NCBI RefSeq assembly: GCF_947568905.1
Contig: NC_079170.1
Span: 36,208,001-36,272,000 of the forward strand
Length of the DNA stretch: 64,000 nt
Reading direction: 5' to 3'
Origin: Ostrea edulis
Lineage: Eukaryota
The position numbers and the translations under genes are program-made. Under the pieces are notes generated by a model that saw only the letters and a list, made by a program, of their open reading frames with translations, ran no database searches and was not told the origin of the DNA. Of this stretch, positions 1 through 64,000 are shown one piece after another. Each line of letters begins with the position of its first letter. Positions within the stretch are counted from its first letter, which is position 1.

Positions 1-204
1 CTGTAAAAAGAAAACTAGAAAAGATATAGTTGTAAAATAAATTGTTGTATAACCTATAAATCCTAGAGCATCAACTGTAAAAGTCTCATTTATTTTGGCG
101 AAAGGGCCAATTTTAGTACTTTGTGGCTCTAGTTCTTTATTTCATAATAAATGAAATAGCTTAAAAGGCTAACAAAGAATTTAACTTGAATAACTTTCAT
201 GTTT

Positions 205-445
205 CTTTTTTTCAAATGAAGGGTCAGGCCCCCTTTAAAGGGGAGATAATCACGAATATGCAAAAATAGAGTGGGGTCTATGGGGACAATCTTTAAAAAT
301 CTTCTCAGGAACCACTGGGCCAATAAAGTTCAAATTTACTTGAAGCTTCCTGATATAAAGTAGATCCAACTTTGTTAAAATGATGGTTCCTGGGGATAGG
401 TGGGTCCACAGTAGGAGATCAAAATGTTATATGGAAAAATCTTAA
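205..445. repeat. Fragment of a non-autonomous interspersed repeat of a type I recall as common in oyster genomes
   Basis: Motifs AAATGAAGGG..GGGGAGATAAT..AAAAATCTTCTCAGGAACCACTGGGCCA..ATGATGGTTCCTGGGGATAGG recognised from memory; family not assigned. Confidence 0.45.
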
Positions 446-560
446 AATTGTCTCTTGGACTATCTAAGCTTGGGCTTCCATATTTTGTCATCTTCACAAG
501 TCAAGGGTTATTAATTCGTTACCTCGAAGCATAAAATGCGTCGTGAATGTCTTACAACAG

Positions 561-1507
561 ATGACGTCATCTCTACTCCCTCCCTAAATGTGACCAGGCC
601 CTGGAGAGCTTTAATGACTCTACCAGAGGAGACAATCCTGGAAATGCTAGTAAAGGTCACCAATTTAGAGTATGATTTGGAAGAAATGACAAAGGTGATT
701 TTGTTTATATAAAAAAGGATATATATAGAATGATGTAATATATATAATCATCTGACATCCAGTTAGATTAAGAGATTCATAGGTTACTTTTCCCCCCAAA
801 TCTTTCCAAATCACAGGAGGCTGAATATCTAAAGGGGACAAGGAACATCCAGGTGGCTGTATGCAAACTTTCAAAAATGCCCTGGGAGAAGACTTTGAAT
901 AAGTTTTGGACTAATGAGGATGAGGCAGAGGAAGAGCTCAGGCAGTTTATAGGGTATGTTGACGAAACTTTTGCAGGAATATTATAATGGAATTAGTTCT
1001 CTATCTTTTCCTTGTTTCTAAGAGCAATCAATGAGATATCTATTTCATGTGAAATGTAGCTTTATGTATATGAAACATCTATGATATGGACGTATGTATA
1101 TAATGTTAATGTCAATGATATCGACATGTCATTCACCCTTAATATACTTCCAAGATTTACAACAGCATCTGCATATGCTATATGTTGTTGTCTACAGGTT
1201 CATATGTATAAGTCATATGATAGTTCCAGTGAGGCGAAGCAATTTCATATCATATCATATTTTACAAAGATGTGAAATGAGATGTCCTTGGAGAGAGGCT
1301 GCGACAATTCACGGAGAGCAAAGAAAAATACCCAGGGTAGAAATCAACACCCATGGTTTTCCAGGTGGAACCCCTGGCATTTTTGAAGGCCGGGAGAGTG
1401 GAAAACACTGTCGACATAACAGTTTTTAATGAGGAAATGGTAAGTAAGATGGAACATATAATCATCATATAATGATATTGTTAACGTCTAAAAAAAAAAA
1501 AAAAAGC

Positions 1508-1569
<62 letters not shown>

Positions 1570-2461
1570 GAATTGAGTCAATGTAGTCTGATTGGCAAGC
1601 ATTACTCCGCGTATGTGTGGATCTTCCTTCTCTGAAGGAGGACCACACATTCATAATTTCCACTTCATGGAGCGGAGTCAGCGACACGAAAAAGGCCATG
1701 GAACTAATGTACCCCAACAAAGGCACAACCGTTGTTGTATATTACAACAAAAAGAGTAAGTTCAAAATTAAGAAATAAAACTTTTAATAAGTTTTAACGC
1801 AAGTTTATCTAAGCTTTCAAGTTTTCACATTATTGTAAAGCAAAATATTTTGTTTCAGGTAACTGCATCCAGCCCTTTGTGTGTCTTTCTTCTAGCAAGA
1901 GTAAGGTCAAAACTTTGACAACATTTGTAGAAGGGCCCACAAAGACAGCCTTCTTCGAAAAGTTATTTTCCCAGGTCAACAAAAAGGGAAATATTCTTGT
2001 TCTGCACTGTGGAAAAGGTAAAGTATATCTTGTATGTAGTATATATTTTAAACTGTTTATGCTATTGATTGCTAATGCATTGTTTGGTGCTCTATATTCA
2101 TAATGTGCTAATTATTTATTAATTTGTGTTAAACTTTGGATCCTTAAGACAGTATATGATCAACACCTTTGAACAATTGTTGGTTTTTTTCTAGACATAT
2201 ACATATTTGGTATGATTGTGGTCTTGGCCACCTGATCAGCAATGCAAAGGATCCTGTGAGGGATTTCCAATTCACCGTGGAATTTTCTGATTTACTTAAT
2301 TACATATTGGTATGCTAAGTTCTAGATATTGCTAGGCAATTGATCAACATCAATATTTTGCAGGAGAAGCCCTACAAGCAGGACTGAAGAAGGGCTTCAA
2401 TGTTGTTGGAGTAGATGGCAAAAATGACATGATCAGATCCTGCAACAGACTTCTTTATTAG
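561..2461 (+). pseudogene. Multi-exon gene or pseudogene encoding a DNA amino-methyltransferase (N6/N4, beta-class)-like protein; probably 5'-incomplete
   Basis: Hand-spliced AG/GT exons: 561-694 (DDVISTPSLNVTRPWRALMTLPEETILEMLVKVTNLEYDLEEMTK), 817-953 (EAEYLKGTRNIQVAVCKLSKMPWEKTLNKFWTNEDEAEEELRQFIG), ~1270-1439 (..PMVFQVEPLAFLKAGRVENTVDITVFNEEM), 1570-1755 (..SDWQALLRVCVDLPSLKEDHTFIISTSWSGVSDTKKAMELMYPNKGTTVVVYYNKK), 1859-2017 (SNCIQPFVCLSSSKSKVKTLTTFVEGPTKTAFFEKLFSQVNKKGNILVLHCGK), 2364-2461 (GEALQAGLKKGFNVVGVDGKNDMIRSCNRLLY*). Phases match for 694/817, 1755/1859 and 2017/2364; 953/1270 does not match. In-frame stops at 1278, 1338 and 1584. Confidence 0.65.
1510..1565. repeat. (AT)n microsatellite in an intron of the MTase-like gene
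   Basis: About 27 uninterrupted AT units, preceded by a poly-A run at ~1490-1505. Confidence 0.97.
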
Positions 2462-2944
2462 ATTAAATTATAAAATATTGATTTGCAACCGAAAAGAATT
2501 GATTGAAACGTGTATCAGTCTTTCTTTTTTGTTTTCTTTTTCATGAGCCAATAAAGTTTAGTCATCTCATTGATGATAAAACAAGGAAATCTATGAAATG
2601 GTAAAGTAAATTGACTGTTTTGCCTCTAGATAATTGGCCATACATTGCTTGAATTGACTGTACATAGATAGACATTGAAAGCCTGCATTGAATCTGGAAA
2701 AAAAGTCGTCTCATGCCTGCATTGGTGTAACACGTAACATCATTCAAGCCCTGCGTTGGCTCTACAAAAATTGCTTCAAATGAGTCCGGCAAACGGTCAT
2801 CAACAGCCTACATCATCTCTACATAATAAGTTTAGTCGAGACATGCAGTGACTCTGTATAATTACATATGGATCCTGAGATAGCCACTTCGCATTCCACA
2901 GTACATATCTGGATCATGCAGTGTTCTGATTCATTTGTAACAGA

Positions 2945-3650
2945 GTAGTCCAATGCCTGCATTGGCTCTTGAGAGAGTGGTCCAATGCCTGCATTGGCTC
3001 TTGAGAGAGTGGTCCAATGCCTGCATTGGCTCTTGAAAGAGTGGCCCAATGCCTGCATTGGCTCTTGTGTGAGTGATCCAATGCCTGCATTGGCTCTTGA
3101 AAGAGTGGCCCAATGCCTGCATTGGCTCTTGAGAGAGTGGCCCAATGCCTGCATTGTCTCTAGAGAGAGTGATCCAATGCCTGTATTGGCTCTTGACAGA
3201 GTGGCCCAATGCCTGCATTGGCTCTTGACAGAGTGGCCCAATGCCTGCATTGACTCTTGAGTGAGTGATCCAATGCCTGCATTGGCTCCTGACAGAGTGG
3301 TCCAATGCCTGCATTGACTCTTGAGTGAATGATCCAATGCCTGCATTGGCTATTGAGAGAGTGGTCCAATGCCTGCATTGGCTCTTGACAGAGTGGCCCG
3401 ATGCCTGCATTGGCTCTTGACAGAGTGGCCCAATGCCTGCATTGGCTCTTGAGAGAGTGGCCCAATGCCTGCATTGTCTCTTGAGAAACTGGTTCAATGC
3501 ATGCATTAGCTCATGACAAAAATTATTCCAGTGCCTGCATTGGCCATTGAAAAAGAAACCAATTGCCTTCATTGGCCTTTGAGTGGTCCAATTCTTGCAT
3601 TGACCATTGAGAGTCGGCATTGGCTCTCTCGAGATTAGACCAATGCTAGA
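2945..3650. repeat. 32-bp minisatellite with an internal palindrome (CCAATGC-CT-GCATTGG)
   Basis: CCAATG recurs at 2950+32n through 3462 (17 in-phase units), followed by about 6 decaying units. Consensus CCAATGCCTGCATTGGCTCTTGAGAGAGTGG(C/T). Confidence 0.95.
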
Positions 3651-5349
3651 GCCACACAATGATGATATCTGCTCTACAGATAGTCATGGAATTTCTGCAT
3701 TGGCTTTAAAATGATAATATTCTTGTACATTGTAACCATTTGCGAGAAATACCCATGCAAAGTTTCATTTCGTAATATTGGTTGTTGCATTGTAAACTAA
3801 TTCAATTTCCTCATGTTTATTCATATTATGTGTTAATAATGATTGGATCCAAATACGCAATGACATAGATACCCATTTCAGGCGTATTTATAATTACCGT
3901 AAAAACAAATTGCCAAATGGAGAAAATTTGCAACAAATATAATCGATAGTATGTTTTTGTGAATGGATAGTTTAAACCATATCCTTTGAATCTCGTTACC
4001 AATATGATTATCAACAACTTTTAAAATAAATTAACTCAAATTCATTGATTTTGATACTAAAGCCACCATTTCTTTTCAAATCACCCCAAACATTGATCTT
4101 ATATTAGAAAAAAATAGTTTGGACAAAAAAATTAGTTCAGAGTCCGTTACATGTAACATGTGGATCGCTATCTATGAATTGCTTACATAATTTACTGTGT
4201 CGGATTTAACTGGCGGCAATACTGCATGTTATGGTAAGTCGTATTGTAGTTTAAATCTATTATTTTGAATTCCTTTTTGCCTGACCAGGTCATGCTAATA
4301 TTCAGCCCAAAATTTGAATGTACTGTAAATCAAAGAAAGACTCGCTACCAATGTACGTAAAGTCAAGTTAAATAAAACAGTTATTTCGAATGTTGACAGT
4401 CTAAAGCTGCGTAGTAACAATTTTGTAAAATAAATAAAGCAAAAATTATTCGATATGATATCAGTACCATACAAGAATACTTGCTAAAGCCTGAATATTT
4501 TCCGATATCCCAAAGTGAAAAACGATGCCATGTACATTTTAGTCACTAGGCCTAACAGTTTCGGTAACTTTCGTTTCGTTCAATGATAATGTTTATGATC
4601 ATAATGTAAAACTACCAAAATTGTACAGTTTTTAAGCAATGATGCAATGAAGATGCTTTGTGAACGACTTTAAAAGATGAAAACAACTAGGTATTGAAAA
4701 TGAACATCTATAGCCTAGTAAAAGGGCAAAACAAGCTACAACCGAAAACTATTATTAGGTGAGGGAATTTCCCTTGCTTTAAAAATAAACAACGAACTAA
4801 AATGACCTATACATTACACGAAATAAAAAACGTAGTTTCTTTCTCCATAAGATACTTAAATCAGCCATATTATCTGTAAAATTCAAGTTTACCACCACCA
4901 ACGTATTATAACCGTAATATTTTTCAGCAATCCGGAATATCGTTTTTTGAAAAATAAAAATAGTGCTCCTAGCTCGTCCTAAAATATTTTTGCATTTATG
5001 GTCAATTGAAAAGGTGTATATTATAAAAATACTTCAAATATTTTGGGCGAGGTGAAACCAGTATGGCAAAACCTTTACCAAATAACCAGTTTTTGGTGAA
5101 AAATGACAAAAATACGGTACCATATCCGGTTCTAGTATGTATACAGCTTTAGTTGTGCTCTTATTTTTAAAATCTAACATGTTTTTTAAACCCCGGATTC
5201 TGATACATATTTATAACACCAATACTCCTATTCAACATTTACTTTCATTTTTATATATTTTAAGGGCCATATTTTGGGGTTTGTGAATCAGGTTCTTTGT
5301 TATTCCTCTAACTAAGTTCATATATGATTTTTATAACAGTCGGCAACAA

Positions 5350-5587
5350 AATCCGAATAATATCAAACATCACCAGACAGGCCCTGAATTTAAGCCCATT
5401 AAGTAGACGGGAAGCCACTGGGTCAACCAAGGCAGACATGGCGCAGAAGTGTTGGCGCCGAGGTGAAGTCCACCGGAAGGACTTGGGCCGAGCTGAAAAG
5501 GATCAGCTAGAACCCCGTGCGTTGGAGGAGTGTTGCTACAGCCTTATGTTCCTCGAGGAATCAAGAGGCATAATTCAAGTAAGTCAG
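5350..5587 (+). mobile_element. 3' end of an RTE-clade LINE (degenerate)
   Basis: Frameshifted translation NITRQAL..GQPRQTWRRSVGAEVKSTGRTWAELKRIS*NPVRWRSVATALCSSRNQEA* matches the typical RTE ORF C-terminus; followed by a TCAAGTAAGT tail. Confidence 0.85.
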
Positions 5588-5700
5588 AATGTTGGGTTAT
5601 GTTTAATTTTATTATGCAATTCACAAAATCAATACATAGCTAAACTATTGTCTCCGTACGCGGAGGAAACAAATGAAACAAGATAATTCAGATAATCTAT

Positions 5701-6200
5701 TTTAAGGTAACTCCATACTCGCAGTTTTATCTGATACAAGTTCTAAAAGTGTATTTATTTACAATTATTAGAGTTCAAACTAACAAATTATCAAATAAAA
5801 TATATAGGTCATCCCACTTTTTAAGAATCACCGTCAAAAAATTGCAATTTTCATAAAATGACGATATCAAAGTTTAATAAACACTGGTTATGACGATATA
5901 ATAGCATTCATAACAACTTCATAAAACTGTTTCTTCACAAAAATATATACAAGTTGTCTGTAAGAAATAAAGAAAGACTATCGCATAATAGACTTGATAG
6001 AGAAATCAATAAAAGCAGAGTTATTGCCCTTGGATTCAATATTTTGAAACTTATCATTGGTTATACATCTATGACTTTTGAAATATCTTATTTTCAATAA
6101 GATTTTTTTTACAATAACTATCGAATAAGACTCCAACAAAAGGTACGTTCCAATCATGCATAAATCTAAATAAATCATTGATTTTACAAATTCTAATGAC
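5701..6200 (+). mobile_element. TTAA-flanked non-autonomous DNA transposon end (Kolobok-like terminus), copy 1
   Basis: Starts TTAA|GGTAACTCCATACTCGCA..TTTATCTGATA. The same end occurs inverted at ~18780-18843, and internal segment 5955-6195 matches 17625-17895 in reverse. Only one end was found. Confidence 0.6.
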
Positions 6201-6799
6201 ATCACAGGAGGGTGGAATTATTTTAAGTTATACAGAGTTCTTTCCTTTTGTTTCATTGCCAACTTTAGATAAGACTATAAATCATTTCCTACATCTCCTT
6301 TAAGATTCTTAAAATCCATGTGATATTTTTAAAATTCCCACAGCACTACATTAAATTTCATAAGCCATGTAGGATAGAGCTGGTGACGTCACAACACGAG
6401 TGAACGATTCTAGGATGGGACGTAATTTTACAGCATCAAACAAAATATTTGTTACAGAATATATATTTTTTTTTCTTTTCTTTTAAAAGCGAAATTTCTT
6501 CAGGTCATCAAACAACAAAAACGTCGATGAAATGTTTTATTCTTCAGAGTAGAATATTTTACATTGTAGACTCCAGGTGATATGTAATATACAGACATAA
6601 AACAATCATTTAGAAAATGCCTGTCATATCATTCATGCATGAAAAGTTTATTAAAAGATAATCAGGTCTCTCTGAGTGATTAACTTACATAATGTACTTA
6701 GGCCTAATCGTTTTCGTTTTGTAAAATGAAAATTATTTGGATATGTGTAATGGCAGTTATGACGTTTTTAATACGATGCGAAGGTTTGAGTAATTTTTA

Positions 6800-7760
6800 T
6801 GACATCAAAATTCATTTTCTAATATCAGATATTTTATTTTTTATCAAACAATCTATCAAATGATATCTTATTATCATAATATGAATTTCTGATACCAGAA
6901 AATATGAATATATTGATATGAAATAGTATATTTCTTGAAATAAAAGCGATTTTGTGATCGATCTCTTTTTGAAATATTACAAAATCTTCTGTAATTTGTG
7001 GTATCAGAATTTTCATTTTTTAAATCTCAGAAAATGCTTTGCTCTATCAAAATATCAAAGAATTCGAATGTTTGATACATATATCCAAAGTCATCTTCTT
7101 GTATCAGAAAATGATTCTTTTATGTATCATAAAACATTTTTTTCTGAAAAATCTTTTTTAATTTCTTAAATTCTTGACATCAATTTTTTTTATAACACAA
7201 AATGTGACGCATGGCTTTCTGTTCAAATTGTCATCTTCTTACAGAAATATTCATGCCACCGGAAGTTACAGACAAATTTGCGCTTTGTAATGTTTTAGTT
7301 TTTATTTATTCGTTTTTCTTGAGTTTATGACATAATTGATATGATCAAATATCTCCTTATTATCAAGATAATGTACATTTGATAAAAACATCAATTTTAA
7401 AAAAAAGTATGTGGGAGTATGTGGGGGAATTGTTAAATCCATGGACATAGGAAGCCATTGTTGCTTAAAAATATCAGATAAAAATTAATATCATCAGAAA
7501 ATGAAGTTACAATATCAAAAATCCTTTTTAGAATATCAAGACATCAGATTTTACATTTAAAAAAGCATGTACATGTATTTTCTGGTTACAAAAATAGTTA
7601 GTATATTTTCTAATAGAGAGAACTTATATTTTGATGTCAAAAAACATTTCTTGATATCAAAAGATGCAACAAATTCTGATAACAGAAAATCGATTGTTTT
7701 ATATCAGAAAACCATTCAATGATATAAAATAGATGTCATGTACAAAATGTTATATCAGTG
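6800..7760. repeat. AT-rich region built of degenerate GATATCAGAAAAT-like short motifs (probable non-autonomous element)
   Basis: Many variants of (G/A)TATCAGAAAAT and TGATA(T/C)CA on both strands; no credible ORF. Confidence 0.4.
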
Positions 7761-7812
7761 GAAAAAGAAAAGAAATTAATATTTTCTTATATAAATATGT
7801 ATATATTATTCG

Positions 7813-7905
7813 ATGAAATGCGACGATAACGAACAGTGATCAATCTCATAACCCCTATAAGGAATACAAAATAAGGAATTGGCAAACACGGACCCCTGGA
7901 CACAC
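7813..7905 (-). mobile_element. Penelope-like element 3' module, truncated copy
   Basis: GATAACGAACAGTGATCAATCTCATAAC..GGCAAACACGGACCCCTGGACACAC is the reverse complement of the sequence following the RT at ~39340-39455. Confidence 0.8.
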
Positions 7906-10083
7906 ATTATGTACCAGGGGAGGGATACCAAATTTGATTTGTTGATATCAGAAAATGCTTGAATATACTAGAGACGATGATCCAGCAGATTTTCCTCTAG
8001 GAAGTACAGAAATTTCAGATATAAATCTGTAATAAAACAATTTTGCATGCCAGATGCTGTTTCGCAACTCATACGCATGATTGAACCTACATGTAACGAG
8101 ATGCAGGTATGATTGATATTCAGAATATACAGTTACGAATTGTCATGAATAGCAAATAATGGTATATGTAAAAAATAATTCATTAAATCGAATCTTTAAA
8201 AATATAGGAGAAAAAAATAGAGGTACTCAGAATTCGTTAAAAGGATTCAAGATCACCTTTAGAGTCAAACGTGTTTTCACTTCTTTAGAGTAAGTTCAGG
8301 GATGTTGAAATCTTTGTAATCTTCACATCAAAACTTTATACATAATTCCTTCATAATTTCTGGACATATTCTTTAAGATATGTCTCCTATAATATCAAGT
8401 TAGTTTTTTAGCATTCCGAAAACAAAACAAACCAAAGATCATATAAAAGAACCAAAAGTTTGTATCACTCTTTCGATGGTGAAATCATACTTCATAAGGG
8501 GTGTTTTAAGGAACCATTAAATACAATTTTGGTGTAACTAGCCACTTTAACGTTAGAATTGTTCTTTGTCGAGTCTCGGTGTGAGGCAGTTTGGCAGACC
8601 GTGAGACACTCCTTCTTTTCCAAGTCCCAACCCTAGATACATACACGTGTCTAACGCTCAGTCACGTGTGAATGTACATACAATGTTTGGAGAATTTCGT
8701 TTAATAGTGAAGCCACGGAACACGATAACGTTTACCACCAAAGACAGGGATGTGTAGACGTCTCTGTTTATGATGAGTAGGTAGACTGGGATCTAAAAAG
8801 AAAACAAAGAAACATTAAAATACATGTATCTAAGTATAGAACGAAGAGATGTTACCAGTGATTGTATTCAACACATGCACATACCTGTACAAAGACCACA
8901 GTATTTTCTACAACTGGTGTTTCTGAAATCAGCAAGTCGAACATCGGAACAAACTCCTCTGATTTCGGCACATATGTGTATATTATCACGACATTCATCT
9001 ATTAATGAAAAGTCATATAAATATACATTAAAAGTAACACTATGATACCTGTAAATATCGTAAATGTATGAGAACTAGATCAATATAGCCGATGTTTTCA
9101 TGGACTCCCTCAACAGGAATACTTCCAAAACGTTCTGCATTGCATACGCAGTTGTGTTAAGTAGGGCCATAGAAATATGTCAGGAAAAAAGCATTAATAA
9201 ACAGATCAATTTGTGACAAATTCTGTAAACACAACCCTTTTATACAAAAACAATATATATATATCATTAGGTGCATATTGACCTCTTATACATTTTTCAC
9301 CAGACTGACAGTCTCTACATCAACTCTGTATAACGTGATCAAAATAAAAGATAAAAATGTATCGTGTATGTATAAATCATTGAATTAGCACGATACCCAG
9401 ATATCAATGCAAGTTGAAGTTAATATAACTTCAAAGCACATTAATTTCTTAATTTGAAAAGTACTGAGAGCAAGTTTATTGTGAATTGTAACATGTCTAA
9501 TGTTTGCATTGAATATGCAAGATGCGGCGATTTTTGCACATACGAAGTTGAATCTAGCCTGAAAAACATATCTTCTGTTGAAGCCAGAACTTGCTCCCCT
9601 AACTTACCTTTGGCACTGAAGTTCACATGTCACATAAATCAAACATCTTTCACTTAAAAACCTCGGGGTGTCGTGCCAATGATGAAATTTCTATGTACGA
9701 AAACCCTGTTTATGCAAATGAGTCCATTGTGAAAGTAACTATATATGTGTAGATTAGGGGCGATATCAAGATCACAATATAATATGGATATTACTTTAGC
9801 ATGTATGCTATCTAAAGAACATATTAAACTTTTTCAATATCAAAGAGAATTAATATAACCCATTTGACAGAAACTCTTACGCGATTGCAGTTTACCGTTT
9901 GACAGTGGTGGTAAATAACGAAACAATATTTTGACATTTCCAACCACAAAAGGACTGTAGATATGTACGTCATGACCTTCGTCATGACGTATTTTTCATT
10001 GTGACGTCGTGCAATGTGCCAGTGCGGTAAAGTATATTTATGTACAGCACTGGTATTAAACATTTTATGGGGAAAGCCTTAAC

Positions 10084-12280
10084 TCAACCGCGTAGAATGA
10101 TCTTGTCGAGGTAACAGTTTAGGGAAGTAAATACTACTGTACAAGAAATAAATGTCATACTGGTTTTTGTGGCAACAGTCGTGGGAACCGATGAGTCTGG
10201 TGATGGAGCATTTTTTCCTCCAGAGAGTCCTTGAATAAAATGTTTCCACATTATTTATAATACAACACTAACAAACAAATGGTGCTATGAATTCGAACAT
10301 TACTATACACATCAATACATTTTAGTATATAACATATTTACCATCTCCTTCAAAGTTTCCACAGGTAGGAAAACCGTTCGGGACAGCCGGCAGGTGAGGA
10401 AAGGACTCGTTTAGAAGTATGCTCATCCCGTCTGCTGAGTGAAGCTGGATGTGACAATGCATGATCCACAATCCTGGATTATCTGCCTTGATTCTCACCA
10501 CCACGTAGCCACCGCTAGGGACGATAACCGTGTCTTTGTGTGGAGGATCCACCAGATTAAGACCAGATATGTTTCCATTCCTCCATGACGGATCACTCCA
10601 CGTAGCGTTATTGCAGAAACTCTGATCTTGGGTGGTTCCACCTCCACAATCTATGTCTGTGTTCTGTGAAATGAAATCTCCAGTTGAAGTATTATAATTA
10701 CCATACCCCATCTTTAGAACTTGAAAACTGTGACCGTGCATGTGAACTGGATGAGACCAACCCTTTCCTCTTCCCATGTTCACAAACACAAACTGAATGG
10801 TGTCGTTGTGGTTTAGGTCTATACTATGTGTACAAGAACATATCTTCTGCTCTCCACAGTCAACTTTTGAGCACTGATCTGTTAACTCAGTTGGCTGAGA
10901 TAGAGCCGACACAGTTGGAAATGCAAATCCTACACCGTTAATAGAATCAGGGGTAAAATCTGGTCCCGGAAAGGCAAAGTTCAGGAAATATTCATGAAAT
11001 GTTCCGGATTTAACACTTGGTACCTCATTAGGAGAATCACTTCTGACATTATCCAATGTTATGCACTCGATATTTTGCTCCTTCGGATAAAACGAAAAGG
11101 GGCAATTCAAGGCCAAACATTTATCAGACGGAAGACATTGTTTTCTCGTGGAAAATATATTTACGTAATTCCCATTCCCTCCCTTGTAATGCAAAATAGC
11201 CTCTGCAATGGTGCGCCTGTTGACCTCTAATGTATGTCCTCTAATCATGTAGTTTCCGATGGATTCGTTAGCATGAATGATAAAGTCGAACCTCTCTCCT
11301 GGATGTATAATCACTGATTCTACAACTACTGGTTTTATGTAATAGCCATCAGTGGCAATAACTGTCAAAGGATGGCTGTCTATGGAGATTCTATATGGAT
11401 ACATCGCTGCAGCGTTTATCACGCGAAATCTGTAGCGTTTGTGGCGATGAACTTCGAACACCTCTAGAGGAGCCTCGTTATGTGCTTTGGTGATAGGGTC
11501 GTTATATCTTCCTTTGCCGTTTATAAGACCTGATTCAGCGTACCACAAACTAAATTTCGAACCATCCAACGCCATCGATGGTTTGATTTCTTTTCTGTTA
11601 ATAAAAACACCGGCATCAGAATAAAGAAATGCTTGGTCGACATCATAATCATGATTCCAGTCCTGAATCTGCATCACAAACTCTTCAGCCACTCCATGGA
11701 CAATGTGTGGTGGATGGCGCTCTTTGATAATCAGTGCACCGTACAAGCCCTTTGTTCTCTGTGCTCCAACATGGGAATGATACCAATATGTACCACTCGG
11801 TCTAGCTTTGAAGGTGTATGTAAAAGTTTGTCCTGGATTGATAGGGCACTGTGTCACAAATCCGACCCCGTCCATATAGGGTGTGTCTTTCTGTGGAAGG
11901 CCGTGCCAATGAATGGAGACTGTGTCGGAATACAACTTATTCTTGACATGAACTTTTAAGGTTTGACCCTCGTACACGGTAATTGTCGGTCCTGGTAGAG
12001 TGCCGTTTGCGACGATGACAACTCTTTGCATTTCCCAGCCGTCCGCTGTAATTACTTCATCAACATCTATTGGTGTAGCAGAACTTGTGTTAGTGACGTC
12101 ATAACGGTACAGACGGCCATCGTTAGAAAACACGGCCTTTTCTGTTTCGTGGAACATGGTGAGCGAAGTGGCTATCTCTAAAGACGTTTCACAGATTAAC
12201 TCATGCTCGTTGCAGACAAAAGCTGACCCATTCTTGAGCAGCACAAGAAAGTAGACAACAATACCATATATGGAATACAT
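10084..12280 (-). CDS. Laccase-type multicopper oxidase, paralogue A (coding exons 12280-10342 and 10229-10084)
   Basis: Signal peptide. Cu motifs HWHG, GTYWYHSH, HPVHMHGH and HCHIQLHSADGM are intact. ATG directly follows a CTCTTCAG acceptor. Phase-1 donor G|GTAAAT at 10342/10341; acceptor TTTTATTCAAG|GA at 10230/10229 gives GLSGGKNAPSPDSSVPTTVATKTSMTFISCTVVFTSLNCYLDKIILRG*. Confidence 0.93.
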
Positions 12281-15200
12281 CTGAAGAGATATAATTTGTT
12301 TCTCTTAAAATATTATTGGTGATTTTTTTTTTTCATTATCGAAGCATCTTTGATTTTATAAAAAAAAAAATATTCAACTGCAGATAAATACAAGAAAAAG
12401 AATCCTAACGCAATCTTATCAAAAGGTTTTGAATTTTAACTTATACGAATATCACAGCTTGCAATACTTATTTATGAAGACGTTGACAAAGGTAGATAAT
12501 CACAGTTTTAGGGACATTTTTGAAAATAGATAAAAGAAATATGATAATTAGATCTTGCAACTTTTAAAGTAAAAACAGTGAAAAGAATAATATAATATGA
12601 ATTCGGACAAAACGGCGAGAACATGATGGTGAATATAAACTTTACTCCAAATCTCTAACGGCTACAGGACAATCCCACCATGATGAGGACATTTCTTTAC
12701 TTAAATACACGTACACATGTGCACTGTGACGTAACTAGTAATTATCCAATTCTTAATGACTTTTGTAATTTTCGAAAATGATTTCAAACATGTACGGACT
12801 GAATAGAAACAGTTGTATTTGCAATTATTGTTACATCACTCTGAACATTTGTTTTTATTCTTTATGTTGAAATGTAGACTTTTCGTAGTTAGTATCCGTG
12901 TACATATGTATTTGAAATTTAATTCAATACGAACTAAACTTGCGCGTTTCTTGGAAATATTCAAATTTCATTTCTTTTGAAAATTTCTCTATCGTACTAA
13001 TTAAATATCTATCAAAGTAAAGTAAAGTTAACGTCTGGGCTTTCAATAGAAATCATTTTAGACATGTAATATGTTGTTAATGGTTTATTAAAATAGATTT
13101 GATTGGTTAGGTTAAGTGTCAAACGTTAGCTTTCTTGGGTCTCTAAATAATTATAGTATTATTATCATTATTATTTCACTGTCAGTAATCGATTGTAGCA
13201 TTCGCAGTATCCGTTTTTAGAAATTCCTTACTGGTGTTTAGCTGTTCCTTTATGAGTCCGTGACTGGTTACCTATACCTGTTCTAGTTTACTGTAAGGTA
13301 CCTGGCGTGTTTCTGAATATGAATCAACGTAACATTCACCTACATGTAGTTTCCCCCGTCAACATATACACAATTTAGATATACGAGCCGTATCTTATCA
13401 GAGAAAACATAAACATGTTTGACAATATCAATTAAAACTTTGAAGGTTTAGCAGGTAATTACACAAGTTAGAATTAAATGTACAAAAGCTATATTTTCCC
13501 TGTCAATTTTTTTTTAAATAAAGTATCAATATTACGGTATTCTACAAATAAAATGAAACAAAAAGGAAAGTCATCAGTTCATTAATTGATAATATCTCCA
13601 TCCAGCGAGTCTAGGGATAAAAAAAAATCTAGGTTAATAGTTCATTCACTTTTGATGTTTTAACATCGACGGCCGTCGAAGAAGCAGTTATTCTAAACAG
13701 TCTGTCTGCAAACTTGCGGTATGTAAATGACCTTTTTGCGTTTTCAAGACTTGTTTTAGGCTTGTGCAAGTTGTCTATTCAGACTCATCTTTAATGATAC
13801 AATTTTTAAATACCTGTCGATAATTTACTTATTTATTTATCTATCTATGGTGGGTTTTTTTCAGGAAAACAATAAAGTTTACGTAGGCCACATTTTTGTG
13901 TGTGCGTTTTTACTGTTCTGATTCGTTTTCTTTCTTTTTTTGCCTTTTCGATCGTAATTATTAAATCTTTTATGCATATTACATGTATGTAGGTTTTAAT
14001 TTTCATGATTGTTGAAGTTTGTCAATGAACAGATGAAGATAACGAACAGATATTAATCTCATAATTTAATTTGAAGTAATTCAAGTAATGTTTACTACAT
14101 TTAGCGTCATACATAATATTATTATTATCATCATTAATGATGATAATTATACTGTATAACATATACTAAATATTAAGCAAGCTGATTGAAATTTTAGAAT
14201 ACATTTTTTCCCGGCACATATCTATATTCATAAATTGTAACCGGGAATCTCTTTCCACCTCCTTACCTTGTCAGGATTGAACCCGAAATGTCAGTGATTT
14301 GGAAACCTTATGAAATATCCGTTATATTTATACAGTACCTCGAGTACGGATTGGCCGGGGGACATATTCATGTTCCCAGGTGATAGACACAGGATCATCT
14401 ATTTGTTTTGTAAGGGAACAGCGCATTATGGAAAGTCAAGTAGGTTTCATAAGAAATATCAGGCGATCTTTACTTTCGTTACAGGAATTTCAACAAAATC
14501 ACGTTTTGTAACAGGTATCCAGCGGAGTCATTGCTGTTTATATATCAAAATAAAGGTTTAATTTGACATTATGTTATCTAATTGTCGAGTTCAATCGATT
14601 TTATATTCCATTAAATATTCGTATACAAGGTGCCTGCACATGCTCCATCAGGTTGTATATCAACTTCTTATGAATTTAATTTTCATAGTTTCCAAATTTT
14701 TGTAAACTGTTTTAGAGTTGTTACATCATACATTGTACACTTTTGGACTTATTAAAAAAACAAAATCATTACCATATTTAGTATTATTATCATTGTTACA
14801 ATGTATAATCATTATTACTAACATTATATGTTATGTTCACATCAATTGATAATTTTTCAAGACTAAAAAGATTGCACAATTCCAGAAACAAGTTAAAAAC
14901 CACCCCTAACAAAAGAATCACATTCTTCTCATCAAGAACGAATGAAACTTTTCCAGCTGCTCAACTCCGAATAAATGAAATTGCTGAATATTTTGAAATC
15001 ACTTTTATAATAATTTATCCAAATTATTGGAAACTAATATTTGCATCTTTTTTCTGTAGAATTAGACATATGCTGTGTTTAAAAGGTTGTTCTCATTTCA
15101 GATTAAACAAGGTTGTTAACTATAATCTGAATTTTGATAATTGTATGTGTATCAATTCAATGATCTTGTAGTTTATCGAAAATTCTATACTATTTTATCG

Positions 15201-15714
15201 CTGTATGATTTAACACGCGCAAATATAACAAAAGAATATAGACATAATTTCCCTTTGATGCATGGTATGTTTAACAAATGCAATTTTAGACAGCAAAATT
15301 ATTGAAAAAAGAATTAAACAAGTTAATGCAAACTAATTATGATATTTAGAAATGAAGAATTTATCAATGACATGTCCATGAACGATTAACAAATGCAATA
15401 GCATTCTATCTATGAGGTGAATATATTTGATTTACCGTACCTATACTGGATTCTAAAATTTCATACAAACACTTATAAACGATGATACACTGCAGGAGCC
15501 AGTAAATGTTCTACCACCCTTATCATTTTTTCCTCATAAAAATATTTAACTGCTGTGAAGGAGAAACTTCAGACACCATATGTGAGAAGTAGTGTAAATT
15601 GAATGCGGATTTTAAAAATTTCCACACAATTTTTTTAGTAAATTTGAAATAACAAATCAACAGCATCAAAACGTGCGACTTCTGAACATTTTCTTTACCA
15701 TTCCTCAGGACGTG

Positions 15715-15785
15715 AACATCCGGGTTAGAATAGGTCCTCAGTACTTTCTTGTCGCAATAGGCGATTAAATGTGGCGGTCATTCTG
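15715..15785 (+). mobile_element. Short 5' fragment of the SINE-like family seen at 16036
   Basis: ATCCGGGTTAGAATAGGTCCTCAGTAC..GTCGCAATAGGCGATTAAATGTGGCGGTC. Confidence 0.65.
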
Positions 15786-16035
15786 TCTATTCTCTGAAAA
15801 TGCACTATTTTCCCATCCCAGCACTATTTCATGCGAAATTAGTGTTGATATCTGAAACTAACTCCTACTTAATATTCATAAATATTTCTACCTAACCAAA
15901 AGACGGGGGCGTTCCAAGAATCTCTTAAAATTCCTCTTTGTTCTTGCGATAATGTGTGATAAACTATTTCTATAAACTGTTTTGGTGCAATAGAGTATAT
16001 ATATAATGGGTGCTTTAGGGAAATAGTTAATTCGA

Positions 16036-16285
16036 CGTGGGGATCCGGGTTAGAATAGGTCCTCAATACCCCTTGCTTGTCGTAAGAGGCAACAAGAAAG
16101 GACGGTCCTTCGGATGAGACCGTAAACAACCCAAGACCCAGTGACACAACAGGTGTGGCGCGATAAAGATCCCATCCTGTTCAAAGACCGCCAGATGCGA
16201 GCATAGGCCTAAATTTTGCAGCCCTTTACCGGCAATGGTGATGTCTCCATATAAGTGAAGAATTCTCGAGCGGGACGTTAAACAC
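16036..16285 (+). mobile_element. SINE-like repeat with a V-domain-like core
   Basis: ~250-bp unit with GGATGAGACC..AAAC..GATAAAGATCCC core; further copies at 28887, 36103 (-) and 57905. Family assignment is from memory. Confidence 0.7.
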
Positions 16286-16480
16286 ACGTCATTTCAGATA
16301 TAGGATCACCACGTCAAGAACACTCATGTAGTCACTAAGGCTGAAACACAGAAGTGGTGAAATAAAGCAATAAATGGCGAACTAGTACCTATATAACAAA
16401 TAATTAATAAAGAAAGTAAATACCAATTTATTGTCAATTTATACCTTTTAAGTAGGTCATTTCAAATATTTCTATAGATA

Positions 16481-16618
16481 GACAGGGGATGCTTACTCCT
16501 CCTAGGCACCTGATCCCACCTCTGGTGTGTCCAGGGGTCCGTGTTTGCCCAACTATCTATTTTGTATTGCTTATAGGAGTTATGAGATTGATCACTGTTC
16601 GTTATCTTCACCTTTCAT
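16481..16618 (+). mobile_element. Penelope-like element 3' module
   Basis: GACAGGGGATGCTTACTCCTCCTAGGCACCTGATCCCACCTCTGG..GTTATCTTCACCTTTCAT, near-identical to the 3' end of the RT-bearing copy. Confidence 0.85.
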
Positions 16619-17159
16619 AAAGTTGAATAAAATATATTTGTGAAAATGCACTCAGCATAATTGCATGTCAATGTGGATTTATTATCCTTAAATAAGTTGA
16701 ACACATTTTCAGTATAAATAAACAAGAAATGGAATATATAATGCACCGCATAAGCTAGAACCCCTGTACAACACAAGGTCGTTATTTGACTACTCCCACC
16801 CGGCTAGCTCATACCCCCATACTTTATACACAGTGCCTCTGAAATTGCACAAAACCTAATAAAAGCAAATTTGTTGCTAAATTTTATACCATTGATAGAA
16901 ATTGCCATGCTCGTTCAAATGATTTCACAATTAGGATGCCTTATAATTTTTGTATTACATTTACATTAACTTTTATCCTTGACTGAATTCGCTACAATTC
17001 TCGTGGAAAGTTTTTATTTAAGTAATTCCACCTTCCTTTAATGTCATCAGATTTTGCAAATTGAAAATCAATGATTTTTTTGTGTGTGTGCACATACTGG
17101 TACATCAGATATACATTAATATTATATCCAGAGAGAAAAAAAGAAACAAAGCATAAGCT

Positions 17160-17420
17160 GAAGGTATGTGTGATTTGAGAGAGAGAAAGAGAGCGAGAGA
17201 GAGGGGGTAAGAAAACAGAAGGTTCCATCGATTCCATTGGGCATCAAAACTTTTCCTTTTTACCGTTTTTATACGAAATAAATTTTTGTGTTTCATAAAA
17301 AAAAAATTATTTGAAATATTGCAGCACGAACACTCAAGGACTTCTCAGTGCATCTTGCTGTGTGCACATAGTATTTAAGCCATAAGACAATATTGTTTTG
17401 TATCATACTATTATTTTCAG
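17160..17420 (-). repeat. Dispersed repeat, inverted homologue of ~27985-28240 and ~57003-57258
   Basis: Shared segments (TGCAAGATGCAC..GCAGCAATAT..AATGGAA.CGATGGAAC, then a CT-rich tract) in opposite orientation. Confidence 0.6.
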
Positions 17421-17939
17421 TAAAACCAAGAATAAAATATTTTTCTGTAGTAGCTACAGTGTATCTGTAAATCAGTCTTATCTTCCAGAAAATGCTCAAA
17501 TTCTGCTAGGAAAAATTGTATAAAATCACATTCCCACAAAATATGTCCTATTGTTTACTCTTCAGGATTGACAATGATTGCAGTACTTTGAGTCAATTTT
17601 TTTAAATTTTGATTAAAAAAGAGTTTGTAGCCAAGATCAATGATTTATTAAGATTTATACGTGATAGGAACATAAATTGTGTTAGTGTAATTTTTGATAA
17701 TTATTGAAAAAAGATCTTGTTAAATAGAAAATATTTGAAAACTCCAAGTTATAATATGATCGATTGATTGTTTTGATGTTTTCCATAATCAATGATATGT
17801 TTCAAAATATTGAATTCAAGGGCAATAACTCTGTTTTTGTTTATGTATTTATTAAATCCATTGTGCGATATATTTGTTTTATTTTTCACAGACATTTTAT
17901 ATCTTTTGATAAAGAAATAGTTTCATAAAATTGTTATGA

Positions 17940-18045
17940 ATGAAAGGTGAAGATAACGAGCAGTGATCAATATAATAACTCCCATAAGCAATACAAAATA
18001 GATAGTTAGGCAAACACGGACCCCTGGACACGCCAGAGTTGGGAT
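17940..18045 (-). mobile_element. Penelope-like element 3' module
   Basis: ATGAAAGGTGAAGATAACGAGCAGTGATCAAT..CAAACACGGACCCCTGGACACGCCAGAG. Confidence 0.8.
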
Positions 18046-18217
18046 ATTGGTGGAATACTATGATATCGTTACAACCAGTTCTTGTAAAATGTTGATAACG
18101 CTGGTGTGCAATTTTCGAATGTTGATATATGTATGTACGATTCTGTTTCTGTATGTCTCGCATCTTAAAAAGTGCGATGACCTATATATCTTATTTGATA
18201 ATTTATCATTTGGTTGA

Positions 18218-18261
18218 GCATCACTGAAGAGACATTATTTGTCGAAATGCGCATCTGGTGC
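18218..18261 (+). ncRNA. Minimal type I hammerhead ribozyme
   Basis: Stem I GCAUCA/UGGUGC; core CUGAAGA; stem II GAC-AUUAUUU-GUC; GAAA; palindromic stem III AUGCGCAU; C17 at 18255. Confidence 0.8.
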
Positions 18262-18567
18262 ATCAAAATTGGTACCGTATGAGTTTTACATTATGACCCC
18301 TGGGTCGAGGCCTCTGCTGGTGGACTGTTAGTCCCCGAGGGTCTCTACAGCCCAGTAGCTAAGTACTTCGTTACTAGCTTGAAAATACGGATGTATATTC
18401 AACTGCTGTTATAAAATTTAGAAATTCATTTCAAAATTAAGGATTATCTCCCTCTTGCATAGCTCTTATCCTTGGACGAATTTGGCTTCACTTTTTGGCA
18501 CGCTGTTTTTGGCTATATTTAGATCTAAAACTTCATAGTTATTTCGGATTTCAAACATTTCGGTTGA

Positions 18568-18611
18568 GCATCACTGAAGAGACATTATTTGTCGAAATGC
18601 GCATCTGGTGC
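18568..18611 (+). ncRNA. Minimal type I hammerhead ribozyme
   Basis: Same 44-nt motif as 18218-18261. Confidence 0.8.
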
Positions 18612-18691
18612 ATCAAAATTGGTACCGTATAAGTTTTACATTTAGCTCTAAAACTTCATAGTTATCTCGGATTTTAAAACATTTCGGTTGA

Positions 18692-18735
18692 GCATCACTG
18701 AAGAGACATTATTTGTCGAAATGCGCATCTGGTGC
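18692..18735 (+). ncRNA. Minimal type I hammerhead ribozyme
   Basis: Same 44-nt motif as 18218-18261. Confidence 0.8.
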
Positions 18736-19796
18736 ATCAAAATTGGTACCGTATGAGTTTTACATTGTAACCCTAATGAATGGAAATAAATACACTTTGT
18801 ATACTTTTTATCAGATAAAAATGCGAGTATGGAGTTACCTTAAGGATGCAAGACTGTGAATACGCTCAGGACTTAATGAGAAAAGTGCTGCGAATGCACA
18901 TATACTCCAAAGTTGCGTATACTGAAATCTGCAGAATCATAGATACATTCGAGGAGTCAACAACAAATGACCGTAAGTAGCAATTTTTCTACTCTTTCAC
19001 GATTTCTCATTTTTAATCAGACTTTTAGAAAATCGTGTCCGATAATCATCATTTATATTTTGTGCGTACATTTTAAATTTCTTAATCTATTGATTATGAC
19101 AAATCAATTTTATACAATGCTTTTACAATATACATGTAGTCATAACCATTAACTTGTGTTAAAAGCATTCATATTCCTCAAGATTTAAATTATTGCTCGT
19201 CGAAGTTGGCGCGTTCACACAACGTTCTGAAGAGTGCTCTTGCGAGTGGCATGGCTGATGAAATAGATAGACTATTCAAATGTGAAACAATACAATAACA
19301 CTAATGAACGAGTTTTTAAAATATATAAAAATTCATTTATTCCTACACACATATTTCCAAACATCTCCTTTGCAAAGTTGCTTTAAATTCATAAATTGAC
19401 CTACATTAAGAAAAGTTCACCTATATATGTAACACAGCTCTGAATCTAGTGTTAGGAAATATTCTAATTGCATCAATACTGCTGATACAGCTCTTCTGCT
19501 TCCAAATCTTCCGAAGATTATGCCAACACGTGATCTTAACAGTGCTATATCGTACACCTTTTAATTCTTAATTCTTTAAATACTTTAAATTGACTGCAAT
19601 GAATCCTTCGACGTTACTGTATATATTGATAGGGGAAACAACTATTATAATTCAAGAAAAAAATTATAATTTGAATTATTCAATACGATTGGTGATATAA
19701 TTGATATGTGACTTGATAGTCTAATTGTCTGAAAAACCTTACATTACATTAACATTGTTCTACTGGGTTGAAATTTTGATGCTTTGTTTTACGATA

Positions 19797-19962
19797 ATGA
19801 AAGGTGAAGATAACGAACAGTGATCAATCTCATAACTCCTATAAGCATTACAAAATCGAGAGTTGGGTACACACGAACCCCTGGATAAACCAGAGGTGGG
19901 ATCAGGTGCCTAGGAGGAGTTAGCATCCCCTGTCGAGCGGTTACACCCGCCGTAAGCCCTAT
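19797..19962 (-). mobile_element. Penelope-like element 3' module
   Basis: ATGAAAGGTGAAGATAACGAACAGTG..GATCAGGTGCCTAGGAGGAGTTAGCATCCCCTGTCGAGCGGTTACACCCGCCGT; duplicate at ~48799-48964. Confidence 0.85.
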
Positions 19963-20179
19963 GTTTTGGTAATAAATTTCGATACAGCAATAATGATAGC
20001 AGAAAATGATATTATGGGAATATTTTCAAAACAATACTCTCATTTACCATGGAAAATAGTTTTTATACTTTAACTTATTTGGGAAAAAATCGTGAATATC
20101 TTTGATAATTAATATTTTAAAACAATTATCCTTAAAAGAATGAATACAGACATACAGCTACAAATCTTCAGGGTAACTT

Positions 20180-20410
20180 TAGTGGTTAGCATGTTTGTTT
20201 CGGGCTTGGAAGGCCGCGAGTTTAAGCCCCGTCGTCACCGCGTCAACCCTAAAACGGTGCAATATATAGTGACTGTTTCTCGCCAAACACTCGGCACTAA
20301 AAATTGAGAGTCTCGAGTCTTTTCTTGTGACCTTTAAAACAGTGGTATCTTTCCGGTTCAGGCGTTGATATGTTATAGAACGTTTAGTACTATGGCACTG
20401 AGCGCCAAGC
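20180..20410 (+). mobile_element. tRNA-derived SINE (degenerate)
   Basis: A-box-like TAGTGGTTAGC and B-box-like GAGTTTAAGCCCC, then a TAGTGACTG..TCGCCAAACACTCGGCA core; duplicate at ~49183-49413. Confidence 0.55.
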
Positions 20411-20775
20411 GTGTGTTTGAAATTTTGGTTATCAGCCTCTAATGACGTCTTAATATGTGCTAAAAATATCCTCGAAGGGACATAAAGCAAAGAGTAAACA
20501 CATTTACTAATTCTATGATAGTAAGAAGACTTGATATACCTTTTTCGTATCAAAGAAAGAATATGGTGCATACCAATTAAAGAACATTCACTTGTGGCTA
20601 CTCATTTTTAACTATATTGATTACTTTTCATAGTGATTAAACGGTAATGCAATAAAACTAAAGACTGCTTTGGAAAAAAATGTGCTTAGGTTTGAATTTC
20701 GAATGCGGATTACAATTTGTGAAAACATCTACTATCTGCCCCAAAGCACATCTTGTGGAATTACTCGTACATGAT

Positions 20776-20913
20776 ACAGGGAATGCTTACTCCTCCTAGG
20801 CACCTGATCCCACCCCTGATATACCCAGGGGCCCGTGTTTGCATTTACTTTTAGTTACGTAATTCTTTATAGGATTCCTGAGATTAAACACAGGTCGTTA
20901 CTTTCACTTTTTC
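20776..20913 (+). mobile_element. Penelope-like element 3' module, ~370 bp upstream of the lacB ATG
   Basis: ACAGGGAATGCTTACTCCTCCTAGGCACCTGATCCCACC..; duplicate at ~49779-49916. Confidence 0.8.
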
Positions 20914-21278
20914 TATGACCATTGTTCGGTATATTTACTTTTACATTGTTCACTGCTCGCTATCTTCACTTTTTCCCATATATTAGAGTTCTCTTTCAAT
21001 ATTCAATGGCATAAAATATAACCGTTTTTATTTGGAGAATATGCGAATCCCTAAATTCTGCTTTTAGAGGACGTATGCACAGTTTAAGACAATATTGCAC
21101 GCGCAATAAAATTGTCATGAATGAAAATTGCATGCAGTATGGTGCTTTTCTGTATTCATGCAGCATAGCAAATTTTCTCGGGTAACCTTAACTAGCTTTT
21201 AAAAGTAAAAGGCAATGTTGAATGATGTAAAAAGATAAGTGTTTTATAAACATTTCATACTTATCAATATAATTTCAG

Positions 21279-23788
21279 ATGTATCTCTTCAACGGAATTG
21301 CTGTTCTCTTCTTTCACGTTTTTCTAACAGATGGACCATTTGCTTTTGTCTGCAATGATTTGGAATTGATATGCGAAACGTCTTTAGAAATATACACTTC
21401 GATGACGATGTTTCATAAAACAGAAAAAGCAGTCTTTCCAAGAGATGGTCACTTGTACCGCTATGACGTCATTAACACAAGCTCTGCTACACCGGTAAAT
21501 AGTGATGAAGTAATTACAGCAGACGGCTGGGAAATGCAAAGAGTCGTCATCGTCGCTAACGGCACTCTACCAGGACCGACAATTACTGTGTACGAGGATC
21601 AAACCTTAATAGTTCATGTCAAGAATAATTTATATTCCGACACGGTGACCATTCATTGGCACGGTCTTCCACAGAGAGACACACCCTACATGGACGGGGT
21701 AGGCTTTGTGACACAGTGTCCTATTCATCCAGGACAAACTTTTACATACACTTTCAAAGCTAGACCGAGCGGTACACACTGGTATCATTCCCATGTTGGA
21801 GCACAGAGAGCAAAGGGCTTGTACGGTGCACTGATTATTAAAGAGCGCCATCCACCACACACTGTGCATGGAGTGGCTGAAGAATTTGTGATGCAGATTC
21901 AGGACTGGAATCATGACTATGATGTAGACCAAGCTTTTCTTTATTCTGATGTCGGTGTCTTCCTGAATAGAACACAATTCCAGCCCTCGGTGGCGCTGGA
22001 TGGTTCTAAATTCAGTCTTTGGTACGCCGAGTCAGCTCTAATAAATGGAAAAGGGAGGTATTACCATCCAATTACTCGAGTACATAATGAGGCCCCTCTC
22101 GACGTGTTTAACGTTGATGGAAACAAACGCTATAGATTTCGCGTTATAAACGCTGCAGCAATGTATCCATATAGAATCTCCATAGACAGTCATCCTTTGA
22201 CAGTTATTGCCACTGATGGCTATTACATAAAACCAGTAGTTGTAGAATCAGTGATTATACATCCAGGAGAGAGGTTCGACTTTGTCATTCATGCTAACGA
22301 ATCCATCGGAAACTACATGATTAGAGGACATACATTAGAGGTCAACAGACGCACTATTGCCGATGCAATTTTACGTTATAATGGAGCAGATCAGGCTTAT
22401 AAAAACATATCGTCAACTGAAGCGCAATGTCTTACATCGAACAAGTGCTTGGTGTTAAATTGCCCATTTTCCTTTTATCCGAAAGAGCAGAATATTCAGT
22501 GTATAACAATAGATAATATCAAAAGCTATGCTTCTGATGGCGTGCCAGAAGTTAAACCAGAAGCCTTTCATGAACACTTCCTTAACTTTGCTTTTCCAGG
22601 ACCAGATTTATTCCCCGACACAGTTAATGGTATAGGGTTTAAGTTTCCGACTGTATCAGCAATATCTCAGCCTAACGAAGTTACAGAACAATGCTCAAAT
22701 GCTGACTGTGGGGAGGAAAATATATGCATTTGTACCCACAGTATCGACTTGAACCACAAAGACACCATTCAATTTGTGTTTTTGAACATGGGAAAAGGAA
22801 AAAGTTGGTCTCATCCAATTCATATGCATGGTCATTCTTTCCAGGTTCTGAAAATGGGATATGGTAACTACAACATTTCATCTGGAGAATTCGTTTCACA
22901 AAATTTAGACATAGACTGTGGTGGGGGAACCACCCAAGATCAGAGTTTTTGCAATAACGCCACGTGGAGTGACCAATCATGGAGAAATGGAAACATACCT
23001 GGTCTTAATTTGGTGGATCCTCCACACAAAGACACGGTTATCGTCCCTAGCGGTGGCTACGTGGTGGTGAGAATCAAGGCCGATAATCCAGGATTGTGGA
23101 TGATACATTGTCACGTTCAGCTTCATTCGGTGGACGGAATGAGTTTACTTCTGAACGAATCTTTTCCTCACTTACCGGCTGTCCCTGAAGGTTTCTCTAT
23201 TTGTAGAAACTTTGGAAATTATGGTAATGTAAAATTCTCTTGATCTTTTAAATGGAAGTTTTTATACAATAATCCTCATCATTAGAATGGGAATGCTAAT
23301 TTAAATCGTTTGCAATATTAGGTAACCCGAATTCTTGGTTCAAATGTGCTATGGGATGAACAATGATTTCTGCTTGTTCATGCAACTTCAACTGACCACC
23401 TTTCTGCCTTTGTCATTATGTCAACTGTATGCAAAGAACCCATGAACAAAGTTTTTGCACAGACGGAGAAAATGATAATTGTCACATACATAATAACAAA
23501 AGAACAAAAGGTGGTCAGTTGAAGTTGTTTGAATAATATCAATCCCATAGCTACTATTACTGATACCACTAATACTTTTACTTCTCTAACTACTAGTGAT
23601 GATAAAAATAACGAATTTGATTTCATGAAGGTGTCTTTTATTTGATTGTAGGACCCCGGATTCCACCAGTATTGGACGCTGACAAAGACTCCAAAAATAG
23701 CATGGCCTCCCTCTCAGTTTCACTTTGTTTCTGTGTTTTACTTTCATTAGTAACTTACTTCTATCTAGAAATTCAGATATACTTGTAA
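21279..23788 (+). CDS. Laccase-type multicopper oxidase, paralogue B copy 1 (coding exons 21279-23223 and 23652-23788)
   Basis: Signal peptide. Motifs HWHG, GTHWYHSH, HPIHMHGH and HCHVQLHSVDGM. TTTCAG|ATG. Phase-1 donor G|GTAATG at 23223/23224; acceptor TTGTAG|GA at 23651/23652 gives GPRIPPVLDADKDSKNSMASLSVSLCFCVLLSLVTYFYLEIQIYL*. Confidence 0.93.
23383..23527. repeat. 21-bp perfect inverted repeat with a 103-bp spacer in the lacB intron
   Basis: CAACTTCAACTGACCACCTTT (23383-23403) and AAAGGTGGTCAGTTGAAGTTG (23507-23527); duplicate at 52394-52538. Confidence 0.85.
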
Positions 23789-24591
23789 CTAAAACTCCAA
23801 CAAAATAGTGTTTATATCATGAATGGATGAATGTTGTTAATTTGTATCGGTTACTTTTTTAGTTTGTGGAAATCCTTTCTTCCATGTATTTCGTCCTGTG
23901 TTATCCATTATCAGTCTACGGTGTAAAAAAAAAAAAACATATATAGGTCCTTATATCTTTAAACCGGTTTTTTTCCTTATTGTCGGACACAACAAAGGTG
24001 CAAATTGGAGACAAGGTATCTTTAAAGATTCTCAGTTTCAAGTTAACATCAAAGTGTATAAATGTGGAGTCACGGACTGTATTTCAGTGATTTCATTTAC
24101 ACTACTGGTAATTTTGAAAACAAAAATTATGCCATGCTTATGTTTATTTAATGATGGACGCAATATTAGGATATACCCCCTACAACCACAGACTTATTAT
24201 ATCTCATACTATATTAGATATCTGAACACCTATTTAAGTTTACCTGTTGGTGTCTTTTTCTTGTTTCATTTCTGTATACTATACAAGGTGTGCCCCCTGG
24301 TAAAACGGTTTGATAATGAAATTGTATCATCCCTACTACGTCTTCCAATGTCAAATACGTAGACACCCATCTAAAGATATAGAACAGAGACGAGAGAGCC
24401 AGGCAAGTTAAAACAGAAAGTTCGTTGCATGGAGTATTTCGTTTCATTAATTCATTTAAATCCGAGTGCGGGTAATGACCTTTCTGGTGAGATTTTGACG
24501 GTTCGCTCACGGTAGGAGGCGATAACGATTAGTTAATTACATTACTGAATTCATAGATCTGGTGTCTTGCAACAAAGTGCAAACAAGGACG

Positions 24592-24686
24592 TTGGTATGT
24601 CCAGGGGCCCGTGTTTGTCTAACTCTGAATTTTCTATTCCTTACAGGAGTTACGAGATTGCTCAATGTTCGTTATATTCACCTTTT
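24592..24686 (+). mobile_element. Penelope-like element 3' module, short copy
   Basis: GTCCAGGGGCCCGTGTTTG..GAGATTGCTCAATGTTCGTTATATTCACCTT; duplicate at ~53608-53702. Confidence 0.75.
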
Positions 24687-25704
24687 GTTTATTAGCTTGA
24701 TTTTTTTTACACATACATGATCATGCGGTGTAAAATGTTTTGAGAAAAAAATATATGTTGTTACATGTACGTAATATCGCTATGTAAATACATGTCGGAC
24801 CATCTTTTCATTCATTGGGTTGCACTTTTACAAGCAAATCAATTGATCATTTGTTTATATTTTGAAGTTCATGTTGTTCGATTACAAACATTCTGATGAA
24901 TTTCGAGATGATAAGGTTGTCCTTATCAAACAATTCGTCATCGTTAATCATCCATTTGAGTTTGAATAGAATCAGCAGTATAAAGTATGCATAAGTTTTG
25001 AAAGAGTAAACGAGAAGTTGAAGCTTAAATCTACAAATCAATCAGTTTATTTTTCACGAAGTCTGCAATGAATTAATTCAAAAGAGGTGCGGTTACACCA
25101 ATCGGATAAAATGCACAATGATGTGTGTTTACTTCTTTGTGTGCCTGTGTCTGCATTAAAACAAATCTAATTTTGTGAGAATAACCAACAATTGCTATCT
25201 GATTTTAAAGCAATATAATTTGGTAGTAGTAATATACGAAGCAAACAAATCTATAGAAAAGACGTTTTAAACTCACTGTTAAATTGATTAATGCATGCCT
25301 TAAACAAACAGATTTGGGAAATATTTGATGCAACCAAAACACTAGAAATTTGTAATTAGATCTTATGTAAAAGTACTTTTTTACAAAAGAGCTTGAAAAC
25401 CCAGAATGATCCGTTTAAAAAATACAGCTGGTATTTCGTGGATTGTCGAATGTCATTTTGTACTCATGCTTAGTTCTGGAAATTATCTGTAGCATACCGT
25501 ATATCAAGAGATTTGTGCAAAATTTATTCCAAATAAATAACGAAATCGATCAAACGTAAAAACAGAAACGCAAGGGATTTTTGCATGTATGTTATTGAAT
25601 TTGGGAAATATCTCAAAATGAGTTATGTCCTTTGCGATATACATGTAACTATGTCCATAATTTTATGTGATTATATCAAGCTTTCATGAAAAATTTGAAA
25701 AATC

Positions 25705-25862
25705 GAACACAAAAAGTAATCAATCTTATAATCCTATAAAGAATACAACATTTGATATGGAATGTGGCGAACACGAACTCCTGGAAACACCAGAGGTGAG
25801 ACTAGGGATTTAGGAGGAGTCAGTATTCCCCAATAACTGGTTGGACCCTATATCTTGATCAT
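25705..25862 (-). mobile_element. Penelope-like element 3' module, degenerate
   Basis: ..GAACACGAACTCCTGGAAACACCAGAGGTGAGACTAGG..AGGAGGAGTCAGTATTCCCC..CCCTATATCTTGATC; duplicate at ~54721-54878. Confidence 0.65.
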
Positions 25863-27065
25863 GTTTTCATTTCAGAAATATTTCGCATTATGGTAATCCC
25901 ATACACTAACTTTCCCCTAAGACAAAATATTCTTGTTGGCAAATTTTAGAATAGGAAACACATATAAAGAAGATCTTGTGAGATTTTGTTAGAATTCTGA
26001 TGTTTATTGTTAGAAGGTTTAAGTTTATTTCCCCTGTAGGTGATTTGTTTTCCATCCGGATTTCTTAGAATTTTTTTTAATTCTCATAGGAATTTATTAA
26101 ATGTTTATTTTCTAATACCTTAATTTTTTTTTAAAGATTTTTTCTAATGGTGTATTTCAAAGTCACCTGCGTAAAAGATAATTTTTGAAATGTGTACATG
26201 ATACTCTATTTGCGGACATCATTGAATCTTTAAAAAGTAAAAGAATGGTACGCGAATGTGGTGACACTTGGAAATTAACATATTTATCCACAGAACATAT
26301 TAATAGTATATAATTGTCTGAATATGTAAGACTATTCATCGAAATTCAGTACACAATGCTGAATCTTGTGTAACCTGTGAATTGTTTTTTTTATTTTTAT
26401 ACAGTAGCGCCGAGTTGAAATAATTCAAAAAAGCATAGGTACTGATAAGATTTGCTCGAGAGCTGACTCGACACTTTGTGAAGTACACGTGCACTTTTAT
26501 TGAAGATCGGGGGTCTCTTCGCTAGGATTTAATTCGTTCAATTACATGTAGATAGTTGTTAGTCGCTACAAGTTATTGATATGTGTTCAACATGCGCTAA
26601 ACTTTTCTACTGCAATGATGTCCACGACTAAACATATTCTGTGTCCTACTGACCGAGACTTCTTCCATTGTTTTTATTTCAAATGTTTGCTGCAACATAA
26701 CTGCTCACTGTGATACTTGAATTATTACAGGAAAAGATGTATAAGAGAGCATCCGGTACATGAAATCAAATAGAAATGGAAATAGATACTTTGACATTTT
26801 ATACATGCACTATTCCAACAGTGTGTGTAACATGAAGCGGAGAAATATGAAATCACAATATAGTGCCCCATTCATTAGCAACATGACATTATTTCTCTAT
26901 AATTCCAATGTTATTTATTACAATTGTTTTGATTGGACAAAGATAAATCTAAACGAGAATTTACACATCGATAAATCCAAAAACGCAACAACATAGTGCG
27001 GGGAAAGTATTCAAATTATTGAAGTTGATAATGCAGGGAACGAATTGGAATTATAAGAATCAAAC

Positions 27066-27204
27066 ATTCTTTTTGAAGAATTTATCGATGTGTAAACTCT
27101 GGACATTTTACTCACAAACTTAACATAAAAGTGCTTCGCACTTTTATTCAGTTTGTGAGTAAAATGTCCAGAGTTTACACATCGATAAATTCTTCAAAAA
27201 GAAT
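27066..27204. repeat. 139-bp near-perfect palindrome (long hairpin)
   Basis: 54-bp perfect outer arms, a small internal bulge, a 10-bp inner stem ATAAAAGTGC/GCACTTTTAT and a TTC loop. Confidence 0.93.
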
Positions 27205-28371
27205 ATTTAATCCTATAATATAAAACAAGTCACTAAATTTAATCCCAAAAATCATCATGGATATACAGCAGTTGAGTATTTGTTGAGTGGTTGACATCAC
27301 ACGGTTAATTGTTATGACAGAGTTACGTCTGCTGCTCGTCTTGTGATCGTGAGTTGAACTAAGTGAAAATAAACGGTCATCCAGCGACACCAAATTATGT
27401 GAATCAGACATTTATTTTTAAGATCTTAGCAAACAATTCTTGCACGGGTTCTACATCTAGGTACACGTGTACCTACACCCTGACAGACACCCATGTACAC
27501 TCAGTATTTACTATATTCGGATAGACTCTTATAGAATCCAGTGAGTGTATTTACACCCGGATTTGTATCACATTTACGTATGCTGATCAGTACCAGCAGT
27601 ATTGTGAACTTATCTTGTTTGTTATGTTTATAAAAAGAAATGCTTCATTATCTGCCTTTCATAATGGCAAGAACAACCCACAACTCATTACAATTCACGG
27701 TGTTTAACAGAACGCGAAATAAATTACAGATATCAGTGATAAACACTTACGAAACATTTAATTCATTTATCATGACAAACATTTTCACTTATTTTCCATC
27801 AACTAGATACCTGTCTTATCTACAAGGTCAGTGAATTTTTTTTAAACGATTAGAACTCAGTACACTTGCACTTACGTTGAAAATGAAACATATGTCTTAC
27901 TTTCTTTTCTATTACATGAGTGGATGTGCTAAATGCGTGGATCCGTATTGTTATTGCAATGTTATAATTCATTGTAAGATTGAAAATAATAGTGATATAC
28001 AAAACATTATTATTCTATTTCTGAAGTATTGTGTCTATACTGCAAGATGCACTAAGAAACCTTTAAACTTGCCCGCAGCAATATCACAAATGAAATTATT
28101 TTATGAAACACACAAATATATAGCATATAAGAATGGTGAAAAGAAAAATTTTTATACTCAATGGAATAGATGGAACTTAATATTTACTTAAAACATGCCT
28201 CTCTCTTTTTCTTTCTTTCTCACTATCTCTCTCCATGAACATAATGATAATTACATATGACTTGGTGTATTCATGTACTTTCTTATGTGTACAAAAACCA
28301 ACAATAATAATAATAAAAAAAAATTTAAAAAAGATTGAAATAAGTTCTATGTGTGAGTAGAATAATGGAAT

Positions 28372-28689
28372 AATGTAAAACTTATACGGTACCAATTTTG
28401 ATGCACCAGATGCGCATTTCAACAAATAATGTCTCTTCAGTGATGCTCAACCGAAATGTTTGAAATCCGAAATAACTATGAAGTTTTAGATCTAAATATA
28501 ACCAAAAACAGCGTGCCAAACAAGTGGAGCCAAATTCGTCCAAGGATAAGAGCTATGCATGAGGGAGATAATCCTTAATTTTGAAATGAATTTCTAAATT
28601 TTATAAGAGCAATTAAATATACATCCGTATTTTCAAGCTAGTAACGAAGTACTTAGCTACTGGGCTGTAGAGACCCTCGGGGACTAACA
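28372..28689 (-). mobile_element. Hammerhead-bearing Penelope-like repeat, inverted single copy
   Basis: Reverse complement of the 18209-18555 unit; duplicate at 57390-57707. Confidence 0.75.
28403..28446 (-). ncRNA. Minimal type I hammerhead ribozyme (stem II variant GAC/GUU)
   Basis: Minus strand reads GCAUCA CUGAAGA GAC AUUAUUU GUU GAAA UGCGCA UC UGGUGC. Confidence 0.72.
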
Positions 28690-28886
28690 CCACTGCCTGT
28701 CCATCACATAAGTTAATTATTTTACTCCCTCATTTACAATGACTTCTTGAAGGTATAGTAATACGTTGTGTAGGATATAACCAGTGACGTTGAACACATG
28801 TTTATTTGCTTTCTCATAATATTTCCAATGGAAGAACGAAGCGATTACAAACTGCTTTTATCAATGTACCTCATCTACAAAACATT

Positions 28887-29136
28887 CCCGTGGGGATCCG
28901 GGTTAGAATAGGTCCTCAGTACACCTTGCTTATCGTAAGAGGCGACTAAATGGGGCGGTCCTTCGGATGAGACCGCAAAAAACCAAGGCCCCGTGTCACA
29001 GCAGGTGTGACACGATAAAGATCCTTCTCTGCTCAAAGGTCATAAGCGGCGAGCATAGGCCTAAAGTTTACAGTCCTTCACCGGCAATAGTGATGTCTCC
29101 ATATGAGTGAACTATTCTCAAGAGAGACGTAAAACA
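28887..29136 (+). mobile_element. SINE-like repeat with a V-domain-like core
   Basis: Homologous to 16036-16285; duplicate at 57905-58154. Confidence 0.7.
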
Positions 29137-29894
29137 GTCTACAAAACGTTTGTTGCTGTCTGTATAAGTAACCATACAATCACATCGGAGAAAGAAAATG
29201 TTTATTCTCTTTTTCGGATACCTCGGCAGCTTTAAGCGAAATGCCACGAATTTTAACATCATGCTAATCTTCCTTCTATTGTTGAATAATTGGCGAAGAA
29301 ACTTACTCTACTTATTGTAAAGTATAAGTAAAAACGCGAACAGAAACCGTGAAAATATTTGTATTACTGCATTTACATTCACTCTAAATTTTACAAAATG
29401 TGAAACACCGAAATAAAAACAATCACCTGATCAACACTTGCGCGTTTCTGTACTTTTATGATCAACATGTGAAACACCGAAATCTTTTTTCACGTACACG
29501 GCTTAAGTGTGAACCCGATGTTCTAAATATTTGGAGTTTCCCTGTACTGTAAAAAATCTGCTGTTTGATCGACTTTCCACGCTTAGTAACCTAAACATTT
29601 TATCAGTTCAAATCCACTATCAATAAATGGAATTACATAAGATATGCCAAGTGATCCTAATCCGTTCCTAAGATGTGTTACCCCGTAGTTGCAAAGTAGG
29701 ATATCAATGTTAATTTAAGAAATAAAAAACTTTTAGAAATAATGTTCAAATACTATAAAATATTCAAGTTTTATCACTACCTAAAAACAAGTTATGAATT
29801 TTAACTAGTATAATACTGGATATCACAACTACAACTTGAAACTCTTCAGATAAAGAAGTGACGAAAAGTGTATACATCTTAGTAATGGCTAAAG

Positions 29895-30590
29895 ACGATG
29901 GTTCATTTCTGATACAAAACTAACTGCCTGATTTGCAGATTATATTTTAGAATGTTACAAGCGACCACAAAACAAACCCCTAGGTTAAATTGCTGATACA
30001 TGGTTGCGGAAGGCGACTCGGAATGATTCACATGATTCCTCTACAGTATGCGTTAGATTTTCCTGAGTCATTGCCGCATAATAACCGACCGCTATGTAAT
30101 GATATTGCAAATAATCATAGTTTGTGCATCAACCTCTAGGCACATGAGGAATTTGAGAGTTTGGCTCACGACACAACCATAGCAGACCATTTAAGTGTCA
30201 ATTAAACTTGTAACAGGATTTGTAAGAATTATTGACCTAAATTGAGAAATGATAATTCTGAATTATACAAGTCTTGTCATGTTTGTCAGATTATAGGTAC
30301 ATGTAAACCTAATCAGAAAATTACATTTGCCCCTCTCCAATGTATTTTAGCTTTAGAAGGACCTTTCAGATTATAGGTACATGTAAACCTAATAAGAAAA
30401 TTACATTTGCCCCTCTCCAATGTATTTTAGCTTTTGAAGGACCTTTTAGTCAAGTCTTTGTGGACCTTTTTATGACCTTTGCCGAAAATTAGGTTCAGTA
30501 ACCAATATTTACTTAGTAACATATGCATGCCTTGTCGCTTCCCTCAACCTATACCTTTTATAAACATTAAGACAGAGACCATCGTTAAAA
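29895..30590 (+). mobile_element. Gypsy LTR-retrotransposon integrase remnant with an internal 80-bp tandem duplication
   Basis: LAHDTTIADHLSVN*TCNRI..PKLRND..YKSCHVCQIIG..KPNQKITFAPL..EGPFSQVFVD..PLPKIRFSNQYLLSNIC..RFPQPIPFINIKTETIVK: HHCC zinc finger plus start of the rve core. The 80-bp unit is repeated at ~30286/30366. Confidence 0.85.
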
Positions 30591-30987
30591 ACCCAATTTT
30601 CAGTTACCGCTCCATCAGTTTACCTGTGTCAGGATCAATGTCCATCCCCCTATCAATCAAACTTTCAGCAATAGAGCTAAATTTGATTGGCAGGCAAAAA
30701 GATCATGAATCAGCGAGGGATACCTGTGTTTGGACAATAGTTGCATGCCCACTATCGCCTTTTCCATTAGCTTGATTAACTAATGAATCAATGCTGAGAT
30801 AAATTATTTCAATTTCAAGTCCATAATTATGAATAATTGATGTCAATATTAGAAAAAATTAGGGTTAAGGTAAGGAATTCTAATAAAGTAAAACTCCGTA
30901 ATCTCCCGATTAAAATCTGAGATCACAAAACACTTTAATCGTACAATGTCCTGTAACTGTAACGATCACACAACGTTCTGGTATAAA

Positions 30988-31341
30988 AAGGTGAAGATAA
31001 CGAACAGTAATCAATCTCATAATTCCTATGAAGAATAAAAAACTAAAGGTAGGGCAAACACGGACTCCCGGACATTTCAAAGGTGAGATTAGGTGCCTAG
31101 GAGTAATCATCCCCTGTCGACCGGTAACACCCGCCATGGACCCTATATTTCGATTGGGTAAACGGAGAAATGAAAAGGTGAAGATAACGAACAGTGAGCA
31201 ATCTCATATGAATAATCCAAATTTAAAAGTAGGACAAAGACGAACGCCAGGATATACCAGAGGTGAGATCAGGTGCCTAGGAGAAGTAAGCATCCCTTGC
31301 CGACCGGTCACATCCACCGTGAGTCCTATATCTTGATCAGG
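30988..31341 (-). mobile_element. Two tandem Penelope-like 3' modules
   Basis: AAAGGTGAAGATAACGAACAGT begins at ~30988 and again at ~31173; duplicate at ~60006-60359. Confidence 0.8.
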
Positions 31342-32623
31342 CATTCAAATTATGAGCACTATATAATCAGATGTCTTCGTTTCACAATATGATGGGAAAA
31401 GATGCATTCACAAGTATTCTTTTATATTTGTAGACGAGCATTGCACGGTAGACACTATGGACGAGTTCATTGCTGATTAGAGGGATTGAAGGTAGACGCA
31501 TATTCTTGATACAATGCATCCCCGAGTCTCTGCATATAGTAAATAAATGATCAATGAATACATGTATAAGAATTACCTTTACCTTGCTCTACACATTAGG
31601 GGAGAAAGGGTTATGGAAGATTTCAATCGAAAGCGAATGCTGATCTGAGAGTTATTTTGTATCCTGCAGACTATAAAGTCGTAAAGCTACATTGAACCAT
31701 TAAACTTAACAAATAATAAATGAAAATCTCAGAGATGACAATTTGGAGTCACTGATAGAGGTAAAATGCGTGATTTCATCGAGAGGTTGAAGGGTGACCA
31801 TTTGCTGTTATTTAGTATCTTTTTATTTGTAGACAGAACATAGAATAGCTGCGCTGGTTTTTTTTTTATCTGCAGGAATTGTTGAAAAGGTAGATTTCGA
31901 CTGGAATTCTTCGATGATTAGTTTGTTGTTGTACCTTTGATCTCTTCCTCATGGTCAGACTGGGTTTTGATCTATTATTGTTAAACACTAACTGGATCTG
32001 AAATAGAAAAATATTATCATAGCAAAATCATGATCATATATTGCTATAATTGTTTCATTTTGTCTTTCATGCATATCCTAAGAAACAATTTTGCATATTC
32101 ACGATCATTGTGCTTTTCGATTGGTATACATAAATCATAAATTGTAATTAAAATATCAAATTTGACAGGGTATAACACCCGGATTCGATATATTTTGGCG
32201 ACCAAAACGTGATTTCAGTCCGAGTTGGTGATGTCTAAAAAAAACCAACGAATTTATGATTTGAGAAGGTTAAATTCCGTGAACCGATATACCGCACTTG
32301 TAAAACCAACTAAATTAATACAAGTTTATTCACAAAACATGTCAAATAGCTAATTTAGATATTGTAATATCATCTTATAATATCAAAGAAATAAACGTTT
32401 ATTTTTAAAACATTTCATACACATAAAATTAGCAACATCCAATCCCCGATATGTCCAACAACACGGACTAAAACACCATGGGCAATAGACATCTGAGTAC
32501 AGAAAATACCATACAGTATAATACAGTGACGTGTATAAAACAACATAAAACATAGCATGGCTGCTCTACTATACTCAGGACAGAATCAATAGAATTCCAT
32601 CCATGTTTTCTACCAAATATACT

Positions 32624-34600
32624 TCACACAGAACATTGCCACAGAAAACAATCGAAGTTACCTGTCTTGAAGCCTCTACAAGTTGGAAAATCTTTAGGAA
32701 CCGGAGGCAAGTTTGGGAAGGACTCATTCAGAAGTAATGTCATTCCATCTGCTGAGTGAAGCTGGATGTGGCAATGCATGATCCACAATCCTGGATTATC
32801 AGCCCTAATCCTCACCACCACGTAGCCACCACTAGGGACGATTATTGTGTCTTTTTGTGGAGGATCCACAAGGTTAAGACCAGGGATATTTCCATTCTTC
32901 CATGATGGATCACTCCACGTGGCGTCATTGCAGAAACTTTTATCTTGGGTAGTCCCCCCACGACAGTCTATGTCCGAGTTCTGTGAAATGAATTCACCAG
33001 TGGAAGTGTTGTAGTTACCATACCCCATCTTTATTACATAAAAACTGTGACCGTGCATGTGAATTGGATGGGACCAACCCTTTCCTATTCCCATGTTGAC
33101 AAACACAAACTGAACCGTGTCATTGTGGTTCAGATCAATAGTATTGGTGCAAGAACAAACCTTCTGTTCCCCACAGTCAACTTTTGAGCATTGTTCAGTT
33201 ATCTCGGTTGGTTGAGAGATCCCCGAGACTGTGGGAAACCTGAATTCTATACCGTTAACAGAGTCAGGTTTAAATGTCAGTCCTGGAAAGGCAAAATTTA
33301 GAAAATATTCTTGAAAGGCTCCTGGTTGAACATCTGGCACGCCAGTAGGATCATTGCTTTTGATAGCATCCATTGTAATACACTGGGTATGTTTTTCGTT
33401 TGGATAAAATGAAAATGGACAATTCAAGACCAAGCATTCCTTTGAAGAAAGACATTGTGTTCTTGTTGAAAATATGTTTATGTAATTCTGATCCGCCCCT
33501 TCATAGTGCAAGATCGCCTCTGCAATAGTGCGCCTATCTACCTCTAACGTTTGACCTCTGATCATATAATTTCCAACGTTCTCGTTGGCTTGTATAATGA
33601 AATCGAATCTCTCTCCAGGATGTAGGATCACTGACTCAACAACTACTGGTTTTATGTAATAACCATCTGTGGCAACAACTGTCAAAGGATGGCTGTCAAT
33701 GGAAATTCTGTATGGATACATTGCGGCAGCATTTATCACACGAAATCTATAGTTTCTATGCCGATGAACTTTAAAAACTTCGAGAGGCGCCTCGTTATGT
33801 GTGTGAGTAATTGGGTCGTTATACCTTCCTTTGCCATTTATTAAAGCTGATTGGGCGTACCAAGGACCAAATTTCGAGCCATCCAGCGCCATCGAGTTTT
33901 TGATTTCTATTCTGTTTAGGACGACTCCTACATCCGCATAAAGAAATGCTTGATCTACACCATAGGCATGGTTCCAGTCCTGAATCTGCATCACAAACTC
34001 TTCAGCCACTCCATGGACAATGTGTGGTGGATGACGCTCTTTGATAATCAGTGCACCGTACAAGCCCTTTGCTCTCTGTGCTCCAACATGGGAATGATAC
34101 CAATATGTACCGCTCGGTCTAGCTTTAAAGGTGTGTGTAAAAGTTTGTCCTGGATTGATAGGACACTGTGTTACAAAACCGACCCCGTCCATATAGGGTG
34201 TGTCTTTCTGTGGAAGACCGTGCCAGTGAATGGTTACTGTGTCGGAATATAAATTATTCTTGACATGAACTATTAAGGTTTGATCCTCGTACACGGTAAT
34301 TGTCGGTCCTGGTAGAGTGCCGTTTGCGACGATCACGACTCTTTGCATTTCCCAGCCGTCTGCTGTATTGACTTCATCAATATTTACCGGTGTTGCAGCG
34401 GTGATGTTCTTGACGTCATAACGGTACAAAAGACCGCCTTTCGGGAAAATAGCTAATTCTTTTTCATGGAACATTGTCAATGCCGTGGATATATCCAAAG
34501 AGGTTTCACAAATCGATGCATGTTTATCGCATGTAAAGGCAGACCCATTCTTTGCAAGAATAAGAATAACGGAAACTGTTACACACAATATGGAATACAT
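32624..34600 (-). CDS. Laccase-type multicopper oxidase, paralogue C copy 1 (main exon; true C-terminus uncertain)
   Basis: All four Cu motifs are intact (HCHIQLHSADGM). The real start is probably the ATG at 34600, after a CTATTTCAG acceptor, rather than 34621. A phase-1 donor G|GTAACT at 32662/32661 sits at the same position as in A and B; candidate terminal exon 31997-31981 (DPVSV*). Confidence 0.92.
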   Translation of the reverse strand: MYSILCVTVSVILILAKNGSAFTCDKHASICETSLDISTALTMFHEKELAIFPKGGLLYRYDVKNITAATPVNIDEVNTADGWEMQRVVIVANGTLPGPTITVYEDQTLIVHVKNNLYSDTVTIHWHGLPQKDTPYMDGVGFVTQCPINPGQTFTHTFKARPSGTYWYHSHVGAQRAKGLYGALIIKERHPPHIVHGVAEEFVMQIQDWNHAYGVDQAFLYADVGVVLNRIEIKNSMALDGSKFGPWYAQSALINGKGRYNDPITHTHNEAPLEVFKVHRHRNYRFRVINAAAMYPYRISIDSHPLTVVATDGYYIKPVVVESVILHPGERFDFIIQANENVGNYMIRGQTLEVDRRTIAEAILHYEGADQNYINIFSTRTQCLSSKECLVLNCPFSFYPNEKHTQCITMDAIKSNDPTGVPDVQPGAFQEYFLNFAFPGLTFKPDSVNGIEFRFPTVSGISQPTEITEQCSKVDCGEQKVCSCTNTIDLNHNDTVQFVFVNMGIGKGWSHPIHMHGHSFYVIKMGYGNYNTSTGEFISQNSDIDCRGGTTQDKSFCNDATWSDPSWKNGNIPGLNLVDPPQKDTIIVPSGGYVVVRIRADNPGLWIMHCHIQLHSADGMTLLLNESFPNLPPVPKDFPTCRGFKTGNFDCFLWQCSV

Positions 34601-34789
34601 CTGAAATAGATGTAAATACATTTTTGGATAAATAAAGCATCAATTTGATTTAGACAAATCTATCCTAATCTTACCATTGAAAGGAGAGTTATACCCTGAC
34701 TTTCAAATCACAGATATTCAATTTGATATGTAACAAATGTGTTACCCGAATGCAGTGATGTTTGTTTCCTTATATGTTCAGTGCATCAG

Positions 34790-34945
34790 ATGAAAGGTGA
34801 AGATAACGAACAATGATCAATTTCATAACTTATTTAAGGAATACAAAATAGAGTTGGGCAAACACGGACCCCTGGATATTTAGATGTAGGATCAGGTGTT
34901 TAGGAGGAATAAGCATCCCCTGTTAACCGGTCACACCCACCGTGA
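34790..34945 (-). mobile_element. Penelope-like element 3' module
   Basis: ATGAAAGGTGAAGATAACGAACAATGATC..GGTCACACCCACCGTGA; duplicate at ~63787-63942. Confidence 0.8.
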
Positions 34946-35438
34946 TGTAATGCTGATAAATCATATTTATTATTACTATTGAAATCCACCTCCTTCAAGT
35001 CAGAAACCGAACAAAGCTCGCAGCATTGTAACAAGCATATGCTTAGAAAATTCCATTGAAACGGGTAATTATGAAATACTTTGAAGAAAGATATAAAACA
35101 AAAAGACATATTGGTAATGTCAATCGCGTAACATTTGTAACAATGTGATAATTTCCAGAGCTTCATTTGCAGGGTGAGTATTTTTACGCGTTTTCATTCA
35201 AGTTCTGCTAGAGTTTATTGCTCCGAGGGGAATTATAATAAGAATGAATACGCTCGTTAATATTAATGGGAAAAAAGAGAAGGTCTGTGACGATAACAAA
35301 ATCTAGATATTTTTCACCACGACTTTTTATGCCAGTCTTGACAGGGAATGATACATCGTCATAATGGCTGACCTCCTTTCAAATGAAAATATAAATATTA
35401 TCACTACTTGTATATTCATTTTAAATCTAATCGCCAAG

Positions 35439-35505
35439 CTGGGTAGTTCGGTAGATAACCGTGTCGACTGCTGATCTGTAGATCATGGGTTCGAGTCTGG
35501 GAGGT
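35439..35505 (+). pseudogene. tRNA-derived sequence (SINE head or tRNA pseudogene)
   Basis: A-box-like TAGTTCGGTAG and B-box GGGTTCGAGTC; the anticodon arm does not pair properly. Confidence 0.45.
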
Positions 35506-36102
35506 GATGTAATTTATTTTCAGATTACTTTCTACTAAAACTGCATTTGAATTAACTAAGTAAAGTTAAATTGAAAATTTTAAATTTCATGATTGTTCAC
35601 ATCCTCCACTTTCCATTCATACGTGTATCAGATTTCGCTAGTGTGTTACTCTTCCTGAAAAAACCCTGTCAATGTCCGAGAGCAGGTTCATCGCTGTCAG
35701 ATTGAAACAACCATTAGCGCTTCAATTTGTATGAAACAATGCCAAATTCTTCAAAAATTTCAAACAACGCCATGGGACAAGTCAATTACATGATTTAACG
35801 GGACATACAGCTTAACCATTTCACACTTTAGCTACGACCGCTCCTAACGAAGTGTTAAGTGCAATATATCGTTAAAGTAACCTCGTCATCCTGAGATTAT
35901 CACTTATCTTGTTAATATACATGAGTTCTATTTACCTGACCATGATCAGAAATCAAAGAAGATGTATATCATTCATTGGGTTTGTTGTTGACCTCGTCTT
36001 CTATGGATTTCATCAACCCGACAAATTTCTGTAGACAGTCAGTTACAAACTTAATAAAAGTTTTGTTCTGTCAAGGTCCACCATGTTTGATATATCAATA
36101 TG

Positions 36103-36385
36103 TTTGATTGATTGTATATTGTTTAACGTCCCTCTTGACAATCTTTCACTCATGTGAAGACATCACCATTGATGGTAAAGGGCTGCAAAATTTAGGGCTA
36201 TACATGGAGCTGACGGGCTTTTTTATCTTGCCATTGAGCAGGGAGGGATCTTTATCATACCACACCTGCTGTGGCACGGGGCCTCGGTTTTTGCGGTTTC
36301 AACCGAAGGACATCCCCCTTTTAGCCGCCTCTTACGACAAGCAAGAGGTACTGAGGATCCATTCTAACCCGAATCCTCACAGGAC
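36103..36385 (-). mobile_element. SINE-like repeat with a V-domain-like core, inverted
   Basis: Reverse complement homologous to 16036-16285, ending in a (CAAT)n-like tail. Confidence 0.7.
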
Positions 36386-37115
36386 TATATAAACATGTAA
36401 AAGAAAGATATACAGTTAACAAGACGACATGCTGTCGTCTAAATTTTGCTACTAGCCGTCTAAAGAAATTCAGACGTCCATCACATGACGTGTTTTATCC
36501 AACGACAGAACGTCAGTCTAGTCCAAACAAATTGAATTAGGGCGTAAACAAAAAAAATCACATTTTGTGGATTCATCCCAAAACTGTTATCCATGTCATT
36601 TGATTTCGTTAAAATTAAATTCACTCATACTTCTTTTTCTTACGTGTGTTATGATTTACTTTTCTTATTTACCCCTATTTCATAACCTGCTCTGGAGAAG
36701 CTCATTATTTAGACTCGCAAGTGAATGATGTTTTTATTCTTTATTGAATTCTTACGGTTGGTCACTGTTCGTTATCATATCACAAATTTGAATGCATTCA
36801 AGCATAATTGTATCAATCGAATATACATGTAGTATTGAGGTTGCGTAATGTTGAGAAAGATGTCAAAAGAGACTACTTCGAGAATGCGAGTATTTTTTCG
36901 TACCCTATCACTCCTTTTCTGATTTGTGATATTTTATTTGAAGCTGTTATTTAAGAAATAAATTTCAATTTTAAATATCCAGGACGGTATGTATTGCGAC
37001 GTTGCAAGCCGGCATACTTCATGAATCGTGCTATTATGCTGGATTAATCGTTGTAGTCCATACCCTCGTGAGTTTTGGAAATTAAATTCATTTCTTAGGT
37101 TTATATTGTACCTTA

Positions 37116-37411
37116 ATGCAAGGTGAAGATAACGAACAGTGATCAATCTCATAACTCCTACAAGCAATACAAAATAGATAGTTGGGCAAACACGGATCCC
37201 TGAACACACCAGAGGTGGGATCAGGTGCCTAGGAGGAGTAAGCATCCCCTGTTGACCGATCACACCCGCCGTGAGCCCCATATCCTGATCAGGTAAACGG
37301 AGTTATCCGCAGTCAAATTCAATGTGCCAAGAACGGCTTAACAATCGGTATGAAACACGTCAGACAGCATTTGACCCAATGCGAGGTTGTATTGACGAAC
37401 TAGATCGTTAA
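37116..37411 (-). mobile_element. Penelope-like element 3' portion, longer copy
   Basis: Matches ~39150-39455 in reverse, including the last RT codons. Confidence 0.85.
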
Positions 37412-38399
37412 TACTTGTCGAAATTCCCACCTGTTAGATAGATATTATATGTTTATCAAGCTTCATCAACAGCCTTTTCACCACTAATTAAACATATTTC
37501 AGAAATCATTAACATGTTATTTCAATTCACTTTGGAATTAAATCAGTGTAGTGTACTGTTTTATATTTTTGGTGATTATAATTACAACGATTACCGGGTA
37601 TTATTGTATACGTCATTCTTTACAAAGGTGCTATGTATATTTATCAGAACTTAAAGTATTAAATAACATAATCAGTAATCAACAATTCATGAAATAATTT
37701 TTTCATTGTGGATCGAGGTCAGAAAGATTATAATTAAATTTGATTAACTAGTTTGTATTTTATATGTATATTTTTCTGACATCTATATACCCTGCCTTAC
37801 CTTTGCAAATAGTGTACAGAGTGGTTCCTTAGTAGATTAGGCAATACAGGAAATTATATCGTATATATAGGGTTTTGTTCTATTCAATGTACATAGTACA
37901 GTATCCTAGATGCTCGTCATTGAATCACCTTGATTTTGCACGTGCAAAAGAATTGCATAATATGGATTACGTATCTGGACTTTAGACTGCATTTTTATGA
38001 TTGCTCTCGTTACCAAACAGTCTGCTTGTATCTCTGATATACTATTCTCATTTTGGTTTCTTCAGATATCCAGTCGTTCTATGCTTGTATCTGTTAATTT
38101 TAACATTTACTTCTGTATACACAGTACACAATTGCAAAACTTGGCAATTGTGTTTTCGTTTTGTCATTTACAACGCCCTGAAGCTGGGTGTCCATTAAAG
38201 GCACAGAACTTGCATTTGAATAGCTTTTGTCTTTATAAAATGTATGAAACATTCACCTTTTTGCTGTGTTTAGTAATGGCGGTATATGGAGTAATGTCAC
38301 CTGCTGTTAAACTGTTGGAAATGTGTTACTTTGATTTGTTAGAAATATTAGCTGCACAACCAGTCAGGCATAGTTAAAGTACATTTTACAGACTGTATA

Positions 38400-39455
38400 A
38401 TGGATATAGACAGTTGCCTCTTCAACAAAAATGGAAAACGGAAATGTTCAAATCTAGTGATCAATCACCCAAAAATACGTCTTTGTTAAACACCACCATG
38501 ATTCCACGCATAAGTATTCTGAAGTTGAAATAAAGAAACAAATATGCCAGAGTTTCTCATTGACAATATCTTCGTGGACTTTGGTGATCAGGTCTTCCAA
38601 CAGTCTGTTTGAATTCCTATGGGCACGAATTGTGCTCTTTTGTTAGTTGACCTGTGTTTATATTCCTTTGAAGTAGAATTTATTCAGAAACCTTTACATG
38701 GGAAGAAAGAACTGTTGCTGTGGCCTTCAATTCGACATTTAGATATATCGACGACGTTCTATCTATCAACAATAATAACTTTCATTCATATGTCGATTCG
38801 ATATATCCCTGTGAACGCGAAATAAAAGACCCCGCATAGCTGTCCACGTTTGCTTCATACTTAGATATTTTATTGAAAGTAGATACTAACAGCAAAGTAA
38901 CAGTTTAACTTTATGACAAACGGGATGATTTCAGCTTCTCCATCGTCAACATCCCTTAAGGCTTAATTATGTAGCAATATTCCATTATCACCTGCATATG
39001 GTGCTCATATCTCTCAACTGATTCGATACGCAAGAGCCTGTTCTCCGTATGGTCAGTTTGTATATCAAGGCAAGCTACTGACAAACAAGTTGATGATACA
39101 GGGGTTTCAACAGTCTCGATTAAAGTCAGCATTTCGCAAATTCTATGATCGTTATAACGATCTAGTTTGCCTATACAACCTACATGTATTATTGGGTCAA
39201 ATGCTGTTTGACGTGTTTCATATCGATTGTTAGACCGTTTGTGGCACACTGATTTAAACTATGGATAACTCCGTTTACCAGATTAAGATATAGGGCTCAC
39301 GGCGGGTGTAATCGGTCAATAGGGAATGCTTACTCCTCCTAGGCACCTGATCCCACCTCTGGTGTGTCCAGGGGTTCGTGTTTGCCCAACTATTTATTTT
39401 GTATTGCTTATGGAATTTCTGAGATTGATCATTGTTCGTTATCTTCACCTTTCAT
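38400..39455 (+). mobile_element. 5'-truncated Penelope-like retroelement: degenerate RT C-terminal part plus 3' module
   Basis: Frameshifted translation ..FNKNGKRK..HKYSEVEIK..EFLIDNIFVDFG..IPMGTNCA..FRYIDDVLSINN..YLDILLKVD..LYDKRDDFSFSIVN..SNIPLSPAYG..SQLIRYARAC. No GIY-YIG follows the RT, which fits a clade with an N-terminal endonuclease (inference). Confidence 0.88.
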
Positions 39456-39536
39456 TCCAAAGAAGGCAGTAAATAATATGTGATGTAAAGGAGTCTCCGA
39501 CCTCTATGAAATCATTCATTCAGGATGTACCTTATC

Positions 39537-39820
39537 AAAAAGTGAAGATAACAAATAGTGATCAATATCATGACTCATACAAAGAATACAAACGGAGACC
39601 CCTGGGCATACCAGAGGAGGGATCAGGTGACTTTGAGGAGAAAGCATCCCTTATTGACCAGACACATCCGTCGTGAGTACTATATCTTGACCAGGTAAAC
39701 AAAGTAATCTATAGTCAAATATTATATGTAAAGAATGGATTAAAAATTTGGATAAAACTTGTCAAACAATATTCGCCCTAATGCCAGGTTATTTTGGTAA
39801 ATTATATTGTTATAACGACT
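39537..39820 (-). mobile_element. Penelope-like element 3' portion, degenerate inverted copy beside the RT copy
   Basis: AGTGAAGATAACAAATAGTGATCAAT..CATACCAGAGGAGGGATCAGGTG..CTATATCTTGACCAGGTAAAC. Confidence 0.7.
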
Positions 39821-42257
39821 ACAAAATTTAAAACCTGATCATACGCAGAACACGTTCTTGTATATTGAATCTGTTGAATGTCATTAACTTCACATGCAGG
39901 TGATAATGGAATATATCATAAAGGGGTTAGCTCACCGGAAATAAATATCATATTAAAATATAGAAATACTCTTAAAACTCCCGTAAAGAATTCAAATGTC
40001 AGCCACATTTAGTGTAATAATGTTCTGTTTAAACAAATCAAAGAGGCGATTAAACTTTAGACGAAATTGGTATTGCTTTTCGTTTTCTCATTTTTGTTAT
40101 CGAACGCTTGTAAAATTGTTAAGTTGTACATAAACACATTGCATTGAACTACTTTGTATATGACATATATTTCACGAACTCTGTTGCTTTTTTTTAAATA
40201 GATCAGGTAAGAGCAGTTTTAATGATATGTACATACACTTTAACACGTCGTCCTTTTGTCATCTGTTATCTCCCAAGGTCAAAAATAAGTAAACCCTTTC
40301 TTTTGTTATTCAAATCATAAATAGTTATAACAAATTGTACATTAAAATACACAAAAAATGAATAAACTTCACATATTTGGCTTATCTGTATTCACTTATT
40401 GAAAATTCAATTTTTATTCTTATTATCTAAATATCTTGAAACAATGCATAGGAGTCATACATTGTACATTATCACACATTATACACGTGGACATTGTCAC
40501 GTTTCAATACATAACGGTGTTGGTAGACTTGTTTGGTAGATTTCCGTTTCTCAAACCCTCAACAATAACCTTGCATAAGTATGTGTTGAAAGCAGATATT
40601 ACATTTCAATTGTTTGCAATTTTAGTTGAGCATTGTATCACTGAATTTGATCATGGTAGGTAATAACATTTAACACAAAGTCTCAAAGTATGTCTTTGTA
40701 CTTTTTTTAACAAAATGAACTTGTTGTCAAGGGCGAGAAATCAATTTTCTAAAAATGATGTAAGCATGAGGTATTTGATATTTTCAATTGCAAATCACAA
40801 CATAGTCTTAACAATGACACTTCAATATTCTTCTTGTAAAAATACGAGTAGCCCGGTGTCTCACTGTATCGTGCTAGTTAATTGTTTTCTATGAAAACAA
40901 TATAAATTACCAACATTTTGTGATAAATTTGTGATGTTTAATAAGTACGTCTTTTCCTCAACCGACACAGTAAAACAATTTAGATTTTTATTTCTTTTAA
41001 GTCGTGAAAAATACGGTGTGTAACTTCGGTTTGTTTCGTGTTAGTTGAAATTGAAGAGTTCCATGGTATCGTGCTACGTCATCAAATCGATCTATAGAGC
41101 TCAAAAGGTGACAAAATTCATTTTTTTTTAATCTTACATACAGTTGGTTTTATTCTTACATCTGACCCGTTGTAATAAAAATTATACATAGTGCATGAAA
41201 AATTCAGCATGTTTGAGTAATGCCTTGCTCAATAGTGAATGATAATAAATGAATGATTCTTTTTTTGCACCAAAATATTGTTTTCCTACATCTGTTTATA
41301 TTCAGACACTGAAATTTCTTAATTTGAATAAAAGAAAACTAAATATGTTTGAAATATCTAAATTGAACCTAAATGATTTATCTTGTATGACTGCCATAGA
41401 AATAAAACTAAGTCAAATTTATATTTTCATGAAAATATCTATTTCACTTTTACATGTCTGGCTTTCGATATATACTTTTCAGTATTGGCGCTAATTGCGT
41501 ATTCTAGATAACAAAAATAAGTAGGCGATATTTTGAAAACGATTCATAAGGATTGGACTTGGAATTAACAAATTAATATATATCATTATAAATGCTTCCT
41601 TCGTTTATTTTTAGAAAAATTGAAATTTTGCATTATTTGAAATTACAGTACTAAATCTTACCAATAACATAAACTTTAATTCAAAATATATAGTCTGACT
41701 AAACAATGTGATTTCATGTTTTGATTCCAAAATGAACCCGCCGCTAAGGAAGCGTTGCACATGCGTAAACAACGAAAATAATAGCATAATACAATGGGAC
41801 GCACGATACAGTGGGAAGCTAGTATATATTCTTTTAATGTTTGAAAATAACGTACATTGGGACAGTATTTTCCACATTTCCTCTGTCCCAAAAGCTGTCC
41901 AATCAGTCGAGCAATAAAAACCTAAACCTATTTTTTTATTCGCAATTTTTATATACCGGTAGCTAAGACCAATATGTACAAATATTACAAATTTCAAAAC
42001 ACAATAAAAGAAAAACGTCATGATTTTAATTGTGCTCGTCGTCAGTTAAAGTCGATAAACTGGAAGTACTGGTCCTGAACGGACATTACAGTATCGCGAC
42101 TCATGGTCATAGGGAAAGTGCGAAAAATTGAAATATCAAAACCAGCATAAATGTTCAAACAGTCCTCGGCATCTTTAACAGACCTGTTACAAATCGAAGT
42201 AACGTTAAATTTATGATAGAAATGCAGCAGTGTGTTTAACTTGTATATTATATATTA

Positions 42258-42393
42258 TCAACAGGGGATGCTTACTCCTCCTAGGCACCTGATCCCACCT
42301 CTGGTGTGTCCAGGGGTCCGTGTTTGCCCAACTATCTATTTTGTATTGCTTGTAGGAGTTATGAGATTGATCACTGTTCGTTATCTTCACCTT
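42258..42393 (+). mobile_element. Penelope-like element 3' module, young copy
   Basis: Almost identical to 16481-16618. Confidence 0.88.
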
Positions 42394-43263
42394 GAATGAT
42401 ACCATATTTTGATAAACATGAATAATGCATATGAAATTAAAAGCACAGTTCATGATTTAAGTCAAATTCCCAGACCTACCCTTTTATTTACTTAGTCTGA
42501 TAAGTGAGTGTAACGTTCACAGGTCTTGCTATTTCATTGGCTGTAGAACTGAGTTTTATTCAGTCAGAATCTTGAGAGTTTTTGGTCAGGTTGGCTGTGG
42601 TTTTACTCTGAGCAGGTTTGGTATCATTGAGCTGATTTGGCATTTGATTTTGACAAAGACATCTTTAGACCTTTAAATCCAGACCTGAACTAAGTACTAA
42701 TTTTATTAACATTTATCTTCATGATATGTATATATAGCTATAGAAGAGTGAAAGTTTAAATATCATGAAGAACAGGAAATACCAATTTAAAAGTTATTTC
42801 GTCTCAGTGTATGCTTATATGTAGGTTTTATAGTGTATATAGTATTGTAATAAAATACTTGTTATAGATAGATTAAAAGCATCCAGGCAGCACTTCGATT
42901 TTTGCATAAATTGTGCTTTGTCCCATAGATAGGTAATTAAAATATATTACCTTTTATTATATTTAAAACACGTAATTTCATAGTGTTACATTATTTGTAA
43001 TGCAACTGTAAATAATTGAGTAAAGTATATTTTACTATATTTGAATTAAGGGAGATAACACTTAAGGTTGAAATGTACATTCTATTGATTGTAAATCAGT
43101 GTGATATTCATTGTTACTATTTTGCCTTTTCCGGTCATTGTAATCGTTATTGTAACCATCCTCGTTGGCACTCCGGAAGAGTCAGAGACGACTCTTAAAA
43201 GGGAGGAGGACAATGGTAGTGTGAGTGATATGGCATTTTTACTAGCTCTGGCTAGCGGGTTAA

Positions 43264-43332
43264 CTCCTTAGCTCGATTGGTAGAGTATCGGACTTTTGTG
43301 CCAGAGACCCGGGTTCAAATTCCATCAGAAGC
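43264..43332 (+). pseudogene. tRNA-Lys(UUU)-like degenerate sequence or SINE head
   Basis: TAGCTCGATTGGTAGAGTATCGGACTTTTGTGCCAGAGACCCGGGTTCAAATTCC: A and B boxes present, CTTTT anticodon loop, but anticodon and acceptor stems are poorly paired. Confidence 0.5.
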
Positions 43333-43389
43333 ATGAAAATGTCTCCGTTATGACTGTTATGTTGTAATTTTCATGTAATCTAAATGGTA

Positions 43390-43930
43390 ATGCTATAGTG
43401 TAATTTCAATATATCGATTTTGGCACTTTTCCTTTAGTCAGGCATCGAATTGTCAGCTTTCGTTCTTTCCAGACCGATTTCACGAGATGGCCCTCAAAAT
43501 CGATGAGATCTATGTGTTTTCTTTAGATATAACGCATCTCAACCGACATCAAACAAATCAGCATCAGATCATCATATAGGAAAGTCATTCTTGCAGCAAA
43601 TCGTGCCACGATAATCCAATAAATTCCGATTTTTCAAAATTCATCTTCATTTTATTTGAAACTTCATCAAAAGTTGATGATTGGTGGCAAGTTGATTTTA
43701 ACCATTTCCTTTAGAATTTACACTGCAATGAATTGAAATTAATTGTCAAATATGTCAAAGTAGATGCAAGACTTAGATTGTGCTCTGTGAGGTTGGAAAT
43801 CGGGAGAACGTTCTTCCTCCACAAAATAGCTTCATGGTATTTTTACAACCATTTTCGTGGCCTTCTAAGTATTTTCTGCAGCTTTATCAATGGGAAGCCA
43901 TTTAAATCGTACGTCGTCTAGCGATGCAAA
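43390..43930 (-). mobile_element. Probable Crypton-type tyrosine-recombinase remnant
   Basis: Minus strand MARFASLDD..DKAAENT*KATKMVVKI..YF.E..PDF..LTEHNL.. and a later ..RYIEI resemble the N-terminus of invertebrate Crypton/DUF3504 ORFs; many stops and frameshifts. Confidence 0.4.
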
Positions 43931-44456
43931 TCGCGCCATGTTTTACATACCCGCCTGGCCTTGTTTACGTCGTCTGCAAGACTTACCATCTGAACATTGC
44001 TCTGCTTTATTTCGTTTTATCTTGATTTCATGGAAATGCCGAGCGCTTTTCTGATTGCAAGACCTAGCCGAAAGTGATCAGAGACGCGAGTTTTCATTAG
44101 ACGACCACAAGAGTAAGAACCAATTGTTTTACCATTGTTTTGGAATTTATTGTGTTGAAAACATTTAACGTTATATTCACCTCGAAGGAACGCGCAGGTG
44201 AATATTACGTTCCATTTTTTTTTTCTAGTTTGTTGGCATTTAACCCTTCAAAGAGCTCGAAATTACTCGATCACTATAATAAAGTATTTATTGCAGACAA
44301 GCGCATGTGTATATCCATGTACTTAATTCTAGAGTGAATATCACGGAAATCTTCCTGGGGTGTCTTATCCGCTTGTGCATTAACGATATTTGTCGGAGCA
44401 ATCCTGATGCTTTCTTAAGATTCTAATGAAAATTAATAGTCATTTGCCCTTTATAC

Positions 44457-44510
44457 ACTAAAACAGTGCAATATCAGATATCACTAAAACAGTGCAATAT
44501 CAGATATCAC
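44457..44510. repeat. 26-bp direct tandem duplication
   Basis: CACTAAAACAGTGCAATATCAGATAT occurs twice. Confidence 0.9.
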
Positions 44511-45440
44511 TTGGCCTGCGTTAAGATCCAGATTAAAAAATGGACGTGGTTGAATTCAAATAGGAACAAAGCATTATTTTTCAGCACAAAATCAATGCAT
44601 GTCTGTTGAAATTTTTGCAAAGACTGCTACTTAAAATAATCATAATAACATTTTGAAGAGGTTAGTATAATTATAATACTTTCATCGACCTATTGTGAGT
44701 CTATCAATCGAGGACGAAGTCTGGGGTTACTGTACAAATGTACGCTCCTCCGATCAATAAAACATCAAAATGCTATAATTGTTTTATCATGATTCACTAA
44801 ACACTTTCAAGCACAAGATTGTAACAGTAAAAAGCTTGTGAATTGTGTTTGTCACATCATTCTGTTACAAAACGCTTATAAAATAGTTAATGCCTTGCTT
44901 CATCCTTGATATATTAAATAGAATATATATTAACCCAATCCTACTAACACTAAATTCCTTTACCTTTGGAGTTTATAAATGTTTTGTATCTTTAGTAGAG
45001 CAAGGTTTAATGGCGTCTGTATAACATAATTATGTGACAACAATTGACTAATTACAGGCTTTAAATGATACAGTATAACAAATGCAAATGATAACATATA
45101 GACTTTAGTTCAGAGCAGCAGAAAATAGATTACCTGTTGATTGTAATTTACGTCTCCGGTAGCCAAGTGTCTGATTCGATTCTTTTACTCTCATCTTCGC
45201 TAGTCAAGTGTTTGATTCTCCTACTATCGTCTTCACAAGCGAAGTGTCACCATATGAGAGTAAGAGAATGGAACACTAGGCTAGTGAAGATGATTGTGAT
45301 ATTAAATAACAATGTTACCCTATCATCAGAATAGTATTGCCATACAGCAAATCACAATAAACATGACCTTGACCCATATAGCATTTTAATATTCCTTAAT
45401 TTCAAAGAACACCTAAAATGGTTAGGTACGTGAAGTGTAT

Positions 45441-46410
45441 AATAATAATAATATGTTTATTCATCAATCAAGGGCCCTCGGGGGCAGGTACGGTTTAACA
45501 AGCAATTAATTATAACAACATCAATAAATAACAATCATTCAGAAGTACTAGTACTGTCAGAGTTCACATTTCTGCACTGCACACATCTATAATTATATAT
45601 GAAATACTTATTGCAGACAAGATTTAAATTAACAAAATGAAATATACAATAACAAATAACCAAACTGCTTCACACATCTAAGGACAGTGCCAGTTTCAGA
45701 GACAGTGGATAATGATAATGTTAAGTGAATACATATAAAATTGTAATCAATATCAGTACAAGAGTTTAGTACCAGGGTAAATACAGTATGCAGGTACAAT
45801 ACACATGTAAATGCAGGATCCAATTGTTCTGAATGTTTTATGCCTAAAGCAGGAAGGTTAGAATAGAATAATTATATAAATGAAAACAATTATACAATAT
45901 GAATAAAACAAAAAAAAAGTTAAACGAAAGCATGAATTGTTGACTTGATTACAGGGGGCACAAATAACAGTGCTTGTTAACAGTCTGGTAATAAATTATT
46001 TACCAGATTGTTGGTCTTGTAATCCCAATAACCAAGACAGCTTACAAGTGTAAAACATGAAGAAGAAAAAAAGAAAATGTGTACAATGCAATGAAATGCA
46101 ATACTTGTAGTATTATATTCCTCTGTTAGTATTATATTTCACTGTTCAAAATCATCTTACTAATTTGGATGAGGATATTTTCATCTTCATTGGTCATTAG
46201 CCAGATAAGCCTTTGATCACTGTCCATCTTTACAAATTTCTTACATGATTTGTCTATCATTATGAATAAAATAACCCTTTTTTCTGATAAATGACTACAT
46301 GAGAATAAAAAAATGTTTTTCATCATCCACTGAATTGTTGTTGCATCTAAGGCATATATATAATCTCTCATGCCGAGAAATTCTTTGGTAATGTTCCCTT
46401 TCAATGTATA
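45441..46410 (-). mobile_element. 3' end of a CR1/L2-superfamily-type LINE
   Basis: 46410-46132 reads IEREHYQRISRHERLYICLRCNNNSVDDEKHF/LFSCSHLSEKR..DQRLIWLMTNEDENILIQISKMI, a C-terminal CCHC region. An AATAAAC + (ATT)n tail lies at ~45460-45441; linking the tail to the ORF is inferred. Confidence 0.7.
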
Positions 46411-46634
46411 TGTATCAATTTCATCATCTTATTGTAAAATACCGATTCCAAACATTTAAAAAAAATTATTTAACACTATTAATATAAATATATATAAATG
46501 TTATTCCACATGACAAGTGATGTAACCTCACAGCTACATATATTACTACGAAAATGGCACAGTTCGAATTTTTTTTAGTTTGATTCATATTCTAATTCAA
46601 ATAAAGCACAGAATCGCTATTAGTAATTGATTTC

Positions 46635-47512
46635 TTAAGTATGCGTTTTATCAGCATCGTTTCGTTTGCAAACAGCTGTCAACTGTTGAAATGAAAAATA
46701 GATGACCTTTTTGATATCTGGAAACAAAATGAGAGCAGCGAGAAGGGAAATAAGACCTGCTCCGAGTGCTGTTCCAATAGCACGTGACGAGAAGCGGTCA
46801 TCTTCTGCGCAGGTTTTAGTGCGTATGTATTGTGACGTAGAATTAACAGGAACAGTCAGATTGGACTTCATAGAACTTATTCTTCTTTGTATTTCCTCGG
46901 TCTCATTGATGGACAAGAACTCATTACTGGGAGATGAAGAACTTTCTTTGTTGCAGATCTCTGAATTGAAATGACACAGAAAGATAAAAAATAATACCAA
47001 AAAAAAAAACTCTGGAAGGCTGCAGATACGAGATGATTACTTATGTAATAAATGATGGAGGACCTACCTCTTTCTACGAGTATCGCCATAAAATCCGCCG
47101 TCACTAAATATAGAGATAGTAATACATGGCTTACAAAATAATGTTTCCAGATTTACATGTAGGACAAAATTGTAGATGACGAAAATTGTTGATACTATAT
47201 TAAGATGGGAGTAACAACATTCAAATAAATGGTATTGTTAATGTTCAAATGGCAACATTCAGTATCAAGCCTTACTTTAAACTAAATTCCCTTTAAAAAA
47301 GATTTGTTAGAAGTCGAGCATAATACTCACATCCTGGCATCAACGAGTAGGAGAGCGTGTTCACAAAGTAAACTTTTGTTGATGTTTCCCAATCCATGGG
47401 GCAGGGCCCGGGTCCGTCAACCATAAGTGTCCATCCCAGGTCACCAGAGCATCCATAGTACCCCTCATTGATGTAGAAGTGACGATTTATTGAAGGCGCG
47501 CTGACGGTGTCA
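46635..47512 (-). CDS. 3' exons of an uncharacterised single-pass membrane protein (exons 47512-47331, 47103-47068, 46960-46635); 5' exons not found
   Basis: Phase-consistent splicing gives ..DTVSAPSINRHFYINEGYYGCSGDLGWTLMVDGPGPCPMDWE..LMPG|LTADFMAILVER|EICNKESS..SQYIRTKTCAEDDRFSSRAIGTALGAGLISLLAALILFPDIKK..HT*. Donors GTGAGT and GTAGGT; one TM helix. Confidence 0.78.
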
Positions 47513-50289
47513 CTAGTATCATAAATACATGTATGTAACTGAACGTGTGACATTGAAAACTAAGAATTTGTATCTGACTCAAACAGGAATTCTAAAAGGA
47601 TTTCTTTCTATGCAAGATTTTCATATCATATGTTTTGCGATCTTAAAGATATGTTGTTCAATGCAAATAAATTGTGTTCGTGATATTTAAGCATCCCTTT
47701 GATATTTTCCAACACACGCATTAATTACTTACAGCATGCAGGCTAAATACAGAGAAAAGTAAATACCACGACATTTTCAGATTATTTTTTTTACTTGTAT
47801 TTGTCAATGTTATGTTATAAAAATGCGAGTATGGAGTTACCTTAAGGATGCAAGACTGTGAATACGCTCAGGACTTAATGAGAAAAGTGCTGCGAATGCA
47901 CATATACTCCAAAGTTGCGTATACTGAAATCTGCAGAATCATAGATACATTCGAGGAGTCAACAACAAATGACCGTAAGTAGCAATTTTTCTACTCTTTC
48001 ACGATTTCTCATTTTTAATCAGACTTTTAGAAAATCGTGTCCGATAATCATCATTTATATTTTGTGCGTACATTTTAAATTTCTTAATCTATTGATTATG
48101 ACAAATCAATTTTATACAATGCTTTTACAATATACATGTAGTCATAACCATTAACTTGTGTTAAAAACATTCATATTCCTCAAGATTTAAATTATTGCTC
48201 GTCGAAGTTGGCGCGTTCACACAACGTTCTGAAGAGTGCTCTTGCGAGTGGCATGGCTGATGAAATAGATAGACTATTCAAATGTGAAACAATACAATAA
48301 CACTAATGAACGAGTTTTTAAAATATATACAAATTCATTTATTCCTACACACATATTTCCAAACATCTCCTTTGCAAAGTTGCTTTAAATTCATAAATTG
48401 ACCTACATTAAGAAAAGTTCACCTATATATGTAACACAGCTCTGAATCTAGTGTTAGGAAATATTCTAATTGCATCAATACTGCTGATACAGCTCTTCTG
48501 CTTCCAAATCTTCCGAAGATTATGCCAACACGTGATCTTAACAGTGCTATATCGTACACCTTTTAATTCTTAATTCTTTAAATACTTTAAATTGACTGCA
48601 ATGAATCCTTCGACGTTACTGTATATATTGATAGAGGAAACAACTATTATAATTCAAGAAAAAAATTATAATGTGAATTATTCAATACGATTGGTGATAT
48701 AATTGATATGTGACTTGATAGTCTAATTGTCTGAAAAACCTTACATTACATTAACATTGTTCTACTGGGTTGAAATTTTGATGCTTTGTTTTACGATAAT
48801 GAAAGGTGAAGATAACGAACAGTGATCAATCTCATAACTCCTATAAGCATTACAAAATCGAGAGTTGGGTACACACGAACCCCTGGATAAACCAGAGGTG
48901 GGATCAGGTGCCTAGGAGGAGTTAGCATCCCCTGTCGAGCGGTTACACCCGCCGTAAGCCCTATGTTTTGGTAATAAATTTCGATACAGCAATAATGATA
49001 GCAGAAAATGATATTATGGGAATATTTTCAAAACAATACTCTCATTTACCATGGAAAATAGTTTTTATACTTTAACTTATTTGGGAAAAAAATCGTGAAT
49101 ATCTTTGATAATTAATATTTTAAAACAATTATCCTTAAAAGAATGAATACAGACATACAGCTACAAATCTTCAGGGTAACTTTAGTGGTTAGCATTTTTG
49201 TTTCGGGCTTGGAAGGCCGCGAGTTTAAGCCCCGTCGTCACCGCGTCAACCCTAAAACGGTGCAATATATAGTGACTGTTTCTCGCCAAAAACTGGGCAC
49301 TAAAAATTGAGAGTCTCGAGTCTTTTCTTGTGACCTTTAAAACAGTGGTATCTTTCCGGTTCAGGCGTTGATATGTTATAGAACGTTTAGTACTATGGCA
49401 CTGAGCGCCAAGCGTGTGTTTGAAATTTTGGTTATCAGCCTCTAATGACGTCTTAATATGTGCTAAAAATATCCTCGAAGGGACATAAAGCAAAGAGTAA
49501 ACACATTTACTAATTCTATGATAGTAAGAAGACTTGATATACCTTTTTCGTATCAAAGAAAGAATATGGTGCATACCAATTAAAGAACATTCACTTGTGG
49601 CTACTCATTTTTAACTATATTGATTACTTTTCATAGTGATTAAACGGTAATGCAATAAAACTAAAGACTGCTTTGGAAAAAAATGTGCTTAGGTTTGAAT
49701 TTCGAATGCAGATTACAATTTGTGAAAACATCTACTATCTGCCCCAAAGCACATCTTGTGGAATTACTCGTACATGATACAGGGAATGCTTACTCCTCCT
49801 AGGCACCTGATCCCACCCCTGATATACCCAGGGGCCCGTGTTTGCATTTACTTTTAGTTACGTAATTCTTTATAGGATTCCTGAGATTAAACACAGGTCG
49901 TTACTTTCACTTTTTCTATGACCATTGTTCGGTATATTTACTTTTACATTGTTCACTGCTCGCTATCTTCACTTTTTCCCATATATTAGAGTTCTCTTTC
50001 AATATTCAATGGCATAAAATATAACCGTTTTTATTTGGAGAATATGCGAATCCCTAAATTCACCATATCTGCTTTTAGAGGACGTATGCACAGTTTAAGA
50101 CAATATTGCACGCGCAATAAAATTGTCATGAATGAAAATTGCATGCAGTATGGTGCTTTTCTGTATTCATGCAGCATAGCAAATTTTCTCGGGTAACCTT
50201 AACTAGCTTTTAAAAGTAAAAGGCAATGTTGAATGATGTAAAAAGATAAGTGTTTTATAAACATTTCATACTTATCAATATAATTTCAG

Positions 50290-52799
50290 ATGTATCTCTT
50301 CAACGGAATTGCTGTTCTCTTCTTTCACGTTTTTCTAACAGATGGACCATTTGCTTTTGTCTGCAATGATTTGGAATTGATATGCGAAACGTCTTTAGAA
50401 ATATACACTTCGATGACGATGTTTCATAAAACAGAAAAAGCAGTCTTTCCAAGAGATGGTCACTTGTACCGCTATGACGTCATTAACACAAGCTCTGCTA
50501 CACCGGTAAATAGTGATGAAGTAATTACAGCAGACGGCTGGGAAATGCAAAGAGTCGTCATCGTCGCTAACGGCACTCTACCAGGACCGACAATTACTGT
50601 GTACGAGGATCAAACCTTAATAGTTCATGTCAAGAATAATTTATATTCCGACACGGTGACCATTCATTGGCACGGTCTTCCACAGAGAGACACACCCTAC
50701 ATGGACGGGGTAGGCTTTGTGACACAGTGTCCTATTCATCCAGGACAAACTTTTACATACACTTTCAAAGCTAGACCGAGCGGTACACACTGGTATCATT
50801 CCCATGTTGGAGCACAGAGAGCAAAGGGCTTGTACGGTGCACTGATTATTAAAGAGCGCCATCCACCACACACTGTGCATGGAGTGGCTGAAGAATTTGT
50901 GATGCAGATTCAGGACTGGAATCATGACTATGATGTAGACCAAGCTTTTCTTTATTCTGATGTCGGTGTCTTCCTGAATAGAACACAATTCCAGCCCTCG
51001 GTGGCGCTGGATGGTTCTAAATTCAGTCTTTGGTACGCCGAGTCAGCTCTAATAAATGGAAAAGGGAGGTATTACCATCCAATTACTCGAGTACATAATG
51101 AGGCCCCTCTCGACGTGTTTAACGTTGATGGAAACAAACGCTATAGATTTCGCGTTATAAACGCTGCAGCAATGTATCCATATAGAATCTCCATAGACAG
51201 TCATCCTTTGACAGTTATTGCCACTGATGGCTATTACATAAAACCAGTAGTTGTAGAATCAGTGATTATACATCCAGGAGAGAGGTTCGACTTTGTCATT
51301 CATGCTAACGAATCCATCGGAAACTACATGATTAGAGGACATACATTAGAGGTCAACAGACGCACTATTGCCGATGCAATTTTACGTTATAATGGAGCAG
51401 ATCAGGCTTATAAAAACATATCGTCAACTGAAGCGCAATGTCTTACATCGAACAAGTGCTTGGTGTTAAATTGCCCATTTTCCTTTTATCCGAAAGAGCA
51501 GAATATTCAGTGTATAACAATAGATAATATCAAAAGCTATGCTTCTGATGGCGTGCCAGAAGTTAAACCAGAAGCCTTTCATGAACACTTCCTTAACTTT
51601 GCTTTTCCAGGACCAGATTTATTCCCCGACACAGTTAATGGTATAGGGTTTAAGTTTCCGACTGTATCAGCAATATCTCAGCCTAACGAAGTTACAGAAC
51701 AATGCTCAAATGCTGACTGTGGGGAGGAAAATATATGCATTTGTACCCACAGTATCGACTTGAACCACAAAGACACCATTCAATTTGTGTTTTTGAACAT
51801 GGGAAAAGGAAAAAGTTGGTCTCATCCAATTCATATGCATGGTCATTCTTTCCAGGTTCTGAAAATGGGATATGGTAACTACAACATTTCATCTGGAGAA
51901 TTCGTTTCACAAAATTTAGACATAGACTGTGGTGGGGGAACCACCCAAGATCAGAGTTTTTGCAATAACGCCACGTGGAGTGACCAATCATGGAGAAATG
52001 GAAACATACCTGGTCTTAATTTGGTGGATCCTCCACACAAAGACACGGTTATCGTCCCTAGCGGTGGCTACGTGGTGGTGAGAATCAAGGCCGATAATCC
52101 AGGATTGTGGATGATACATTGTCACGTTCAGCTTCATTCGGTGGACGGAATGAGTTTACTTCTGAACGAATCTTTTCCTCACTTACCGGCTGTCCCTGAA
52201 GGTTTCTCTATTTGTAGAAACTTTGGAAATTATGGTAATGTAAAATTCTCTTGATCTTTTAAATGGAAGTTTTTATACAATAATCCTCATCATTAGAATG
52301 GGAATGCTAATTTAAATCGTTTGCAATATTAGGTAACCCGAATTCTTGGTTCAAATGTGCTATGGGATGAACAATGATTTCTGCTTGTTCATGCAACTTC
52401 AACTGACCACCTTTCTGCCTTTGTCATTATGTCAACTGTATGCAAAGAACCCATGAACAAAGTTTTTGCACAGACGGAGAAAATGATAATTGTCACATAC
52501 ATAATAACAAAAGAACAAAAGGTGGTCAGTTGAAGTTGTTTGAATAATATCAATCCCATAGCTACTATTACTGATACCACTAATACTTTTACTTCTCTAA
52601 CTACTAGTGATGATAAAAATAACGAATGTGATTTCATGAAGGTGTCTTTTATTTGATTGTAGGACCCCGGATTCCACCAGTATTGGACGCTGACAAAGAC
52701 TCCAAAAATAGCATGGCCTCCCTCTCAGTTTCACTTTGTTTCTGTGTTTTACTTTCATTAGTAACTTACTTCTATCTAGAAATTCAGATATACTTGTAA
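50290..52799 (+). CDS. Laccase-type multicopper oxidase, paralogue B copy 2 (exons 50290-52234 and 52663-52799)
   Basis: Main-exon protein appears identical to 21279-23223; same splice sites and tail exon. Confidence 0.92.
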
Positions 52800-55700
52800 C
52801 TAAAACTCCAACAAAATAGTGTTTATATCATGAATGGATGAATGTTGTTAATTTGTATCGGTTACTTTTTTAGTTTGTGGAAATCCTTTCTTCCATATAT
52901 TTCGTCCTGTGTTATCCATTATCAGTCTACGGTGTAAAAAAACCAAACAAAAACATATATAGGTCCTTATATCTTTAAACCGTTTTTTTTCCTTATTGTC
53001 GGACACAACAAAGGTGCAAATTGGAGACAAGGTATCTTTAAAGATTCTCAGTTTCAAGTTAACATCAAAGTGTATAAATGTGGAGTCACGGACTGTATTT
53101 CAGTGATTTCATTTACACTACTGGTAATTTTGAAAACAAAAATTATGCCATGCTTATGTTTATTTAATGATGGACGCAATATTAGGATATACCCCCTACA
53201 ACCACAGACTTATTATATCTCATACTATATTAGATATCTGAACACCTATTTAAGTTTACCTGTTGGTGTCTTTTTCTTGTTTCATTTCTGTATACTATAC
53301 AAGGTGTGCCCCCTGGTAAAACGGTTTGATAATGAAATTGTATCATCCCTACTACGTCTTCCAATGTCAAATACGTAGACACCCATCTAAAGATATAGAA
53401 CAGAGACGAGAGAGCCAGGCAAGTTAAAACAGAAAGTTCGTTGCATGGAGTATTTCGTTTCATTAATTCATTTAAATCCGAGTGCGGGTAATGACCTTTC
53501 TGGTGAGATTTTGACGGTTCGCTCACGGTAGGAGGCGATAACGATTAGTTAATTACATTACTGAATTCATAGATCTGGTGTCTTGCAACAAAGTGCAAAC
53601 AAGGACGTTGGTATGTCCAGGGGCCCGTGTTTGTCTAACTCTGAATTTTCTATTCCTTACAGGAGTTACGAGATTGCTCAATGTTCGTTATATTCACCTT
53701 TTGTTTATTAGCTTGATTTTTTTTACACATACATGATCATGCGGTGTAAAATGTTTTGAGAAAAAAATATATGTTGTTACATGTACGTAATATCGCTATG
53801 TAAATACATGTCGGACCATCTTTTCATTCATTGGGTTGCACTTTTACAAGCAAATCAATTGATCATTTGTTTATATTTTGAAGTTCATGTTGTTCGATTA
53901 CAAACATTCTGATGAATTTCGAGATGATAAGGTTGTCCTTATCAAACAATTCGTCATCGTTAATCATCCATTTGAGTTTGAATAGAATCAGCAGTATAAA
54001 GTATGCATAAGTTTTGAAAGAGTAAACGAGAAGTTGAAGCTTAAATCTACAAATCAATCAGTTTATTTTTCACGAAGTCTGCAATGAATTAATTCAAAAG
54101 AGGTGCGGTTACACCAATCGGATAAAATGCACAATGATGTGTGTTTACTTCTTTGTGTGCCTGTGTCTGCATTAAAACAAATCTAATTTTGTGAGAATAA
54201 CCAACAATTGCTATCTGATTTTAAAGCAATATAATTTGGTAGTAGTAATATACGAAGCAAACAAATCTATAGAAAAGACGTTTTAAACTCACTGTTAAAT
54301 TGATTAATGTATGCCTTAAACAAACAGATTTGGGAAATATTTGATGCAACCAAAACACTAGAAATTTGTAATTAGATCTTATGTAAAAGTACTTTTTTAC
54401 AAAAGAGCTTGAAAACCCAGAATGATCCGTTTAAAAAATACAGCTGGTATTTCGTGGATTGTCGAATGTCATTTTGTACTCATGCTTAGTTCTGGAAATT
54501 ATCTGTAGCATACCGTATATCAAGAGATTTGTGCAAAATTTATTCCAAATAAATAACGAAATCGATCAAACGTAAAAACAGAAACGCAAGGGATTTTTGC
54601 ATGTATGTTATTGAATTTGGGAAATATCTCAAAATGAGTTATGTCCTTTGCGATATACATGTAACTATGTCCATAATTTTATGTGATTATATCAAGCTTT
54701 CATGAAAAATTTGAAAAATCGAACACAAAAAGTAATCAATCTTATAATCCTATAAAGAATACAACATTTGATATGGAATGTGGCGAACACGAACTCCTGG
54801 AAACACCAGAGGTGAGACTAGGGATTTAGGAGGAGTCAGTATTCCCCAATAACTGGTTGGACCCTATATCTTGATCATGTTTTCATTTCAGAAATATTTC
54901 GCATTATGGTAATCCCATACACTAACTTTCCCCTAAGACAAAATATTCTTGTTGGCAAATTTTAGAATAGGAAACACTTATAAAGAAGATCTTGTGAGAT
55001 TTTGTTAGAATTCTGATGTTTATTGTTAGAAGGTTTAAGTTTATTTCCCCTGTAGGTGATTTGTTTTCCATCCGGATTTCTTAGAATTTTTTTTAATTCT
55101 CATAGGAATTTATTAAATGTTTATTTTCTAATACCTTAATTTTTTTTTAAAGATTTTTTCTAATGGTGTATTTCAAAGTCACCTGCGTAAAAGATAATTT
55201 TTGAAATGTGTACATGATACTCTATTTGCGGACATCATTGAATCTTTAAAAAGTAAAAGAATGGTACGCGAATGTGGTGACACTTGGAAATTAACATATT
55301 TATCCACAGAACATATTAATAGTATATAATTGTCTGAATATGTAAGACTATTCATCGAAATTCAGTACACAATGCTGAATCTTGTGTAACCTGTGAATTG
55401 TTTTTTTTTTATTTTTATACAGTAGCGCCGAGTTGAAATAATTCAAAAAAGCATAGGTACTGATAAGATTTGCTCGAGAGCTGACTCGACACTTTGTGAA
55501 GTACACGTGCACTTTTATTGAAGATCGGGGGTCTCTTCGCTAGGATTTAATTCGTTCAATTACATGTAGATAGTTGTTAGTCGCTACAAGTTATTGATAT
55601 GTGTTCAACATGCGCTAAACTTTTCTACTGCAATGATGTCCACGACTAAACATATTCTGTGTCCTACTGACCGAGACTTCTTCCATTGTTTTTATTTCAA

Positions 55701-56083
55701 ATGTTTGCTGCAACATAACTGCTCACTGTGATACTTGAATTATTACAGGAAAAGATGTATAAGAGAGCATCCGGTACATGAAATAAAATAGAAATGGAAA
55801 TAGATACTTTGACATTTTATACATGCACTATTCCAACAGTGTGTGTAACATGAAGCGGAGAAATATGAAATCACAATATAGTGCCCCATTCATTAGCAAC
55901 ATGACATTATTTCTCTATAATTCCAATGTTATTTATTACAATTGTTTTGATTGGACAAAGATAAATCTAAACGAGAATTTACACATCGATAAATCCAAAA
56001 ACGCAACAACATAGTGCGGGGAAAGTATTCAAATTATTGAAGTTGATAATGCAGGGAACGAATTGGAATTATAAGAATCAAAC

Positions 56084-56222
56084 ATTCTTTTTGAAGAATT
56101 TATCGATGTGTAAACTCTGGACATTTTACTCACAAACTTAACATAAAAGTGCTTCGCACTTTTATTCAGTTTGTGAGTAAAATGTCCAGAGTTTACACAT
56201 CGATAAATTCTTCAAAAAGAAT
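56084..56222. repeat. 139-bp palindrome, duplicate
   Basis: Same sequence as 27066-27204. Confidence 0.93.
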
Positions 56223-57420
56223 ATTTAATCCTATAATATAAAACAAGTCACTAAATTTAATCCCAAAAATCATCATGGATATACAGCAGTTGAGTATTTG
56301 TTGAGTGGTTGACATCACACGGTTAATTGTTATGACAGAGTTACGTCTGCTGCTCGTCTTGTGATCGTGAGTTGAACTAAGTGAAAATAAACGGTCATCC
56401 AGCGACACCAAATTATGTGAATCAGACATTTATTTTTAAGATCTTAGCAAACAATTCTTGCACGGGTTCTACATCTAGGTACACGTGTACCTACACCCTG
56501 ACAGACACCCATGTGCACTCAGTATTTACTATATTCGGATAGACTCTTATAGAATCCAGTGAGTGTATTTACACCCGGATTTGTATCACATTTACGTATG
56601 CTGATCAGTACCAGCAGTATTGTGAACTTATCTTGTTTGTTATGTTTATAAAAAGAAATGCTTCATTATCTGCCTTTCATAATGGCAAGAACAACCCACA
56701 ACTCATTACAATTCACGGTGTTTAACAGAACGCGAAATAAATTACAGATATCAGTGATAAACACTTACGAAACATTTAATTCATTTATCATGACAAACAT
56801 TTTCACTTATTTTCCATCAACTAGATACCTGTCTTATCTACAAGGTCAGTGAATTTTTTTTAAACGATTAGAACTCAGTACACTTGCACTTACGTTGAAA
56901 ATGAAACATATGTCTTACTTTCTTTTCTATTACATGAGTGGATGTGCTAAATGCGTGGATCCGTATTGTTATTGCAATGTTATAATTCATTGTAAGATTG
57001 AAAATAATAGTGATATACAAAACATTATTATTCTATTTCTGAAGTATTGTGTCTATACTGCAAGATGCACTAAGAAACCTTTAAACTTGCCCGCAGCAAT
57101 ATCACAAATGAAATTATTTTATGAAACACACAAATATATAGCATATAAGAATGGTGAAAAGAAAAATTTTTATACTCAATGGAACAGATGGAACTTAATA
57201 TTTACTTAAAACATGCCTCTCTCTTTTTCTTTCTTTCTCACTATCTCTCTCCATGAACATAATGATAATTACATATGACTTGGTGTATTCATGTACTTTC
57301 TTATGTGTACAAAAACCAACAATAATAATAATAAAAAAAAATTTAAAAAAGATTGAAATAAGTTCTATGTGTGAGTAGAATAATGGAATAATGTAAAACT
57401 TATACGGTACCAATTTTGAT

Positions 57421-57464
57421 GCACCAGATGCGCATTTCAACAAATAATGTCTCTTCAGTGATGC
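57421..57464 (-). ncRNA. Minimal type I hammerhead ribozyme, duplicate of 28403-28446
   Basis: Same motif on the minus strand. Confidence 0.72.
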
Positions 57465-58912
57465 TCAACCGAAATGTTTGAAATCCGAAATAACTATGAA
57501 GTTTTAGATCTAAATATAACCAAAAACAGCGTGCCAAACAAGTGGAGCCAAATTCGTCCAAGGATAAGAGCTATGCATGAGGGAGATAATCCTTAATTTT
57601 GAAATGAATTTCTAAATTTTATAAGAGCAATTAAATATACATCCGTATTTTCAAGCTAGTAACGAAGTACTTAGCTACTGGGCTGTAGAGACCCTCGGGG
57701 ACTAACACCACTGCCTGTCCATCACATAAGTTAATTATTTTACTCCCTCATTTACAATGACTTCTTGAAGGTATAGTAATACGTTGTGTAGGATATAACC
57801 AGTGACGTTGAACACATGTTTATTTGCTTTCTCATAATATTTCCAATGGAAGAACGAAGCGATTACAAACTGCTTTTATCAATGTACCTCATCTACAAAA
57901 CATTCCCGTGGGGATCCGGGTTAGAATAGGTCCTCAGTACACCTTGCTTATCGTAAGAGGCGACTAAATGGGGCGGTCCTTCGGATGAGACCGCAAAAAA
58001 CCAAGGCCCCGTGTCACAGCAGGTGTGACACGATAAAGATCCTTCTCTGCTCAAAGGTCATAAGCGGCGAGCATAGGCCTAAAGTTTACAGTCCTTCACC
58101 GGCAATAGTGATGTCTCCATATGAGTGAACTATTCTCAAGAGAGACGTAAAACAGTCTACAAAACGTTTGTTGCTGTCTGTATAAGTAACCATACAATCA
58201 CATCGGAGAAAGAAAATGTTTATTCTCTTTTTCGGATACCTCGGCAGCTTTAAGCGAAATGCCACGAATTTTAACATCATGCTAATCTTCCTTCTATTGT
58301 TGAATAATTGGCGAAGAAACTTACTCTACTTATTGTAAAGTATAAGTAAAAACGCGAACAGAAACCGTGAAAATATTTGTATTACTGCATTTACATTCAC
58401 TCTAAATTTTACAAAATGTGAAACACCGAAATAAAAACAATCACCTGATCAACACTTGCGCGTTTCTGTACTTTTATGATCAACATGTGAAACACCGAAA
58501 TCTTTTTTCACGTACACGGCTTAAGTGTGAACCCGATGTTCTAAATATTTGGAGTTTCCCTGTACTGTAAAAAATCTGCTGTTTGATCGACTTTCCACGC
58601 TTAGTAACCTAAACATTTTATCAGTTCAAATCCACTATCAATAAATGGAATTACATAAGATATGCCAAGTGATCCTAATCCGTTCCTAAGATGTGTTACC
58701 CCGTAGTTGCAAAGTAGGATATCAATGTTAATTTAAGAAATAAAAAACTTTTAGAAATAATGTTCAAATACTATAAAATATTCAAGTTTTATCACTACCT
58801 AAAAACAAGTTATGAATTTTAACTAGTATAATACTGGATATCACAACTACAACTTGAAACTCTTCAGATAAAGAAGTGACGAAAAGTGTATACATCTTAG
58901 TAATGGCTAAAG

Positions 58913-59608
58913 ACGATGGTTCATTTCTGATACAAAACTAACTGCCTGATTTGCAGATTATATTTTAGAATGTTACAAGCGACCACAAAACAAACCCCTA
59001 GGTTAAATTGCTGATACATGGTTGCGGAAGGCGACTCGGAATGATTCACATGATTCCTCTACAGTATGCGTTAGATTTTCCTGAGTCATTGCCGCATAAT
59101 AACCGACCGCTATGTAATGATATTGCAAATAATCATAGTTTGTGCATCAACCTCTAGGCACATGAGGAATTTGAGAGTTTGGCTCACGACACAACCATAG
59201 CAGACCATTTAAGTGTCAATTAAACTTGTAACAGGATTTGTAAGAATTATTGACCTAAATTGAGAAATGATAATTCTGAATTATACAAGTCTTGTCATGT
59301 TTGTCAGATTATAGGTACATGTAAACCTAATCAGAAAATTACATTTGCCCCTCTCCAATGTATTTTAGCTTTAGAAGGACCTTTCAGATTATAGGTACAT
59401 GTAAACCTAATAAGAAAATTACATTTGCCCCTCTCCAATGTATTTTAGCTTTTGAAGGACCTTTTAGTCAAGTCTTTGTGGACCTTTTTATGACCTTTGC
59501 CGAAAATTAGGTTCGGTAACCAATATTTACTTAGTAACATATGCATGCCTTGTCGCTTCCCTCAACCTATACCTTTTATAAACATTAAGACAGAGACCAT
59601 CGTTAAAA
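58913..59608 (+). mobile_element. Gypsy integrase remnant, duplicate
   Basis: Copy of 29895-30590, including the 80-bp tandem duplication. Confidence 0.85.
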
Positions 59609-61620
59609 ACCCAATTTTCAGTTACCGCTCCATCAGTTTACCTGTGTCAGGATCAATGTCCATCCCCCTATCAATCAAACTTTCAGCAATAGAGCTAAAT
59701 TTGATTGGCAGGCAAAAAGATCATGAATCAGCGAGGGATACCTGTGTTTGGACAATAGTTGCATGCCCACTATCGCCTTTTCCATTAGCTTGATTAACTA
59801 ATGAATCAATGCTGAGATAAATTATTTCAATTTCAAGTCCATAATTATGAATAATTGATGTCAATATTAGAAAAAATTAGGGTTAAGGTAAGGAATTCTA
59901 ATGAAGTAAAACTCCGTAATCTCCCGATTAAAATCTGAGATCACAAAACACTTTAATCGTACAATGTCCTGTAACTGTAACGATCACACAACTTTCTGGT
60001 ATAAAAAGGTGAAGATAACGAACAGTAATCAATCTCATAACTCCTATGAAGAATAAAAAACTAAAGGTAGGGCAAACACGGACTCTCGGACATCTCAAAA
60101 GTGAGATTAGGTGCCTAGGAGTAATCATCCCCTGTCGACCGGTAACACCCGCCATGAACCCTATATTTCGATTGGGTAAACGGAGAAATGAAAAGGTGAA
60201 GATAACGAACAGTGAGCAATCTCATATGAATAATCCAAATTTAAAAGTAGGACAAAGACGAACGCCATGATATACCAGAGGTGAGATCAGGTGCCTAGGA
60301 GAAGTAAGCATCCCTTGCCGACCGGTCACATCCGCCGTGAGCCCTATATCTTGATCAGGCATTCAAATTATGAGCACTATATAATCAGATGTCTTCGTTT
60401 CACAATATGATAGGAAAAGATGCATTCACAAGTATTCTTTTATATTTGTAGACGAGCATTGCACGGTAGACACTATGGACGAGTTCATTGCTGATTAGAG
60501 GGATTGAAGGTAGACGCATATTCTTGATACAATGCATGCCCGAGTCTCTGCATATAGTAAATAAATGATCAATGAATACATGTATAAGAATTACCTTTAC
60601 TTTGCTCTTCACATTAGGGGAGAAAGGGTTATGGAAGATTTCAATCGAAAGCGAAAGCTGTGAGAGTTATTTTGTATCCTGCAGACTATAAAGTCGTAAA
60701 GCTACATTGGACCATTAAACTTTACAAATAATAAATGAAAATCTCAGAGATGACAATTTGGAGTCACTGATAGGGGTAAAATGCGTGATTTCATCGAGAG
60801 GTTGAAGGGTGACCATTTGCTGTTATTTAGTATCTTTTTATTTGTAGACAGAACATAGAATAGCTGCGCTGGGTTTTTTTCTGCAGGAATTGTTGAAAAG
60901 GTAGATTTCGGCTGGAATTCGTCGATGATTAGTTTGTTGTTGTACCTTTGATCTCTTCCTCATGGTCAGACTGGGTTTTGATCTATTATTGTTAAACACT
61001 AACTGGATCTGAAATAGAAAAATATTATCATAGCAAAATTATGATCATATATTGCTATAATTGTTTCATTTTGTCTTTCATGCATATGCTAAGAAACAAC
61101 TTTGCATATTCACGATCATTGTGCTTTTCGTTTGGTATACATAAATCATAAATTGTAATTAAAATATCAAATTTGACAGGGTATAACACCCGGATTCGAT
61201 ATATTTTGGCGACCAAAACGTGATTTCAGTCCGAGTTGGTGATGTCTAAAAAAAAACCAACGAATTTATGATTTGAGATGGTTAAATTCCGTGAACCGAT
61301 ATACCGCAACTAAATTAATACAAGTTTATTCACAAAACATGTCAAATAGCTAATTTAGATATTGTAATATCATCTTATAATATCAAAGAAATAAACGTTT
61401 ATTTTTAAAACATTTCATACACATAAAATTAGCAACATCCAATCCCCGATATGTCCAACAACACGGACTAAAACACCATGGGCAATAGACATCTGAGTAC
61501 AGAAAATACCATACAGTATAATACAGTGACGTGTATAAAACATAAAACATAGCATGGCTGCTCTACTGTACTCAGGACAGAATCAATAGAATTCCATCCA
61601 TGTTTTCTACCAAATATACT

Positions 61621-63597
61621 TCACACAGAACATTGCCACAGAAAACAATCGAAGTTACCTGTCTTGAAGCCTCTACAAGTTGGAAAATCTTTAGGAACCG
61701 GAGGCAAGTTTGGGAAGGACTCATTCAGAAGTAATGTCATTCCATCTGCTGAGTGAAGCTGGATGTGGCAATGCATGATCCACAATCCTGGATTATCAGC
61801 CCTAATCCTCACCACCACGTAGCCACCACTAGGGACGATTATTGTGTCTTTTTGTGGAGGATCCACAAGGTTAAGACCAGGGATATTTCCATTCTTCCAT
61901 GATGGATCACTCCACGTGGCGTCATTGCAGAAACTTTTATCTTGGGTAGTCCCCCCACGACAGTCTATGTCCGAGTTCTGTGAAATGAATTCACCAGTGG
62001 AAGTGTTGTAGTTACCATACCCCATCTTTATTACATAAAAACTGTGACCGTGCATGTGAATTGGATGGGACCAACCCTTTCCTATTCCCATGTTGACAAA
62101 CACAAACTGAACCGTGTCATTGTGGTTCAGATCAATAGTATTGGTGCACGAACAAACCTTCTGTTCCCCACAGTCAACTTTTGAGCATTGTTCAGTTATT
62201 TCGGTTGGTTGAGAGATCCCCGAGACTGTGGGAAACCTGAATTCTATACCGTTAACAGAGTCAGGTTTAAATGTCAGTCCTGGAAAGGCAAAATTTAGAA
62301 AATATTCTTGAAAGGCCCCTGGTTGAACATCTGGCACGCCAGTAGGATCATTGCTTTTGATAGCATCCATTGTAATACACTGGGTATGTTTTTCGTTTGG
62401 ATAAAATGAAAATGGACAATTCAAGACCAAGCATTCCTTTGAAGAAAGACATTGTGTTCTTGTTGAAAATATGTTTATGTAATTCTGATCCGCCCCTTCA
62501 TAGTGCAAGATCGCCTCTCCAATAGTGCGCCTATCTACCTCTAACGTTTGACCTCTGATCATATAATTTCCAACGTTCTCGTTGGCTTGTATAATGAAAT
62601 CGAATCTCTCTCCAGGATGTAGGATCACTGACTCAACAACTACTGGTTTTATGTAATAACCATCTGTGGCAACAACTGTCAAAGGATGGCTGTCAATGGA
62701 AATTCTGTATGGATACATTGCGGCAGCATTTATCACACGAAATCTATAGTTTCTATGCCGATGAACTTTAAAAACTTCGAGAGGCGCCTCGTTATGTGTG
62801 TGAGTAATTGGGTCGTTATACCTTCCTTTGCCATTTATTAAAGCTGATTGGGCGTACCAAGGACCAAATTTCGAGCCATCCAGCGCCATCGAGTTTTTGA
62901 TTTCTATTCTGTTTAGGACGACTCCTACATCCGCATAAAGAAATGCTTGATCTACACCATAGGCATGGTTCCAGTCCTGAATCTGCATCACAAACTCTTC
63001 AGCCACTCCATGTACAATGTGTGGTGGATGACGCTCTTTGATAATCAGTGCACCGTACAAGCCCTTTGCTCTCTGTGCTCCAACATGGGAATGATACCAA
63101 TATGTACCGCTCGGTCTAGCTTTAAAGGTGTGTGTAAAAGTTTGTCCTGGATTGATAGGACACTGTGTTACAAAACCGACCCCGTCCATATAGGGTGTGT
63201 CTTTCTGTGGAAGACCGTGCCAGTGAATGGTTACTGTGTCGGAATATAAATTATTCTTGACATGAACTATTAAGGTTTGATCCTCGTACACGGTAATTGT
63301 CGGTCCTGGTAGAGTGCCGTTTGCGACGATCACGACTCTTTGCATTTCCCAGCCGTCTGCTGTATTGACTTCATCAATATTTACCGGTGTTGCAGCGGTG
63401 ATGTTCTTGACGTCATAACGGTACAAAAGACCGCCTTTCGGGAAAATAGCTAATTCTTTTTCATGGAACATTGTCAATGCCGTGGATATATCCAAAGAGG
63501 TTTCACAAATCGATGCATGTTTATCGCATGTAAAGGCAGACCCATTCTTTGCAAGAATAAGAATAACGGAAACTGTTACACACAATATGGAATACAT
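61621..63597 (-). CDS. Laccase-type multicopper oxidase, paralogue C copy 2
   Basis: One amino-acid difference seen from copy 1 (RRTIGEAIL vs RRTIAEAIL) plus several synonymous changes. Donor at 61659/61658; candidate tail exon 61008-60992. Confidence 0.92.
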   Translation of the reverse strand: MYSILCVTVSVILILAKNGSAFTCDKHASICETSLDISTALTMFHEKELAIFPKGGLLYRYDVKNITAATPVNIDEVNTADGWEMQRVVIVANGTLPGPTITVYEDQTLIVHVKNNLYSDTVTIHWHGLPQKDTPYMDGVGFVTQCPINPGQTFTHTFKARPSGTYWYHSHVGAQRAKGLYGALIIKERHPPHIVHGVAEEFVMQIQDWNHAYGVDQAFLYADVGVVLNRIEIKNSMALDGSKFGPWYAQSALINGKGRYNDPITHTHNEAPLEVFKVHRHRNYRFRVINAAAMYPYRISIDSHPLTVVATDGYYIKPVVVESVILHPGERFDFIIQANENVGNYMIRGQTLEVDRRTIGEAILHYEGADQNYINIFSTRTQCLSSKECLVLNCPFSFYPNEKHTQCITMDAIKSNDPTGVPDVQPGAFQEYFLNFAFPGLTFKPDSVNGIEFRFPTVSGISQPTEITEQCSKVDCGEQKVCSCTNTIDLNHNDTVQFVFVNMGIGKGWSHPIHMHGHSFYVIKMGYGNYNTSTGEFISQNSDIDCRGGTTQDKSFCNDATWSDPSWKNGNIPGLNLVDPPQKDTIIVPSGGYVVVRIRADNPGLWIMHCHIQLHSADGMTLLLNESFPNLPPVPKDFPTCRGFKTGNFDCFLWQCSV

Positions 63598-64000
63598 CTG
63601 AAATAGATGTAAATACATTTTTGGATAAATAAAGCATCAATTTGATTTAGACAAATCTATCCTAATCTTACCATTGAAAGGAGAGTTATACCCTGACTTT
63701 CAAATCACAGATATTCAATTTGATATGTAACAAATGTGTTACCCGAATGCAGTGATGTTTTTTTCCTTATATGTTCAGAGCATCAGATGAAAGGTGAAGA
63801 TAACGAACAATGATCAATTTCATAACTTATTTAAGGAATACAAAATAGAGTTGGGCAAACACGGACCCCTGGATATTTAGATGTAGGATCAGGTGTTTAG
63901 GAGGAATAAGCATCCCCTGTTAACCGGTCACACCCACCGTGATGTAATGCTGATAAATCATATTTATTATTACTATTGAAATCCACCTCCTTCAAGTCAG

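What the first reader, a model, noticed from the sequence alone, without database searches (positions are those of the whole stretch)
561..2461. Intron-containing gene resembling a bacterial beta-class DNA amino-methyltransferase with a degenerate catalytic motif
Seen: six exon-like segments, three junctions phase-compatible, invisible to the ORF track. Established: beta-class N6A/N4C MTases (N6_N4_Mtase, PF01555) run in the order [IxxGDxLExLKxxxDxSVDLIxTDPPY] ... [LKxxGxxxI] ... [IxWxK] ... [PxKPxxLxxxLIxxxSxxGDxVLDPFxGSGTTxxAAxxxGRxxIGxE], with the SAM-binding motif last. Inferred alignment: VFQVEPLAFLKAGRVENTVDITVFNEEM, LKEDHTFII, VVVYYNKK and PTKTAFFEKLFSQVNKKGNILVLHCGKGEALQAGLKKGFNVVGVD occur in that same order. 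The DPPY/SPPY catalytic position reads NEEM, so the protein would be catalytically dead or repurposed (for example as a DNA reader), and it is fused to an N-terminal helical region (WRALMTLPEE..EEMTKEAEYLK). Such domains are rare in animals; bdelloid N4CMT is a known horizontally acquired case. An intronised version here could mark a transposon- or virus-borne, or domesticated, epigenetic module.
Basis: partly seen in the sequence, partly recalled or inferred. Interest (0 to 1): 0.8.

Follow-up and report, generated by a model that had tools for sequence, protein, structure and literature searches.

The report
Decayed transposon-borne methyltransferase-like gene copy
The exon chain is real, but here it is a truncated, stop-interrupted copy of a gene carried by an oyster-specific DNA transposon, whose intact relatives end in a bacterial-type (beta-class) DNA methyltransferase fold that has lost its catalytic motif.

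Summary
The six exons at 536-2461 (+) are real. Each matches, exon by exon, an oyster-only protein family, including a spliced 597-aa Magallana transcript product. The window is Ostrea edulis chromosome OX387710.1.

This copy is not an intact gene. It lacks about the first 300 codons, has two in-frame stops in the frame used by intact relatives, and is annotated as two short genes (151 aa and 141 aa).

It lies in a 5'-truncated copy (568-4148) of a TIR-bounded element. That element has about 50-nt inverted ends, 4-bp flanking duplications, subterminal 32-bp palindrome-bearing repeats and copies on three chromosomes. Full-length copies also carry a divergently oriented DUF7869 gene, which I take as a candidate transposase.

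No profile library places the protein in PF01555 or any other family. Only sub-threshold matches to the class I SAM-binding loop appear, at the extreme C-terminus.

An AlphaFold model of an intact paralogue (core pLDDT 78-91) hits only beta-class N6A/N4C DNA methyltransferases and MT-A70 proteins in Foldseek (best E 5e-5). The catalytic (D/S/N)PPY position reads N-E-E in all family members, while an HCGKG loop and the acidic residue after beta-2 are kept.

The parts
568..4148 (+). 5'-truncated copy of a TIR-bounded oyster mobile element: 3' half of gene 1, the 32-bp repeat array and the right terminal inverted repeat. The left end and gene 2 are absent.
   Evidence: blastn block L001 10033-13613 (= window 568-4148) matches L002 9690-13493 and L003 11277-15016 at 88-91%. 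All three end at the same terminal word. No N-terminal exons lie in the 9.4 kb upstream.
536..2461 (+). Gene remnant, given as one part. It has six exons homologous to residues ~297-597 of the full-length family protein. It is broken by one 5' truncation and two in-frame stop codons in the relatives' frame. No frameshift was seen in the last four exons.
   Evidence: tblastn of P0008, P0001 and P0006.
536..1429 (+). Annotated gene LOC130048070 (XP_056000161.1, 151 aa). It uses a start codon in flanking DNA, reads the third exon in a frame different from intact relatives, and ends before the methyltransferase-like core.
   Evidence: P0007 matches the window at 100% in three blocks. The locus look-up is.
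1587..2461 (+). Second called gene (141 aa), made of the last three exons. It encodes the strands and helices from beta-5 to the C-terminal SAM-loop segment.
   Evidence: Called gene at L001 11052-11926.
1353..2461 (+). Span homologous to the beta-class methyltransferase-like domain (P0001 residues ~54-224), introns included. N-E-E sits at the motif IV position and HCGKG at the motif I position.
   Evidence: AF2 secondary-structure order. Foldseek results. Column shares.
1510..1565 (.). (TA)28 microsatellite inside the third intron.
   Evidence: TRF.
2942..3516 (.). Array of 18 copies of a 32-bp unit. Each unit holds a 7-2-7 palindrome (CCAATGC NN GCATTGG). The array continues in degenerate form to about 3660. 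It is the element's right subterminal repeat array.
   Evidence: TRF. The pattern search gave 18 hits at 2950-3543 against 0 expected. The same array sits in L002, L003, L005 and L007, and also near the left end of L003.
4099..4148 (-). Right terminal inverted repeat (~50 nt) of the element. Similarity to the other copies stops at 4148.
   Evidence: Terminal 16-mer found at window 4148 on the minus strand. Alignment of five ends is A5.

Best explanation
Window 568-4148 is a dead, 5'-truncated copy of an oyster-specific TIR DNA transposon-like element.

Full-length copies (13.7 kb in O. edulis locus L003) hold two divergently oriented multi-exon genes:
- Gene 2 is a DUF7869 protein. I infer it to be the transposase.
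- Gene 1 is a 600-690-aa protein. It has an unassigned N-terminal half, a helical linker and a C-terminal ~170-aa domain with the circularly permuted fold of beta-class N6A/N4C DNA methyltransferases.

In that domain the (D/S/N)PP(Y/F/W) loop is N-E-E throughout the family. The glycine-rich SAM loop (HCGKG) and the acidic residue after beta-2 are kept. I infer that it does not methylate exocyclic amino groups and acts as a binding module for DNA and perhaps SAM. A speculative target is the element's own arrays of palindrome-bearing 32-bp subterminal repeats.

The window copy keeps only the last six exons. It has two in-frame stops and its start codon lies in flanking DNA, so at most it yields short, non-functional products.

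Shown: exon homology, truncation, stops, TIRs, flanking duplications, dispersal, fold match and motif substitution.
Inferred: loss of catalysis, transposase role of gene 2, accessory DNA-binding role of gene 1.
For: - Exons and family.
- The window's own product is the 151-aa P0007, with a second 141-aa call.
- Two in-frame stops in one exon and none in the other five.
- No N-terminal exons within 9.4 kb upstream.
- Shared block on three chromosomes, ending at one terminal word.
- TIRs of ~50 nt.
- 4-bp direct repeats flanking the two complete-ended copies (CTAT, CACA).
- L002 is an internal-deletion derivative and L003 holds all exons.
- Gene 2 with DUF7869 (E 2e-9) is conserved in Saccostrea, Ostrea and Magallana.
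- An uninterrupted 597-codon ORF sits on a 2-kb Logan contig, so the full-length form is spliced and expressed.
- Between genera dN is 0.22-0.35 with saturated dS. Among the three O. edulis copies dN/dS is 0.5-0.65.
- Fold: AF2 core pLDDT 78-91. Foldseek hits M1.HpyAVI at E 5e-5 with TM 0.46-0.58, and all of the top 40 PDB hits are beta-class or MT-A70. The second model gives the same top hit. Phage N-4/N-6 methylases lead in BFVD.
- The C-terminal 55 aa match the motif I region of classical class I MTases at E ~0.01.
- Motif shares.
Against: - No curated profile (Pfam, NCBIfam, PHROGs, PADLOC) reaches threshold.
- The AF2 model rests on 16 closely related oyster sequences (mean pLDDT 63). TM-scores near 0.5 and rmsd ~8 A are modest.
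- I could not see which residues Foldseek aligned. Placement of N-E-E at motif IV rests on strand order.
- The transposase role of DUF7869 is unproven, and the superfamily is not identified.
- TIR words were not recovered in Magallana, and only one similar word was found in Saccostrea.
- dN/dS of 0.5-0.65 among O. edulis copies does not by itself prove decay.
- No expression data exist for this locus.
Confidence: 0.8

Rival explanations
1. One reading: a functional, intron-containing host gene in this window encodes a catalytically dead or repurposed beta-class methyltransferase (a domesticated epigenetic reader).
For: The last four exons are open and have canonical splice sites. A Met-initiated frame from 1353 could still give ~170 aa. 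The genome annotation calls genes here. dN/dS versus paralogues is below 1.
Against: The first ~300 codons are absent. There are two in-frame stops in the relatives' frame. The annotated product ends before the methyltransferase-like core. The copy is bounded by a transposon end on one side and a truncation on the other. dS to its paralogues is only 0.07-0.10, so open exons are expected by age alone.
Confidence: 0.08
2. The C-terminal domain is not methyltransferase-derived. It is a generic Rossmann-like alpha/beta domain, and the motif resemblance and Foldseek hits reflect common topology plus a chance glycine-rich loop.
For: There is no PF01555 or PF05063 hit. Profile matches to class I MTases are sub-threshold (E 0.01-0.3). 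TM is about 0.5. The alignment behind the model is shallow.
Against: All 40 best PDB matches are permuted amino-MTases, not assorted Rossmann folds. The same top hit comes from a second model. Phage N-4/N-6 methylases lead the viral library. Several family members independently give the same Methyltransf_25 start-of-domain match at their extreme C-terminus, which only a permuted fold can accommodate. The acidic residue after beta-2 is conserved.
Confidence: 0.12
3. Gene 1 is a passenger. It would be a host or horizontally acquired gene captured by the transposon, not a component the element needs. The family's conservation would then reflect a host function of some master copy.
For: No known transposon superfamily is defined by such a protein (my knowledge). 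Full-length proteins are predicted in Magallana and Saccostrea and are expressed.
Against: Wherever it could be checked, the gene sits in the same arrangement: gene 2 (-), gene 1 (+), 32-bp array. This holds in three genera at non-syntenic sites. No stand-alone relative was found outside oysters in 1.84 billion representatives.
Confidence: 0.2
4. The shared 3.6-kb block is a segmental duplication rather than a transposable element.
For: The window itself holds a 16-kb, 99.4% duplication of other genes, so duplication is active in this region.
Against: The copies lie on three different chromosomes. They have ~50-nt inverted ends, 4-bp flanking direct repeats and unrelated flanks.
Confidence: 0.04

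Closest known systems
Beta-class (permuted) N6-adenine/N4-cytosine DNA methyltransferases, Pfam PF01555 (M1.HpyAVI, M.MboIIA, CcrM, M.BceJIV)
   Same: Predicted strand and helix order runs from beta-4, alpha, beta-5, alpha, beta-6, beta-7 to alpha-Z, beta-1, alpha-A, beta-2, alpha-B, with the SAM loop last. These are the best Foldseek matches. A glycine-rich loop and the acidic residue after beta-2 are present. Like M1.HpyAVI, there is only a short segment where a target-recognition domain would sit.
   Different: No HMM match. Motif IV reads N-E-E instead of (D/S)PPY. Motif I reads HCGKG rather than FxGSG. The domain is embedded at the end of a 600-690-aa multi-exon animal protein. No sign of a restriction partner.
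MT-A70 family (Tetrahymena MTA1/AMT1 complex, METTL3-METTL14, METTL4)
   Same: Eukaryotic, permuted topology. Second tier of Foldseek hits (E 6e-4 to 4e-2). The family includes catalytically inert partners (METTL14, MTA9), which set a precedent for pseudo-enzymes (my knowledge).
   Different: No PF05063 match, no DPPW. The oyster domain keeps a canonical GxG loop, which MT-A70 proteins largely lack (my knowledge). Not pan-eukaryotic; restricted to Ostreidae.
Bdelloid rotifer N4CMT (PMC8885841)
   Same: An animal, intron-bearing gene with a permuted bacterial-type amino-MTase domain.
   Different: N4CMT is a clear PF01555 member with SPPY, and replacing the motif's Ser and Tyr (SPPY to APPA) abolishes activity. 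It is fused to a chromodomain and is a host gene that marks transposons. The oyster protein has no PF01555 match, has no PPY, and is itself carried by a transposon.
DAM domains of DIRS/LTR retrotransposons (bioRxiv 10.64898/2026.05.21.726589)
   Same: A prokaryote-type DNA adenine methyltransferase fold carried by a eukaryotic mobile element.
   Different: Those are Dam-type (non-beta) domains inside retrotransposon polyproteins and keep the Asn-Pro-Pro pocket. Here the element has TIRs and 4-bp duplications, the gene is separate and multi-exon, and the pocket motif is lost.
Two-gene TIR transposons with a DNA-binding accessory protein (PIF/Harbinger Myb-like ORF, En/Spm TNPA)
   Same: A transposase candidate plus a second gene, with subterminal repeat arrays at both ends that could serve as binding sites. 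The comparison is from my knowledge of those families.
   Different: The accessory protein here has a methyltransferase-like fold, not a Myb or TNPA type. Binding to the repeats is untested. The transposase superfamily is not identified.
Phage ParB-like / N-4/N-6 methylase fusion proteins
   Same: A 494-aa phage protein named 'ParB/Sulfiredoxin' is among the best BFVD matches to the C-terminal domain model (rank 3), and the unnamed rank-1 hit is 507 aa. A G-G-N-H-Q-R stretch in the N-terminal half of P0008 recalls the ParB/Srx motif (memory only).
   Different: No PF02195 match. The N-terminal half was modelled at pLDDT 25-40, so the likeness is an untested lead.

Membership tests
Beta-class N6A/N4C DNA methyltransferase (PF01555 N6_N4_Mtase) | Match to the family profile at or above the curated score | tested here: not met
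   No PF01555 hit even at E<=10 for the six exon translations or for P0001-P0006, P0008 and P0017.
Beta-class N6A/N4C DNA methyltransferase (PF01555 N6_N4_Mtase) | Permuted order: catalytic-loop strand (motif IV) and beta-5 to beta-7 precede helix X and motifs I-II at the C-terminus | tested here: met
   AF2 secondary-structure order in P0001. Foldseek best hits are beta-class enzymes in PDB and BFVD. The motif I region sits at the extreme C-terminus.
Beta-class N6A/N4C DNA methyltransferase (PF01555 N6_N4_Mtase) | Catalytic (D/S/N)-P-P-(Y/F/W) after beta-4 | tested here: not met
   The position reads N (11/11), E (10/11), E (11/11), then I/T/K/V. The window copy reads N-E-E-M.
Beta-class N6A/N4C DNA methyltransferase (PF01555 N6_N4_Mtase) | SAM-binding glycine-rich loop after beta-1 and an acidic residue at the end of beta-2 | tested here: inconclusive
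   H-C-G-K-G in 8/8 and D/E in 8/9. The loop aligns to GCGxG of classical class I MTases at E 0.01-0.3. Actual SAM binding was not tested.
Beta-class N6A/N4C DNA methyltransferase (PF01555 N6_N4_Mtase) | Methyl transfer to DNA | not testable with these tools
Loss of activity is inferred from the motif IV substitution.
MT-A70 family (PF05063) | Profile match and DPPW-type motif | tested here: not met
   No PF05063 hit. N-E-E sits at the motif position. Only the fold resembles it.
TIR (cut-and-paste type) DNA transposon | Terminal inverted repeats at both ends | tested here: met
   L002 9068 and 13493; L003 1278 and 15016. About 50 nt are alignable. The window copy has the right end only (4148).
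TIR (cut-and-paste type) DNA transposon | Target-site duplication flanking complete copies | tested here: met
   4-bp direct repeats CTAT (L002) and CACA (L003) sit next to the termini. Only two copies were checked.
TIR (cut-and-paste type) DNA transposon | Dispersed copies with unrelated flanks, including internally deleted derivatives | tested here: met
   Three O. edulis chromosomes. L002 lacks 9.3 kb that is present in L003. Magallana and Saccostrea loci are non-syntenic.
TIR (cut-and-paste type) DNA transposon | Element-encoded transposase with a recognised catalytic domain | tested here: inconclusive
   Gene 2 matches only DUF7869. Short D-G-M-D-Q and G-H-T-H-E-D-I-D stretches look DDE-like to me, but nothing was found in PDB.
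DAM-carrying retrotransposons (DIRS/LTR) | Dam-type domain inside a polyprotein with reverse transcriptase | tested here: not met
   No Dam, RT or recombinase hit in P0008, P0017 or the element ORFs scanned. The gene is multi-exon with TIR ends.
ParB/Sulfiredoxin N-terminal domain fusion | ParB-like domain upstream of the methyltransferase fold | tested here: inconclusive
   No PF02195 hit. The N-terminal half has pLDDT 25-40. The only hint is that a phage protein named ParB/Sulfiredoxin is among the BFVD hits.

The most novel reading that the evidence does not exclude
Oysters harbour a so far undescribed family of two-gene TIR DNA transposons. Its second gene descends from a bacterial or phage beta-class DNA methyltransferase, possibly a ParB-methylase fusion. 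The gene has been intronised and kept under purifying selection across Ostrea, Magallana and Saccostrea after losing its catalytic PPY pocket. It would now serve as a sequence-specific DNA-binding (perhaps SAM-sensing) accessory factor that recognises the element's own palindromic 32-bp subterminal repeats.
Probability: 0.2. Interest if true: 0.75.

Novelty: new variant of a known kind. Interest (0 to 1): 0.42.

Why it matters
For this window the result is mainly corrective. Two annotated O. edulis genes (LOC130048070 and the adjacent 141-aa call) are pieces of one decayed transposon gene, not a domesticated epigenetic module.

For the family it gives a first fold assignment to a set of "uncharacterized" oyster proteins. 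It adds a case in which a prokaryote-type amino-methyltransferase fold travels on an animal DNA transposon and persists without its catalytic motif. This complements bdelloid N4CMT (an active host enzyme) and the Dam domains of retrotransposons (pocket retained). It also gives a concrete protein-plus-repeat pair whose structure and distribution can be studied.

Tried and rejected
- Pfam on each exon alone gave nothing. PDB sequence searches with single exons gave only noise.
- NCBIfam, PHROGs and PADLOC on full-length relatives gave only sub-threshold motif I hits or nothing.
- tblastn against phages gave E~3 hits to mycobacteriophage 'DNA methyltransferase' genes. On inspection these align to the N-terminal motif I of a non-permuted enzyme, so they say nothing about class.
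With the three long proteins it found no bacterial or archaeal relative.
- The full-length AF2 model was poor (pLDDT 47), so the N-terminal half stays unassigned. The ParB-like idea is only a lead.
- PDB searches with gene 2 exons gave nothing.
- No paper mentions DUF7869 or run ERR1758959.
- A search for TIRs in the Magallana locus failed.
- I considered a DIRS-type retroelement and rejected it: no RT or recombinase, multi-exon genes, TIR plus 4-bp duplications.
- I did not send a joined spliced translation of the window's exons to any tool. All window searches were exon by exon, by reference. Whole-protein evidence comes from natural relatives returned by the tools.
Full report
**What is in the window.** Reading 1-3600 shows six open segments on the + strand with GT..AG introns: 536-694, 817-953, 1270-1439, 1587-1755, 1859-2017 and 2364-2461 (TAG). 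An AATAAA follows about 90 nt later. The window is AT-rich (35% GC), has no N, and holds no second copy of these exons. Taken one at a time, the exon translations match no Pfam family even at E<=10 and nothing meaningful in PDB.

**The exons are real.** An exhaustive phmmer search with the 56-aa exon 1587-1754 against 1.84 billion representatives returned five proteins at E 3e-27 to 5e-8. Word-indexed searches with the best hit, with a family alignment and with the longest member returned only oyster proteins, all "uncharacterized". They come from Ostrea edulis, Magallana/Crassostrea gigas and angulata, and Saccostrea.

One of them, P0007 (XP_056000161.1, LOC130048070, 151 aa), is the window's own annotated product. 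It matches 536-694, 817-953 and 1271-1426 at 100%. The locus look-up places the window on O. edulis OX387710.1, with window base 1 at L001 9466. It also shows a second called gene at window 1587-2461 with a 141-aa product. That length equals the last three exons as I delimited them.

The full-length form of the family is 597-687 aa: P0008 in Magallana (with XP_065931600.1 in its 90%-identity cluster) and P0017 in Saccostrea. P0008 is encoded by an uninterrupted ORF on a 2,022-bp Logan contig, that is, a spliced transcript. tblastn of P0008 covers all six window exons in order, as residues ~297-597.

**This copy is broken.**
- No match to residues 1-296 exists in the 9.4 kb upstream, where the next gene is an acyl-CoA oxidase on the other strand.
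- DNA similarity to the paralogous loci starts only at window 568. The ATG at 536 is therefore flanking sequence.
- In the frame used by P0001, P0002, P0008 and P0017, the remnant has two in-frame stop codons. The other five exons are open.
- The annotated 151-aa model enters the third exon in a shifted frame and ends before the methyltransferase-like part.

The tally is one 5' truncation and two stops. I give counts only, with no coordinates and no changes. My notebook names the exon concerned.

Among the three O. edulis copies dS is 0.07-0.10 and dN/dS is 0.5-0.65. Between genera dS is saturated with dN 0.22-0.35. The family as a whole is therefore constrained. The open exons in the window are no older than expected for a recent copy.

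**It sits in a mobile element.** The three O. edulis loci lie on three chromosomes. They share one block: window 568-4148 = L002 9690-13493 = L003 11277-15016, at 88-91% identity.

All three blocks end at the same 16-nt word. In L002 (9068..13494) and L003 (1278..15016) the same word occurs inverted at the other end, as part of a ~50-nt terminal inverted repeat. Both complete-ended copies are flanked by 4-bp direct repeats: CTAT and CACA.

L003 (13.7 kb) contains every exon of the full-length gene. L002 (4.4 kb) is an internal-deletion derivative. The window copy has lost the left part.

Downstream of the gene lies an array of 32-bp units, each with a CCAATGC-NN-GCATTGG palindrome. The window has 18 hits against 0 expected. 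Related units lie near the left end of L003.

On the opposite strand, full-length copies carry a second multi-exon gene that matches Pfam DUF7869 (best exon E 2e-9). It is conserved in Saccostrea, O. edulis and M. gigas, at non-syntenic sites with the same gene order. I read it as the candidate transposase. That is an inference, and I could not name the superfamily.

**What the protein is.** On whole relatives, sequence libraries give only sub-threshold matches. Methyltransf_25/11/23 score E 0.04-0.25 against cut-offs of 21-27 bits. Two NCBIfam methyltransferases also appear. All of these hits cover the last ~35-55 residues and the first ~40 profile positions, which is the beta-1/motif I/beta-2 part of a class I SAM methyltransferase. 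Family profiles against PDB repeat this at E 0.009-0.3. A Rossmann-type start at the very end of a protein only makes sense if the fold is circularly permuted.

An AlphaFold2 model of the intact paralogue P0001 has mean pLDDT 63 and pTM 0.57, with residues 100-200 at 78-91. Its order is strand, helix, strand, helix, a hairpin of two strands, helix, strand, helix, strand, helix. In Foldseek against PDB, the top 40 hits are all permuted amino-methyltransferases:
- M1.HpyAVI, E 5e-5, TM 0.46-0.58
- M.MboIIA, CcrM, M.BceJIV, TTHA0409 and a type III Mod subunit
- MT-A70 proteins (Tetrahymena MTA1)

METTL3-METTL14 chains follow at ranks 42-50. The poor full-length model of P0008 still finds M1.HpyAVI first. 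In BFVD, phage "DNA methylase N-4/N-6" and N4C enzymes lead.

At the loop after the strand that corresponds to beta-4, the family reads N (11/11), E (10/11), E (11/11). The loop after beta-1 reads H-C-G-K-G (8/8). The residue ending beta-2 is D or E (8/9).

Loss of both prolines and the aromatic residue makes amino-group methylation unlikely. This follows from established knowledge of motif IV. In N4CMT, replacing SPPY with APPA abolishes activity (PMC8885841). SAM binding may survive.

The N-terminal ~300 residues remain unassigned. A ParB-like reading is only a lead.

**Comparison with what is known.** The domain works like, but fails the sequence tests for, PF01555 and MT-A70 (see membership table). 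Bdelloid N4CMT is a true PF01555 host enzyme with SPPY. The recently described retrotransposon DAM domains are Dam-type and keep Asn-Pro-Pro. A beta-class-like, motif-less domain as a separate gene of a TIR element is, as far as the papers searched show, not described. I therefore rate the family as a new variant of known kinds, and the window copy as an ordinary decayed transposon fragment.

**Limits.**
- Foldseek alignments are not shown residue by residue, so motif placement rests on strand order.
- The structure alignment is shallow.
- Only three O. edulis copies and one locus each from two other genera were examined.

Noticed in passing
window 10322-12280 (-), 21279-23243 (+), 32624-34621 (-), 50290-52254 (+), 61621-63618 (-): Five intronless ORFs of 652-665 aa, each with the three multicopper-oxidase domains (laccase-like): a local gene cluster.
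   Followed up: partly
window 18815-35000 and 47817-63997: A 16-kb direct duplication at 99.4% identity that carries two of the multicopper oxidase genes. It is either a very recent segmental duplication or an assembly duplicate.
   Followed up: partly
window 2942-3516 (degenerate to ~3660): 32-bp tandem array whose units each contain a 7-2-7 palindrome. The same array follows the gene in Ostrea, Saccostrea and Magallana, and related units lie at the other end of the full-length element. It could be a protein-binding array.
   Followed up: partly
window 562-569: A perfect TGACGTCA palindrome (CRE-like) lies exactly at the junction between flanking DNA and the truncated element, inside the annotated first coding exon.
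   Followed up: no
L003 10001-13189 (O. edulis OX387711.1): The annotated 363-aa model P0006 appears to omit the second of the six exons, although matching DNA is present. It also reads part of the next exon in a frame different from P0001, P0002 and P0008. The mapped codons include two stops. This suggests the annotation works around defects in a decaying full-length copy.
   Followed up: partly
L003 3594-4131: Four copies of a ~55-nt sequence in alternating orientation (93-94% complementary). This looks like nested MITE-type insertions, and it lies next to a duplicated gene 2 exon.
   Followed up: no
L005 9509-10001, L007 ~4900-6030: Gene 1 and the DUF7869 gene are divergently oriented, with only ~0.5 kb between them in Saccostrea. 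This suggests a shared bidirectional promoter.
   Followed up: no
L002 9040-9067 and 13495-13520: Beyond the 4-bp repeat, the two flanks of the L002 copy share a ~15-nt near-identical stretch. I cannot say whether this is a longer duplication or an insertion into a local repeat.
   Followed up: no
window 1510-1565: (TA)28 microsatellite preceded by a poly-A run, inside the third intron of the remnant.
   Followed up: no
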